In this document: piece after piece, positions 1-64,000 of the stretch
Layout: every line of letters starts with the position of its first letter
How positions within the stretch are numbered: position 1 is the first letter of the stretch
Assembly: GCA_044345845.1 (NCBI GenBank)
Contig: JBIJAH010000007.1
Span: 40,414 to 104,413, forward strand
Direction of reading: 5' to 3'
Origin: Roseomonas sp.
GTDB taxonomy: Bacteria; Pseudomonadota; Alphaproteobacteria; Acetobacterales; Acetobacteraceae
DNA length: 64,000 bases
The notes under the pieces: generated by a model
Told to the model about the DNA's origin: nothing
What the model saw: the letters and a program-made list of their open reading frames with translations, nothing else
The model's database searches: none
Position numbers and translations under genes: made by a program

Positions 1-71
1 ATGAATGGGTGGCCAAGGCGGGTGAAGAAGGCAAGCGCCTGATGGACGCCTATCGGGCGGCCATTGCGTGA
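1..71 (+). CDS. dctP: 3' end of TRAP transporter substrate-binding protein (DctP), truncated by window start
   Basis: Frame from nt 3 reads EWVAKAGEEGKRLMDAYRAAIA* (TGA 69-71), a typical TRAP SBP C-terminus, and it lies directly upstream of dctQ/dctM. Confidence 0.6.
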   Translation, partial: EWVAKAGEEGKRLMDAYRAAIA

Positions 72-126
72 GATTTTGGCGGGCGGGTCCTCCCCGCCCG
101 TTTTCTATCCGTTGAAGGTGGGGCTG

Positions 127-657
127 ATGCGCAAGGCACTTGATTCGCTTTACCTGCTGGGGGGCGTGCTTGGCGGCATCGCCTTGGCCGCTATCGCCGC
201 GATCATTATCGCGCAGGTCGTGGGGCGGCAATTCGGCATCACTGTATTGGGCGCTGATGACCTAACTGCCTTTTCGGTTGCTGCTTCTGCGACCTTGCCG
301 CTTGCTTATGCTTTTCGCCACGGCGCGCATATTCGGGTGGACCTGATCATTGGCCGGCTTAAGGGTTCCAGCCGCTTTATCATGGAAAGCGTGGCGCTGA
401 TCCTGACCACCGGGCTTGCGCTATTCTTTGCCTATTCCATGCTTGATCTCGCTTTGGACAGTTTCGAGTTTGAGGATGTGGCGCAAGGTTCGGTGGCCTG
501 GAAGCTTTGGGTCCCGCAGGCGCTTTGCGCTTTCGGGGCCGCGCTTTTCGCGCTTTGTCTGCTGGATGATCTGGCCGCGCATCTGAGTGGCGGCACACCT
601 TCCTATCGCAAGGCTGCTGAGATGAGTGCGCTTGATCGCGCGGGGGAGGAACTCTGA
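127..657 (+). CDS. dctQ: TRAP transporter small permease
   Basis: Four hydrophobic helices and the HIRVDL motif; the stop overlaps the dctM start (TGATG). ATG at 127 (MRKALDS) is preferred over the ORF-track start at 64. Confidence 0.88.
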   Translation: MRKALDSLYLLGGVLGGIALAAIAAIIIAQVVGRQFGITVLGADDLTAFSVAASATLPLAYAFRHGAHIRVDLIIGRLKGSSRFIMESVALILTTGLALFFAYSMLDLALDSFEFEDVAQGSVAWKLWVPQALCAFGAALFALCLLDDLAAHLSGGTPSYRKAAEMSALDRAGEEL

Positions 658-1988
658 TGGAACTCGCGCAAACCGAAGCCGGGATTTTGCTGCTTGGCTT
701 GTTGTTCCTGTTTCTTGGGCTTGGCGTATGGATTGGGCTTGGCCTGATGCTGGTTGGGCTTTGCGGCGTGATTCTGCTGCCCATGCTGATGCCTTCCATG
801 CCGAGTTTTCCGGCGGAAAAGGTGATGGGCACGGCGATATGGCAATCGCTTGCGTCCTGGACCTTGGCCGCGCTGCCGCTGTTTATTTGGATGGGTGAAA
901 TCCTGTTCCGCACAAGGCTTTCTGAGGATATGTTCCGCGGCCTGGCACCCTGGGTGCAGCGCCTGCCTGGGCGCCTCATGCATGTGAATGTCATTGGTTG
1001 TGGGATTTTCGCGGCGGTTTCGGGTTCTTCCGCGGCAACGGCCGCGACCATCGGCAAGATGTCACTGCCGGCCTTGACGCAACGCGGTTATCATTTGCCG
1101 ATGGCGGTGGGCAGCCTGGCTGGCGCCGGTACGCTCGGCCTTTTGATCCCGCCTTCCATTGTCATGATCGTCTATGGCGTCGCGGCTGAAGTTTCCATTG
1201 TGCGGCTGTTCATCGCTGGTGTCCTTCCGGGCATCATGCTGATGTTGCTTTTCAGCGGTTACATCATGGTCTGGTCCATGATGAACCCTAACCTTACGCC
1301 GCCGCGTGATCCTTCCATTCCGCTGTCACGCAAATTGAAGGAAAGCGGTCAGCTTATTCCGGTGGTGCTGCTGATCATGTTCGTGATGGGCAGCATCTAT
1401 TTCGGTTGGGCGACGGCGACGGAAGCCGCGGTTTTTGGTGTGGTGGGCGCGCTGGCGCTTTCCGCCTGGGGCCGAACTCTGACGTGGAAAAGCTTCATTG
1501 ATAGCCTGATGGGCGCCGTGCGGCTTTCCTGCATGATCAATCTGATCCTGGCGGGGGCAGCGTTCTTGACGCAGGCCATGGCCTATTCCGGCATTCCTGC
1601 CGCCATGGCGGCCTGGGTGGGCGCGCAGGGTTTCAGCCCCTATATGATCATTGCCTGCCTGACCATCATCTATCTGGTGCTGGGTTGCTTCATTGATGGC
1701 ATCAGCATGATCGTACTCACGGTATCCGTCGTGCTGCCGATCATCCAGGGCGCTGGATTTGATCTGGTATGGTTTGGCATTTTCATCGTGTTGGTGGTTG
1801 AAATGGCGCAGATAACGCCGCCGGTTGGCTTCAATCTATTCGTATTGCAAGGCCTGACCAATATGGGCATTTTCCAGGTGGCGCGTTACACCTTGCCCTT
1901 CTTTTTCATGATGGTGGTGGCAGTCGCGATTGTCACAATCTTCCCAGGCGTGGTTACCTGGTTACCGACGACCATGCTCTCAAGCTGA
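657..1988 (+). CDS. dctM: TRAP transporter large permease
   Basis: 443 aa, highly hydrophobic, with motifs FAAVSGSSAAT, GTLGLLIPPS and ITPPVGFNLFV. Confidence 0.95.
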   Translation: MELAQTEAGILLLGLLFLFLGLGVWIGLGLMLVGLCGVILLPMLMPSMPSFPAEKVMGTAIWQSLASWTLAALPLFIWMGEILFRTRLSEDMFRGLAPWVQRLPGRLMHVNVIGCGIFAAVSGSSAATAATIGKMSLPALTQRGYHLPMAVGSLAGAGTLGLLIPPSIVMIVYGVAAEVSIVRLFIAGVLPGIMLMLLFSGYIMVWSMMNPNLTPPRDPSIPLSRKLKESGQLIPVVLLIMFVMGSIYFGWATATEAAVFGVVGALALSAWGRTLTWKSFIDSLMGAVRLSCMINLILAGAAFLTQAMAYSGIPAAMAAWVGAQGFSPYMIIACLTIIYLVLGCFIDGISMIVLTVSVVLPIIQGAGFDLVWFGIFIVLVVEMAQITPPVGFNLFVLQGLTNMGIFQVARYTLPFFFMMVVAVAIVTIFPGVVTWLPTTMLSS

Positions 1989-2396
1989 TCAGGCCGGGCT
2001 TGGCCAATCCAGCCTTTCAAAGCGCTGTACTTCCAGCAAATAGCCGGCGGGGTCGTGGAAGAAGAAATGTGTCACGCGATAGGCTTCGGAATATTCTACC
2101 TGTTCCGGAACCTTCACCCCGCGTGATTTCAGCCTGGCGTGCCAGCCTTCCACATCCGGATCAACGAAAGTGAAGACAACGCCGCCTTGCACGCGCGGGT
2201 TGTCTGAAGCGCGCGGCGCACGTGCACGGCAGACGCCAAGGAAGCCGCGTTCACCCGGCGCGGTGGCATAGATGCGGCATGTGCCCTGATCCTGCACAAG
2301 CGTAAGGCCCAGCTTGTTTTCATAGAAATCCCAAGAAGCGGCTGGGTCTTCCGCATAAAGGAAGGTGATCTGTTGGGCGAAATGCGCGGGTTCCAT
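1989..2396 (-). CDS. VOC/glyoxalase family protein
   Basis: 135 aa with ITFLY...SWDFYENKLGL and FFFHDPAGYLLEV, the beta-alpha-beta-beta-beta VOC signatures. Confidence 0.85.
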   Translation of the reverse strand: MEPAHFAQQITFLYAEDPAASWDFYENKLGLTLVQDQGTCRIYATAPGERGFLGVCRARAPRASDNPRVQGGVVFTFVDPDVEGWHARLKSRGVKVPEQVEYSEAYRVTHFFFHDPAGYLLEVQRFERLDWPSPA

Positions 2397-2546
2397 GGGT
2401 CAAGCTTAGGCATAATGCTCGCGCCGCACCATCCTGTTATCCCCAGGCTTGGGCCATACCCTGTTAAGCTTTACAAATGGCAATCAATAAGCTTGAACGG
2501 CTATCGAACCTAGACCGATTTTCGGGCTTACTATTGGGGAAAAAAA

Positions 2547-3026
2547 ATGAGCGATCTGGCCAATAAGATTACCGGGCACATTCCGGTGAAGGAACCGCAA
2601 TGGCTGAAGGAATTCAAGGCCTTCATCATGCGCGGCAATGTGATTGACCTGGCGGTTGGTGTCGTGATTGGCGCGGCCTTTACGTCCATCGTGACCTCCA
2701 TGGTGGAGGATATCTTCAACCCGATTATCGGCCTGCTTCTGGGCGGGATGGATTTTTCCAACCTTTTTGTTGTGATCACCGGTGAACGCAAAGCTACACT
2801 GGCAGCGACACGCGAAGGCGGCGCGGCGGTGCTGGCGGTTGGCAAGTTCATCAATGCCATCATCAAATTCGTCATTGTCGGTTTTGCGGTGTTTTGGATG
2901 GTGAAGGTCTTGAGCAAGCTGCAAGCTTCAAAGGCGGTGGAAAAAGCCTCAAGCCCGCCGCCGCCAACACCAACTGAAACGCTGCTCACGGAAATTCGTG
3001 ACGAACTCAAGGCGCGCAAAGCCTAG
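2547..3026 (+). CDS. mscL: Large-conductance mechanosensitive channel
   Basis: LKEFKAFIMRGNVIDLAVGVVIGAAF N-terminus, second TM helix, and LLTEIRDEL C-terminal helix. Confidence 0.97.
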   Translation: MSDLANKITGHIPVKEPQWLKEFKAFIMRGNVIDLAVGVVIGAAFTSIVTSMVEDIFNPIIGLLLGGMDFSNLFVVITGERKATLAATREGGAAVLAVGKFINAIIKFVIVGFAVFWMVKVLSKLQASKAVEKASSPPPPTPTETLLTEIRDELKARKA

Positions 3027-3077
3027 ACCTTCTGGGTGCCCATGGCGGGGGACAGGCTGTGTACAGATTGTGGGTTC

Positions 3078-3102
3078 CGGCTTGGGTCACGCAACCAAGC
3101 CG
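3078..3102. terminator. Hairpin between convergent mscL and the srf/tag operon
   Basis: CGGCTTGG-N9-CCAAGCCG 8-bp stem, without a strong U-tract. Confidence 0.35.
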
Positions 3103-3109
3103 AAGCGCA

Positions 3110-4780
3110 CTAACGCCGCGCTGGCTGGGCCGGTGCGGCGGGCCGTATGACGGCAGTAAGGTCCGCCATGGCTTGTTCCCGGCTGGGCGGATTGCCATTG
3201 CTGACCGCCACCATATGCCGCGCCGCGATGCGCGCGAGTTCCGGCAGATATTGCACATTTTGTGCCTGCAATTCCTGCTGCACCACATTGCCGGCATCAG
3301 CAATGCGTAGCCGATCTGCGCTGCGGCCAACCGAAAGCACGGTGCGCAGATAGCCTGCGGCCAATTCCTGAGCGCGGGCGGGTTGGCCTTCTGCCTGGCT
3401 GCGAAGTGCGGCTTCAATACGCGCCATGGTGGTGGTGATTTGCTGCGTGCGTTCCTGTTGCCGGCGGAGCGCCGCTTGCACTTCTGCCTGCGTCGCGGCG
3501 GCAATACGGCCCTGATCTTCGGCCAAGGTGCGTTGCGCCTGAACGGTTTCCGCTTGCACCCGGGCAAAAGCGCCGAGCAATTCGCCAAAACCCTCAGCCA
3601 ATAGGATTTGCCGACCAATCTGCGCCGCGGCAGCGATTTGGCTTTGGAGCGCCTGCATTTCCTGATCATTGCGTTCGCGCTGTGCGGTACGCAGCGCCGC
3701 GCCGACGCGATCAATCCCCTGGCGTAGCGCTGGGTCTGGCGTGTCATTCTTCAGGACTTCCAGAAGCCGCGCGGGGTCTTCACTGGCGCTGCCGCGTGAT
3801 TGCGCTTCAGCCTCAAACGCGGCGCGCAATTGTGCCGGGCGCTGGTCGCTGCTCGTGGCCACCAAGGCAAGTACCGGGCGGAAGCCCAGGCTGCGCAGCC
3901 GGAGCGCTTCGCCATTGCGATCAAGTGGCGGCAATTCAACGCGCAGGCTGGAGCGGATTTGGTCTTCTGGCGTCAAGAAATCACCGCCGCGCGCCACCAT
4001 ACCGCCCGCCTGACCATGCGGCCGGCCCACGCGATTGAGCCGATAGGGTTCCAGCACCCATTCCGCGACATTGCCGAGCATATCGAAAATCCCAAGCGGA
4101 TTTGGTTCCAACATGCCGATGGGGCGCACCCGCCCGCCCGAGGATCGCGTGCCCTGAAACCAGACATAACGCTGCATGCCCTCAGACATTGGAAAAACGC
4201 GTGCGCCGAAATCCGCTTCGGCAACCGCCGTTCCACCGCGCACGGCAAATTCCCATTCATCTTCGGTGGGCAGGCGGACAAAGGCGCGCGCATCATCACG
4301 CATGGGCAAGGCATCGCGGGTATTGCGTGCAAGCCAGGTGGAATAGCGGAGCGTGAAGCCCACTGCCTCATGCCAAGCGATATCCGCTTGGGGCAGGCGC
4401 CCGGCTGCCGCGGGCGTGGGGCAGGTTTCGCTGGTCACAGCGCTGTATTGATCCCGCGTCACTTCATACTTGCCGATGTAATAGCGCGGTGGTGCGGCGG
4501 CATCGGCGCCGCGAAATGGGCCGGCAATGAAGCCTTGACGCAGAAACTCGCTGTAATTGGTTTCCGCATCCGCCTGGCCCAACATGGCGGGCCGATCAGC
4601 CAGCAGCCCTTGGCCCAAGGGGGTTGGCACCGGGCGAAACACCATGGCGCCACCGCAGGGCATGGGCAGGATCAGATCATCAGCAAGCGGCTTCGGGTTC
4701 CAGAATTCCGCAGCCCATCTTTCTTGCGCGTTCACCGCTGGCGCGAACAGGATCATGGCAGCAAGAAACAGCTTACGCAT
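3110..4780 (-). CDS. FGE-sulfatase (SUMF1/EgtB/PvdO) domain protein, TagR-like, with signal peptide and helical C-terminal half
   Basis: Signal peptide MRKLFLAAMILFAPAVNA; FWNPKPLADDLILPMPCGG N-terminus; motifs IGKYEVT, RLPTEDEWEFAVRGG, NPLGIFDMLGNVAEW and GFR. ATG at 4780 overlaps the permease stop. Confidence 0.85.
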   Translation of the reverse strand: MRKLFLAAMILFAPAVNAQERWAAEFWNPKPLADDLILPMPCGGAMVFRPVPTPLGQGLLADRPAMLGQADAETNYSEFLRQGFIAGPFRGADAAAPPRYYIGKYEVTRDQYSAVTSETCPTPAAAGRLPQADIAWHEAVGFTLRYSTWLARNTRDALPMRDDARAFVRLPTEDEWEFAVRGGTAVAEADFGARVFPMSEGMQRYVWFQGTRSSGGRVRPIGMLEPNPLGIFDMLGNVAEWVLEPYRLNRVGRPHGQAGGMVARGGDFLTPEDQIRSSLRVELPPLDRNGEALRLRSLGFRPVLALVATSSDQRPAQLRAAFEAEAQSRGSASEDPARLLEVLKNDTPDPALRQGIDRVGAALRTAQRERNDQEMQALQSQIAAAAQIGRQILLAEGFGELLGAFARVQAETVQAQRTLAEDQGRIAAATQAEVQAALRRQQERTQQITTTMARIEAALRSQAEGQPARAQELAAGYLRTVLSVGRSADRLRIADAGNVVQQELQAQNVQYLPELARIAARHMVAVSNGNPPSREQAMADLTAVIRPAAPAQPARR

Positions 4781-5996
4781 CACGAAGCCCCTCCGCAGGT
4801 TCAATCCGGGCGGCGCGATACCCGGCAAAAGCCGCAGATAATGCCGCGCCCAAAAGGCTCACCAGAAATGCGAGCAAAAGATGCTGCGCTTCAATGACAC
4901 AAATGGCCCGCGCGCCGGCGGCATTGGCACCTGCAAGTGGTAGGCGGTTCACCAGACCCGCCACTGTCAACGCCAACAAGCTTGCGAGCGCCGCCCCCGC
5001 GCCCGCGATGATCAGCGCCTGAATCAACGGAAACACCACCAGATCGCGGCGGGACAGCCCGATCAGGCGCAACAGCGACAGATCGCGTTGCTTGCGTTCC
5101 ACATTGGCATAGAGCCCAACCCCAAGGGAGACGAGATACCCAACCCCACCCAACCCGGCGAGCAAGGCAAAAAGCAGCGTGAGGCTGCGATCAAGGCTGA
5201 GCAAGCCTTCTACCTGTTCCGCAAGCGTTTCCACTTCCACCCCATCGCACCGCAGGTCATGGTCAATGCGCGTTACATCTTCCAGGCGCCGCGCATGGGC
5301 GCGAAAACCGGCATAGATGCGCGTGGGATCATCCGAGATATCGGCGGGCGTTGCGGTGGCGGGCATCGCGCCATCGGTGAAGCGATCAACCAGCAGCAGA
5401 GTCTTGAGGTCCACAAAAACGCCATCGCGGCCAAAAGCGCTTGGCGGTGCGATGGCCGCGATGGTGACGGGAAAATTCAGCACTTCCCGCGCGCTGGTAT
5501 CACCGCGCAGCGCGCGCAGTGTCACCCGCATGCCGGGTTGCAAATCCAACCGTGCGGCGAAGGAAGCGCTTGGGATGATTTGGTTGGGCGCAATGTTCGG
5601 CAGACCATGCAGCAGTGGATCACCCGCGGCGGTGGCTAGCAATTCTGCGCGCAGCACGGTGCCAGGGCGTGCGGGGTTTTCGAAACGCGCTTCGGTATTC
5701 AGGCTGCGCGTGCGCGGAATGACAAAGGCGATATCGGGCCGCGCGGCCAGGCGTGCCAGAAACGCCGTATCGAAGTTGCGGTTGGCGGCATTCACCACCA
5801 TGCGGCTGCGCGGGTTATCAATCAGCTCCGCACGCAGCCCATCAATCACACCCTGCTTCAGACCAAACAGCACAATCAGCGGTGCCAGTACCGCCGCCAG
5901 ACCAATCAGCGAACAAAGGGCGAGCGTGCGTTCATGCAAAAGATCACGCAGCGAAAGCCCAGCAAGCAATCCGCCATGAGAGGTTTTCCCACTCAT
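4773..5996 (-). CDS. ABC transporter permease, FtsX/MacB-like (TagS-like)
   Basis: One N-terminal TM, a large periplasmic loop and three C-terminal TMs, with ERKQRDLSLLRLIGLSR. ATGA overlap with the ATPase gene. Confidence 0.88.
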   Translation of the reverse strand: MSGKTSHGGLLAGLSLRDLLHERTLALCSLIGLAAVLAPLIVLFGLKQGVIDGLRAELIDNPRSRMVVNAANRNFDTAFLARLAARPDIAFVIPRTRSLNTEARFENPARPGTVLRAELLATAAGDPLLHGLPNIAPNQIIPSASFAARLDLQPGMRVTLRALRGDTSAREVLNFPVTIAAIAPPSAFGRDGVFVDLKTLLLVDRFTDGAMPATATPADISDDPTRIYAGFRAHARRLEDVTRIDHDLRCDGVEVETLAEQVEGLLSLDRSLTLLFALLAGLGGVGYLVSLGVGLYANVERKQRDLSLLRLIGLSRRDLVVFPLIQALIIAGAGAALASLLALTVAGLVNRLPLAGANAAGARAICVIEAQHLLLAFLVSLLGAALSAAFAGYRAARIEPAEGLRDA

Positions 5997-6745
5997 GCCG
6001 GCGCCTGCACCCGATTCAGCCAGGAACGACCAGCGCCCGCATCCCCCGCTTCCGTACGGATCGGCAGAATAGCGAAGCCATGGCGCGCGGCGCGGTCCGG
6101 GTCATGCGTTGCCAGGATCAGCGCCGTATCCTGTTCGCGTGCCTGTTCAATCAGCAGCGCCAGTATTGTGTCAGCCAAGGCCGGGTGCACGCTGGCCGTG
6201 GGTTCATCCGCCAGCAGGATTTCCGGGCGATGCGCCAGGGCGCGGGCAATTGCCACACGTTGCCTTTGCCCAACGGAAAGACTCGCCGGCATTCTCTCGA
6301 GCAAAGACGCGATCTCAAGCCGCGCCGCCAAGGCTTCGATATGCGCGGGATCGGGCCGCCCCAGCACCGCCTGGCTGAGCGCGATATTGCGCCTGACAGA
6401 CAGGAACGGCAGCAATCCACCCGTTTGAAGAATATAGCCGAAATGTGCGGCGCGAATGGCCGTCAGGCTATTGTCATCCCCCGCGCGCCAAACAGCGCCA
6501 AGGTCTATCGCCTTGCCTGCGCGTGGCGTCAGCAGAAACTGGCGAGCGCTTGATGGTCGGCGCGCCAAGGCCAGCAGATCAAGCAGTGTTGATTTGCCGG
6601 AGCCAGAAGGCCCGACCAGCGCCAAAGCCTCACCGCGCGTGATGCTGAATTCCTCAATGACAAGCTCAAACCCCAGCGCGCCACCCGGCGCCTGATGGCG
6701 GATGATGACGTCTTGCAGCAGCAGGGTTGGCGCGGATTGGCTCAT
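5993..6745 (-). CDS. ABC transporter ATP-binding protein (TagT/LolD-like)
   Basis: Walker A GPSGSGKST, signature LSVGQRQRVAIARAL, Walker B ILLADEP, and H-loop ATHD. Confidence 0.93.
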   Translation of the reverse strand: MSQSAPTLLLQDVIIRHQAPGGALGFELVIEEFSITRGEALALVGPSGSGKSTLLDLLALARRPSSARQFLLTPRAGKAIDLGAVWRAGDDNSLTAIRAAHFGYILQTGGLLPFLSVRRNIALSQAVLGRPDPAHIEALAARLEIASLLERMPASLSVGQRQRVAIARALAHRPEILLADEPTASVHPALADTILALLIEQAREQDTALILATHDPDRAARHGFAILPIRTEAGDAGAGRSWLNRVQAPA

Positions 6746-6753
6746 GCGCGCCC

Positions 6754-8703
6754 TCAGGGCAGCGCATCAATGGGCACGGGATACATCGCCTCACCAGGAT
6801 TGCGCCCGCCATCGAAACTGACCCAGAGCGATGGCTGGCGATTGAATTCCTCATAAAGGCGCAATTTCGCTTCCAGCGCATTGACGATTTCGGTGCGCCG
6901 GCCGGCGCCCATGCTGTTCCATTCTTCCTGCGTGAATTCCATGATCTGACTCTGATAGGGCAGGTCTTGCAGGAATTCGCCAAAGGCGCCGCCCAGGCGC
7001 TGGAATTCCGCCATGCGCCGAGGATCACGCGCCGCCGCGGCTGCCGCACCACGCACACGTTCAAAAAAAGTTTCCGGTGAAAGCCGCGCCGCCGCCTGGG
7101 CCTGGATGATGCTGCGCAGCGTAGTCGCCAGATCGGAAAGCTGATTGCGCGTCAGCAACACGCGCACATCCAAGGGGCGCCTTTCTGGCCTGGGTTCCGC
7201 CGGGTTCAGTTCTTGATCCAGAACGAAGCTCCGCACCACATCAGGCGCCGCTTGCTGCGTTGCGCGCCCCAGATAGGAAAGCCGCATGGCGGTGCCGACA
7301 ATCTCTGCCTGTTCTGCGATGCGCCGTTCAGTTGCGCTTTGTGGTGCCCTGATGCCAGCGATGGGGCGCCCAACCGCAGCGGCAACCTGTGCGAGCAGCG
7401 CATCCGTCAGCGCATCAACGGTTTGGCCGAATTGGCCCAGATTGCCCTCATTGATTGGGTAGTAAAGTTCCCCCGCCGCGCCGAAGCGCGTAAGTTCGCG
7501 GTATTGCCTTTCAGCGCGTGCGTGGTTGGTGCGCCCTTCGGGTGTTTTCAGATGAATGGCGTAGATCGCAACCTGTTTCGCTTCGGAATGCGCCAATTGG
7601 CGCATTTCTTCCGGGCCCATCTGGGTTTGTCCACGTGGGTCCTTGGCATCCCGCGCGCCGGCATCTGTCACCAGAATAACGAAGCGCCCACCATATTGCT
7701 GCCAGGGCACTTCATCCAAGGCGAGCTTGATGCCGGCGAGTGAATCCTCATCAAAGCCCTCATTGCTCTCACGCGCCTCGGTCGCTTCCGCAAGGCGTGG
7801 CAGGATTGCATCCGAAGCCTCAGCCAAATCCGGCAGGGAGACCATGCGCGTGACATATTCAAGCCTGGGATTACCACCCAAATGGTCGCGGAAGGCGACC
7901 ATGCCAAAGCGGAAATTGTCTCGCACGGCGGTATCGCGAATGCGATCCACCACGCGCTTCAGCGCTTCACGCGTACGTTCAATATAGGGACCCATGCTGA
8001 TGGTGGTATCCACCACAAACACCACCGCACCCCGATAGTTGCGGAGCGCATCGGGATCAGCGGGTGGGGAAGGGGCTTGCTGAGCGGGGGCGGAAACCAC
8101 TTCCAGCAAACGCGCTTCATGCGCGCTTTCATTTTCCACGCGCTGCGCAGAAAGAATGGGCAGCAGGTAGAATTGCCTTGTGATATCAATGAAGTTTTCG
8201 GGTTCCAGCGCAATCACCGGCCCTTCGGTGTTTGCCGTTGCGGCTTCGCGCAAACGCGTAGCTTCTGCCGCGCCGCCGCGTGTATTCAACCAAAGGGCAC
8301 GCGGTGTTTCGGCGTCTCGGAAAAACATGGCGCGTTCACGGCCAGCGGGATTGTTGAAGGCCAGCACCATGGTCTGCTTCCAATCCATGGTGCGTTCGGC
8401 GCGCACCCAGCCTTGCGTGCGGCCATCCTGCGCTGCGCCAATTTCAAGCCAACCATCGGCGCCGCTGCCTTGGCGCGCATAGACATAGAAAACACCAAAG
8501 CCGGGCGTTGGCTGGGAAGGTGCATTCGCATCCGGGCGTTCCGCCAAGCGCGCGCCGGGGCGCAGGATCACGCGTTGAAACAGCGTGGCGCGCCCTTCCA
8601 TCAGCAGCGGTTGCCGCGCGGCTTGTTGCGCCATGCCTTGCCCTGCCGGGAAGGCGCACAAGGTGCCAAGCACAAGAACCCAAAATGCACGACGCAACAT
8701 CAT
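6754..8703 (-). CDS. Secreted vWA-domain protein resembling the periplasmic region of T6SS kinase PpkA, with no kinase domain
   Basis: Signal peptide; PLLMEGRATLFQRV...WKQTMVLAF N-domain; MIDAS-like VVFVVDTTISM and VILVTDAG; C-terminus LPYQSQI...KLRLYE...YPVPIDALP, which I recognise as PpkA-ectodomain-like. Confidence 0.8.
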   Translation of the reverse strand: MMLRRAFWVLVLGTLCAFPAGQGMAQQAARQPLLMEGRATLFQRVILRPGARLAERPDANAPSQPTPGFGVFYVYARQGSGADGWLEIGAAQDGRTQGWVRAERTMDWKQTMVLAFNNPAGRERAMFFRDAETPRALWLNTRGGAAEATRLREAATANTEGPVIALEPENFIDITRQFYLLPILSAQRVENESAHEARLLEVVSAPAQQAPSPPADPDALRNYRGAVVFVVDTTISMGPYIERTREALKRVVDRIRDTAVRDNFRFGMVAFRDHLGGNPRLEYVTRMVSLPDLAEASDAILPRLAEATEARESNEGFDEDSLAGIKLALDEVPWQQYGGRFVILVTDAGARDAKDPRGQTQMGPEEMRQLAHSEAKQVAIYAIHLKTPEGRTNHARAERQYRELTRFGAAGELYYPINEGNLGQFGQTVDALTDALLAQVAAAVGRPIAGIRAPQSATERRIAEQAEIVGTAMRLSYLGRATQQAAPDVVRSFVLDQELNPAEPRPERRPLDVRVLLTRNQLSDLATTLRSIIQAQAAARLSPETFFERVRGAAAAAARDPRRMAEFQRLGGAFGEFLQDLPYQSQIMEFTQEEWNSMGAGRRTEIVNALEAKLRLYEEFNRQPSLWVSFDGGRNPGEAMYPVPIDALP

Positions 8704-17745: not shown

Positions 17746-18207
17746 TTATTCGCCCGCCACACCGCTCCGCGCCACAGCCTGCGCCTGGGCGGCCAGGGCG
17801 CGCGCCATCTGGCTAAGTGCTTCCTGGTGCTTATCATTGTCAATCAGCGCGAAATTACGCGCGAGTTCCAGGCACATGCGCTGGCGCTGAGACATGGAAG
17901 GATCCATGCTTTCAGATTTCAGCCCTTCGAAGAACCAGGAGATCGGGACCCCCAGCACCTGGGCAATGCCGTAAAGCCGGCCCGCGGAAATGCGGTTCAG
18001 CCCACGTTCATACTTATGCGCCTGCTGATAGGTAACGCCGATCATCTTGGCCAATTGCTGCTGTGAAAGTCCAAGCATGGTGCGCCTTTCGCGGATGCGC
18101 GCGCCCACATGCTTATCGGCAGTATTTGCCCTTTGGGTGGAGACAACTTCAGCAATGCCCGTTCCCACCTGCCGATAAGTGTCTTCAATTTCGACGATGC
18201 TGTCCAT
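17746..18207 (-). CDS. XRE-family HTH transcriptional regulator
   Basis: DKHVGARIRERR...GLSQQQLA...VTYQQAHKYERGLNRISAGRL. Confidence 0.9.
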   Translation of the reverse strand: MDSIVEIEDTYRQVGTGIAEVVSTQRANTADKHVGARIRERRTMLGLSQQQLAKMIGVTYQQAHKYERGLNRISAGRLYGIAQVLGVPISWFFEGLKSESMDPSMSQRQRMCLELARNFALIDNDKHQEALSQMARALAAQAQAVARSGVAGE

Positions 18208-18309
18208 AAACCCGATTCCTCAGCGGGGCATCATGCCCCTCGCAGGCTTCGGATTATGCGGAATATTGATGATCAAGCGGTGAATGCGTGGCTAAAAAAT
18301 GCAACACCG

Positions 18310-18906
18310 TCAGCCACGCATGCGTGATTTTAGCGACGCCAATTCGCTGCGCAGCGCCTCAATTTCTTTTTTTAACGCATCGGTTTCATCACTCGCCGCG
18401 TTTTCCTCGCGTCGCGCGAAAGGTGTGAACAGGCTCATCGCACGTTCCATCATCGCGATATTCTGCTTGCCCACTTCCTGCAGATTAGGAACGCTACCCG
18501 GGAAGGGTATGAAGCCGCCCATGGTCTTGCTCAGCGTATCGCGCATCTGTTCCTGCTGCTGGGAGAAGGATGCCATGGCCGCTTCCAGATAGCGCGGCAC
18601 CAGCGATTGCAGGTTATCGCCATAAAGCCCAATCAATTGGCGCAGCACGGTGGTGGGCAGCATGTTCTGCCCCTTGCTTTCCTGTTCCACGATAATCTGG
18701 GTCAGCACGCTGCGGGTGATATCCTCGCCCGACTTGGCGTCATAAACCACGAAATCCCGCCCGTCCCGCACCATGGCGGCCAGGTCGTCCAGGGTGACGT
18801 AGGATGAGGTTTCAGTGTTGTAGAGCCGCCGATTCGCGTATTTCTTGACAACAACTGGGGGCAGGGCCTTCTGCTCACTGGCTTGGGGGGATTGACGACC
18901 CGACAT
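18310..18906 (-). CDS. phaR: Polyhydroxyalkanoate synthesis repressor
   Basis: KKYANRRLYNTETSSYVTLDDL and EDITRSVLTQII. Confidence 0.96.
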   Translation of the reverse strand: MSGRQSPQASEQKALPPVVVKKYANRRLYNTETSSYVTLDDLAAMVRDGRDFVVYDAKSGEDITRSVLTQIIVEQESKGQNMLPTTVLRQLIGLYGDNLQSLVPRYLEAAMASFSQQQEQMRDTLSKTMGGFIPFPGSVPNLQEVGKQNIAMMERAMSLFTPFARREENAASDETDALKKEIEALRSELASLKSRMRG

Positions 18907-18954
18907 GGTAGATTGCCTCAGCTTATTCGGTTATCGCGTGAACCTAGCATGGTT

Positions 18955-18990
18955 CATGCCGCAAGGCGAAAGCCTGTTGCGCCGCAAGAA
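18955..18990. promoter_or_regulatory. Candidate PhaR operator (TGC-N3-GCA) in the phaR/pha divergent intergenic region
   Basis: TGCGCCGCA at 18978-18986 and a related ATGCCGCAAG at about 18956-18965. These resemble the TGCRNYGCA-type PhaR boxes known from rhizobia. Confidence 0.4.
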
Positions 18991-19043
18991 CGTGGCGTCC
19001 GGGTTATATCCGGCGGGGGCTGATGCCGTTATAAAGGCACCCC

Positions 19044-19445
19044 ATGGCTGGGCCCGAGGATCTCGACCGATTGGCGGAAGACTGGATCACGCTCTGGCAG
19101 AGCGAGGTGGCCGGGCTTGCCGCCGATCCGGAACTTGCGGAAAGATGGGCGGCTTTTGCCTCATTGGGCGCCTCCTGGTTCCGGGCGGCGGCGCAGTTCA
19201 GCAAGCCCTTCACGCCAGGTGCCGCACAGCATGAAAGCACCAGCCCACCGCCGCGGCCCGCGCCCGCTGCCGCTCCATCTGGGGCTGGCGGGGATACGGG
19301 CCATGGCGGCGGCGGGGGCGCTGCCCGGGATGCCATGGCCGAGCGGATCGCCACCCTGGAACGGCGCCTGGCCGATCTCGAAAGCGGGGCAGGCGGAGGC
19401 AGCGCGAATCAGCGCCGCCCTCGCCAGCGCCGGCCACGCGCCTGA
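19044..19445 (+). CDS. Small hypothetical protein with a C-terminal coiled coil, PHA-locus associated
   Basis: DLDRLAEDWITLWQSE helical N-terminus, Pro/Gly linker and ERIATLERRLADLE coiled coil; divergent from phaR. Confidence 0.65.
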   Translation: MAGPEDLDRLAEDWITLWQSEVAGLAADPELAERWAAFASLGASWFRAAAQFSKPFTPGAAQHESTSPPPRPAPAAAPSGAGGDTGHGGGGGAARDAMAERIATLERRLADLESGAGGGSANQRRPRQRRPRA

Positions 19446-20463
19446 GGCCTTTCGCGGCGCGGTTCTGAACCGGCTGCTGCGCGCGGATCGGGCGTTGGTG
19501 GCCGGGCTTGCCGCCTATCGCCGCCATCCCTTCCAGCGAGAGGCCGCGCCGGTGCCCGCGATTTGGGCGGAAGAAGACAGCAAATTGCTGGATTATGGCG
19601 GGCAGGGACCTGTAGTGGTCTTTGTGCCTTCTCTGGTGAACCGGGCCTATGTGCTTGATTTGATGCCGGAAGCTTCCTTGTTGCGTTGGCTGCCGGGGCA
19701 GGGCTTTCGCACCTTTTTGCTCGATTGGGGCTGGCCCGGTGAGGCTGAGCGGCACTTTACCCTGACCGATTACATTGCCGGGCGGCTGGAACGGGCGCTG
19801 ATGGCGGCCCCCGGCCCGGTGATTCTGGCCGGTTATTGCATGGGGGGCTTGCTTGGCCTGGCGCTCGCGTTGCGCCGACCTGATTTGGTGCGCGGCTTGG
19901 CGCTACTGGCGACGCCTTGGGATTTTCATGCCGGGCCGGAAGGGGGGGCGCGCGCCCGCGCTGCGGCCGGCGCTTTGCCCGGGCTGGAAGCGCTGATGGA
20001 ACCAACCGGCGCCTTGCCGGTGGATGTGCTGCAAACGCTATTCGCGAGCCTCGATCCCTATGGTATTGCTGAGAAATTCCGCGCTTTTGGCCGGCTTGAC
20101 CAGGCATCCGCTGCAGCGCGGCGCTTTGTGGCGCTGGAGGATTGGCTGAATGATGGCGTGCCGCTGGCCGCCCCGGTGGCGCGGCAATGTATTGGCGGCT
20201 GGTATGGGCGGAATGAACCGGCGGGGCTGGCCTGGCGCGTGGCCGGGCAGGTGGTGGACCCCGCCCTTTGGCAGGGCCCGGCCTTTGCCGCCATTCCGCA
20301 TCGGGACCGCATTGTGCCCCCGGCTTCTGCCCTTGCGCTGACCGAGCGCTTGCGTCACCTCAAGCTGCATATGGCGCCGGCTGGGCATATTGGCATGGTC
20401 GCCGGCATTGCTGCCGAGGCCGCGCTATGGAAGCCTCTGCGCGACTGGTTGCGCGGTTTGTGA
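19231..20463 (+). CDS. PhaC-like alpha/beta hydrolase (compact PHA synthase type)
   Basis: VPSLVNRAYVLDL, LLDWG, lipase box GYCMGG (Cys), RDRIVPP (Asp) and GHIG (His). The start is uncertain; ATG 19231 keeps the GPRPLPLHL segment. Confidence 0.8.
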   Translation: MKAPAHRRGPRPLPLHLGLAGIRAMAAAGALPGMPWPSGSPPWNGAWPISKAGQAEAARISAALASAGHAPEAFRGAVLNRLLRADRALVAGLAAYRRHPFQREAAPVPAIWAEEDSKLLDYGGQGPVVVFVPSLVNRAYVLDLMPEASLLRWLPGQGFRTFLLDWGWPGEAERHFTLTDYIAGRLERALMAAPGPVILAGYCMGGLLGLALALRRPDLVRGLALLATPWDFHAGPEGGARARAAAGALPGLEALMEPTGALPVDVLQTLFASLDPYGIAEKFRAFGRLDQASAAARRFVALEDWLNDGVPLAAPVARQCIGGWYGRNEPAGLAWRVAGQVVDPALWQGPAFAAIPHRDRIVPPASALALTERLRHLKLHMAPAGHIGMVAGIAAEAALWKPLRDWLRGL

Positions 20464-20509
20464 TACCAAGCCGCAAATGACCCATTCTTGAGGAAGGATA
20501 TCAGCCCCC

Positions 20510-21682
20510 ATGACCGAAATCGTGATCGCATCCGCTGCCCGCACCCCGGTTGGCGCCTTCAACGGGGCTTTCGCCTCATTATCCGCGCATGCGCTGGGCA
20601 CTATTGCCATCAAGGCCGCCATGGAACGCGCCCGCATTGAAGGGGCGGAAGTGGACGAAGTGATCCTGGGCCAGATCCTGGCCGCCGGCGCCGGGCAGAA
20701 CCCAGCGCGTCAGGCTTCCGTGAATGCCGGCATTCCGGTGGAACACACGGCCTTTGGCATCAATCAGCTTTGCGGCTCAGGCTTGCGCGCCGTGGCGCTG
20801 GCTGCGCAGCAGATTGCGACTGGCGATGCGCGCATTGTGGTGGCAGGCGGCCAGGAAAGCATGACCCAGGCGCCGCATGCGCAGCAGCTGCGCGCCGGGC
20901 AGAAGATGGGCGATCTTTCCCTGATGGATACCATGTTGCGCGATGGGCTGATGGATGCCTTCCATGGCTATCACATGGGCAATACGGCGGAAAATGTCGC
21001 CCGCGCCTTCCAGATCACGCGCGATGAACAGGATCAATTCGCTTTCAATTCGCAGCGCAAAGCCGGTGAGGCGATGGCGGCGGGCCGTTTCGCGGATGAA
21101 ATCACCCCGGTCACGGTGAAGGGCCGCAAGGGCGATGTGGTGGTTTCCAGCGATGAATACCCGAAGCCAGAAACCACGATGGAAATCCTGGGCAAGCTGC
21201 GCCCCGCCTTTGCCAAGGATGGGTCTGTCACCGCCGGTAATGCTTCCGGCATCAATGACGGCGCGGCGGCGGTGGTGGTGATGAGCGCTGCGGAAGCCGC
21301 CAAGCGCGGCATCACGCCGCTGGCGCGCATTGTGTCCTGGGCAACGGCAGGCGTTGATCCTTCCATCATGGGCACGGGCCCCATCCCGGCATCGCGCAAG
21401 GCTTTGGCGAAGGCGGGTTGGAAGATTGATGATCTTGACCTGATCGAAGCGAATGAGGCCTTCGCCGCGCAGGCCATTGCCGTGAATAAGGATCTTGGCT
21501 GGGATACCAGCAAGGTGAATGTGAATGGCGGCGCCATTGCGATTGGCCACCCGATTGGTGCTTCCGGTGCCCGCGTGCTGACGACCCTGTTGTTTGAGAT
21601 GCAAAAGCGCGGCGCGAAGAAGGCGCTGGCGACACTTTGCATCGGCGGCGGCATGGGTGTTGCCATGTGCCTGGAGCGCTAA
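20510..21682 (+). CDS. phaA: Acetyl-CoA C-acetyltransferase (beta-ketothiolase)
   Basis: [23 protein letters not shown] and LCIGGGMG catalytic motifs. Confidence 0.97.
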
Positions 21683-21709
21683 GCGCTTCCGTCGCGTTTT
21701 ACCCAAAGA

Positions 21710-21750
21710 AAAAGGGCTCGCCAGTGTGATCCGGCGAGCCCTATTTTTTT
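21710..21750. terminator. Bidirectional rho-independent terminator
   Basis: A-run, AGGGCTCGCC-N10-GGCGAGCCCT stem, then ATTTTTTT, lying between convergent phaA and the tartrate dehydrogenase gene. Confidence 0.85.
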
Positions 21751-21757
21751 GAGCTGA

Positions 21758-22831
21758 TCAGAACTTTGCTACGGCTTCAGCGATGGCGCGGCCAACATCC
21801 TCAGTCCCGGCCTGCCCGCCCATATCGCGCGTGCGCGGGCCACCTTCCGCCAGCAGCTTTTCAATCACCGCCAGAATCGCATCGGCTGCCTGTTTTTCGC
21901 CGAGATGTTCCAGCATGATCGCGCCTGACCATATCTGCCCGATCGGGTTGCAGATGAATTTGCCCGCGATATCCGGCGCGCTGCCGTGGACGGGTTCGAA
22001 CATGGAAGGGAAGCGCTTTTCCGGATTGATATTGGCGCTCGCCGCAATGCCAATGGAACCCGCCACCGCCGGCCCAAGATCTGATAGAATATCGCCGAAC
22101 AGATTGGACCCCACCACCACATCAAACCAGTCCGGATGCTGCACGAAATGGGCGCAGAGGATATCAATATGAAACTGATCCGTCGTGATGCCCGGATAAT
22201 TCTTCGCCATTTCGGCGAAGCGTTCATCCCAATAGGGCATGGTGAAGGTAATGCCATTGGATTTCGTCGCACTCGTCACCTTCTTGCGCGCCCTGGTCTT
22301 GGCCAATTCAAAGGCGTAACGCAGCACGCGGTCCACACCGATACGCGTAAAGACGCTTTCCTGGGAGACGAATTCGCGTTCGGTCCCCACAAACATGCGC
22401 CCGCCGCTTGAAGAATACTCGCCTTCCGTATTCTCGCGCACCACGATGAAATCAATATCCTTGGGGCCGCGGTTCGCGAGCGGCGTGGTTGCCCCAGGCA
22501 GCAGCCGGCAGGGGCGCAGATTCACATATTGGTCAAAGCCGCGCCGGATGGGGATGAGCAAGCCCCAGAGCGAGACATGATCCGGCACGCCAGGCCAGCC
22601 CACGGCGCCCAGGAAGATGCTGTCGCTGTCCTTCAGCCGATCCATACCATCATCCGGCATCATTTTGCCGGTCTTGGTGTAGGTTTCGCAGGACCAATCG
22701 TAATGCGTGAGTTCCAAGTCAAAGCCGAAGCGCCGCGCCGCGGCATCCAGCACGCGAAGCCCCTCGGGCGTGGTTTCCTTGCCAATGCCATCCCCTGGGA
22801 TGACGGCGATGCGATGCTTGCGTGTGGCCAT
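21758..22831 (-). CDS. ttuC: Tartrate dehydrogenase / D-malate dehydrogenase (decarboxylating)
   Basis: IAVIPGDGIGKE, PDHVSLWGLL, VRENTEGEYS, NLFGDILSDL and EPVHGSAPDIAGK. Confidence 0.92.
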   Translation of the reverse strand: MATRKHRIAVIPGDGIGKETTPEGLRVLDAAARRFGFDLELTHYDWSCETYTKTGKMMPDDGMDRLKDSDSIFLGAVGWPGVPDHVSLWGLLIPIRRGFDQYVNLRPCRLLPGATTPLANRGPKDIDFIVVRENTEGEYSSSGGRMFVGTEREFVSQESVFTRIGVDRVLRYAFELAKTRARKKVTSATKSNGITFTMPYWDERFAEMAKNYPGITTDQFHIDILCAHFVQHPDWFDVVVGSNLFGDILSDLGPAVAGSIGIAASANINPEKRFPSMFEPVHGSAPDIAGKFICNPIGQIWSGAIMLEHLGEKQAADAILAVIEKLLAEGGPRTRDMGGQAGTEDVGRAIAEAVAKF

Positions 22832-22898
22832 GGGGCGCTCCTGCTATTTCATGATTTACGTCATAACCTGGGATGCGGGCTTTGCCAGCCCTGGGCTT

Positions 22899-24005
22899 TC
22901 AGGCCGCACTGCCGCGCCAGGCTTTCAACAGCCCATGCGCCACGGCAAGCAGCGCTGGGCCGATAAAAAGCCCCAGAAAGCCAAAGGCAATCAGCCCGCC
23001 AAAAACGCCCAGGATAATGAGCGAAAGCGGCATTTCGCTGCTGCGTTTAATAAGAAGGGGGCGGATGATGTTGTCACTGCCTGAGACTATAATGAGACCC
23101 CAAAGCGCCATGAAGATCGCCCAGCCGAGTTGTGCCTCGCTATAAAGCCACGCCGCCGCGCCAAGCCAGGCAACGACTACCAGCGGCCCAAGCACCTGGC
23201 TGATGGAGAAAATCAGCGTCAGGAAGGAAATCACCGCAACGCCCGGTACACCGGCAAGGGCAAGGCCAAGCGCCATTAGCGCTGCCTGGATAATGCCGGT
23301 GCCGACAATACCCCAAGCGACGCCGCGTACCGCGCCTTCAGCTGACGCAACTGCATTACGGCCTGTCTCCCCCGCCAGCCGCCCGGCAATGCCATTTACC
23401 TCACTCGCCAGCTTGTCGCCGCTGGCCCAGAAGGCGGTCGCCACGATCAGGGCGAGGAGAATCTGGACCACGCTTGCCGCCGCCGCTTGCCCGATATCCA
23501 CCAAAAGGCTGGTGATGCGTCCGGCATAGGGGGCGAGCAATTCTGAAAAATCCCCCTGCATATGCAGCAATTGCGGCCACCCATTACGGATTACCCCCCC
23601 AATAAGGGGCAGCCCCGAAAGCCATGCGGGTGGTGCTTCCGGCAGGCCAGCCAGCAGATCACGCGCGACCCTTGATGCATGCGCAATCTGGCCACCCAAT
23701 TCGGGTGTTAGCGCAAGCGCCGGGATGGCGAGCGAAAGGACCAGCAGAAGCAGCATGACGGTTGCGGCGATGCCGCGCGGAATGCCGCGTCGGACCATCG
23801 CTTCACGCAAGGGCCAGGTACCAATGGCGATAAAGCCGCCAAAGGCGATGGCCAGACCGAAAGGTTCCAGCACACGCATGACGCCGTAGAGCAAAAGCGC
23901 AAGCAGCAGCAAAACCGCAGCCCTTTCGGCGAGCATGGCGGTTTGCGTATGGCGCGTTGATGAAGGCCCGGGCGATTCGGTGTTTGGCATGGCTTGCTCC
24001 TGCAA
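22899..24005 (-). CDS. AI-2E family transporter (YdiK-like)
   Basis: Multiple TMs with DNIIRPLLI and LGVFGGLIAFGFLGLFIGP. Confidence 0.9.
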   Translation of the reverse strand: MQEQAMPNTESPGPSSTRHTQTAMLAERAAVLLLLALLLYGVMRVLEPFGLAIAFGGFIAIGTWPLREAMVRRGIPRGIAATVMLLLLVLSLAIPALALTPELGGQIAHASRVARDLLAGLPEAPPAWLSGLPLIGGVIRNGWPQLLHMQGDFSELLAPYAGRITSLLVDIGQAAAASVVQILLALIVATAFWASGDKLASEVNGIAGRLAGETGRNAVASAEGAVRGVAWGIVGTGIIQAALMALGLALAGVPGVAVISFLTLIFSISQVLGPLVVVAWLGAAAWLYSEAQLGWAIFMALWGLIIVSGSDNIIRPLLIKRSSEMPLSLIILGVFGGLIAFGFLGLFIGPALLAVAHGLLKAWRGSAA

Positions 24006-24072
24006 GCATACCCAAGCACATCGTTAGCCTTGAGGGAAAGCTATGGCGCCCCTTGGCCGGCGGGAAGTGCCT

Positions 24073-24828
24073 TCAGGAAGGAATGCCGCCGACAGCGCTG
24101 CGCTTGATGGCGACGCCGGTTGCAAGGCTGTGCCGCGCCTTCACCCTTTCCTCCTGCGATGAAATGGCGATCTCAATTTCAATAAGGACCTGTTCGATGC
24201 GTTCAATATCGGCGTTGTCGTCGCGCACCTGTGTTACAAGATCAGCCGCATAATGCAGCCCCAGGGTCAGGCAGCCGGTATGAAGCCCCTTAATGCGCCC
24301 GACCAGATCATGCACTTCCTCAACACTCTTGGACCGCCTGAGGTCACGCGCGAATGCCGCGCATTGGCCCCGCAAGGAATAGAGGTAGGTTAAAAGTTGA
24401 TCCGGCGCGATATTCAGGCGGTTCAGCGTGGCTGATGGCGGTTCGGCAATCCTCTCCCATGCGGTATTCAGGATTTTTTGCAGTGAACCGCGAGCTTCCC
24501 GCGCGTGAAATGGCTTGACAATATAGTGGCTGATCCCGAGCGTGACCGCCTGCTTCACCGTATCAAGGTCAGCGGCGGCGGTAACCAGCACGAAGGGAAT
24601 TTCCTTGAAGCGTGGCGAAGAACGCACACGTCGTAACAGGTCTATGCCCGACAGGCGCGGCATCTGGACATCACAGCAGCAGATCATGGGGGCGGGTCCC
24701 ATTTCCATCTGCTCCCACGCGTCCTGGCCATCTACCGCTTCAACGACCTTCAATTCGATAAAGCTTCGCATGAGATCGGCCAGCGCCATGCGCGATACGA
24801 TATCATCATCAACTACCAAGGCCCTCAT
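24073..24828 (-). CDS. Response regulator: receiver domain plus a helical C-terminal domain
   Basis: ALVVDDD, phospho-acceptor CDVQMP, LVTA and YIVKPF; ATGA overlap with the kinase gene. Confidence 0.88.
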   Translation of the reverse strand: MRALVVDDDIVSRMALADLMRSFIELKVVEAVDGQDAWEQMEMGPAPMICCCDVQMPRLSGIDLLRRVRSSPRFKEIPFVLVTAAADLDTVKQAVTLGISHYIVKPFHAREARGSLQKILNTAWERIAEPPSATLNRLNIAPDQLLTYLYSLRGQCAAFARDLRRSKSVEEVHDLVGRIKGLHTGCLTLGLHYAADLVTQVRDDNADIERIEQVLIEIEIAISSQEERVKARHSLATGVAIKRSAVGGIPS

Positions 24829-27221
24829 GGCGAAATTCCTTTCATGATATCGTTGAGCATATTGCGAAGCTCAGGCATTTTTTCAGTGATGAGCGCCCAG
24901 TCCCGTTGGTCTGCGGCCTTTTCCAAAAGCGTGCTGGAATTCTGGAGCGCGCCGCCGGGCCAGATGTAGCCAGCACTGCCTTTCAAACCATGAAAGATGT
25001 TCGCCATGGTCGCGAAATCCTGCCTTTCATAGGCTGCCTCAAGTTCAGTCAACCGTGCCTCAAGGCCCTCGCGGAAGGCGGCACGTAAGCGCGTATGAAG
25101 ATCGCTTGTACGATCTTCCTCATCCCGTGCGTGGGCGCTGATTGCTGGCTGTGTCTGCGTATCCGGCAGCGCCACGGGCGTGCCAAAGATCGCATCAAGC
25201 TCCCCTTCGGCGTGATGAAACAGGGGCAGAAGGGGGGCGTTTTCAGCAAGCCGTTTTTCGATGGCGTGCGCGATGCTCTGATGCAGCAGCGATTCATCAA
25301 TGGGTTTGACCAGAAAATCATCCGCACCGCATGACAGATAGAATTTACGGCTTTCATCATCGGCATTGGCGGTCAGCATGATGATGCGGATATTCGGATT
25401 TGGGATGTAAAAATCGCCCTCACCCTCTGCGCGAATGAGGCGAATGGCGGTCGCCCCATCCATTTCCGGCATGCGCCCATCCATGAGAATAAGGTCGTAA
25501 TGTCGTTGCGGCAGAGCTTCCAGTGCCTTTCGGCCATTATCCACAAAATCAACGCGGTGGCCCATTTCCTCCAATAGGCCCTGGATGATGATCTGGTTGG
25601 GCAGAAAATCCTCGGCGCAAAGAATTTGCAATTGATGTGAATGCGGCTGCAAGCGGGTAAGCAGGGCGTTTGCAGGCGTGGTGCCTGGCCTGAAGGGAAT
25701 GACAAAGCTGAAGCAGCTGCCTTCATTGATTTTGCTGGTGAGCCCGATGTCGCCTTCCATCAGCTCAACAAGCTGCCTGCAGATGGCAAGGCCAAGCCCC
25801 GTGCCACCGAAGCGCCTGGTTGTTGACGTATCAGCCTGTGCAAATTTCTGGAAAAGACGGACCTGTGCTTCTGGTGGAATGCCAATTCCCGTATCCTGGA
25901 CGTCAAACCGGATGCGGCTTCTGCCTTCATCCAAGGCTTGCTCCGAAATGGTCAAGGCGACGCTACCCTGATCCGTAAATTTGATGCCATTACCAATCAG
26001 GTTGATCAAAATTTGCTTGAGTCGCGCGGGGTCCCCCAACAGAACATCGGGAACCGCATCATCAATCGCCACCTCAAGCGCGATATTCTTCACCTCAGCG
26101 CGTTCGGCAAGAATTCCAACGCTGTCCGAAATGAGGTGCCGGAGGGAGAAATCAACCTCCTCAAGAATTAGTTTTCCGGCTTCGATTTTGGAAAAATCCA
26201 AGATATCATTCAGTAGATCCAGCAGGAATTCCGCATTAGTTTGCGCCATATCCAGGTTTTGGCGCGTTTTTTCGGTAAGCGCTGTATCACGCAAGGCCAG
26301 TCGTTGCATGCCGATCACGGCCGAGAGAGGTGTACGGATTTCATGGCTGACCATTGCAAGGAACTCGCTTTTGGCGCGGCTTGCATTGTCGGCGGCGTCC
26401 TTGGCGGAAAGGGTCTGTACAAGACCACTCCACACATCCTGCTCAAGTTTTTTTCGTTCCGAAATATCTTCGATTATGCAAAGGCACGCATTTTCCGTGT
26501 TTTCCAGAAATACACTGGCTATATGCACCCGCAGCCATATGACGGAGCCATCATTACTTTCAAATTCCACTTCGACAATGCTGTGGCCTTCTTCGGAGAT
26601 CTCGCCCCACATCGCCTCCATATAACAATCATAGGCTTGTTTGCCGGACAGGATGCGCGATACCGGCTCACCGGTTAGATTCTCGATAGAAGTGGCCAGA
26701 ATTTCAGATGCCTTCGCATTTACCTTGGCGATGACGCCCGCGTTAACCATCACCAACCCTAATGGGACAGATTCAAAATACGTGGCGTCTTTCTGGATGA
26801 GTGTGACGAAGGTGTCGAAATGGGTTCTGGCTGAGACACGCCGAATGCCCTCACTACTGGCGCTGATGTCTTCAAGCCTGACCATGACGACACGCCCTGG
26901 CTGCGAGCAAGCCGCTTCAATACGCAGAAGAAGCAGCCGTAATCCCCTGGGCGTGGGACGAAGCAATTCAATCGCCTGTGAACCACCGGAATTGAGAACA
27001 TCCTCGAGCGTGATGGCAAGCTTGTTGCGACTCTGTTTTTCAAAAAGCTGTGTCAGGGCCAATTGAGTCGTCGGAAGCTTCGCTTCATCCAGCCAAAGGA
27101 GTTCCTTTGCCGCCGGAGAGATGGAAAGACTGTCATTATCCGCATCCCAGGCCAACCAGGCCGCAGCATCCGGTATTGTGGCGTCCGTTGGATCAGGACA
27201 TGCGAGCATTTTGATCGGCAT
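24825..27221 (-). CDS. Soluble hybrid histidine kinase (PAS-PAS-HisKA-HATPase-REC-Hpt)
   Basis: SHEIRTP H-box, NLIGNGIKF, DTGIGI, GTGLGL, LMDGRMP receiver and FHGLKGSAG Hpt; no TM segment is evident. Confidence 0.93.
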   Translation of the reverse strand: MPIKMLACPDPTDATIPDAAAWLAWDADNDSLSISPAAKELLWLDEAKLPTTQLALTQLFEKQSRNKLAITLEDVLNSGGSQAIELLRPTPRGLRLLLLRIEAACSQPGRVVMVRLEDISASSEGIRRVSARTHFDTFVTLIQKDATYFESVPLGLVMVNAGVIAKVNAKASEILATSIENLTGEPVSRILSGKQAYDCYMEAMWGEISEEGHSIVEVEFESNDGSVIWLRVHIASVFLENTENACLCIIEDISERKKLEQDVWSGLVQTLSAKDAADNASRAKSEFLAMVSHEIRTPLSAVIGMQRLALRDTALTEKTRQNLDMAQTNAEFLLDLLNDILDFSKIEAGKLILEEVDFSLRHLISDSVGILAERAEVKNIALEVAIDDAVPDVLLGDPARLKQILINLIGNGIKFTDQGSVALTISEQALDEGRSRIRFDVQDTGIGIPPEAQVRLFQKFAQADTSTTRRFGGTGLGLAICRQLVELMEGDIGLTSKINEGSCFSFVIPFRPGTTPANALLTRLQPHSHQLQILCAEDFLPNQIIIQGLLEEMGHRVDFVDNGRKALEALPQRHYDLILMDGRMPEMDGATAIRLIRAEGEGDFYIPNPNIRIIMLTANADDESRKFYLSCGADDFLVKPIDESLLHQSIAHAIEKRLAENAPLLPLFHHAEGELDAIFGTPVALPDTQTQPAISAHARDEEDRTSDLHTRLRAAFREGLEARLTELEAAYERQDFATMANIFHGLKGSAGYIWPGGALQNSSTLLEKAADQRDWALITEKMPELRNMLNDIMKGISP

Positions 27222-27524
27222 GGCTTTGAGCCTTCACTTTAGAATTTGAAACCAGGGTGCGCGGCATGCACGCCGACCTGCCCCGGCTTCAGATGTTTGC
27301 TGACTAGAAAATGTGCGATGGGTCTGGTCCGTCGTGAACGGGGGGCTGGGGGTGGAGCGGTTGAATTCGATCCTCAGCCTACACAGTAAGAGTGAAACTG
27401 CCCTTAAAATTTGCAATTGCATTGGCCCTTTGGCTTCAGGGGGAATTTGGGCCATCGCGCTTGACCACATCACGACAAAAGGTGACGTTATCCATTCATA
27501 AACCAAGCGCATGGGGGATACGGT

Positions 27525-29087
27525 ATGTTAAGAATTATGGCTGCTACCCTTGCCGCCGCATTGTCGCTGCCCTGGGCGGCGCAGGCGCAGCGCAACCTGA
27601 CAATAGGCGCCCAATCCGCCCCTTCGGGCATGGACCCGCATTATCATTCCTCCAACCCCAACAACGCCATCCTGCGGCAGATTTTCGAAACCCTGGTGGA
27701 TTTCGATACCTCCGGCCGGCTTGTTCCGCGGCTCGCGGAATCCTGGCGCGCCATTGATGACCTGACCTGGGAATTCAGGCTGCGCGATGGCGTCAAATTC
27801 CACGACGGTACGCCCCTGACCGCTGAGGACATCGCCTTTTCCTATGGGCGTGTGCCCACCATCACCAATAGTCCCGGCCCTTTCACCCCCTTTGTGCGCA
27901 GCATTGCCGCCATTGAAATCCCGGAACCGCGCCGCATCCTGATCCGCACCAAGGAACCCAACCCCTTCCTGGATTGGGATCTGTCAAACATCATGATCGT
28001 CTCGCGCAGCCTGCATGCGAATGCGACACTTGGCGATTTCAATGCCGGGAGGGCGATGATCGGCACCGGCGCTTATCGCCATGTCAGCTACACGCTGGGT
28101 GAGCGGCATGAAATTACGCGCAACCCCACCTATTGGGGGGAAGCGCAGCCCTGGGAAAGGGTGGTAACGCGCTTCATCAGCAATCCCGGGGCACGCGTCG
28201 CCACGCTGCTTTCCGGTGATGTGGATTTGATTGATTTCGTACCGGTGCAGGATGTGCAGCGCCTGACCAATGATGCCCGGCTTTCGGTCTTTGGCGTCGC
28301 CAGCAATGGCACCGCCTATCTTTTTCCGGATGCGGCGCGTGATCCATCACCTTTCGTGACCGACAAGCAGGGCCGCGTTCTGGACCGTAACCCACTCCGC
28401 GATGCGCGGGTCCGCCGCGCCCTTTCTCTTGCCATTAATCGTCAAGGCATTGTGGACCGACTCCTGATGGGTCAGGGCATGCCGGCTGAGCAATTCGCGG
28501 CCCCCGCCGTTGCTGACCGCGCGCCCAATATGCCGCCGCCGCGCTATGATCTGGACCAGGCACGCGCGCTGCTCCGTGAAGCTGGCTACCCGGATGGTTT
28601 TCGCATCACGCTCCATAGCCCCAATGGCTGGTTTGCCTCCGATACCGATGTGGCGCAGGCTATCGCCCAAGGCTGGACCCGGCTGGGCATTGAAACCAGG
28701 GTCGAAGTCCTGCCGCCAGCCAATCTTTTCACCCGTGCCACCGCGCGGGAGTTTTCGATGTTCATGACCACCTATACCTCCTCCATCGCGGCCAATACGC
28801 TGCGCCAGGTGTTGATGACGCGAAACAGCGAAACCGGCGCCGGCCCCTTCAATCGCCAGCATTATTCAAACCCTGCGATGGATGCGCCCTTGGCTGATGC
28901 GCTGCGCACCATGGATACCGGGCGGCGTAATGCGCTGACCGCCGCGGCGATGCGGATCGGCATCGAAGATGGCGGCGTCATTCCGATTTTTTACCTGAAA
29001 GTATCCTGGGCGGGGCTCAGGAATAAGGTGAAATATGATGCCTCGCCTTCCTGGTACACGAATGCGCTGCTCGCGAGCCCGCCCTGA
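27525..29087 (+). CDS. ABC transporter substrate-binding protein, family 5 (DppA/OppA-like)
   Basis: Signal peptide, FETLV, PRLAESW, FRLRDGVKFHDG, IGTGAY, and DARVRRALSLAINR. Confidence 0.92.
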   Translation: MLRIMAATLAAALSLPWAAQAQRNLTIGAQSAPSGMDPHYHSSNPNNAILRQIFETLVDFDTSGRLVPRLAESWRAIDDLTWEFRLRDGVKFHDGTPLTAEDIAFSYGRVPTITNSPGPFTPFVRSIAAIEIPEPRRILIRTKEPNPFLDWDLSNIMIVSRSLHANATLGDFNAGRAMIGTGAYRHVSYTLGERHEITRNPTYWGEAQPWERVVTRFISNPGARVATLLSGDVDLIDFVPVQDVQRLTNDARLSVFGVASNGTAYLFPDAARDPSPFVTDKQGRVLDRNPLRDARVRRALSLAINRQGIVDRLLMGQGMPAEQFAAPAVADRAPNMPPPRYDLDQARALLREAGYPDGFRITLHSPNGWFASDTDVAQAIAQGWTRLGIETRVEVLPPANLFTRATAREFSMFMTTYTSSIAANTLRQVLMTRNSETGAGPFNRQHYSNPAMDAPLADALRTMDTGRRNALTAAAMRIGIEDGGVIPIFYLKVSWAGLRNKVKYDASPSWYTNALLASPP

Positions 29088-29117
29088 ACGCAACGTGAGA
29101 CCCTTGAACAGGAAAGG

Positions 29118-30407
29118 ATGATCAGCATGGCCGATAGCCAAGCCATGGCGCGCATTGCCGCCGCCATAGATGCGAATTTTGATAAGCAGGTGCATTTCCT
29201 GGCGGAATTGGTGCGCTTTCCAAGCCTGCGCGGGCGGGAAGCGCCCTTGCAGGATTGGTTCGCCCGCCAAATGGCCGCGCGCGGGTATGCGGTGGACCGT
29301 TACACATTGGCCGATGTGCCGCCTCACCCGAAGATGGCGCCGATGGTGGAATGTGATCCTGCCGGCAGCGTGCAGGTGGTGGCCGCCTATCGCGCCAAAA
29401 ACCCCACGGGCCGCAGCCTGATCCTGCAAGGGCATATTGATGTGGTGCCGGAAGGCCCCGCCGATATGTGGACCCATCCGCCCTATGCCGCCGTGATCCG
29501 CGATGGCTGGATGTATGGCCGCGGCGCGCATGACATGAAATCCGGCGTGGCGTGCATGGTCTATGCCATGGATGCCATTCGCGATGCAGGGTTCGAACCC
29601 GCCGCCGATGTCTATGTGGAAACGGTGACCGAGGAAGAAAGCACCGGCAATGGCGCGCTTTCCACGCTGCTGCGCGGTTACCGTGCTGACGCCGCGTTGG
29701 TGCCGGAACCAACCGGCCACACCATTACCCGCAGCCAAACCGGCACCATCTGGTTCCGGCTGCGCGTGCGCGGCATTCCGGTGCATGTCGCCGTCGCGCA
29801 GGATGGCAGCAATGCCATCATGTCTGCCTATGTGCTGATCCAGGCGCTTTACGAACATACGCGCAGTTTGAATGAGGCTGCGCGGTCCAGCGCCTGGTAT
29901 GCCGACATCAAGGACCCGATCAAATTCAACCCCGGTATCATTCGCGGCGGTGACTGGGCGTCTTCCACCCCTGCCTGGTGTGAGGTGGATTGCCGCATCG
30001 GCCTGGTTCCTGGCACCACGCCAGAAGAAGCCATGGCCGGGATCGAAGCTGTGGTGCGCGCCACAGCCAAGGGGGATGGCTTCCTGGCCAATAACCCGCC
30101 CGAGATTGTCTGGACCGGCTTTCAGACCGACCCCTATGTGCTTGAGCCAGGTAGCGAGGCCGAGGCGGTTTTGGCCGCCGCCCATGCCTCGGTCCATGGT
30201 GGCAGCCTGCCGGAACGCCGCACCACAGCGGTGAATGACACGCGCTATTACGGGCTTTATTTCGATATCCCTGGGCTTTGCTATGGCCCGAAGGGGGAGG
30301 GGGCGCATGCCTTTGATGAGCGGACCTCGATCGAGGATTTGCGCAAATGCACCCGGACCATGGCGACCTTCATCGCGGAATGGTGCGGAATCAGGCCGCG
30401 TGCCTGA
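29118..30407 (+). CDS. M20 ArgE/DapE-family deacylase
   Basis: QGHIDVVP, GRGAHDMKSG, EEEST, VPEPT and AHAFDER zinc motifs. Confidence 0.92.
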   Translation: MISMADSQAMARIAAAIDANFDKQVHFLAELVRFPSLRGREAPLQDWFARQMAARGYAVDRYTLADVPPHPKMAPMVECDPAGSVQVVAAYRAKNPTGRSLILQGHIDVVPEGPADMWTHPPYAAVIRDGWMYGRGAHDMKSGVACMVYAMDAIRDAGFEPAADVYVETVTEEESTGNGALSTLLRGYRADAALVPEPTGHTITRSQTGTIWFRLRVRGIPVHVAVAQDGSNAIMSAYVLIQALYEHTRSLNEAARSSAWYADIKDPIKFNPGIIRGGDWASSTPAWCEVDCRIGLVPGTTPEEAMAGIEAVVRATAKGDGFLANNPPEIVWTGFQTDPYVLEPGSEAEAVLAAAHASVHGGSLPERRTTAVNDTRYYGLYFDIPGLCYGPKGEGAHAFDERTSIEDLRKCTRTMATFIAEWCGIRPRA

Positions 30408-30555
30408 TCTGACCTTGGCGTGGGGGTATAGGGGCAAACACCTTTATTCTGTGCTGGTTGATCAAGGGGGCTTGGCCTTGGGCTGCCTCGCGGTCATGTT
30501 ACCCTGGGTTCGCTGGTTCAGGCCGGCATCCGAAACAGTTGGGAGACATGTATCA

Positions 30556-31590
30556 ATGATCAAATTCGCTAGCGCCCTTCGCGGCGCGGCCTTGGCGGGG
30601 CTTATGTCCGCTACGTCCGTGCCGGCTATGGCGCAGGCACCTGCTGCAGATACCATGGCCGCAATCCGCGCCCGTGGGCAGCTGGTGTGCTCTACCTCGC
30701 CTTCCACCGTTGGCTTCTCCTTGCCGGATAGCCAGGGCGTGTGGCGTGGGCTTGATGTGGATTATTGCCGCGCTGTGGCGGCTGCCATTCTGGGCGATCC
30801 CAATCGGCTTCGCATCGTGCCCTCTTCCACCCAGCAGCGTTTCACCATGCTGCAATCGGGCGAGATTGACCTGCTATCCCGCACCACGACCTGGACGCTG
30901 ACGCGCGAAGCTTCGCTCGGCCTGGTTTTCGCGGGCATCAATGTCTTTGACGGCCAGGGCTTCATGGTGCATCGCGACAGCGGTGTGACCTCGGCCAAGC
31001 AATTGGATGGTGCCACGGTCTGCGTTCAGCCCGGCACGACCACCGAACTCAACATGACCGATTTCTTCCGCACCAATCGGCTGCGCTTCACGCCAGTGGT
31101 GATCGAGAATATCGAAGAAATCCGCACCGCGTTCATTAATAAGCGCTGCGACGCCTATACGACCGATGCTTCTTCCCTGGCGTCATTCGCTGCGGCGCAA
31201 GGCGCCAATGCCAATCGTTTCCTGCTTCTGCCGGAAATCATTTCCAAGGAACCGCTTGGCCCCGTAGTGCGCAAGGGTGACTGGCGTTATTTTGATGTCG
31301 TGCGCTGGGTGCATTTCGCCCTGCTGACGGCGGAAGAACTCGGCATTACGCAGGCCAATGTCGGCAGCTTCGCCAATAGCACTAATCCCGATATCCAGCG
31401 TTTCATGGGCCAGACGGGTGATCTTGGCCAGATGCTGGGGCTCGAGAAGGATTGGGCGCCGCGCGTGATCCGTGCTGTTGGCAATTACGGGGAAATTTGG
31501 GAACGCAACATGACCCCGATCGGCTTCCCACGCAGTGTCAATAATCTCTGGAGCAAGGGCGGCCTGCAATACGCGCCCCCCATGCGCTGA
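30556..31590 (+). CDS. aapJ: General L-amino acid ABC transporter substrate-binding protein (AapJ/BztA-like)
   Basis: GLDVDYCRAVAAA, SGEIDLLSRTTTWT, ISKEPLGP and GNYGEIWERN. Start at ATG 30556 after GGGAGA; the ORF-track start at 30235 is too long. Confidence 0.9.
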   Translation: MIKFASALRGAALAGLMSATSVPAMAQAPAADTMAAIRARGQLVCSTSPSTVGFSLPDSQGVWRGLDVDYCRAVAAAILGDPNRLRIVPSSTQQRFTMLQSGEIDLLSRTTTWTLTREASLGLVFAGINVFDGQGFMVHRDSGVTSAKQLDGATVCVQPGTTTELNMTDFFRTNRLRFTPVVIENIEEIRTAFINKRCDAYTTDASSLASFAAAQGANANRFLLLPEIISKEPLGPVVRKGDWRYFDVVRWVHFALLTAEELGITQANVGSFANSTNPDIQRFMGQTGDLGQMLGLEKDWAPRVIRAVGNYGEIWERNMTPIGFPRSVNNLWSKGGLQYAPPMR

Positions 31591-31605
31591 TACCAGAAGC
31601 GTCAA

Positions 31606-31642
31606 AAAGAAAAGGCGGTGGAATTTCCACCGCCTTTTTTAT
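31606..31642. terminator. Bidirectional rho-independent terminator
   Basis: AAAAGGCGGTGGA-ATT-TCCACCGCCTTTT with A- and T-runs on either side, between convergent aapJ and rpoH. Confidence 0.9.
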
Positions 31643-31657
31643 TGCCCGAGGGGTTCT

Positions 31658-32551
31658 TCAACCGATCGTGAGCCGTCGCTCCATGATCTGCTCACGCATG
31701 GATTTCTGCAGCTTTTCAAAGGCGCGCACCTCAATCTGGCGTACGCGTTCGCGGCTGATGTTGTAGTGCTGCGAAAGTTCTTCCAGCGTTGTCGGTTCTT
31801 CCTTCAGGCGGCGCTCAATCAGGATATGGCGCTCACGCTCATTCAGCGTCTTCAGCGCACCGCTCAGTAATTCGCGGCGGTTTGACATGTCCTGATGTTC
31901 GGCGAGTTCATGTTCCTGGTTCTCGCTTTCATCCACCAACCAATCCTGCCATTCACCTTCACCATCAGCGCGGAGCGGCGCATTCAGGCTATTATCGGCG
32001 GCAGCAAGGCGCCGGTTCATGGAAATGACGTCCTGTTCCGGCACTTGCAGCACATGGCTGATCTTCGCCACCTGTTCCGGCTGCAAATCGCCTTCTTCCA
32101 GGGCCGACATCTGCGCCTTCAGCCGGCGCAAGTTGAAGAACAGCTTCTTCTGCGCGGCCGTGGTGCCCATTTTCACGAGCGACCAGGAATGCAGGATGTA
32201 TTCTTGAATGGCGGCGCGGATCCACCACATAGCATAGGTGGCTAGGCGGAAGCCGCGATCGGGGTCGAAGCGCTTCACCGCCTGCATCATCCCGACATTG
32301 CCTTCGGAAATCAGCTCACCTACCGGCAGACCATAGCCGCGATAGCCCATGGCGATCTTGGCCACCAGACGCAGGTGGGAGGTGACGAGCTTATGGGCAG
32401 CCGGCTCATCGGCACTGTCGCGCCAGCGGCGCGCGAGGCTGAGTTCTTCCTCAGCCGAGAGCATCGGGAATTTGCGGATATCCTGGAGATAGCGTGAAAG
32501 GTTGCCCTCAGTCGCCATCGGTATGGCCATAGAAGATGCCATGGTTTTCAT
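31658..32551 (-). CDS. rpoH: RNA polymerase sigma-32 factor
   Basis: SHLRLVAKIAMGYRGYGLP, DPDRGFRLATYAMWWI and the RpoH box QKKLFFNLR. Confidence 0.98.
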   Translation of the reverse strand: MKTMASSMAIPMATEGNLSRYLQDIRKFPMLSAEEELSLARRWRDSADEPAAHKLVTSHLRLVAKIAMGYRGYGLPVGELISEGNVGMMQAVKRFDPDRGFRLATYAMWWIRAAIQEYILHSWSLVKMGTTAAQKKLFFNLRRLKAQMSALEEGDLQPEQVAKISHVLQVPEQDVISMNRRLAAADNSLNAPLRADGEGEWQDWLVDESENQEHELAEHQDMSNRRELLSGALKTLNERERHILIERRLKEEPTTLEELSQHYNISRERVRQIEVRAFEKLQKSMREQIMERRLTIG

Positions 32552-32708
32552 TTACCTCCTGAACCGGCTTACTCTGCCCCGAAGGCGGCATCCTTGGCCG
32601 ATCATTACAATTTTGTCATCTCCCTCAAAGCCCTGACTGGTCGCCTGCCCCTTGCGGGGCCTTGGCCGGCCGTGCCTTGACTGGCACTTCGAGGATTCCG
32701 ACAGGCGA

Positions 32709-32737
32709 TTAATAGCCGGAATCGGTCAGGGGTGCAA
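32709..32737 (-). promoter_or_regulatory. Sigma70-like promoter for rpoH
   Basis: Minus strand reads TTGCAC-17 bp-TATTAA, immediately downstream of the rluD terminator. Confidence 0.5.
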
Positions 32738-32738
32738 G

Positions 32739-32760
32739 AAAAACCGACTGAAATAGTCGG
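32739..32760 (-). terminator. Rho-independent terminator after rluD
   Basis: Minus strand reads CCGACT-ATTTC-AGTCGG followed by TTTTT, directly after the rluD stop. Confidence 0.6.
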
Positions 32761-32761
32761 G

Positions 32762-33736
32762 TTACTCCGTGTTACCATCCAGTAATGTAAACAACGCTGT
32801 CATATCCGCGGGCAGGGGTCGCTCGAAATGGAGCGCCTGCCCGCTGATTGGGTGGCGAAACCCAAGGCTTGCCGCGTGCAGCGCCTGACGCGGGAAGGCC
32901 AGAAGCGCGTCTCGGCTTGATGCTGGAAGGGCGCGGGCGGCAGCGGGGGTGCGGCGCAGATAGACTGGATCGCCCACCAAAGGGTGGCCCATATGCGCCA
33001 AATGCACCCGAATTTGATGGGTCCGCCCCGTCAAAAGCCGGCAGGAAATCAGGGCGCAGGCTATCCCCCAGGAACGCAGCACCTTGTATTGTGTGACAGC
33101 ATGTTTGCCGCCGCGTTCCACCACCGCCATGCGCTTGCGGTCTGCCGGGTGGCGGCCAATCGGGGCATTGATCTCGCCCTCCATGGCCGCGGGCAGGCCC
33201 CAGCAAAGGGCAATGTAATGGCGTTCCAGGTCGCGCTCAGCGAAGCTTTCGGATAATCGGCGCAGCGCCAATTCGGTCTTGGCCACGACCATGACGCCGG
33301 AGGTGTCCTTATCCAGCCGATGCACAATGCCGGGCCGCCTTTCCCCACCAATGCCGGGCAGGTCATCCCCCGCATGCGCCAACAGCGCATTGACCAAGGT
33401 GCCATCGAAATTGCCTGGGGCCGGGTGAACCACCAGCCCGGCTGGCTTATCAAGCACGATCAGGTCCGCATCCTCATGGATAATGTTGAGCGGGATCGCC
33501 TGTGGCTGTGGCAGGGCGGTCACCGCTTCGGGGATTTCAAGCGCGTAAACCGCGCCTGGCCGAATGGTCTCGGCAGGTTCCCGCAGGCTTTGCCCGTCCC
33601 GGCTGGCATGGCCTTCAACAATAAGGGCCTTGACGCGGGAGCGAGAGAGAGAACCTATCGCTTCAGCAAAAAACCGGTCGGCGCGCATGCCTGCCGCTTC
33701 AGGGGGCGCTTGGATTTCGTGGCGTTCAGCGTTCAA
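32762..33736 (-). CDS. rluD: RluA-family 23S rRNA pseudouridine synthase
   Basis: S4-like N-domain, DKPAGLVVHP, GIVHRLDKDTSG and TGRTHQIRVH. The start is uncertain (TTG 33736, ATG 33775 or ATG 33688); the ORF-track start at 34096 is too long. Confidence 0.93.
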   Translation of the reverse strand: MNAERHEIQAPPEAAGMRADRFFAEAIGSLSRSRVKALIVEGHASRDGQSLREPAETIRPGAVYALEIPEAVTALPQPQAIPLNIIHEDADLIVLDKPAGLVVHPAPGNFDGTLVNALLAHAGDDLPGIGGERRPGIVHRLDKDTSGVMVVAKTELALRRLSESFAERDLERHYIALCWGLPAAMEGEINAPIGRHPADRKRMAVVERGGKHAVTQYKVLRSWGIACALISCRLLTGRTHQIRVHLAHMGHPLVGDPVYLRRTPAAARALPASSRDALLAFPRQALHAASLGFRHPISGQALHFERPLPADMTALFTLLDGNTE

Positions 33737-33749
33737 AAGGGGGTCTTCC

Positions 33750-34022
33750 GTGAGGTTTCTCAAAGTCTTGGTCATTGCGATGGGCGTGCTGATTGTAGCA
33801 GCAACCGTGGCGTTGGTTGTGCTGATCGTCCAGCGTTCAGGCGGAACAGCGACCGGGTTTAGTGCCGCAAGCCTTGGCCAGCCAGCGGGTAGCCGCATTG
33901 CTGGCATAGCTGGCATGGAAAAGACAATCGCCATTTGGGTTGTCCGGCCCGATGGGGAAAGGGTGCTGTTGTTCGATCCGGCGCGCCGGAAGGTGGTGGG
34001 CGAAATCCGGCCCGGCGATTGA
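33750..34022 (+). CDS. Small single-TM hypothetical protein divergent from rluD
   Basis: GTG start, MRFLKVLVIAMGVLIVAATVALVVLIVQR TM helix, then a short beta-rich domain. Confidence 0.7.
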   Translation: MRFLKVLVIAMGVLIVAATVALVVLIVQRSGGTATGFSAASLGQPAGSRIAGIAGMEKTIAIWVVRPDGERVLLFDPARRKVVGEIRPGD

Positions 34023-34025
34023 CCC

Positions 34026-34196
34026 ATGGTGCATCGCAAACCCTTCCTGCCGCAGAAGCTTTGCGCTGCCTGTAACCGGCCCTTTGCCTGGCGCAAGAAA
34101 TGGGCGCGGGTATGGGAGGAAGTGCGTTATTGCTCAGACGCCTGCCGCGAAGGGCGAAGGCCCGCCAATGCTGCGGGGTCCAAAGGCAAGGGCTGA
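34026..34196 (+). CDS. DUF2256-family small zinc-finger-like protein (56 aa, missed by the ORF track)
   Basis: My translation: [56 protein letters not shown]. Confidence 0.85.
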
Positions 34197-34211
34197 GCTG
34201 GCTTGCGGAAT

Positions 34212-35429
34212 CTAGCCTTGCTGTGGCGTTGCCGGGCGCATCATGCCAAGCAGCGCCAGGAAAAAAGCACCAAAGGCCAGTTGCAGCGCAAGCAGCATGG
34301 CGGTGACGGAAGCGATGGCCAAGCGCATCACCTTTCCACCGCTTAGCGCCCCAAAATCTTCTGCCCCCCATTGCGCCAGCGCGAAAAAGCCAAGCCCAAA
34401 CCCAAGCAGCAGGAGTAGCGCCGCAACCACCAAGGCCGCTTCCAGGCCGAAGCGCGATAGTGTTTGGGTCAGTCCAGGGGGTTCGGGCAAAAGCCCCGTC
34501 AGCGCGCCATAAAGCCTTGCAAAAACCCAAAACTGCATGGCCTGAAAGCCCATCACAACCGCGCCCGAGGCATAAAGCAGCGTATGCACATCCAGGGTGA
34601 CAAAGCCGAGCATTACCGGCCCAGGCAACAACACCGCCATGGTGATGGCGCCCAGCGCAAACAGCAGCGCGCCGGGATAGAAGAAAAGCCAGCGCGGGCA
34701 GAAAATCAGCAAAAAGCGCAAATGCCGCCAACCATCGCGCCAGGACCGCAAATGCGGTGGGCGTGACCGGCCATCCGGGGAAAGCGTCGTTGGCACTTCC
34801 GTGATGCGAAGCCCGCGCATGGTGGCCTTCACCACCATTTCTGAGGCGAATTCCATCCCCGGCGCGCGCAGATCAAGCGCCGCAATCGCCACGCGCGAAA
34901 AACCGCGCAGCCCGCAATGGAAATCCCGGATCGGCCCACCGAAGAAAACCCGCCCAATGGTGGACAGCACTGGATTGCCCAAATAGCGATGCAAGGGGGG
35001 CATGGCACCTGGCGCAATGCCCCCCTTGAAGCGATTGCCCATCACCAGATCAAAGCCGTCGCGGAGTTTTGCGATGAAGGGATCAAGCGCGCTGAAATCA
35101 TAGGAATCATCACTATCGCCGATAATGACGAAGCGGCCCTGAGCGCCCGCGATCCCCGCAATCAACGCCGCGCCATAGCCTTTTTCGGGCACATCAATCA
35201 CCCGCGCCCCAAGCCCGCGCGCAATGGCCTGGCTGCCATCGCTGCTGCCATTATCGGCGATCAGCACTTCGCCCGAAACACCGCTCCGCGCCAGATAACC
35301 CATCGCCTTTTGGATGCAGGTCGCGAGGGTTTCTGCCTCATTCAGGCAGGGCATGAGGATGGTGAGTTCAAGAGGCGCAGCCCCTTGACCCATTCCAGTT
35401 TCCATTTGCGATGCGGCTGCGCCTGCCAT
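34212..35429 (-). CDS. GT2 glycosyltransferase, DPM1/GtrB-like, with C-terminal TM helices
   Basis: ILMPCLNEA, ADNGSSDGS, GDSDDSYD, DFHCGLRG and GMEFASEM, followed by four hydrophobic helices. Confidence 0.9.
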   Translation of the reverse strand: MAGAAASQMETGMGQGAAPLELTILMPCLNEAETLATCIQKAMGYLARSGVSGEVLIADNGSSDGSQAIARGLGARVIDVPEKGYGAALIAGIAGAQGRFVIIGDSDDSYDFSALDPFIAKLRDGFDLVMGNRFKGGIAPGAMPPLHRYLGNPVLSTIGRVFFGGPIRDFHCGLRGFSRVAIAALDLRAPGMEFASEMVVKATMRGLRITEVPTTLSPDGRSRPPHLRSWRDGWRHLRFLLIFCPRWLFFYPGALLFALGAITMAVLLPGPVMLGFVTLDVHTLLYASGAVVMGFQAMQFWVFARLYGALTGLLPEPPGLTQTLSRFGLEAALVVAALLLLLGFGLGFFALAQWGAEDFGALSGGKVMRLAIASVTAMLLALQLAFGAFFLALLGMMRPATPQQG

Positions 35430-35650
35430 TATGTCCCCGTGGATTTAGAACTGCGCAGCAGATTTGAAGCTGCAGTGGATATGCAAGGCCTTCCTACTGA
35501 AAGCGTCCGGCCAGCGCCATCGGCAAATGCCGAGAGACGGTTTCTTTCCCCTATTGGTTGCGGGGGCAGTGTAGCAAAACTATGTCCTGGAGCGCCGCCG
35601 CGCCAAGTGGTAACGCTTGGTTCGATAACGCCCTCATAGGAGTCAACGCC

Positions 35651-36319
35651 TTGGACCAGGAAGATGTGAAGCTGGAAGGGCAGATCCGCGAAAAGCTGGT
35701 GCGGACCAAGGAACGCTGGGCCGAAGAAGGCCGCTTGTTGACTGGCACCACCGCCGATCCGGCGCGGGAACGCCTGCCGCCTGGCCAGACCCTGGTGAAG
35801 GATTGGCCGGTGCTCGACCTTGGCGTGCAGCCTGATGTCAGCACTGCCAAGTTCCGGCTGCGCCTTGAAGGGCTTGTGGAAAATCGCCTTGCCTTTGATT
35901 GGGAGGGCTTCATGGCGCTGCCGCAGAGCGAAATGGTCTGCGATATTCACTGCGTCACGCAATGGAGCCGCTACGATAATCGCTTCACTGGGGTGCGCAC
36001 TGCGACCCTGCTGGATTTGGCCCGCCCGCGCCCGGAAGCGCGCTTCGTGTCCATGACATCCTATGATGGTTATACCACCAACCTGACGCTGGAAGCCTTC
36101 GCCGCCGCCGATGTGATGGTGGCGCATTCCTGGGAAGGGACGCCGCTTTCACGCCAGCATGGTGGCCCGGTGCGCCTGATACTACCGCGCCTCTATTTTT
36201 GGAAAAGCCCGAAATGGCTCACGCGAATCGAATTGCTGGCTGAAGACCGCCCTGGCTTTTGGGAGGTGCGCGGCTACCACAATCAGGGCGATCCCTGGCT
36301 TGAGGAACGCTATGGTTAA
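35651..36319 (+). CDS. Sulfite oxidase-like molybdopterin oxidoreductase (cytoplasmic, YuiH-like)
   Basis: RLPPGQ, DIHCVTQWS (Moco Cys), HGGPVRL, YFWKSPKW and GFWEVRGYH. TTG start after AGGAG. Confidence 0.88.
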   Translation: MDQEDVKLEGQIREKLVRTKERWAEEGRLLTGTTADPARERLPPGQTLVKDWPVLDLGVQPDVSTAKFRLRLEGLVENRLAFDWEGFMALPQSEMVCDIHCVTQWSRYDNRFTGVRTATLLDLARPRPEARFVSMTSYDGYTTNLTLEAFAAADVMVAHSWEGTPLSRQHGGPVRLILPRLYFWKSPKWLTRIELLAEDRPGFWEVRGYHNQGDPWLEERYG

Positions 36320-36851
36320 GGCCACGCGTCGCGCCCTGCTGGCCCTGCCCCTGATGGCCGCTACCCCCGCCCCCCGAACCGCCTGGGATTTCAGCTTCCC
36401 TGCCCTGGAAGGTGGAGGGCATGACCTTGCCACCTGGCGGGGCAAGGTATTGCTGGTGGTGAATACCGCATCCTTCTGCGGCTTCACCGGCCAATATGCG
36501 GCCCTGCAGCGCTTATACGAAGCGCAGGAAGCGGCTGGCATGGTGGTGCTTGGCGTGCCTTCCAATGACTTCAATCAGGAAAGCCAGGATGGGCGCAAAA
36601 TTCGCGAATTCTGCGATGCCCAATTCGGCATTACCTTCCCCATGGCCGCACTTTCCCGCGTTAGAGGGCCGGAGGCACACCCCTTCTATCGCTGGGCGGC
36701 CGCCCAGGCTGGGGGCGAACCGCGTTGGAATTTCCATAAATTCCTGGTGTCCAGGGATGGCCGGCAGGTACAGGGCTTTCCGGCGCGGGTTGAACCTGAA
36801 TCACCGGTTCTGAAGCGCGCCATCGAAGCTGCCTTGGCCGCCGCTTCCTAG
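36312..36851 (+). CDS. Glutathione peroxidase with Tat-like leader
   Basis: VNTASFCGFT, LGVPSNDF and PRWNFHKFLV; N-terminal TRRALLAL. Confidence 0.92.
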   Translation: MVKATRRALLALPLMAATPAPRTAWDFSFPALEGGGHDLATWRGKVLLVVNTASFCGFTGQYAALQRLYEAQEAAGMVVLGVPSNDFNQESQDGRKIREFCDAQFGITFPMAALSRVRGPEAHPFYRWAAAQAGGEPRWNFHKFLVSRDGRQVQGFPARVEPESPVLKRAIEAALAAAS

Positions 36852-37077
36852 TGGTGCCGTTCATGTTGACCTTTCCTGCCCCCAAAACATCCCCGCGCAC
36901 CAGCAACTGTGTAATCCGTGGGCCGCTCCACGCTGTTGTTGGGAAGCCACAGCAGCGATCGGACCACCCGGGCCAATGATCCTGTTCCAGGTAGGGCAAG
37001 GCCCGATTGGGGCGCGCAATAGTTTAGCGGCGATAAAAAATTCGCGTCTTGCGCGAAATTATCTATAGGGTTCGGGT

Positions 37078-38196
37078 ATGATGAAATTCGATCAAAACCC
37101 ATCGCCCTGCGCTGCGTCCGGGGTTCCAGCCGGCTGGCTTTGCCAAGGCGCCTTGCGGGTGATCATGGCCTTGCTGCTGTGCTTGACGGTTCCCCCCCAG
37201 GCCCTGGCCCAGGCCGAAGCACCCATTCGCATGAGGATCGTCGGCGGGCTTGCCGATGTCAGCCAGTATTTGCGCTATGAGGAGCCATTCTGGCGCGAGC
37301 GTATTTCACAGGCGACCAATGGACGCATAGTCGCAGAAATCGTCCCCTTCGACCGTAGTGGCATTCGCGGCCAGGAAATGCTGTCTCTGATCCGGCTTGG
37401 GGTTGTGTCCTTTGGTACGGCCCTGCTTGCGGTCGTCAGCACCGAAGAACCTGAGTTCAACGCCATAGACCTGCCTGCGGTCAATCCAGATATCGCCGCC
37501 TTGCGTCGCTCGGTTGCGTCATTCCGCGGGCATCTGACAGAAACGCTGCGCGAACGTTATGAGGTGGAGCTTCTTGGTGTTTACGTCTATCCGGCCCAAG
37601 TGGTTTTTTGTCGGCGGCCTTTTTCCAAGCTTGCTGATCTTTCTGGGCGGCGGATCAGGACATCTTCGGTCGGCCAATCGGAAATGTTTACCGCCCTTGG
37701 CGCGACGCCTGTTGTCATTCCTTTTGCGGATATCGTCTCCGCGCTCAGATCAGGTGTGGTCGAATGCGCGGTGACCGGGACGCTGTCCGGCAATGATATT
37801 GGCCTGCATGAAGTGACAAGCCATGTGCATAGCATGGCGATCACCTGGGGACTTTCCATCTTTGGCGCGAATTTGGGAACCTGGAACGCTTTGCCGCAAT
37901 GGGCGCGCGATACTATCCGCACTGAAGTGACGAAGCTTGAGGCAGATATTTGGGGGGCAGCTGATCGCGAAACGGGTGAAGGGCTTGCCTGTAATTCTGG
38001 TCTGCCAAGCTGCCAGAATGGTCGCCGCGGCAATATGGTGGTGGTTCCTGTCTCCGACGCGGATGAACAGCGGCGGCGGCAATTATTGACCGATAACGTA
38101 CTACCTGGCTGGGTTCGACGTTGTGGAGCAGACTGCGTGGATGCCTGGAACAAGACCCTTGCCCCCGTGCTGGGCATAAGGGCACGACCGGATTAG
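37078..38196 (+). CDS. TRAP-type (DctP-like) substrate-binding protein with no adjacent permeases
   Basis: EEPFW, DLSGRRIR, PFADIVSALRSGVVECAVTG; a signal-like stretch begins near 37165, so the true start may be later. Confidence 0.85.
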   Translation: MMKFDQNPSPCAASGVPAGWLCQGALRVIMALLLCLTVPPQALAQAEAPIRMRIVGGLADVSQYLRYEEPFWRERISQATNGRIVAEIVPFDRSGIRGQEMLSLIRLGVVSFGTALLAVVSTEEPEFNAIDLPAVNPDIAALRRSVASFRGHLTETLRERYEVELLGVYVYPAQVVFCRRPFSKLADLSGRRIRTSSVGQSEMFTALGATPVVIPFADIVSALRSGVVECAVTGTLSGNDIGLHEVTSHVHSMAITWGLSIFGANLGTWNALPQWARDTIRTEVTKLEADIWGAADRETGEGLACNSGLPSCQNGRRGNMVVVPVSDADEQRRRQLLTDNVLPGWVRRCGADCVDAWNKTLAPVLGIRARPD

Positions 38197-38200
38197 GGCG

Positions 38201-41116
38201 ATGTTTTCGACGCGCTTCCTCCGCCATGCTGTGTTTCTTGCGGCGCTCGCGCTTATGGTGGCGCAGATTGTGGCGACCACCCTGCTGCTGAATCGTGCCA
38301 AGGAAGCGCAGATTGCGGCGGCGATTGATTCCTTGAACAAGATCGGGCGCTCTACTGAAGCGGCGATCAACCGTTCCTTTGTTCAGGTTGATGCCATGTT
38401 GGCGGGACTTCCCGCAGTGCTGGCGCCTTTTCAGCGTGATGGGCGGCTTGAAGTATCCCAGGTCAATCGGGTGCTTCGTGAGTTGAACAATCAGAACTTC
38501 ACCTATCGAGATATCTTGCTGATCGGGCCGGATGGTTTGCCGGTGGCAACAGCATTGCCTGTTTCTCGCCGCCGTCGACTGCCATTGCCAAGCGCTGCAT
38601 CCTTCGCCGAGGTTGCTGCGCGCGGCGGGAGTGTTTCCATTGGTGGGCCGGTTCTGAATGCCAATACCGGCGAATGGACGCTTTTCTTTGCCCGCAACAT
38701 CATTTTGCCGACCTTGGGCCCGGTTATGGCGGTGGCCGAAGTGCCTGTGCCCGTTGTGCAATCTATTCTCTCTGGTGCCGGTGAAAGCCTTGGCTTGCGC
38801 GTAACCCTTGAAAGGGATGACGGCACTTTACTGGCTTCGGTACCACACGATGAAACACGCATCGGCCAGAAGCTGAGCCCTACAGCAGCGGAAATGCGCA
38901 GCCCGGTGGCAGAGCAGGAGGTTAAAAGCCGATTCGGAGACGAAATGGTCTTGGTGGTTATTCGCCCAACGCTCTATCCCGCACTTGGTGTGTCGGTAAC
39001 CCTGAAGGTGGATGCCGCATTAAGCGGCTGGTACGCTGATCGCAGCCGGGCGTTTTTGGTCTCTGGCGCTCTTGGTTTGATGATTTTGCTTGTAGCTGGC
39101 GCACTGATTGTGGGCTTGCGGCAGAGGGAACGCGTTGAGGATGAACGTGCCAAAGCGCGGCGGACGCTTGAAAACGCGCTTGAGTCCATGTCCGATGGCT
39201 TTGTCATGTTTGATCCGGATGACAGGCTGATCGCGTGCAATAGCCGCTATAAGGATTTCTATACGCTTAGCGCCCCCTTCATTGTGCCGGGCGCCTTGTT
39301 TGATGACATCATGCGCGAAGGCGCTTTGCGTGGGCAATATCCGCAGGCACAAGGCGATATCGAGAAGTTCGTAGTCGCGAGCAAGGCTTTCCATCGCGGT
39401 AATCACCCCCCCATGGAACGGTTATTGCCGGATGGCCGTTGGGTGCTGATCACGGAAAGGCGTACGCCCGATGGGGGTGTGGTAGGCATCCGTACTGACA
39501 TCACACCTTTGAAGCGGGCGATGCAGGATCTGGCCGCGGCGCGTGACTCCGCCCGCACCGCAGGTGAAGCCAAAAGCCAGTTCTTGGCGCGCATGTCACA
39601 TGAACTGCGCACACCCCTTAACGGGATACTCGGATTTTCCGAACTACTGCTGGAAGATGGGCGCCTTGATCATGATCAGCATGAGAAGGTGCGGAATCTG
39701 CATGGTGCAGGCAAGCACCTGCTTGAACTTGTCAATGATCTACTCGACCTGACCAAGATTGAGTCAGGACGAATGGAGTTCGCCTCTCGCCCCTTCCTAT
39801 TGCAGGAGGTCGTTCAGAGCTGCGCATCCCTTGTTGCACCCGATGTGATGCGCAAAAAACTACAGTTCAAGTCAGATTTTGGCGAGGGACTGCCGAAAGC
39901 GTTGATAGGTGATCCAACGCGGCTGCGCCAGATTATTCTGAACCTGCTTTCCAATGCTGTGAAATTCACGCCTGATGGCGGTAGCATTTACTACAGGGTA
40001 AAGCGGAAAGACGCTGAGAGACTACGCATTGAAGTGCAGGATACTGGGCCCGGCATTTCACCCGAAAATCAGCGCCTTATCTTCCAGGATTTTGTGCAAC
40101 TCGTGTCCAATATGAAGAATGATGTCTTGGGTACGGGGCTTGGGCTTGCCATCACATCACGTCTTGTGAAGCAGATGGGCGGTGAGATCGGCTGCAAAAG
40201 TACGCCGGGTATCGGTTCCCTTTTCTGGTTTGAGATTCCAGTTTTCCTGACCGAAGTGCCGGCTACCACGGAGGCTGCACGAGAAAGCCAGGAAACCCCA
40301 CCTGCCTTTCATAGGCTTCGTGTTCTTGTTGTTGATGATGTCAAGGCAAATCGTGATGTAGCGGGCGCTCTGCTGACCATCATCGGGCATGAGGTAGGCT
40401 TTGCGGCCAATGGGGTGGAAGCGCTTGAAAAGCTTCAGGCCAGCAGCTTTGATGCTGTTCTGATGGATCTGCAGATGCCGGAAATGGATGGCTTTGCTGC
40501 GGCACGGGCCATAAGGGCAATGGCGCCCCCACTTAGCCAGGTTCCGGTTTACGCCCTGACGGCATCTGTGATGCCCGAACAAATTACTGCTGCGCGCGAA
40601 GCGGGAATGAATGGGCATATTGGCAAGCCATTGAGCAGGGAAGCGCTCATTCAGGTACTCAGCAGCCAGCAAAGCCGAGAGGGGTTTTCCGCCATCGGAG
40701 AGGAAGGCAGCCCAGCTTTGCCTGGTGCGGTAGCGAAAGAGGTCTCCTCAATTGATGTCGGTGTGCTTGAGGTGCTGAAAGACGAATTAAAGGGAGCCGC
40801 TGAGGGTGTTGTTCGGGAATTCATGATTGAAATGAAAACAATACAGGAGAATTTTGTACGGGAATTGGGGACCAATCAGCCGCGACCAGACGTGATCGCG
40901 CATGATGCGCATCGTCTGCTCGGCGCGGCACGCACACTTGGTGCGCAAGTGCTGTCAGCAGAATTGAACGCGTTTCAGAAGCTTCAGCCGCGTGAAAGTA
41001 CAGTTTTCCCCGTGGAAAATGCACATGCGCTAAGGCGTGTGATTGATGAAACCAATCTGGCCTTGGCCAACCTTGAAGCTTTTTGCCAGCGAAATTTTAT
41101 CAGTGAGAAAGTCTGA
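38201..41116 (+). CDS. Membrane hybrid histidine kinase (TM-periplasmic Cache-like-TM-PAS-HisKA-HATPase-REC-Hpt)
   Basis: Two TMs, SHELRTP, NLLSNAVKFT, DTGPGI, GTGLGL, LMDLQMP and AHRLLGAARTLGA. Confidence 0.93.
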   Translation: MFSTRFLRHAVFLAALALMVAQIVATTLLLNRAKEAQIAAAIDSLNKIGRSTEAAINRSFVQVDAMLAGLPAVLAPFQRDGRLEVSQVNRVLRELNNQNFTYRDILLIGPDGLPVATALPVSRRRRLPLPSAASFAEVAARGGSVSIGGPVLNANTGEWTLFFARNIILPTLGPVMAVAEVPVPVVQSILSGAGESLGLRVTLERDDGTLLASVPHDETRIGQKLSPTAAEMRSPVAEQEVKSRFGDEMVLVVIRPTLYPALGVSVTLKVDAALSGWYADRSRAFLVSGALGLMILLVAGALIVGLRQRERVEDERAKARRTLENALESMSDGFVMFDPDDRLIACNSRYKDFYTLSAPFIVPGALFDDIMREGALRGQYPQAQGDIEKFVVASKAFHRGNHPPMERLLPDGRWVLITERRTPDGGVVGIRTDITPLKRAMQDLAAARDSARTAGEAKSQFLARMSHELRTPLNGILGFSELLLEDGRLDHDQHEKVRNLHGAGKHLLELVNDLLDLTKIESGRMEFASRPFLLQEVVQSCASLVAPDVMRKKLQFKSDFGEGLPKALIGDPTRLRQIILNLLSNAVKFTPDGGSIYYRVKRKDAERLRIEVQDTGPGISPENQRLIFQDFVQLVSNMKNDVLGTGLGLAITSRLVKQMGGEIGCKSTPGIGSLFWFEIPVFLTEVPATTEAARESQETPPAFHRLRVLVVDDVKANRDVAGALLTIIGHEVGFAANGVEALEKLQASSFDAVLMDLQMPEMDGFAAARAIRAMAPPLSQVPVYALTASVMPEQITAAREAGMNGHIGKPLSREALIQVLSSQQSREGFSAIGEEGSPALPGAVAKEVSSIDVGVLEVLKDELKGAAEGVVREFMIEMKTIQENFVRELGTNQPRPDVIAHDAHRLLGAARTLGAQVLSAELNAFQKLQPRESTVFPVENAHALRRVIDETNLALANLEAFCQRNFISEKV

Positions 41117-41227
41117 CGCTTCAAGCAAGCCTGTAGCAATCTATCGCCACAAACTGCCCAGATGGCAAAAGGTGATGGCTGGTCCAGGCAGCAGGGATCA
41201 CGCGATCAACTGATGCGTAAAGAAGCA

Positions 41228-42172
41228 TCACGCCTGCTGCCCCATCCCAACCATACGCTTAAAACCGGCCCATTGCTGCGCCAGCCAGCCCCCCGTGGCC
41301 ATCGCCTCAGGCGCGGTCGGGTCGCCAGTGCGCGGGAAGACCTTCCGGCTGAAATCCGCAGTGCCGAACACCCAATCCCAAACCGGGAACAGAACCGCGT
41401 AATTCTTGCCGTGTTCAGCCGTGGAAAGAACGCCATGGTGCAGGCGATGATAGCGTGGGGAAACCACAAGCCTTTCACCAATCCTGCCAAAGGACAGCCG
41501 GATATTGCCGTGAGAGAAAGCCTCCACCAGCCGCATCAGCAGCAGGAGTAGCGGGAATTGTGCCGGCGTTACCCCAATCACCAGCGCGATTGTGCCGAAC
41601 CACAGCGCGGCAATCGCCTCATCCAAAATATGGTTGCGGTCATCGGTCCAGAAGGTCATTTGGCGCTGAGCGTGATGAATGGAATGCAGCGCCCACCACC
41701 AGCCGATGCTGTGTTGCAACCGATGGCGCCAATACTCACCAAAATCCAGGATCAGGATATAGAGGAAAAAGGTAATAAGCGGCGCTTCACGTAGGGCAGG
41801 AAAGAAGGTTTCCAGTGTTGGCGCAACAAAGCCTGTATCGGCCAGAAGCCCTTCCAATTGGCTTTGGATCGCGGCCAGGAAAATGAAGGCCAGCAATGGA
41901 AAAATCCCAAGCCTTGCCAGCAGCGTATAGATGATATCGGTCCTGATGGCGCGCCGATCGGTAATGGGTTCCACCGGTCGCCATGCCTCCAACGGCCGGC
42001 AGACAGCATAAATCACCAGCATGCCGAAGACGCTGAATACAGCGAAATCCACCCATTCCAGCATTTCATCGGCGATATTCATCATGTCCGTGGCATAAAG
42101 CACCGGCTGAAGCAGGGTTTCGAAAATCCAACCCGTCAGCTTGGTGTGAAGATCATCAAGGGTCTTGAACAT
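41228..42172 (-). CDS. Sterol desaturase / fatty acid hydroxylase family protein
   Basis: His boxes YWRHRLQH, LHSIHH, HGN and YHRLHH; NYAVLFPVWDWVFGT. Confidence 0.9.
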   Translation of the reverse strand: MFKTLDDLHTKLTGWIFETLLQPVLYATDMMNIADEMLEWVDFAVFSVFGMLVIYAVCRPLEAWRPVEPITDRRAIRTDIIYTLLARLGIFPLLAFIFLAAIQSQLEGLLADTGFVAPTLETFFPALREAPLITFFLYILILDFGEYWRHRLQHSIGWWWALHSIHHAQRQMTFWTDDRNHILDEAIAALWFGTIALVIGVTPAQFPLLLLLMRLVEAFSHGNIRLSFGRIGERLVVSPRYHRLHHGVLSTAEHGKNYAVLFPVWDWVFGTADFSRKVFPRTGDPTAPEAMATGGWLAQQWAGFKRMVGMGQQA

Positions 42173-42175
42173 GGC

Positions 42176-42946
42176 TCAGCGTCTGCCTTCCGCGGTCAGG
42201 GGCGCGAAGCAGAAGCCTTTTGCTTGCAGCCCCATCAGCACATCTTCCAGCACATTGGCATAGGGTTCCTTCCGGCTGCGTACCCCCCAATGCATGACCA
42301 GGACCTCACCATCACGGATGTTTCGAAGCGCCTGTTCGCGCAGTGCGGTATTGGGATGCGTCTCGCTATTCAGCTCATCGCCAAGGAAGCCGCCTTTGGT
42401 CCAGCCCTGGTGCCGGAGGCCACAAGCCTCCGCCAGGCGCAGCGCATTCGGTGTGGTGATGCCTCCAGGCGCGCGCCAAAGGGGCAAAATAACAGCGTCC
42501 GGCGCGGCGCTGCGCAGCCGCTCTATCGGGGCGGCAAGCTCCTGGCACATGGCTGCTTGATCCAGCCGCGCTTCACTGCCGCCGCTGCGCGCGACATAGC
42601 GCACCACACCCGGCGCAGGATCGCCCCGGAAATACCAATGCCGATCCGTGTGGCTCGCGAATACATGGCCTTCCGCCGCGCGGGCACGCCAAAATGCCGC
42701 CCAGGCGGGATCAAGGCTACGATCACCGCGATAGGTTGGCTCATGCGCGACGAAAAGCGTGGCGCGAATGCCGCGACGGCGGAGGATTTCGGCGATTTTT
42801 TCCGCCTCTCGCCCCCAGCCCGTATCAATAGTTAGGTAAAGCGACCCGGCAGGGCAGGCGGCGGAGGTCTGGGCCGAGGCCGGCATGGCCGCAAGCGTGC
42901 AGAGCGCGGTCATCGCCAGTACGGCCTTGCGCCAGAATTTCATCAC
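42176..42946 (-). CDS. Exported polysaccharide deacetylase (NodB-like) family protein
   Basis: Signal peptide, YLTIDTG, SHTDRH, WRAPGG and LVMHWG. Confidence 0.85.
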   Translation of the reverse strand: MMKFWRKAVLAMTALCTLAAMPASAQTSAACPAGSLYLTIDTGWGREAEKIAEILRRRGIRATLFVAHEPTYRGDRSLDPAWAAFWRARAAEGHVFASHTDRHWYFRGDPAPGVVRYVARSGGSEARLDQAAMCQELAAPIERLRSAAPDAVILPLWRAPGGITTPNALRLAEACGLRHQGWTKGGFLGDELNSETHPNTALREQALRNIRDGEVLVMHWGVRSRKEPYANVLEDVLMGLQAKGFCFAPLTAEGRR

Positions 42947-43881
42947 CGCGCAGCAACCGGCTGCACGAAAATACCATGCGGGCTGCGGCCGACGCGAATG
43001 GTCGAAAATTCGCCCGTATTTGGATCAAGCCGCGCAATACGGCCCGCCCAGCGGAGCGTGGCCCAAACCGCGCCATCGGGGGCGAAGGCGATACAGTCCG
43101 GCCCGCCGGGCACTTCATGAATGCGGCGCACTTCCAGGCTGACGGGGTCAATTTCCGCAATGCGGCTTTGCACGCGGCTGGTGGCCCAGAGCGTTTTGCC
43201 GTCGGGCGCGGCGAAAACAGTATGTGCGCCGCGGCCCACCCGGATGGTGCTTTCCACCTTCTGGGTTTCGGGATTGAGCACCGCAAAATGATCGCGGCCC
43301 ATGATTCCAACAATCAACCGGTCGCGGTGCCATATGATGCCGGCTGGTTCCGGCCCAACCGGCGCCTGCCAGACAATGCGGCGCGTTTGCAGGTCAATCG
43401 CAATGACGGTGCCATCCCCCTGGATGGTGATGAAGGCAAAGCGCGAATCCGGGCTGAAAGCGATATGGGATGGCTTGTTGCCAACCCGAAGCCGTTCCAA
43501 AAGCCGCGGCCCATCGGCGTCGTAGATATCCACCTGACCGCGCCTTAGGCTGGCTATCACCAGCAATCGCCCATCTGGCGTGAAATCCAGATGATAAGGG
43601 TTTGAAATGCGTTCCCGGCGCAACACATTGCCGGTGGCCGGTTCCACGAAAAGAATTTCATTCCCCGCAGAATCCGCAATCAGCAATTCGCGCCCACCTG
43701 GTGCCAGCACCAAATGATGCACTTCGCGCAGGCCTTCAATGCGGCGCACTTCCTCACCGGTTTTGGCATCAATCTTGACGATGCTGGGGTCGGCTGAGTT
43801 CAGCACATAAACAAGATCGGCCCGCGCCGGGGCGCATAGCTGAAGCAAGGCCAGGCCAAGGCCAAACAACACGCGGATCAT
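42943..43881 (-). CDS. Exported YncE/YVTN beta-propeller protein
   Basis: Signal peptide and repeated blades (PYHLDFTPDGR, PSHIAFSPDSR, AHTVFAAPDGK, PHGI). ATG 43881 makes an ATGA overlap with msrB. Confidence 0.85.
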   Translation of the reverse strand: MIRVLFGLGLALLQLCAPARADLVYVLNSADPSIVKIDAKTGEEVRRIEGLREVHHLVLAPGGRELLIADSAGNEILFVEPATGNVLRRERISNPYHLDFTPDGRLLVIASLRRGQVDIYDADGPRLLERLRVGNKPSHIAFSPDSRFAFITIQGDGTVIAIDLQTRRIVWQAPVGPEPAGIIWHRDRLIVGIMGRDHFAVLNPETQKVESTIRVGRGAHTVFAAPDGKTLWATSRVQSRIAEIDPVSLEVRRIHEVPGGPDCIAFAPDGAVWATLRWAGRIARLDPNTGEFSTIRVGRSPHGIFVQPVAAR

Positions 43882-44312
43882 GATGCGGCCGTAGGCTCGA
43901 AGGTCATGGCGATGCCATTCATGCAAAAGCGCTGGCCCGTGGGGGGCGGCCCATCAGGGAAAACATGGCCAAGATGGCCGCCACAATGGGCGCAATGCAC
44001 TTCGGTCCGCACCATAAAAAGCGAGCGATCCATATGGGTGCCGACGGCGCCTTCCAAGGGCGCGTAGAAGGAAGGCCAGCCGGTGCCGCTTTCATATTTG
44101 GTCGTCGCTTCGAAAAGCGGTGTGCCGCAGCCGCCGCACAGGAAACGCCCGGGGCGCTTTTCAGCATTCAGCGGCGATGTGCCCGGCCTTTCGGTGCCGT
44201 GCTGGCGCAGCACGCGAAAGGCTTCGGAGGAAAGGGCTGCGCGCCATTCGCTTTCGGTCTTTTGGATCGCAAAGACCTCATCTGGCTGCTTGTTTTGCTT
44301 GAAAAAAACCAT
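43878..44312 (-). CDS. msrB: Peptide-methionine (R)-S-oxide reductase
   Basis: GTERPG, CGGC, KYESGTGWPSF, CAHCGGHLGHVFPDGP and RFCMN. Confidence 0.97.
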   Translation of the reverse strand: MVFFKQNKQPDEVFAIQKTESEWRAALSSEAFRVLRQHGTERPGTSPLNAEKRPGRFLCGGCGTPLFEATTKYESGTGWPSFYAPLEGAVGTHMDRSLFMVRTEVHCAHCGGHLGHVFPDGPPPTGQRFCMNGIAMTFEPTAAS

Positions 44313-44318
44313 GCGTCC

Positions 44319-44861
<543 letters not shown>

Positions 44862-44917
44862 TCAGTTCCAGCCTTCCTCAATAATGGCGCCACCGCCCTG
44901 ACCCCCTTATTTTAGGG

Positions 44918-47653
44918 CTAATTGGCAAACAGGGCCAATATATCGGCAAGGCTTCCGCCGCCTGCAAGGATCACGTCATCACCTGTGCCGCCCTGGAAGC
45001 TATGGCTCAGCCCATTGCCGACCATGATGGACCCGCCAGGTCTCGCAACAAGGGAAAGGTCGCTTACCCCCTCGGCAACTATCAGTACCTCAACTTCAGC
45101 GGCCAGGGTGATATTGGCTGAGGTGATGATGGTGTCCTGGCCGCCCCCGGCGGCCTCAATGATCCGATCCTGCGAATCGATGAAAAAGTAGAGGTCATTG
45201 CCGGCGCCGCCCGCCATGGTGTCGGCGCCATCGCCACCATCCAGCGTGTCATTACCGGTATCGCCGGCGATGGAATCCTGCCCGACGCCCCCGATCAGCA
45301 GGTCGGCATCCGAACCGCCGTGAAGCGTGTCATCATGCTCACCACCATTCAGCGTGTCGGCGCCCGCACCGCCCCATAGCGTGTCAGCCCCGGCGCCGGC
45401 AGAAAGGTAATTCGCCAAACCATCGCCAAGGAGTTGGTCGTGGCCGGCCCCGGTGGTCACATGCTCAATGCCCTGCAATTGATCACTACCTGCCGCACCT
45501 GTGGCTATCCCATTGATGAGATTAACCGTGACGTTCTGGCCGAATTCAGACAAATCAGTATAGCTGACCCAGTCGCCCACGCCATCGCCACCGATCAGAA
45601 GATCGGCGCCCGCATCCCCTTGCAGCGTGTCATCGCCGGCCTCGCCCCGGATCGTGTCATTGCCGAGCCCGCCTGTGAACTCATTGGCCAGCGCATTGCC
45701 GATCAGAAGGTTATTGCTTTCATTGCCGAAACCCCGTTGGGCGCTGCCGGCGGCTGAAAGGATCAGGGTTTCGATGTCAGCGGGAAGGTAGAAGTCAATC
45801 CAGGCCGAAATTGTATCAGCCCCTTCGCCAGGGTTCTCCAGCGGCAGGTCATCGGTACTTTCGATCTGGTAGAAATCATCCCCAGCGCCGCCTTCAAGAA
45901 CATTCTGGCCCATGCCACCGGTCAGCGTGTCATGTCCGGCGCCGCCCTGAAGATAGTCATCGCCATCATTGCCCATAAGGCTATCGCTGGCAGAGCCACC
46001 AAACAGGTAATTGCCTTCCACGCCGCCAACCATGGTCATTGCGGCGCTGGCTGCCCGCGCATCCACGGCTTCAAAACCAGCGATCCAGGAACCATTGCCC
46101 GCCTGATTTTCTGAGAGCCCTAAATGAATGAAGATTCCCATGGAGAGAATGAGCCAATCAAAGCCATCCCCGCCATCCAACCAGTCATTGGCATCTTGCA
46201 GCAGAAGTCGGTCATCACCGACGCCGCCTTCCAGCGTATCGGCGCCATTGCCGCCAATTAAGCTATCGGCGCCATCGCCGCCGATCAGCCAATCATTACC
46301 CGCACCGCCATCCAGCGTATCGGCCCCATCTGCGCCAAAGAGCAAATCCAGACCGCCCCCGCCAAGCAGCCGATCCAGCCCAAAACTGCCAAAAAGCGAA
46401 TCATTACCCGCTTCGCCATCCAGGTAGTTGTTGGCATCAACGCCGTCCATGTCATCAAAGGTCGGCCCATCGGCGTAGAGCGCGTCATTGCCATCGCCGC
46501 CATAGAGCCAATCGTCGCCCGCGCCACCCCAAAGTTGGTCATCAGCGCCAAGACCGGAAAGCGTGTCGGCCCCAGCGCCACCGAAAAGCCAATCCGTAGC
46601 CGCCGCGCCAAGCAGCAGATCCGCACCGCCCAGGCCGAATAATCTTGATTCCGATACGCTGGCCGAAATCACTTCATCATTGTCGGTGCCGGCCATGCCA
46701 GCGAAGCTGCCCGGCACGGCCCATGAATAGAAATTTTCTGGCGTGAATATCGTGGTGACGCAGCGGATCATGAGATCTGCGGTGCTGAGCGTATTGTCCT
46801 GATCAAGGTCAATGATGATCCAGCCGCCTAGCGTGGTGTCTGTGCTGCCGGCGGGAAGGTACCAGGCTTGCAGATAGCCCAACCCCAAATCCTCACCGGG
46901 CAGGGCAAGTCCCGCCACTGGCCCGCCATTCGTCTGCAAAGCGCCACGCCAGATCAGCGGTGCCGGATCCAGGGCGCCATCCAATACGCCATTGCTGAGG
47001 CCGAAGGAAATCGAATCCCCCTGCGCGCGAGAGAAATCGGCGATGGTGTCAGCTGCCAGGAAATTGCTCGCGAGCGAGGGCTCTAGGGAAAGATCAATGA
47101 GAAAAATATCGGCATCGTTGCCGCCAAGCAGCCAATCCGCGCCGCCGCCGCCATTCAAGATATCCTGGCCATCGCCCCCTTCAAGCGTGTCGCGCCCAAG
47201 GCCGCCTCGCAGAACATCATCACCCGCTTCGCCGCGCAAAAGATTACGCGCAGCGCTATTGTCCTTGCTTGTTCCGGTCTGGCCATCCGCCCAAAGAACA
47301 TCCCAGCCATTGCCGCCAAGCAGCGTATCATTGCCGGCATCACCTTGCAGGTCATCCGCCAGATCGCCGCCATTGAGGGAATCATTACCTTCACCGCCTG
47401 AAAGCTGATCCACGCCGCCAAAGCCGAGCAGGGTGTCATTGCCGGCAAGCCCCGCAAGGCTATCATCCGTGACACCGGGGCTTGAGAGGAAATCATGGCC
47501 GGATGTGCCAACGAAGGAGCCATTATTGTTGGTGACCGAGGGCCAAGGCGGAGCCCCCACTTGGCCATGAGCAAGCAATGATTGGTTAGTAAAAATATAC
47601 GAATCATTGATGGCGTCCGATAGGGTAGACGTATCGGAAAGCGTTTTAGACAT
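44918..47653 (-). CDS. RTX-type calcium-binding repeat protein (probable T1SS substrate)
   Basis: Many GGxGxDxL nonapeptides in several blocks; Gly/Asp-rich, with no signal peptide. The start is uncertain (47653 or 47704). Confidence 0.9.
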   Translation of the reverse strand: MSKTLSDTSTLSDAINDSYIFTNQSLLAHGQVGAPPWPSVTNNNGSFVGTSGHDFLSSPGVTDDSLAGLAGNDTLLGFGGVDQLSGGEGNDSLNGGDLADDLQGDAGNDTLLGGNGWDVLWADGQTGTSKDNSAARNLLRGEAGDDVLRGGLGRDTLEGGDGQDILNGGGGADWLLGGNDADIFLIDLSLEPSLASNFLAADTIADFSRAQGDSISFGLSNGVLDGALDPAPLIWRGALQTNGGPVAGLALPGEDLGLGYLQAWYLPAGSTDTTLGGWIIIDLDQDNTLSTADLMIRCVTTIFTPENFYSWAVPGSFAGMAGTDNDEVISASVSESRLFGLGGADLLLGAAATDWLFGGAGADTLSGLGADDQLWGGAGDDWLYGGDGNDALYADGPTFDDMDGVDANNYLDGEAGNDSLFGSFGLDRLLGGGGLDLLFGADGADTLDGGAGNDWLIGGDGADSLIGGNGADTLEGGVGDDRLLLQDANDWLDGGDGFDWLILSMGIFIHLGLSENQAGNGSWIAGFEAVDARAASAAMTMVGGVEGNYLFGGSASDSLMGNDGDDYLQGGAGHDTLTGGMGQNVLEGGAGDDFYQIESTDDLPLENPGEGADTISAWIDFYLPADIETLILSAAGSAQRGFGNESNNLLIGNALANEFTGGLGNDTIRGEAGDDTLQGDAGADLLIGGDGVGDWVSYTDLSEFGQNVTVNLINGIATGAAGSDQLQGIEHVTTGAGHDQLLGDGLANYLSAGAGADTLWGGAGADTLNGGEHDDTLHGGSDADLLIGGVGQDSIAGDTGNDTLDGGDGADTMAGGAGNDLYFFIDSQDRIIEAAGGGQDTIITSANITLAAEVEVLIVAEGVSDLSLVARPGGSIMVGNGLSHSFQGGTGDDVILAGGGSLADILALFAN

Positions 47654-47771
47654 CAGGTTTCTTTGCGATGTGAACATTTTGGCTCCACACCGGAGTATTG
47701 GCATTTTGAGATTTAAATTTTGAAAACAGGCGCGCCGATTTTTGCCTTGGCTTGCGTGATGTTTGTGCTTC

Positions 47772-47797
47772 CGGCTATATCCATTTGGGAATAACGA
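47772..47797. promoter_or_regulatory. Candidate ModE operator upstream of modA
   Basis: CGGCTATAT-CCATTTGG-GAATAACGA is an imperfect version of the CGnTATAT-N-ATATAnCG ModE palindrome. Confidence 0.45.
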
Positions 47798-47808
47798 AGG
47801 GGGGGGCT

Positions 47809-48576
47809 ATGCACCGCCGCGCCTTGCTTCTTGCTATTGGTTCATCGCCTTTGCTTGGCAGGCAGGGGGGCGCCGCGCCCGCGCCGCTGATTGCCGCCGC
47901 TGCCGGACTGCAACCCGTACTGGAAGAAGCGGCAGGGCTGATCGCAGCAGAAACCGGGATTGCGCCGCGCTTGGCCTATGGTGCCAGTGGCAATTTGGCG
48001 CGGCAGATTGCGCAAGGCGCCCCTCTTGAAATGCTGCTGGCGGCGGACGAAATCAGTATTCAAAAACTCGCCGAAGCGGGGCATACGCGCGATGCCGGCC
48101 ATGTCTTTGCGGTAGGAAGGCTTGCGCTGTTTGCCCCGCGCGGTTCGGCGCTTGATCCCGCTGCTGGGCTTGAAGCGCTCCGCCCCTTGCTCGCGGCGGG
48201 GCGGGTGCGGCGCTTTGCCATCGCCAATCCGGAAATCGCCCCCTATGGCCGCGCTGCCGAAGAAGCCCTGCGCCGCTTGAACCTTTGGGAGGCGCTGCGC
48301 CCGCGCCTGGTCTTTGGCGAAAACATCGCCCAGGCGGCGCAATTCGCCATGATGGAAGGGGCGACTGGCGGCTTGATTGCGCATTCTCTGGCGCTATCGC
48401 CCGCAGTAAAGGCGCGCGGTGATTTTAGCCTGGTGCCTGAGGCTTTGCACGGGCCGCTCCGCCATCGCTTGGCGCTCACGCGGCGCGCCAGTGAAGCGGC
48501 GGTCCGCGTGCAGGCGTGGTTGCTCTCCCCCCAGGCGGTAGCGCTTTTCGCGCGCCATGGCTTGCAGGCGCCCTGA
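47809..48576 (+). CDS. modA: Molybdate ABC transporter substrate-binding protein
   Basis: AAAGLQP, YGASGNLARQI, IANPEIAPYGRAA and GENIAQA; Tat-like HRRALL. Confidence 0.95.
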   Translation: MHRRALLLAIGSSPLLGRQGGAAPAPLIAAAAGLQPVLEEAAGLIAAETGIAPRLAYGASGNLARQIAQGAPLEMLLAADEISIQKLAEAGHTRDAGHVFAVGRLALFAPRGSALDPAAGLEALRPLLAAGRVRRFAIANPEIAPYGRAAEEALRRLNLWEALRPRLVFGENIAQAAQFAMMEGATGGLIAHSLALSPAVKARGDFSLVPEALHGPLRHRLALTRRASEAAVRVQAWLLSPQAVALFARHGLQAP

Positions 48577-48579
48577 AGA

Positions 48580-49251
48580 ATGGACTGGCCCGCGGTTCGA
48601 CTTTCGCTTTGGCTTGGCCTTGGCACGGTGGTGATCCTGCTGCCCTTGGCGCTGTGGCTCGGGCGCTTCCTGGCGCTGCGGCGCTTTCGCGGGCAGGGCG
48701 TGGTTGAAGCGGCGGTGGCGCTGCCGCTGGTGCTGCCGCCAACCGTGCTTGGCTTTTATTTGCTGACCACCTTTGGCGCCGGCACCTGGTTCGGTGGCGC
48801 CTTCCAGGCGATATTTGGCCGGACCCTGGCCTTTTCCTTTGAAGGGCTGCTGCTGGCGAGTGCCATCGCGAATATCCCCTTCGCGGTGCAGCCAATCCAG
48901 AACGCCTTTGGCGCCATCCCACCCAATCTGCGCGAAGCGGGTGCGACTTCCGGTATGACCCCCTGGGCAGTGTTCCGGCGGATTGAATTGCCCTTGGCCT
49001 GGCCCGGCATAGCCACCGCCATTGTGCTGACCTTCGCCCATACGCTTGGCGAATTCGGTGTGGTGCTGATGGTGGGCGGCGCCATCCCTGGCGAAACCCG
49101 CACCGCCGCCATTGCCATTTATGATCGTGTGCAGGCTTTTGACGATGCCGCCGCGGCCAGCATGTCGGCCCTGTTGCTTGTGATCTGTCTGGTGGCGCTG
49201 CTGCTGGTGCAGCGGCTCACGCGCGGAATCGGGCGCCGCCGCCATGGCTAG
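48580..49251 (+). CDS. modB: Molybdate ABC transporter permease
   Basis: LPLVLPPTVLGFYLL and FAHTLGEFGVVLMVGG. Confidence 0.96.
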   Translation: MDWPAVRLSLWLGLGTVVILLPLALWLGRFLALRRFRGQGVVEAAVALPLVLPPTVLGFYLLTTFGAGTWFGGAFQAIFGRTLAFSFEGLLLASAIANIPFAVQPIQNAFGAIPPNLREAGATSGMTPWAVFRRIELPLAWPGIATAIVLTFAHTLGEFGVVLMVGGAIPGETRTAAIAIYDRVQAFDDAAAASMSALLLVICLVALLLVQRLTRGIGRRRHG

Positions 49252-50344
49252 TCCGGGCCTTAGCCTGCGCCTGAAGGCCACGGCGCCGATCGCGCTTGAC
49301 CTTGCGCTGGACTGCGCCCCGGGGGAGCTACTCGCGATTATCGGCCCGTCAGGCGCCGGCAAATCCACCACGCTCCGCGCCATTGCCGGGCTGCATCACC
49401 CCGAAAGCGGCCATGTGATCTGCGACGGCGAGGCATGGCTCGACACAAGCCGCGCGCTTGACCTGCCGGCGCATCGGCGCCGCGTGGGGCTGGTGTTTCA
49501 GGATTACGCGCTGTTTCCGCATATGACAGCGCTGGCCAATGTTATGGCCGCCATGGGCCATCTGCCCGCCGCTGAGCGTGCCCCCCGCGCTGCTACCCTT
49601 CTGGCGCGCGTCCATCTGGCAGGGCTTGAACAACGCCGCCCAGCTGAACTTTCGGGCGGGCAACAACAACGCGTTGCGGTGGCGCGGGCTTTGGCGCGCG
49701 ACCCTGCCGTGCTGCTGCTGGATGAACCCTTCAGCGCCGTGGATCGCGCCACGCGGCGGCGCTTGCAGGTGGAATTGGCCAATCTGCGCCAGGGGCTTTC
49801 CATCCCAATCATTCTGGTGACGCATGATTTGGATGAGGCCGCTTCCCTCGCGGACCGCATGCTGCTGCTGCATCGGGGCCGGGGGCTGCAAACTGCGCCG
49901 CCCGCGGAAATGCTGGCCCGCCCGGCCTCAGCCGAAGTCGCGCGGCTGCTTGATCTGCGCAACCTTTTTACCGGCGTTATCCTGGCGCATGAGGATGCCC
50001 TCACGCGGCTCCGCTGGGGTGATCAAATGCTGGAAGCGGCCCCCATGCCAAGCCTGCCGCCTGGCACCGCCGTGGATTGGCTGATTGGCGCGGGCGGGGT
50101 GGTGCTGCATCGGCGTGGTCGGCCTTCGGCGGGCGAAAGGGAGAACCCGGTGTCCGGCACCATCATCGCGCTGCTGCCCATGGGCGAGGAAATGCGCGTG
50201 ACCCTGGATGTCGGCGACCCCGAGGGCCGACAATTGACCTTCGCCCTGCCGCGCCATGCCGCGCAGCGTAACGCGCTTGCAGTGGGCGAAGCATGCAGCG
50301 TTTCCCTGCTGCGCGATGCGCTGCATGTGATGCCCCGGCCATGA
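49244..50344 (+). CDS. modC: Molybdate ABC transporter ATPase with a C-terminal TOBE-like domain
   Basis: GPSGAGKS, LSGGQQQRVA and LLLDEPF. Confidence 0.93.
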   Translation: MASPGLSLRLKATAPIALDLALDCAPGELLAIIGPSGAGKSTTLRAIAGLHHPESGHVICDGEAWLDTSRALDLPAHRRRVGLVFQDYALFPHMTALANVMAAMGHLPAAERAPRAATLLARVHLAGLEQRRPAELSGGQQQRVAVARALARDPAVLLLDEPFSAVDRATRRRLQVELANLRQGLSIPIILVTHDLDEAASLADRMLLLHRGRGLQTAPPAEMLARPASAEVARLLDLRNLFTGVILAHEDALTRLRWGDQMLEAAPMPSLPPGTAVDWLIGAGGVVLHRRGRPSAGERENPVSGTIIALLPMGEEMRVTLDVGDPEGRQLTFALPRHAAQRNALAVGEACSVSLLRDALHVMPRP

Positions 50345-50673
50345 AGGACGCCGCGCTTTGGCTGCGCCTTGATTTTGCCGATGGCCGCGTCGGCCCGGGC
50401 AAAATCACGCTGCTGGAAGCCATTGCCGAAGCCGGTTCGATCAGCGCCGCCGCGCGGTCGCTCGGCATGTCCTATCGCCGGGCCTGGGAATTGGTGGCGG
50501 AGCTGAATGAGACCTTCTCGGCCCCGGTGGTGGAGCGCATCACCGGCGGCGCCGGGGGTGGTGGGGCGCGGCTGACCAGCCTTGGGGAAGCGCTGGTGCT
50601 GGGCTTTCGCGACATTGAAGCCGCCGCCAGCCGCGCGGCGGCCCAGCATTTGCGCCGTTTGGCGAAATCCTGA
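50341..50673 (+). CDS. modE: ModE N-terminal winged-HTH-only regulator
   Basis: GPGKITLLEAI...GSISAAARSLGMSYRRAW...GGGGARLT; 110 aa with no molybdate-binding TOBE domain. ATGA overlap with modC. Confidence 0.88.
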   Translation: MKDAALWLRLDFADGRVGPGKITLLEAIAEAGSISAAARSLGMSYRRAWELVAELNETFSAPVVERITGGAGGGGARLTSLGEALVLGFRDIEAAASRAAAQHLRRLAKS

Positions 50674-50719
50674 AGCGCGGCACCTTGCGGTAGCGGCCTG
50701 GGCGCGCTGCAATGCGTGC

Positions 50720-51436
50720 ATGAGTGACACCGCAACCGCCCCCGCCCGCCCGGCTTCCTCGGTCATGCTGCTGCGTGATGGAAGGCGCGGCATGGAAGTT
50801 TTCATGGTGGTGCGCCACCGCCAGATTGATTTCGCGTCTGGCGCCTTGGTATTTCCCGGTGGGCGCGTGGAAGCGGCTGACAAGACACTCGGCGGCGGCG
50901 ACGCCCACGCGGCCCTTCGCGTCGCCGCCATCCGCGAGACCTGGGAAGAATGCGGTGTCTTGCTGGCCGAGGAAGGCCAGGCGCCGGAAGCCGAGGGCGA
51001 TTTTGCCGCCATGCTTGCCGAACGCCGCCTAGTGCCGGCGATCTCCATACTCGGGCATTTCGCGCATTGGATCACGCCGGTGGAAGTGCCCAAGCGCTTT
51101 GACACGCATTTCTTCCTGGCCGCTGCGCCCGAAGATCAGGCCGCGGTGCATGATGGGCATGAAGCGGTGGATAGTGTCTGGATCAAGCCCGCTGATGCGC
51201 TGGCCGAAGGCATTGCCGGCACCAAGAAGCTCGTGTTCCCGACACGCATGAACCTGACCAAGCTTGCGCGGCACGGCAGCGTGGCGGAAGCCTTCGCCGC
51301 TGCACGCGCCAAGCCCGTGGTGACCGTATTGCCCGAACTTGTGGGCATGACCCCTGAAGGGCGCATCCTGCGCCTGCCTCGTGCAGCTGATTATGGCGGC
51401 GAGGAATTCCTGGCGGGCGACCCGCCTTCCATGTGA
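50720..51436 (+). CDS. NUDIX hydrolase (NUDT19-like)
   Basis: ALVFPGGRV, AAIRETWEECG and FAHWITP...KRFDTHFF. Confidence 0.88.
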   Translation: MSDTATAPARPASSVMLLRDGRRGMEVFMVVRHRQIDFASGALVFPGGRVEAADKTLGGGDAHAALRVAAIRETWEECGVLLAEEGQAPEAEGDFAAMLAERRLVPAISILGHFAHWITPVEVPKRFDTHFFLAAAPEDQAAVHDGHEAVDSVWIKPADALAEGIAGTKKLVFPTRMNLTKLARHGSVAEAFAAARAKPVVTVLPELVGMTPEGRILRLPRAADYGGEEFLAGDPPSM

Positions 51437-52656
51437 TGGAGAATCCAGCCATGCTGCCTCGCCGCCTTCGCTTCGGCATTTTCTTGGCCCCGTTTCATCG
51501 GGTTGGTGACAACCCGACGCTTGGGCTGACGCGCGATTTGGAATTGATCGAGTGGCTTGACCATCTGGGCTTTGATGAGGCCTGGATCGGGGAGCATCAT
51601 TCCGCCGGCTGGGAAACAATCGCGAGCCCGGAAATCATGATTGCGGCGGCGGCGGAACGCACCAAGCACATCAAGCTTGGCTCTGGAGTCACCAGCCTGC
51701 CGTATCACCACCCGCTGCTGGTGGCGCAGCGCTTTGTGCAGTTGGATCACATGACGCGCGGGCGCGTGATGCTGGGCTGCGGGCCGGGCGCGCTTGTCTC
51801 TGACGCATACATGATGGGCATTGATGCCGCGCATCAGCGCCGGCGGATGGATGAATCGCTCAATGCCATCACGCGGCTTTTGGCCTGCGAAGAACCGGTG
51901 ACGATGGAAACCGATTGGTTCACCTTGCGTGAGGCACGGTTGCATTTGGCACCTTATTCGGAACCGCGTTTCCCAATTTCGGTCGCGTCGTCCACCACGC
52001 CATCGGGCGCGCTGGCAGCGGCGAAATATGGGCTTGGGCTGATATCGCTGGGTGCGGGGCTGCCGGGTGGGCCGAAATCACTCGCCGGGCAATGGCAGAT
52101 GGCGGAAGCGGAAGCCGCCAAGCATGGCCAGAAGATGGAACGGCGCAATTGGCGCCTGGTGGTCAATCTGCATTGCGCTGAGGATGATGAACGCGCGCTG
52201 CGCGATGTGCGCCATGGTGAGGCTTTGGAAACGCTGACCTATTTCAGCGAAACCCTGGGCCGGCCACCGATGCGTTCCGAAGACCCGCTGCGCGATGGCT
52301 TGGCGATGGGGTCAACGCTGGTGGGATCACCGGAAACCGTGGCGGCGGGGATTGAGCGTTTGCTGAGCTTCACCGATGGCGGGGCAGGGGGTGTGTTGTT
52401 CCGCGCCCATGAATGGGCCGATCGGGAAGCGACCATGCGTTCCTTTGAGCTTTTCGCGCGTTGGGTGATGCCGCGCTTCCAAGGCTCGCTCGTGATGCCG
52501 CAGCAATCGCGCGATTGGGTCAGCGAAAATCGCGAAAGCATCTTTGCACCGAATATGGCAGCGCTGAAGCAGGCCTTCCGCGATGCCGGGCAGGATGCGC
52601 CGGAGATGTCACGGCTCAAGCTGCATACCGGCAAGGTTGAAGTGCCGCAGGTTTGA
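51433..52656 (+). CDS. LLM-class flavin-dependent monooxygenase (LimB-like)
   Basis: FGIFLAPFH, GFDEAWIGEHHSAGWE, KLGSGVTSLPYHHP and LDHMTRGR. Confidence 0.9.
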   Translation: MMENPAMLPRRLRFGIFLAPFHRVGDNPTLGLTRDLELIEWLDHLGFDEAWIGEHHSAGWETIASPEIMIAAAAERTKHIKLGSGVTSLPYHHPLLVAQRFVQLDHMTRGRVMLGCGPGALVSDAYMMGIDAAHQRRRMDESLNAITRLLACEEPVTMETDWFTLREARLHLAPYSEPRFPISVASSTTPSGALAAAKYGLGLISLGAGLPGGPKSLAGQWQMAEAEAAKHGQKMERRNWRLVVNLHCAEDDERALRDVRHGEALETLTYFSETLGRPPMRSEDPLRDGLAMGSTLVGSPETVAAGIERLLSFTDGGAGGVLFRAHEWADREATMRSFELFARWVMPRFQGSLVMPQQSRDWVSENRESIFAPNMAALKQAFRDAGQDAPEMSRLKLHTGKVEVPQV

Positions 52657-52661
52657 AGCCC

Positions 52662-53702
52662 ATGATCACGCGGCGTGGCTTGGCGGCGGCGGCCTTGCTG
52701 CCGCTCGCCGCGCCAGTTGCGGCGCAGGGCAGGCCTGTTAGTCGTATTGCTTTCGGAACCTGTGCCGATGAGAAGCTGCCGCAGCCGATCTGGCGTGCGG
52801 TGCGTGCCTGGCAGCCGGAATTCTTCATCTTCGCCGGCGATAATGTCTATGGCGGGGTGCGGCGGCATGATCTGGCCGAATTGCAGGAAGCCTATGCCCG
52901 TGCCCGGCTGCATCAGGAATTCATGGGCTTCATCGCAGACCAACAGCATCACACTGCGATCTGGGATGATCATGATTTTGGCGTGAATGATGGCGGTGTT
53001 GAAAACCCCTTCAAGCAGGAAGCGAAGGACGCGTTTCTGGAATTCTGGCGCGTGCCGGCTGATGACATCAGGCGTCGGCGCGACGGGCTGTATCATCATC
53101 TGACTTTGGGACCGGCAGGGCAGCGCGTTCAGATCATTCTGCTGGATACGCGCTGGTTTCGTTCCCCTTTGCGAATCACGGATATGCGCGGCGCACCCGG
53201 GCGGGAACGCTATTTGCCGGATGATGATCCGGCAAAGACCATACTCGGCGAAGCGCAATGGGATTGGCTTGGCCAATGCCTGCGAGAACCCGCCGAATTG
53301 CGTTTGATTGTTTCTTCCATCCAGATCGTGGTGGAAGGCCATGGCTGGGAAAGATGGGGCAACTTCCCGCGCGAACGCCAGCGGCTTTATGATTTGATCG
53401 CCAGCACCAAGGCAGGCGGCGTGGTGTTTCTGTCCGGCGATCGGCATATCGGCGCGCTTTATCGTGAAAGCCAGGGCGCGCCCTATCCGCTGACGGAAGT
53501 CACCTCAAGCGGTATCAACCGACAATTCGTCAATGCGCGCGAACAAGGCCCTAATCGTCTTGGGGAGCTTTATCCGCGCGTCAATTTCGGCACGCTGGAG
53601 ATGGATTGGCAGGAAAAGCGCGTGACGCTGGCGCTGCGTGATGAGGATGGCGCGGTGCAGCGCCATGTCTCACTCGCGCTCGATGATTTGCGCGCGAGTT
53701 AG
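52662..53702 (+). CDS. phoD: PhoD-family alkaline phosphatase / phosphodiesterase, Tat-exported
   Basis: TRRGLAA leader, AGDNVY, WDDHD, LDTRWFRS and LSGDRH. Confidence 0.88.
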   Translation: MITRRGLAAAALLPLAAPVAAQGRPVSRIAFGTCADEKLPQPIWRAVRAWQPEFFIFAGDNVYGGVRRHDLAELQEAYARARLHQEFMGFIADQQHHTAIWDDHDFGVNDGGVENPFKQEAKDAFLEFWRVPADDIRRRRDGLYHHLTLGPAGQRVQIILLDTRWFRSPLRITDMRGAPGRERYLPDDDPAKTILGEAQWDWLGQCLREPAELRLIVSSIQIVVEGHGWERWGNFPRERQRLYDLIASTKAGGVVFLSGDRHIGALYRESQGAPYPLTEVTSSGINRQFVNAREQGPNRLGELYPRVNFGTLEMDWQEKRVTLALRDEDGAVQRHVSLALDDLRAS

Positions 53703-53707
53703 GCGGG

Positions 53708-53741
53708 TTGGTGATGGCGGCAGCAGGGCCGCCATCACCAA
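53708..53741. repeat. Perfect 14-bp inverted repeat between convergent genes
   Basis: TTGGTGATGGCGGC-AGCAGG-GCCGCCATCACCAA, with no U-tract. Confidence 0.7.
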
Positions 53742-53748
53742 ACGATCA

Positions 53749-54714
53749 TCAATTGATGCGGAGATTAAGGCGACGGATTACCGCCCCTTCTTCTTCGATA
53801 ATCTTCGCCACTGAAGCGCGGTAATCCTCGCTGCTCTTGTAGATCAGCGGCATGTCGAAGCGTTCCAGCGCGGCTGTATGCACCGGATCATACAGTGCCT
53901 GCTTGAAGCCATCATGCAGTACTTTGACAATACCGGGATCAACGCCCTTGGGCGCGGCAATGCCATAGGGTGAAGTGGAGACAATGTTGATGCCGCTTTC
54001 AACGAGCGTCGGCGCATCCGGATAGCGCTTGGCGCGTTGTTCGCCCCAGGTGCAAAGCAGGCGGAACTGCCCGCCATCCACCAATGGCGCCCAGGAGGTT
54101 GAATCAACCATCGCCTGGGTCTGCCCACTCAGCAGGGATTGCGCATTATCCGCGCCGCCCCGGAAGGGCACATGCAGAAATTCAATACCGCGTTCGAGCG
54201 CGATGCGTTCCATGGTAATATGCAAAGTGGTACCGACGCCGGGCGACCCATAAGCCACCTTGCCCGGATTAGCTTTGGCGTAGGCCAGGAATTCTTCCCA
54301 GGTCTTCCATGGGCTATCGGACTTCACCACCACGCCGAAAAGATAGCCGGTCAAATGGATGATATAGGTAAAATCCTTGAGGGGATCCCAGGTCGGGCGG
54401 CTCGACATCATTGGGAAGCGGAAGACGGTGATGGGCAATTGCCCGACCATATAGCCATCGCCGCGCTGTTCCTGCGCCATGGCAGCCGCGGCCAAAGTGC
54501 CGCTGGCACCGCCGCGATTATCAATAATCACCTGCTGGCCAAGATAACGCGATCCCGCTTCAGCCAAGGCGCGCAATTGGCCATCGGTGGAACCGCCGGC
54601 CGGCCAGGGCACGATCAGGCGAATGGGGCGATTGGGAAAGCCGGATTGCGCGACGGCGGGTGTCGCAAGCAACCCTGCAGCGGCGGTCAAGGCAGTACGG
54701 CGCGTCAGTTTCAT
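53749..54714 (-). CDS. Bug/TctC tripartite tricarboxylate transporter substrate-binding protein
   Basis: Tat leader, FPNRPIRLIVPWPAGGSTD, DNRGGASG, HVPFRGG and PDAPTL. Confidence 0.93.
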   Translation of the reverse strand: MKLTRRTALTAAAGLLATPAVAQSGFPNRPIRLIVPWPAGGSTDGQLRALAEAGSRYLGQQVIIDNRGGASGTLAAAAMAQEQRGDGYMVGQLPITVFRFPMMSSRPTWDPLKDFTYIIHLTGYLFGVVVKSDSPWKTWEEFLAYAKANPGKVAYGSPGVGTTLHITMERIALERGIEFLHVPFRGGADNAQSLLSGQTQAMVDSTSWAPLVDGGQFRLLCTWGEQRAKRYPDAPTLVESGINIVSTSPYGIAAPKGVDPGIVKVLHDGFKQALYDPVHTAALERFDMPLIYKSSEDYRASVAKIIEEEGAVIRRLNLRIN

Positions 54715-54795
54715 GTCTTCCTCCCGGTTTTGGCGCGGTGCAGGTATGGCCCGCGCTGTTTCATCTCCATCCTAACATAGGCAGGCTCGGCAAGA

Positions 54796-56298
54796 CTATG
54801 GCTTTGCCGCTGCCCAACACCTGGCCCTTGCATCTGCAATGCGCCGGTTGATGGCGGTAATGGTCGCACGGTCCTGCGCCAGCTTGTCACGACGGCCCGC
54901 TATCAGCGCTGCCATGGCCGCCGGCGCCGGGCCGCCCTGCACACTGCGCCCTATCAGGTTTTCTGCCGGATCAAGTGCGGCGCGGAGCTTCGCGGCTGGA
55001 ATATGCAAGGCTTTGCCGAACAGCACCTGCGCAGCCTCATCCAATTCTGCGCTTGAAATGCTCTCTGCCGTGCGGCCTTCGGCCAGCGCATCGCGCACAA
55101 CAATGGCGACGATGTTATGCGCCATGCGGAAGCTCAGCCCGGTTTCGCGCACAATCACATCCGCCAATTCGGTGGCCGAGCCAAAACCCTCACGCGCCGC
55201 GCCTTCCATGCGGTCCTTGTTCAGGCTGATGCCCTGCATCACCTCCTGAAACAAAGCGAGGATCCGCCGGCTGCGAAGTGCTGCATCCAGCACGGGTTCA
55301 TTCACCGCCGTCACCGCGTCATTCACATCGGCGAAGGCAGTGTTTTTGGTGCAAGCCATGGCGGCGTGATGCGCACCCTGCACCATTGCTGCCGCTGCCT
55401 TTAGATGTTCCAGCGCCACAGGGTTCTTCTTCTGCGGCATAATGCTTGAGACCGCCGAATGGCGATCCGCCAACTCGACAAAACCATATTCCCAACTGCC
55501 CCAATTCTGCAGATCGGTCGCAAGGCGCGAGAGCAGCGTCATCATCACGGCCATGGCGGAAGCCGCTTCCAGCGCATCATCGCGCGAAGATACCGCATCA
55601 TAGGCAAGCTCCAGCGGCGCAGCGAATCCAAGCGCATCAGCGACCCAGGCGCGATCAAGCGGGAAGGCCGTGGTGGAAAGCGCGCCCGCGCCCAATGGGC
55701 AAAGATCACAATGCGCCAGCGCGCCCATCAGCCTTTCATGGTCACGCGCCAGCGCATCCGCCGCCGAGGCCAGCCAATAGCCAAAGGTGATGGGCTGCGC
55801 GTGCTGGCCATGCGTATAGCCAGGCATGATGGCGGCGATGTGTTCTTCAGCCAGCGCCAGCATCGTCTGCCGCAGATCCGCCAGCAACCCCAGCACCGCC
55901 AGCAATTCCGTGCGCAACGCCATGCGCCAGGTGGTTGCGTTCAGATCATTGCGGCTGCGCCCAGTATGCAGCCGCCCCCCAATATCGGGGCCGAGTTTTT
56001 GGATGATCAGTTTCTCGACATAGGAATAGAGATCTTCCTGACGGTAATCCACCGGCACCGCATCCGGCCCGGCATCAGCCATCGCAATAATTTCCGGTAG
56101 GATTTGCGCCATGGCATCACGCGCGATAATGCCTTGGCGTTCCAGCATCAGCCCATGCGCCAGATGCACCCACATCTCATGCTGAAAGACATAATTCTGC
56201 GCCCGCGCGACTGACCCGCGGTAATAGCTTTCCACCAGCAATGGCGAAGGCGGTTCCTTCACCCTTTCGCGTAAATTCACCGCCTCCGTCATTTTCAA
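54796..56298 (-). CDS. Argininosuccinate lyase-like C-N lyase (aspartase/fumarase superfamily)
   Basis: LHTGRSRND, MPGYTHGQHAQP, SSIMPQKKNP and SFRMAH. Confidence 0.85.
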   Translation of the reverse strand: MKMTEAVNLRERVKEPPSPLLVESYYRGSVARAQNYVFQHEMWVHLAHGLMLERQGIIARDAMAQILPEIIAMADAGPDAVPVDYRQEDLYSYVEKLIIQKLGPDIGGRLHTGRSRNDLNATTWRMALRTELLAVLGLLADLRQTMLALAEEHIAAIMPGYTHGQHAQPITFGYWLASAADALARDHERLMGALAHCDLCPLGAGALSTTAFPLDRAWVADALGFAAPLELAYDAVSSRDDALEAASAMAVMMTLLSRLATDLQNWGSWEYGFVELADRHSAVSSIMPQKKNPVALEHLKAAAAMVQGAHHAAMACTKNTAFADVNDAVTAVNEPVLDAALRSRRILALFQEVMQGISLNKDRMEGAAREGFGSATELADVIVRETGLSFRMAHNIVAIVVRDALAEGRTAESISSAELDEAAQVLFGKALHIPAAKLRAALDPAENLIGRSVQGGPAPAAMAALIAGRRDKLAQDRATITAINRRIADARARCWAAAKP

Positions 56299-56304
56299 CC
56301 TCTC

Positions 56305-57453
56305 TCAGGGACGTTGATTGCTGAGCACCACCGTGCCGGAGGCAGAGAACATGCCGCCCACGCCATGCGCCACGCTGATTTTCACATTGGGCACCTGGGC
56401 CGGCGCTGTGCCGCGCACCTGGCGCACGCTTTCCTGCAGGGCGAACATGCCATACATGCCAGTATGGGTATAAGAAAGCCCACCGCCATTGGTATTGATT
56501 GGCAGCTTGCCACCCGGCGCGGTATTGCGTTCCCAGATGAAATCCTTGGCCTCACCGCGCTTGACGAAGCCAAGATCTTCCAAGCCATACATGGGCAGAT
56601 GCGCGAAGGCGTCATAGATCATCAAATGATCCACATCGGCATGCTTGATGCCGGCCATGCGGAAGGCTTCCGGCCCCGCCACGCGGAATGCGCGCGATGA
56701 AGTGAAATCCTCCATCTGGCTCACCATGGTGGTTTCCACGCTCTCACCGCTGCCCAGAATATAGCAAGGCTTGGTCGGGAAATCCTTGGCACGATCAGAT
56801 GAGGTCAGGATCAGCGCGCCGCCGCCATCCGTCACCAGGCAGCATTGCAGCAGCCGGAAGGGATAGGCGATCATTTTGCTGTTCAGCACATCATCAATCG
56901 TGATCGGTTCCTTGAAGGCTGCGCGTGGGTTCTTCGCCGCCCATTCGCGCTGCACCACCGCAACCTGCGCCATTTGTTCATGCGTCACGCCATAGGTCTT
57001 CATGTAGCGCAGCACAGGAATGGGGAAGAGTGTCGGCGGACCCATGGGACCAAACGGCGCTTCGAATTGGCCATTCAGGCTTTGTGGTTCCGCCGGGCGC
57101 GGCGTGCCATTGACGCGGGATTTGCCGCTTTCCCCATGCGTGATCAGCACGGTCTTGCAATAGCCGGCATGAATGGCCGCCGCCGCATGGCGCACATGCA
57201 GCATGAAGGAACAGCCGCCAACACCCGTGCCATCCACCCATTTTGGCGTAATGCCAAGGTAATGCGCGATCTGCTGCGGCATCATCGGGCCAACACAGGC
57301 AACGCCATCAATATCGGCGGGCTTTAAGCCCGCATCGGCCATGGCATTCAGCGCCGCATCCGCATGCAGCATGATTTGCGCCATATCGGGCACGGCGCCG
57401 ATGCGTGTGCTTTCAGCCGCGCCAACAATGGCGATTTCACCGGGACGTATCAT
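56305..57453 (-). CDS. SCP2/Ltp2-type thiolase-fold protein
   Basis: AIVGAAE, CCLVTDGGGA, IYDAF, NTNGGGLS and HGVGG; it lacks the classical GHPxGASG and NEAF motifs. Confidence 0.88.
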   Translation of the reverse strand: MIRPGEIAIVGAAESTRIGAVPDMAQIMLHADAALNAMADAGLKPADIDGVACVGPMMPQQIAHYLGITPKWVDGTGVGGCSFMLHVRHAAAAIHAGYCKTVLITHGESGKSRVNGTPRPAEPQSLNGQFEAPFGPMGPPTLFPIPVLRYMKTYGVTHEQMAQVAVVQREWAAKNPRAAFKEPITIDDVLNSKMIAYPFRLLQCCLVTDGGGALILTSSDRAKDFPTKPCYILGSGESVETTMVSQMEDFTSSRAFRVAGPEAFRMAGIKHADVDHLMIYDAFAHLPMYGLEDLGFVKRGEAKDFIWERNTAPGGKLPINTNGGGLSYTHTGMYGMFALQESVRQVRGTAPAQVPNVKISVAHGVGGMFSASGTVVLSNQRP

Positions 57454-57456
57454 GGC

Positions 57457-57873
57457 TCAAGCCTCCTTCGCGGGGCGGAAAAGGGGCAGGGTGATGTCGT
57501 CATCCATCTTGGTCGGTGCCAATTCCAGCTTCATGTCCAAAACCAAGGCTTCCGGTGTTTGCGGGCATTCCACGATATTCGTCATCATGCGTGGGCCTTC
57601 TTCAAGTTCCACCACCGCAATCGCGTAAGGAGGCTTGAAGCCAGGCACCGGGCGATGATGGATCACATAGGAATGCAGCGTGCCACGGCCTGAAGCTTCA
57701 AAAACTTCGACATTGCGCGTGCCGGTATAGGGGCTGAAGGGGCGCGGCGGGAAATAGGGCTTGCCCGTATCGCCGCAACGCTGGAGCAACAGCTTGCCTT
57801 GGCGCAACCCCTCCCAGAAGTGGCGGGTTTCGGGCGTTGGTTCCGGCCGGGCGCGGCCTGGTTCAAGGCTCAT
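57457..57873 (-). CDS. DUF35 zinc-ribbon/OB-fold protein
   Basis: ETRHFW, LLLQRC...YFPPR, GTLHSY and VELEEGPRMMTNIV. Confidence 0.9.
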   Translation of the reverse strand: MSLEPGRARPEPTPETRHFWEGLRQGKLLLQRCGDTGKPYFPPRPFSPYTGTRNVEVFEASGRGTLHSYVIHHRPVPGFKPPYAIAVVELEEGPRMMTNIVECPQTPEALVLDMKLELAPTKMDDDITLPLFRPAKEA

Positions 57874-57960
57874 GGCTGAGCTTCCTCCTGGTTGTTCTAG
57901 GATGGATGTTCCACTGCCTTGGCCAGAAGGGAAAGGGGGTAAATGTGCGGGGTGGGTTCG

Positions 57961-58830
57961 CTATAGTTCGAGAATGCGTTCCGGCGTGACGCGCCCGCGC
58001 AGCAAATCCCAAAGCCCGATCATATTGCCGCGAAACCGGCCCCAGCGATCCGCCCAGGGCTCAGGAAACGCGGAGCGCAGCAGATTCTTCGCGCAATGCC
58101 GCGCAGCACTTGGGATGGCGTGGCTCCAGGGGAAGGAGCCTTTGATGGCAAGGTAGATAGGGTTCACCACCTGCGAATAACCAAGCCTGAGGCCCGGCAC
58201 GCGCCCCGCCTTCGCGCCAAGATGCACACCGCGCGCACCCGCAAGCCGTAGGATTTTCCCGTGCGCACCAAGGCGGCGCGTGACATCAATATCCTCATAC
58301 CAGGCGTAAAGTGGCAGGCGTTCATCAACGCGAATATCATGGGCGCGCACGGCAGCCATGCGAAAGGCCATGTTGCAGCCATAGCCGTTGAAAGCCTCGA
58401 TCACTGCAAACGCATCTGCCACACCTGGATCGGCGGAGAGTAGTGCCGCGCCTTCGGCCAAGTCATAGCCCGGTGCATTGGCGCCATCTGCAATCACCGT
58501 GCCGGTCGCGACCACCATTTCAGGGTGTTTCTCAAAACAGCTTTCCAGCACGGCAAGAAACTGTGCATTGCAGAGGAAATCATCATCCAGGAACAGGACT
58601 ACATCGCTTTCACGCGCCGCGTCCAGGATACGGTTGCGCTGGCGCGGCAGGCCGGCGGGGGCGGTGATGAAGTCCACACCGGGGATCGCTTCACAACCGG
58701 AGATGTCATCGGCGGAGACATGGCAGACCAGAATGCGATCCGCCTTGCGGGTTTGCCGCGCAAGATCACGCAAGACACCCGCCAGAATGGCCGGCCTGCC
58801 GCGTGTGGCGATGCCGATGGTGATATGCAT
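57961..58830 (-). CDS. GT2 glycosyltransferase
   Basis: IGIATRGR, LFLDDD, GCNMAFR and AWYEDID. Confidence 0.88.
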   Translation of the reverse strand: MHITIGIATRGRPAILAGVLRDLARQTRKADRILVCHVSADDISGCEAIPGVDFITAPAGLPRQRNRILDAARESDVVLFLDDDFLCNAQFLAVLESCFEKHPEMVVATGTVIADGANAPGYDLAEGAALLSADPGVADAFAVIEAFNGYGCNMAFRMAAVRAHDIRVDERLPLYAWYEDIDVTRRLGAHGKILRLAGARGVHLGAKAGRVPGLRLGYSQVVNPIYLAIKGSFPWSHAIPSAARHCAKNLLRSAFPEPWADRWGRFRGNMIGLWDLLRGRVTPERILEL

Positions 58831-59705
58831 CAGGCGCTACCTTGCAGCGGCGCGGGCAGGGGGGCTTCGCGCGCTTCCCGCGCCAGGCCGCCAATCAGCC
58901 GGCCCCAAAAGCTCATCGCGTAATAAGCAGCGTTGTGAAAGCGTAGTATTGCAAGGCTGATCAGCGCACCGGCGATGGGGCGCACCAGAAAGGCGAACCA
59001 GACGGAAGGCGGTACGCCATGCCGGCGCAGCACGAAGCCAAGCCCACGCCCGTAACTCGCCGCGCGAGACAATGCCACTTCCGTCAAGCGCTTGTCCGGA
59101 TGGATGATGCGCAAGCCCGCATCATATTGCGCAACCGCACCGCGTGCGATGGCGCGACAAACCAGATCATTGCCCTCAGCCGAGCCCCAGCGCGTTCCAG
59201 GGCCAAGCTTTTCATCAAAGCCACCCAGCGCCAGCATCAATTGGCGCGGCAGGAACAGGTTGAATTCAATAACGCTTGTCCAGACATTATTCAGGTCAAT
59301 CGCGCCCGAGGCTTCGCGCCAGCGCCCCGATCCAAGCCCGCCTTCCGGTGATGCCGCCGGGCCCGTCAGCACGCCAAGCGATGGTACCGCAAGAAAGGCG
59401 GCATCAACACGCGCCAGCACGCCCGCCGGATAAAGGCAGTCATCATCCGGGAAGGTGACGATCTCACCTTGTGCGGAGCGCAGCCCAAGATTGCGCGCAT
59501 GATTGGCGTTGCGGATGCTGGAACGCAGATGGGTGATGCGTATGCGCGCTTCATAAGGCTGTAGCACCGGCGCCACCCGATCATCGGAATTCTGATCCAC
59601 GATGATCACTTCAAAATCATCCCGCCCCTGCGCCAGCAAGCTTTCCAGTAAATCACCGATTTCAGTGCTGCGGCCAAGGGTCGCGACAATCAGTGAAAAC
59701 CTCAT
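58830..59705 (-). CDS. GT2 glycosyltransferase
   Basis: MRFSLIVATLGR, IIVDQN, FPDDD and GGFDEKLGPG. Start 59705 gives an ATGA overlap. Confidence 0.88.
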   Translation of the reverse strand: MRFSLIVATLGRSTEIGDLLESLLAQGRDDFEVIIVDQNSDDRVAPVLQPYEARIRITHLRSSIRNANHARNLGLRSAQGEIVTFPDDDCLYPAGVLARVDAAFLAVPSLGVLTGPAASPEGGLGSGRWREASGAIDLNNVWTSVIEFNLFLPRQLMLALGGFDEKLGPGTRWGSAEGNDLVCRAIARGAVAQYDAGLRIIHPDKRLTEVALSRAASYGRGLGFVLRRHGVPPSVWFAFLVRPIAGALISLAILRFHNAAYYAMSFWGRLIGGLAREAREAPLPAPLQGSA

Positions 59706-60832
59706 GTCGCGGCGATCCCAAGCGCTCCATGCACTACTTGGCGGAAGTTGCGGCGGAAATGCGCATTGCTGAAGCGTTCCGCATTGGCGCGGCAATCCTC
59801 GGGCGTGATGGCGGGCGCCATGGCCTCAAACCGCTCCACCGCGGCAATCAGGCTTGCAGTGGTTTGTTCCTGGAAGAAAATGCCGGTGGGGCGTGTATCA
59901 GGTGGCGCCACCACGATATCGCGTGCGCCACCACGCCCATAAGCAATCACCGGCGTGCCGCAGGCTTGTGCTTCCACGGTCGCGATGCCGAAATCCTCCT
60001 CGGCGGCGAAAACCGCCGCGCGCGCGCCTTGCGTCAGTGCAATCAGCTCCGCCCGTGCGACGCGGCCCTTGAAGGTGATGTTAGGCGCATCGCCGGCAGC
60101 GGCGCGTGCCTGCGCCTCATTCGGGCCATCGCCCACAATGATCAGCTTGCGGTTTGGCATGCCGCGGAAGGCAGCGGCAATCAGGTCAACGCGCTTATAG
60201 GGCACGATGCGCGATGCGATCAGATAGTAATCGCCCTTGCTGCCGGAAGGCGTGAAGCTTTCGATATCCACTGGCGGATGCAGCACCCGCGCATCGCGCC
60301 GCCAGGTCTTTTGAATGCGTTCGGCGATATAGCTTGAATTGGCAAGCACAATATCGGGGTTGAGCGCACTCGCCCGATCCCAAAGCCGCATGCGATGCAA
60401 CAGCCAGCGCGTATAGGCGCCCTTCAAGCCGCGCGTGAGGCCCGCTTCGCGCAGATATTGGTGCTGCAAATCCCAGGCATAGCGCATGGGGCTATGGACA
60501 TAGGAGATATGGATCTGCCCCGGCCCCGTCAGCACGCCCTTGGCGACAGCGTGGGACGATGAAATCACGACATCGTAGCCGGAAAGATCAAGCTGTTCGA
60601 TGGCCAGCGGCATCAGGCCCAGGAACTTGCGGAAATGCTTCCGTGCAAAAGGCATGCGCTGGATGAAGCTGGTAGTAACAGGCTTGCCTTGCAGAAAACC
60701 ACGTTCGGCTTCCGGCATGAAATCGCAAACGGCGAAGACATCCGCTTCCGGCCATTCCAGCAGAAGCTGTTCCAGCACGCGTTCCGAACCCGCATAGCTA
60801 TCCAGCCATTCATGCACCAGGGCGATCTTCAT
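59702..60832 (-). CDS. GT4 glycosyltransferase
   Basis: MKIALVHEWL, ISSSHAVAKG, and EDFGIATVEAQACGTPV. Confidence 0.92.
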   Translation of the reverse strand: MKIALVHEWLDSYAGSERVLEQLLLEWPEADVFAVCDFMPEAERGFLQGKPVTTSFIQRMPFARKHFRKFLGLMPLAIEQLDLSGYDVVISSSHAVAKGVLTGPGQIHISYVHSPMRYAWDLQHQYLREAGLTRGLKGAYTRWLLHRMRLWDRASALNPDIVLANSSYIAERIQKTWRRDARVLHPPVDIESFTPSGSKGDYYLIASRIVPYKRVDLIAAAFRGMPNRKLIIVGDGPNEAQARAAAGDAPNITFKGRVARAELIALTQGARAAVFAAEEDFGIATVEAQACGTPVIAYGRGGARDIVVAPPDTRPTGIFFQEQTTASLIAAVERFEAMAPAITPEDCRANAERFSNAHFRRNFRQVVHGALGIAAT

Positions 60833-61905
60833 GGCGCGTTCCTTCGGATCAGGGACAACAAGGCAAGCGCAGCCTTTTCCCAAGTATAGAGCGCCGCGCG
60901 CTTCAGCCCCGCATCCCGCATGCCGGCGGCCAAGCCTTCTTCATCAAGCAACCGTTCCAGGGCTTCAGCTAGTGTTTCAGGCCGCAGCGGGTCGAACCAA
61001 AGCGCGGCTTCGCCGCACACCTCAGGCACCGCGCCTGCATGGGCGGCGACAAGCGGGCAGCCGCACGTCATGGCTTCCAAGGGCGGCAGGCCAAAGCCTT
61101 CATAGCGGGATGGGAAAATCAGACAGAGCGCGTTTTCATATAACGCGCGCAATTCGGCATCACTGACCCGCCCCAGAATGCGCCCGGCATCGGCGGCAGG
61201 CCCACCGCCGGCGCGAAACACCGCCGGGTCAGCCGCACCCGCTACAGCCAGCGTCAAGCCACGTTGCCCAAGCAGCGCCGCCGCACTTGTAAGCGCGGCC
61301 AAGTTCTTGTGTGCCGCCGGATTGCCAACCACCAGCGCATAGCGGCCCGCTGCCAGCCCATGACGCGCCAGAATCCCGGTATCCGCGCTGATGCGCAGCA
61401 TGTGATCGCCACCTTCCGGCAAGACGCCAATACCCTCAGGCGCCACACCCAGCGCCGCTGCAATGCGCCCGCGCGAAAATTCCGAAACCGTCAGCAATTG
61501 TGCGCCAGACCGCGCGAGCATCTTGTGCAGAAAGCGATACCAGGTGCGGAAGGCGAGGGAATAACTTTCTGGCGTGTCAAACACGCCGGCATCATGGATC
61601 ACGACTGCTTGGCCACTGCCCAGCATCAGCGGCGCGGTATTGCCAAGGTTGATCAGGAAGGACCCCTTGGTCGCTTTCGGCAATTCCCATTGTTCCCAGA
61701 GCTGGCCTGATTTTTGGCCAATGGCTTCTGCCTTCAAATAGGCAAAGGGGCTTTGCGCCACGCTGCTTGGCATCAATAGCCGTGCTGCAGGCCAGGTATC
61801 ATGCCCCGCCAGCCGATCCGCCGCCGCAGTGATTTCGCGCGCGAAACGCTGCACGCCAGTCATGCCCTGCGTCAGAAAGCGGCCATTGATGGCGATTGGC
61901 ATCAT
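60829..61905 (-). CDS. GT4 glycosyltransferase (mannosyltransferase-like)
   Basis: INGRFLTQ...GVQRFA, HKN, and FPSRYEGFGLPPLEAM. Start 61905 gives an ATGA overlap. Confidence 0.92.
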   Translation of the reverse strand: MMPIAINGRFLTQGMTGVQRFAREITAAADRLAGHDTWPAARLLMPSSVAQSPFAYLKAEAIGQKSGQLWEQWELPKATKGSFLINLGNTAPLMLGSGQAVVIHDAGVFDTPESYSLAFRTWYRFLHKMLARSGAQLLTVSEFSRGRIAAALGVAPEGIGVLPEGGDHMLRISADTGILARHGLAAGRYALVVGNPAAHKNLAALTSAAALLGQRGLTLAVAGAADPAVFRAGGGPAADAGRILGRVSDAELRALYENALCLIFPSRYEGFGLPPLEAMTCGCPLVAAHAGAVPEVCGEAALWFDPLRPETLAEALERLLDEEGLAAGMRDAGLKRAALYTWEKAALALLSLIRRNAP

Positions 61906-63422
61906 GCGCTGCGGCGCCCCTTTCCACGGATCAGCGCCAAAGCGCTGACCTTGTCTTGTGGCGCGGCAATGGACCAACCGGCGGCGAAAACCAAGCCGAA
62001 AACCAAGGCGGCCAGAAGCGCGGGCCAAAGCCAGCCACCCAAGGGCACCAGCGCTGCCAAACCAAGGGCGGCTGGGATGATTGGCCAAAGCAGATCGCGT
62101 ATCGTCCCCCGCACGGCCGGGTAAAGCCGCGCGGCGAACCAGCAGCGCCCCAGACAATCCACCACGCAGCGCGCCGCCCAAGCCAGTGCCGCGCCTTCAA
62201 TGCCAATCCAGGGCAAAAGCGCCGCGCTCAGCGGCAGGAAGATCGCTGCCAGCACTAGCGAGAATTTAGCGGTCACATCTGGCCGCCCAATCGCTTCCAA
62301 CAAGACACCAGGGATGAAGGCCAGGCAGGAAAAGAAAATGCCAAAGGCAAGAATGCGCAGCACCTGGCCGCCGCCCGTCGCAAAAGCCTCACCCAACCAA
62401 AGCCGCAAGAAAAGCTCCGCCCCTGGGATCAGGATCAAGGAAGCCGGCAGGCAAAGCGCCATCACAATCAAGGCGCCGCGCTTCAGAAGCAGCGCGGTAT
62501 CCTGCGGCAGGTCACGATAGGAAGAAGCAATGGCGGGCAGCATGGTCTGCGCCACCGCCACTGGCAAAATCCAAAGCCGCATGATCAGATCAAGCGGTGT
62601 CGCGTAAAACGCTACTGCCGAAAGTGTCAGCATGGCGCCGATGATGAAGCGATCCGCGTAGAGCAATAGCTGCGTGAGCGCGCCGGAAAGGCTCATCCAC
62701 AAGCCTTGGCGCAGCAATGGCCGCATCAGGGCAAAGCGCGCTTCGCGCAAGCCAAGCCCCGGCACATCGCGATGGGCTATGATGGCGTAAGCAAAGCCGC
62801 TGAAAAGCCGCACCAAAATCACCGCCAACATCACGCCGATCAGGCTGTTCCAAACGAACAACACCAGCAAAGGGCCGAGATAGTAAAAGGTATTGAGCGG
62901 GATATTCACCAGATTAGCGAGCCGAAAACGCTGCCAGGCGGAAAGCACACCCCAAAGCGCGGCGTTCAGCACCACCAAAGGCGCGCCGGCGGCCAGTAAT
63001 TGAAAGGCTGTGATGGCTTCCTGCCGCAAGCCTTCCGGCACATTCAGGAATTCGCCCACCAACCATGGCATCGCCAGGAAAAGCGCCACTGCCATGATGG
63101 AAGACACGCCAAGCAAGGCGAGCAATGTCGCCCCGATCATGGCGCGCGCTTCGTCAACCGCGCCAGTACCCAGCTTTTCCGAAACGCCGCGCGTCAGTGC
63201 CATGCCAAGGCCAAGATCAAAAACGCCGAAAATGCCAATCAGCGCCAGCGCCAGGGTGAAAAGCCCCCAGCGTTCCACGCCAAGGGCGCCAACCAGAAAC
63301 GGCGTGATGACTAGGGCGAGCAACAAGGGCAGGCCGCGCCCAAGCCCATTCCACAGAATGCCGGAGACTAGCCTGCGTCCGCCCGCGCGTTCCGCAGAAG
63401 TGGAGGTTTGCGCCTCAGCCAT
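61902..63422 (-). CDS. wzx: Wzx/MOP-family polysaccharide flippase
   Basis: About 12-14 TMs, FDLGLG, and ADRFIIG...AFYATP. Confidence 0.88.
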   Translation of the reverse strand: MAEAQTSTSAERAGGRRLVSGILWNGLGRGLPLLLALVITPFLVGALGVERWGLFTLALALIGIFGVFDLGLGMALTRGVSEKLGTGAVDEARAMIGATLLALLGVSSIMAVALFLAMPWLVGEFLNVPEGLRQEAITAFQLLAAGAPLVVLNAALWGVLSAWQRFRLANLVNIPLNTFYYLGPLLVLFVWNSLIGVMLAVILVRLFSGFAYAIIAHRDVPGLGLREARFALMRPLLRQGLWMSLSGALTQLLLYADRFIIGAMLTLSAVAFYATPLDLIMRLWILPVAVAQTMLPAIASSYRDLPQDTALLLKRGALIVMALCLPASLILIPGAELFLRLWLGEAFATGGGQVLRILAFGIFFSCLAFIPGVLLEAIGRPDVTAKFSLVLAAIFLPLSAALLPWIGIEGAALAWAARCVVDCLGRCWFAARLYPAVRGTIRDLLWPIIPAALGLAALVPLGGWLWPALLAALVFGLVFAAGWSIAAPQDKVSALALIRGKGRRSA

Positions 63423-63496
63423 TGGCAGACCCTTCAGCCGGCTGCGCGCTGGGATTTATTAGCAGGGCGCGGCAGGTTTGCCGCGCGCCATCACCT

Positions 63497-64000
63497 TCAA
63501 TGCGCGCCGCGGCGCGACAATACCGCAACTGGCGTGCGCAACAGAATGGAAATGTCTGCCAGCAGCGACGGGCGCGACACATAGGAAACATCCAGCGCCA
63601 CGCGGGATTCGTAGGATGTTTCGCTCCGCCCGCTCACCTGCCAAAGGCCGGTAATGCCAGGGCGCACCGCCATGTAGTGCGCGGCTGAAGCGCCGTAATA
63701 GCGATCAATCTCTGCTTCCTGCACGGGGCGGGGGCCAACCAGGCTCATTTCGCCGCGCAGCACATTGATCAGCTGCGGCAATTCATCAAGGCTGGTGGAA
63801 CGCAGGAAGCGACCAATGCGCGTGATGCGCGGGTCATTCTTCAGCTTGCGGGTCGCTTCCCATTCAGCGCGCGCCGCCGGATCATTGGCCAGCAGCGTTT
63901 CAAGGCGCGCTTGCGAATCAATCACCATGGAGCGGAATTTGAGGCAGCCAAACAGCTTGCCGCCGCGACCCACGCGCTGATGCGCGAAGAAGGCCGGGCC
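63497..64000 (-). CDS. Priming sugar transferase (WbaP/ExoY-type), 5' end beyond the window
   Basis: KFRSM, KLKNDPRITRIGRFLRSTSLDELPQL, SLVGPRP and PGITGLWQVSGR. Confidence 0.93.
   Translation of the reverse strand, partial: GPAFFAHQRVGRGGKLFGCLKFRSMVIDSQARLETLLANDPAARAEWEATRKLKNDPRITRIGRFLRSTSLDELPQLINVLRGEMSLVGPRPVQEAEIDRYYGASAAHYMAVRPGITGLWQVSGRSETSYESRVALDVSYVSRPSLLADISILLRTPVAVLSRRGAH

Follow-up and report, generated by a model that had tools for sequence, protein, structure and literature searches.

Locus 6754..8703 (minus strand) raises the question of how a secreted protein resembling the periplasmic part of the kinase PpkA comes to be encoded with no kinase of its own, either as a leftover of a former PpkA or as a part from which PpkA was made. 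The locus lies in a 64,000-nt stretch of DNA from Roseomonas sp. (Acetobacteraceae), hereafter the window, which corresponds to positions 40,414-104,413 of the forward strand of contig JBIJAH010000007.1 (assembly GCA_044345845.1). Its follow-up was computational only.

The vWA gene and its operon

The features of the locus and its surroundings are as follows.

2547..3026, plus strand: MscL-like gene, a convergent neighbour past the operon end
3110..4783, minus strand: TagR-like periplasmic FGE-sulfatase-fold protein, 557 aa, last operon gene (Pfam PF03781, E=4e-28)
4773..5996, minus strand: TagS-like FtsX/LolC-type permease, 407 aa (Pfam FtsX)
5993..6745, minus strand: TagT-like ABC ATPase, 250 aa (Pfam ABC_tran)
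6754..8703, minus strand: secreted 649-aa vWA protein, homologue of the PpkA periplasmic region over its full length
6757..7368, minus strand: C-terminal domain, aa 446-649, mostly helical, family-specific (alignment to PpkA 835-1027)
7369..8037, minus strand: vWA domain with MIDAS, aa 223-445 (Pfam VWA_4/VWA, Foldseek)
7663..7665, minus strand: MIDAS D347 (alignment)
7996..8010, minus strand: MIDAS D232-x-T234-x-S236 (alignment)
8038..8628, minus strand: beta-rich N-terminal domain, aa 26-222, family-specific (alignment to PpkA 405-593, AF2)
8629..8703, minus strand: signal peptide, aa 1-25, predicted cleavage after GMA (sequence reading only)
8700..9713, minus strand: bitopic N-domain/TM/Sel1-like protein, 337 aa (hydropathy, locus alignments)
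9739..12372, minus strand: SrfC / Virul_Fac family protein, 877 aa from the ATG at 12372 (Pfam PF10139, E=7e-229, full length)
12380..15355, minus strand: SrfB, 991 aa, operon gene 1 (Pfam PF07520 SrfB, E=4e-285, full length)

The vWA ORF opens with an ATG that forms an ATGA overlap with the stop codon of the gene before it, and a GGAG is placed 11 nt upstream; it is intact and translationally coupled to its neighbours, and its product has more than 100 orthologues that are 88-97% conserved. The N-terminus, MMLRRAFWVLVLGTLCAFPAGQGMA followed by QQ, reads by eye as a predicted Sec-type signal peptide without a lipobox; residues 1-28 have an AF2 pLDDT below 50, and standalone homologues have equivalent N-termini. 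Pfam recognises only the vWA families (VWA_4/VWA; PF00092 and PF25106), at residues 226-385 and above gathering cut-offs. The MIDAS-like motif, for which the family pattern is DxSxS...T...D, comprises D232-T-T-I-S236 and T346-D347, and D232, S236 and D347 are invariant in all 32 aligned sequences, 12 of which are PpkAs. The signal peptide and MIDAS-like motif that the sequence-only reading had described for this 649-aa protein are therefore borne out by the ORF, the N-terminus, Pfam and these invariant residues, and its remark that Hanks kinase motifs are missing agrees with the lack of any Pfam Pkinase match in the protein. The N-terminal domain has motifs conserved across 119 representatives and beta strands modelled by AF2 at pLDDT ~75-90. 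The C-terminal domain, for which AF2 confidence is moderate to low, ends in a conserved ...P-x-D-A-L-P whose P649 is invariant in 119 sequences. In a Foldseek search of the AF2 model (pLDDT 72.6, pTM 0.48; moderate confidence overall), integrin I-domains and VWF A-domains matched the Rossmann-like fold of the vWA domain, and no PDB fold matched its flanks. PDB sequence searches with the protein alone or with a 119-sequence profile gave no meaningful match, and NCBIfam has no family for it. The vWA gene is an ordinary, intact member of a widespread standalone family.

It is the fourth gene of seven in an operon with the order SrfB, SrfC, bitopic protein, vWA protein, ABC ATPase, FtsX permease and FGE-like protein; an M23 peptidase gene and XseA lie upstream of SrfB. 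SrfB is 40% identical to an annotated SrfB on a Gluconobacter plasmid and, read by eye, contains the actin/HSP70-like phosphate motifs DIGNARTCG and DIGGGTTD. SrfC has by the same kind of reading a P-loop (GPSQQGKS) and a DFPG motif, which suggest an NTPase. PDB sequence searches with SrfB and SrfC found no meaningful match, and NCBIfam holds no family for either. The start of the permease gene overlaps the stop of the ATPase gene, and the TagR-like protein begins with a signal peptide and ends in a C-terminal tail rich in Q, A and E. The ATPase and permease score best against LolC/LolD/FtsE/MacB models, the ATPase being LolD/FtsE-like in NCBIfam, and both resemble LolC, LolD and FtsE at family level only, well below curated cut-offs. 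In the FtsEX, LolCDE and MacB systems, cytoplasmic ATP hydrolysis is coupled to periplasmic partner proteins. The TagT/TagS-like pair belongs to the same superfamily of type-VII ABC systems but has different partners, the vWA and FGE-like proteins. PADLOC returned no defence-system match beyond generic ABC ATPase similarity. A scan for promoters and terminators was uninformative, with two promoter-like sites, below the shuffle mean of 3.6, and a total of 31 terminator-like sites (shuffle mean 18.6, sd 4.9). The window sequence is absent from RNA runs and was present only in lake-water metagenome DNA.

Relationship to Pseudomonas PpkA

The reference for comparison was the PpkA of P. protegens (P0369), which is 71% identical to P0158, a genuine Pseudomonas PpkA that is itself ~80% identical to P. 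chlororaphis PpkA. By BLASTP, residues 388-1027 of the reference align with residues 15-649 of the vWA protein (36.9% identity, E=1e-124), and each segment also matches separately: the N-flank (27-222) with PpkA 405-593 (39.6% identity, E=2e-39), the vWA domain (223-445) with 606-815 (39.6%, E=3e-49), and the C-flank (446-649) with 835-1027 (36.2%, E=8e-40). HMMER aligns the C-terminal ~620 aa of PpkA-type proteins in one stretch to query residues 25-649 and places a Pkinase domain at their N-terminus; the PpkA TM helix (345-363) stands where the vWA protein has its signal peptide. At the level of sequence, these alignments establish that the vWA protein is homologous to the Pseudomonas PpkA ectodomain along its whole mature length. 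The resemblance that had been recognised in the N- and C-terminal segments is upheld by the flank alignments, so the match is not merely a generic vWA one. PpkA (TagE, the Hanks-type Ser/Thr kinase of the H1-T6SS threonine-phosphorylation pathway) thus has the N-domain, the MIDAS vWA domain and the C-domain in common with the window protein, at 36-40% identity each, but also carries a kinase and a TM anchor, in place of which the window protein has only its signal peptide.

The similarity extends to the neighbouring genes. Against their P. protegens counterparts, the TagT-like ATPase is 48.7% identical (E=2e-59), the TagS-like permease 35.2% identical over its full length (E=4e-46), and the TagR-like protein 34.9% identical over 416 aa (E=2e-55). 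Taken together, the four genes vWA/TagT/TagS/TagR follow the order of P. protegens ppkA-tagT-tagS-tagR, which stands in a T6SS cluster of the order Fha-TssJKLM-TagF-PppA-PpkA-TagT-TagS-TagR-TagQ. In tblastn searches across the 64-kb window, the kinase half of PpkA (residues 1-387) found no match at E<=1, PppA, Fha, TssJ/K/L/M, TagF and TagQ found none at E<0.01, and SrfA found none within the limit of E<=0.01; a Gly-zipper/TagQ-like lipoprotein was also not found in the window. The sequence-only reading was therefore right about the absence of kinase, pppA, fha, tagQ and tss genes from the window and about the tagT/tagS/tagR-like neighbours, whose identities and order agree with it, but it overlooked the SrfB/SrfC operon that is the usual home of the vWA module. 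Whereas PpkA belongs to a T6SS cluster with PppA and Fha, the window lacks PppA, Fha, TagF, Tss proteins and TagQ, and its operon instead pairs the module with SrfB, SrfC and a separate bitopic Sel1-like protein, the last of which is missing from PpkA. In P. aeruginosa, TagQRST-PpkA is a sensor of outer-membrane damage in which TagR probably contacts the periplasmic domain of PpkA (PMC11881912, PMC6082577, PMC3224232).

Srf cassettes in other genomes and the bitopic protein

Related loci were gathered by a genome scan with a 26-sequence alignment profile. Of the 47 loci whose upstream flank spans 7 kb or more, 44 have SrfB and SrfC upstream of the vWA gene, and the other three, which lack Srf genes, coincide with the three that have a kinase/TM/Sel1 gene; ABC, FtsX and FGE genes follow downstream in 50 of 57 loci. 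SrfA is found in only 17 of the 47 and is therefore a variable component of the cassette. TagQ-like genes occur in 12 loci of gammaproteobacterial type and in L086 and L087. The SrfB/SrfC/bitopic/vWA/ABC/FtsX/SUMF1 cassette is also found on annotated plasmids of Gluconobacter, Klebsiella and Cereibacter, its carriers including Gluconobacter albidus pGS1191_1, a Klebsiella IncF plasmid and Cereibacter azotoformans p1, and the same gene order recurs in Alpha- and Gammaproteobacteria as well as on plasmids. A distant Azospirillum homologue (25% identity) was considered as a PpkA and rejected, being a vWA/ABC/FtsX variant without Srf or T6SS genes.

Srf/tagRST/'ppkA' neighbourhoods without a T6SS have already been published. 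Host-associated Desulfovibrio has srfB/srfC next to genes labelled 'tagQ, ppkA, ligA, tagR, tagS, tagT' (PMC3608642, 2013), and Haemophilus and Xenorhabdus have an Srf operon with vWA, Lol-like ABC and SUMF1 genes (bioRxiv 10.64898/2026.09.18.752743, 2026). These cassettes consist of the same gene families in the same order, with the window as an alphaproteobacterial member; unlike them, the window cassette lacks SrfA and a Gly-zipper/TagQ-like lipoprotein and is thus a minimal seven-gene form. Neither source mentions that the 'PpkA' is kinase-less or that the bitopic protein bears the kinase in relatives. JGI also labels these kinase-less proteins 'PpkA', and the mis-annotation is systematic, in that 'serine/threonine-protein kinase PpkA' is put on proteins with no kinase.

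The bitopic gene directly precedes the vWA gene in nearly all loci with a readable upstream ORF, as found by HMM iteration and alignment. Its product in the window comprises a beta-rich, predicted cytoplasmic N-domain (~1-105), a Pro-rich linker, a TM segment called from hydropathy (162-180), a second Pro-rich linker and a helical Sel1/TPR-like domain (~225-337) that is predicted to be periplasmic and contains an invariant YDP motif (Y272 D273 P274). A single-sequence AF2 model of it is poor (pLDDT 47.7) and informative for the helical C-domain only. Five loci, a small number, have a kinase on this protein: in L076, L080 and L085 it is kinase/TM/Sel1, followed by a secreted vWA protein and TagTSR, and in L086 and L087 an N-terminal Hanks kinase precedes the same N-domain, TM segment and Sel1 domain. 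L085 adjoins the T6SS genes Fha/TssJKLM, and L086 has the order SrfA/B/C, kinase/N-domain/TM/Sel1, vWA, TagT, TagS, TagR and TagQ. All five split systems place the secreted vWA protein after a bitopic Sel1-like (YDP) protein and before TagT/S/R-like proteins, as in the window, but their bitopic protein carries a Hanks kinase and that of the window does not. What truly corresponds to the kinase subunit without its kinase is the adjacent 337-aa gene and not the vWA gene. Of the description of the locus as a kinase-less PpkA ectodomain, the homology stands; in split relatives it is the bitopic protein that bears the kinase.

Probable origin of PpkA and proposed role of the cassette

An exhaustive HMMER search expanded the family to 1375 members, in which standalone secreted forms of ~650 aa dominate; a kinase is shown in only 2 of the best 150 cluster representatives at 50% identity. 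In an NJ distance tree with bootstraps, rooted on one distant sequence and poorly supported at its deep nodes, Pseudomonas PpkA is sister to a standalone signal-peptide protein (bootstrap 100) within a clade of 19, and the remaining 17 sequences of that clade are likewise standalone. A second fusion to a kinase (P0128) falls in a different clade, so that fused forms occupy two separate tips among standalone proteins, and a third fusion couples the same ectodomain with an ExeA-like AAA ATPase. In either clade the kinase half of the fused protein has its nearest relative in the split kinase of that clade, kinase and ectodomain halves co-varying, and the fused PpkA-type polypeptides of both clades have lost the Sel1 domain. 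The nesting of the fused forms and the match of their kinase halves to the split kinases of their own clades suggest that the standalone state is probably ancestral and that PpkA arose by fusion of two adjacent cassette genes. The proposal that the periplasmic region is a detachable module, and that PpkA may be a kinase fusion, thus gains support from the dominance of standalone forms, the tree, P0128 and the AAA fusion. As an evolutionary reading, the derivation of PpkA by fusion from an Srf-type cassette is modestly new.

The reverse course, in which the vWA gene split off or decayed from a PpkA that once belonged to a now lost T6SS, would equally be expected to leave full-length ectodomain similarity and tagT/S/R-like neighbours. 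It is disfavoured and very improbable, given that the ORF is intact, coupled and conserved in its orthologues, has its own signal peptide, and groups with other Srf-linked standalone proteins in an Acetobacteraceae Srf-type clade that is remote from either fused clade, in a family where standalone forms vastly outnumber fused ones. The split derivative that the sequence-only reading had offered as its other option gains no support from this placement, and the frameshifted upstream kinase that it had envisaged is not there, as no kinase remnant occurs in any frame of the window. That the protein is a generic periplasmic vWA adhesin or metal-binding protein, beside ABC and Srf genes by chance and unrelated to PpkA in function, might be read from the fact that Pfam and Foldseek recognise the vWA domain only; this is practically untenable and is refuted by the flank alignments, in which both non-vWA flanks match PpkA at E ~1e-39, together with the conserved synteny across Alpha- and Gammaproteobacteria and plasmids.

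The preferred reading, to which we give a probability of roughly 0.6, is that the vWA protein is the periplasmic MIDAS subunit of an envelope-spanning module, of which Pseudomonas PpkA is a derived fusion. The module would consist of the vWA protein, the TagR-like FGE-fold protein, the TagT/TagS-like type-VII ABC complex and the bitopic protein as candidate transducer. By analogy with P. aeruginosa TagQRST-PpkA, the vWA, TagR-like and TagTS-like proteins would report the state of the envelope. The vWA protein would bind the periplasmic Sel1 domain of the bitopic protein, a Rosetta-stone argument made because covalent fusion rendered Sel1 dispensable, and the bitopic protein would pass the signal across the inner membrane. 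The output here would not be phosphorylation, the small N-domain acting instead on SrfB (actin/HSP70-like) and SrfC (P-loop NTPase). Pseudomonas PpkA would then derive from the fusion of two adjacent cassette genes, and the window gene would represent the common, probably ancestral unfused state. The contacts of vWA with Sel1 and of the N-domain with SrfB/SrfC are proposed from gene order, fusions and the presence/absence pattern (n=5 kinase loci). TagQ is essential for signalling in P. aeruginosa; as the window has neither TagQ nor SrfA, the input of its system may differ. Information in FtsEX-like ABC systems usually flows inside-out, and the module could therefore act on the periplasm instead of sensing it.

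An outward direction would also suit an export or assembly machine, in which the Lol/MacB-like ABC pair would spend ATP on the extraction, processing or export of some periplasmic or membrane component. The vWA protein would then serve as periplasmic adaptor and the FGE-like protein as modifying enzyme, and candidate cargoes are the Srf proteins, a lipoprotein or even the vWA protein. Type-VII ABC systems normally transmit work outward, and models of LolC, LolD, FtsE and MacB give the permease and ATPase their highest scores. For Haemophilus and Xenorhabdus, the cassette has been proposed to be a 'toxin processing/export' module serving SrfABC (bioRxiv 10.64898/2026.09.18.752743), and Xenorhabdus SrfABC is reported to be cytotoxic (PMC6950479). 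We nevertheless regard such a machine as rather unlikely: the window SrfB and SrfC have no signal peptides, and the TagT/TagS/TagR/ectodomain set of Pseudomonas is a kinase signalling input and not an exporter (PMC11881912, PMC6082577). The joining of Hanks kinases repeatedly, and of an AAA ATPase once, to the membrane-spanning partner also fits signal transduction better.

A broader and tentative idea is that the TagRST/vWA/Sel1 trans-envelope module originated in the Srf cassette and not in the T6SS. The cassette would then be a widespread system for sensing and answering envelope damage, with SrfB and SrfC as NTPase effectors rather than secreted 'toxins', and the P. aeruginosa H1-T6SS would have taken its tit-for-tat input from a cassette of this kind. 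Capture would have begun with a Hanks kinase added to the bitopic transducer, whose kinase/TM part was later joined to the vWA gene. One homologous periplasmic module common to TagQRST-PpkA and SrfABC opens new routes to both: the Srf cassette may, on this view, answer to the state of the envelope, and the shared module gives the PpkA ectodomain family a predicted partner, the Sel1 domain. Because the module exists in nature both as a split pair (kinase/TM/Sel1 with a secreted vWA protein) and as a fusion (PpkA), it provides separable parts for binding and reconstitution work on the T6SS.

The vWA protein as a standalone homologue of the PpkA ectodomain

Overlapping start and stop codons together with short gaps point to a single operon of seven genes, running from 15355 to 3110, with the following members:

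SrfB gene, upstream of the vWA gene: Pfam PF07520, E=4e-285
SrfC/Virul_Fac gene, upstream of the vWA gene: Pfam PF10139, E=7e-229
8700..9713, minus strand, upstream of the vWA gene: 337-aa bitopic protein, one TM helix by hydropathy
6754..8703, minus strand: vWA gene, ORF of 649 aa, ATG start
ABC ATPase gene: homologue of P. protegens TagT, 48.7% identity, E=2e-59
FtsX permease gene: homologue of TagS (P. protegens), 35.2% identity over the full length, E=4e-46
FGE-like protein gene: homologue of TagR (P. protegens), 34.9% identity, E=2e-55

The vWA gene shares an ATGA overlap with the stop codon of the upstream gene, with GGAG 11 nt upstream of its ATG, and the ATG of the ABC ATPase gene follows 8 nt after its stop. 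The N-terminus of the protein, MMLRRAFWVLVLGTLCAFPAGQGMA|QQ, reads by eye as a putative Sec signal peptide without a lipobox. The sole domain that Pfam detects is vWA (VWA_4/VWA, residues 226-385); a kinase domain is absent. The MIDAS-like motif noticed in the sequence-only reading is present (D232-T-T-I-S236 and T346-D347), and D232, S236 and D347 do not vary across an alignment containing 12 PpkAs. More than 100 orthologues with 88-97% identity, from lake-water metagenomes and MAGs named Roseomonas or Acetobacteraceae, show that the gene is intact and under constraint. In an AF2 model (mean pLDDT 72.6), the vWA domain is of Rossmann type, the N-domain beta-rich and the C-domain helical; Foldseek returned structural relatives for the vWA part only, and no solved structure related by sequence was found.

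HMMER, run exhaustively against 1.84 billion cluster representatives, yielded 1375 relatives, of which 487 reach E<=1e-30. Among the best 150, most are about 650 aa long, while in a few of about 1000 aa the query aligns from residue ~25 to 649 in one stretch with the C-terminal ~620 residues. Two of the latter, P0128 and P0158, carry an N-terminal Pkinase domain; P. chlororaphis PpkA is ~80% identical to P0158. In a BLASTP alignment, window residues 15-649 match residues 388-1027 of P. protegens PpkA (36.9% identity, E=1e-124). The resemblance goes beyond a generic vWA match, as had been proposed, since both flanks aligned separately match PpkA as well as the vWA domain does.

Separately aligned segments of the window protein and P. 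protegens PpkA
N-flank: window 27-222, PpkA 405-593, 39.6% identity, E=2e-39
vWA domain: window 223-445, PpkA 606-815, 39.6% identity, E=3e-49
C-flank: window 446-649, PpkA 835-1027, 36.2% identity, E=8e-40

The TM helix of PpkA (345-363) occupies exactly the position of the signal peptide in standalone vWA proteins. Several kinase-less 649-aa orthologues (e.g., P0005, P0023, P0041) bear the JGI name "serine/threonine-protein kinase PpkA", apparently a systematic misannotation that was probably carried over from the match to the ectodomain.

In P. protegens, the canonical T6SS cluster reads Fha-TssJ-TssK-TssL-TssM-TagF-PppA-PpkA-TagT-TagS-TagR-TagQ, and the three genes 3′ of the window vWA gene keep the order found after ppkA. 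The window contains no homologue of TagQ, PppA, Fha, TagF, TssJ/K/L/M or SrfA. The PpkA kinase half has no tblastn match in any frame of the 64 kb, so the sequence-only reading was correct on this absence, and no frameshifted kinase lies upstream.

Srf cassettes as the home of the family

The normal home of this family is the Srf cassette, a context that the sequence-only reading missed along with the bitopic transducer. The order SrfB/SrfC/small bitopic/vWA/ABC/permease/SUMF1-like is annotated on a Gluconobacter albidus plasmid and a Cereibacter plasmid, and recurs in 114 records of Klebsiella IncF plasmids with SrfA in front. Scanning one genome per species brought up a relative in at least 588 species. 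Among the best 80 loci, SrfB and SrfC lie upstream in 44 of the 47 with at least 7 kb of upstream flank, and ABC, FtsX and FGE genes downstream in 50 of the 57 with at least 4.5 kb on that side; SrfA occurs in 17, and a Gly-zipper/TagQ-like gene follows the FGE gene in 12.

The association of Srf, tagRST and "ppkA" has been reported before. In host-associated Desulfovibrio without a T6SS, srfB/srfC adjoin "tagQ, ppkA, ligA, tagR, tagS, tagT" (PMC3608642, 2013), and srfABC is flanked by vWA, Lol-like ABC and SUMF1 genes (bioRxiv 10.64898/2026.09.18.752743); neither notes the absence of a kinase in "PpkA". The window gene is thus an ordinary member of a large, already described family, of which PpkA is the unusual form.

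At L001 (1558-5463) and in many Acetobacteraceae loci (e.g., L029, L031, L045-L047, L051), the place before SrfB that SrfA takes in gammaproteobacteria is filled by three to four conserved hypothetical genes (Ga_h1-h4), which neither the window nor its closest Roseomonas relatives contain. A 2-Mb replicon of Azospirillum brasilense (L003, 14821-21447) encodes a further variant of the module: downstream of a distant vWA homologue (25% identity) come genes for an ABC ATPase, an FtsX permease that is long at 621 aa and an FGE-related protein of 561 aa, in a neighbourhood free of Srf, kinase and T6SS genes.

Split kinases and probable gene fusion

According to iterated HMM searches, almost every locus with a readable upstream ORF has a homologous gene immediately before the vWA gene. 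In its product, a single TM helix separates an N-domain of ~100 aa from a Sel1/TPR-like C-domain, in which a YDP motif is invariant. In the three genome loci without SrfB/SrfC (L076, L080 and L085), its position holds a Hanks kinase/TM/Sel1 protein, and the vWA protein, encoded separately with its own signal peptide, comes next, before TagT/S/R-like genes; at L085 the vWA locus is back-to-back with Fha-TssJ-TssK-TssL-TssM. Two metagenome contigs, L086 (7892-9934) and L087 (7803-9836), encode kinase/N-domain/TM/Sel1 proteins of 677-680 aa. These comprise a PpkA-like Hanks kinase, 56% identical to that of P. protegens PpkA, together with parts homologous to the window 337-aa protein: one segment to its residues 3-92 (E=9e-9), and a TM helix and Sel1 domain to its residues 162-335. 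A standalone vWA protein, TagT, TagS, TagR and a true TagQ homologue (E=1e-36) follow, and in L086 the kinase gene is preceded by SrfA, SrfB and SrfC. By comparison with these kinase-bearing proteins, 8700..9713 is the kinase-less form of the transducer, and it is this gene that truly corresponds to the kinase subunit; in every unfused system, the vWA protein stands apart as a partner. In both contigs, a trypsin-like protease, a gene without assignment and GrpE-DnaK lie 3′ of TagQ; the L086 gene calls for SrfB, SrfC and TagS are fragmented, probably by sequencing frameshifts.

The sequence-only reading had offered either fusion of a kinase onto a detachable ectodomain or a split origin for the window gene. 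An ectodomain tree of 146 members with and without kinase (NJ, 593 columns, 100 bootstraps, rooted on a distant Azospirillum homologue), a distance tree with a single outgroup and weak deep nodes, nests PpkA among standalone proteins. Within a 19-member clade (bootstrap 100), the sister of Pseudomonas PpkA is P0154 (bootstrap 100), a standalone protein with a signal peptide, and the other 17 members are standalone too; the P0154 relatives P0402 and P0408 are the vWA proteins of L086 and L087. Kinase-fused P0128 groups elsewhere, in a clade shared with split loci L085 and L080 (bootstrap 99). Its kinase/TM half is 53% identical to the L085 split kinase and only 31% to Pseudomonas PpkA, while the L086 kinase is ~56% identical to Pseudomonas and Plasticicumulans kinases. 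Kinase and ectodomain halves therefore co-vary within each clade, as expected if adjacent genes fused twice independently and lost the Sel1 domain and signal peptide in doing so. The fused forms P0158 and P0128 stand in separate clades beside standalone or split relatives, in favour of the detachable module. The window protein groups with Srf-type proteins of other Acetobacteraceae, and a recent split origin is not supported.

A third fusion architecture occurs in P0190 (1041 aa, JGI metagenome), where the cytoplasmic module of the sensor is of a third kind, an N-terminal AAA_22/ExeA-like ATPase that replaces the kinase and is joined to the ectodomain through a TM helix at ~336. A clade of P0263, P0243, P0264, P0268 and P0134 has 110-270 extra N-terminal residues after a signal-peptide-like start; these have no Pfam match and may form an additional periplasmic domain.

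Proposed signalling or export, and neighbouring genes

H1-T6SS assembly after outer-membrane damage requires TagQRST and PpkA, the periplasmic domain of PpkA is thought to be the target of TagR, and the output in Pseudomonas is kinase dimerisation (PMC11881912, PMC6082577, PMC3224232). Homology and the logic of gene fusion suggest the bitopic protein's Sel1 domain as the docking site of the secreted vWA protein, which would act together with the TagR-like and TagT/S-like proteins, and the bitopic protein would relay their state to the cytoplasm. The cytoplasmic output in the window would then be the small N-domain with SrfB and SrfC. HMMs detect the N-domain in most, not all, Srf loci and in L086/L087, and not in the three kinase-only loci, a pattern of few cases that fits coupling to SrfB/SrfC. 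Alternatively, the Lol/MacB-like ABC pair may export or process something, as proposed for srfABC (bioRxiv 10.64898/2026.09.18.752743). This is rated lower than signalling, because kinases have repeatedly been attached to the membrane-spanning partner and the Pseudomonas homologues signal. The split-kinase intermediates, the two probable independent fusions and the identification of 8700..9713 as a kinase-less transducer are new, and of moderate interest to T6SS and Srf researchers.

The rest of the window is ordinary chromosomal content, including the following (the first three named by sequence reading):

2547..3026, plus strand: MscL-like mechanosensitive channel gene, convergent with the Srf/Tag operon end
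1989..2396, minus strand: VOC/glyoxalase-like ORF, beyond the MscL-like gene
64..1988, plus strand: TRAP transporter permease genes, beyond the MscL-like gene
44918..47704, minus strand: 928-aa protein rich in RTX calcium-binding nonapeptide repeats (HemolysinCabind, E=6e-76)
24073..27221, minus strand, and 37078..41116, plus strand: two hybrid histidine kinases (PAS-HisKA-HATPase-REC, one with Hpt)

The hybrid histidine kinases, adjoined by a response regulator and a DctP-type binding protein, lie where the GC content of the window dips, in two stretches (0.54-0.57 vs ~0.61).
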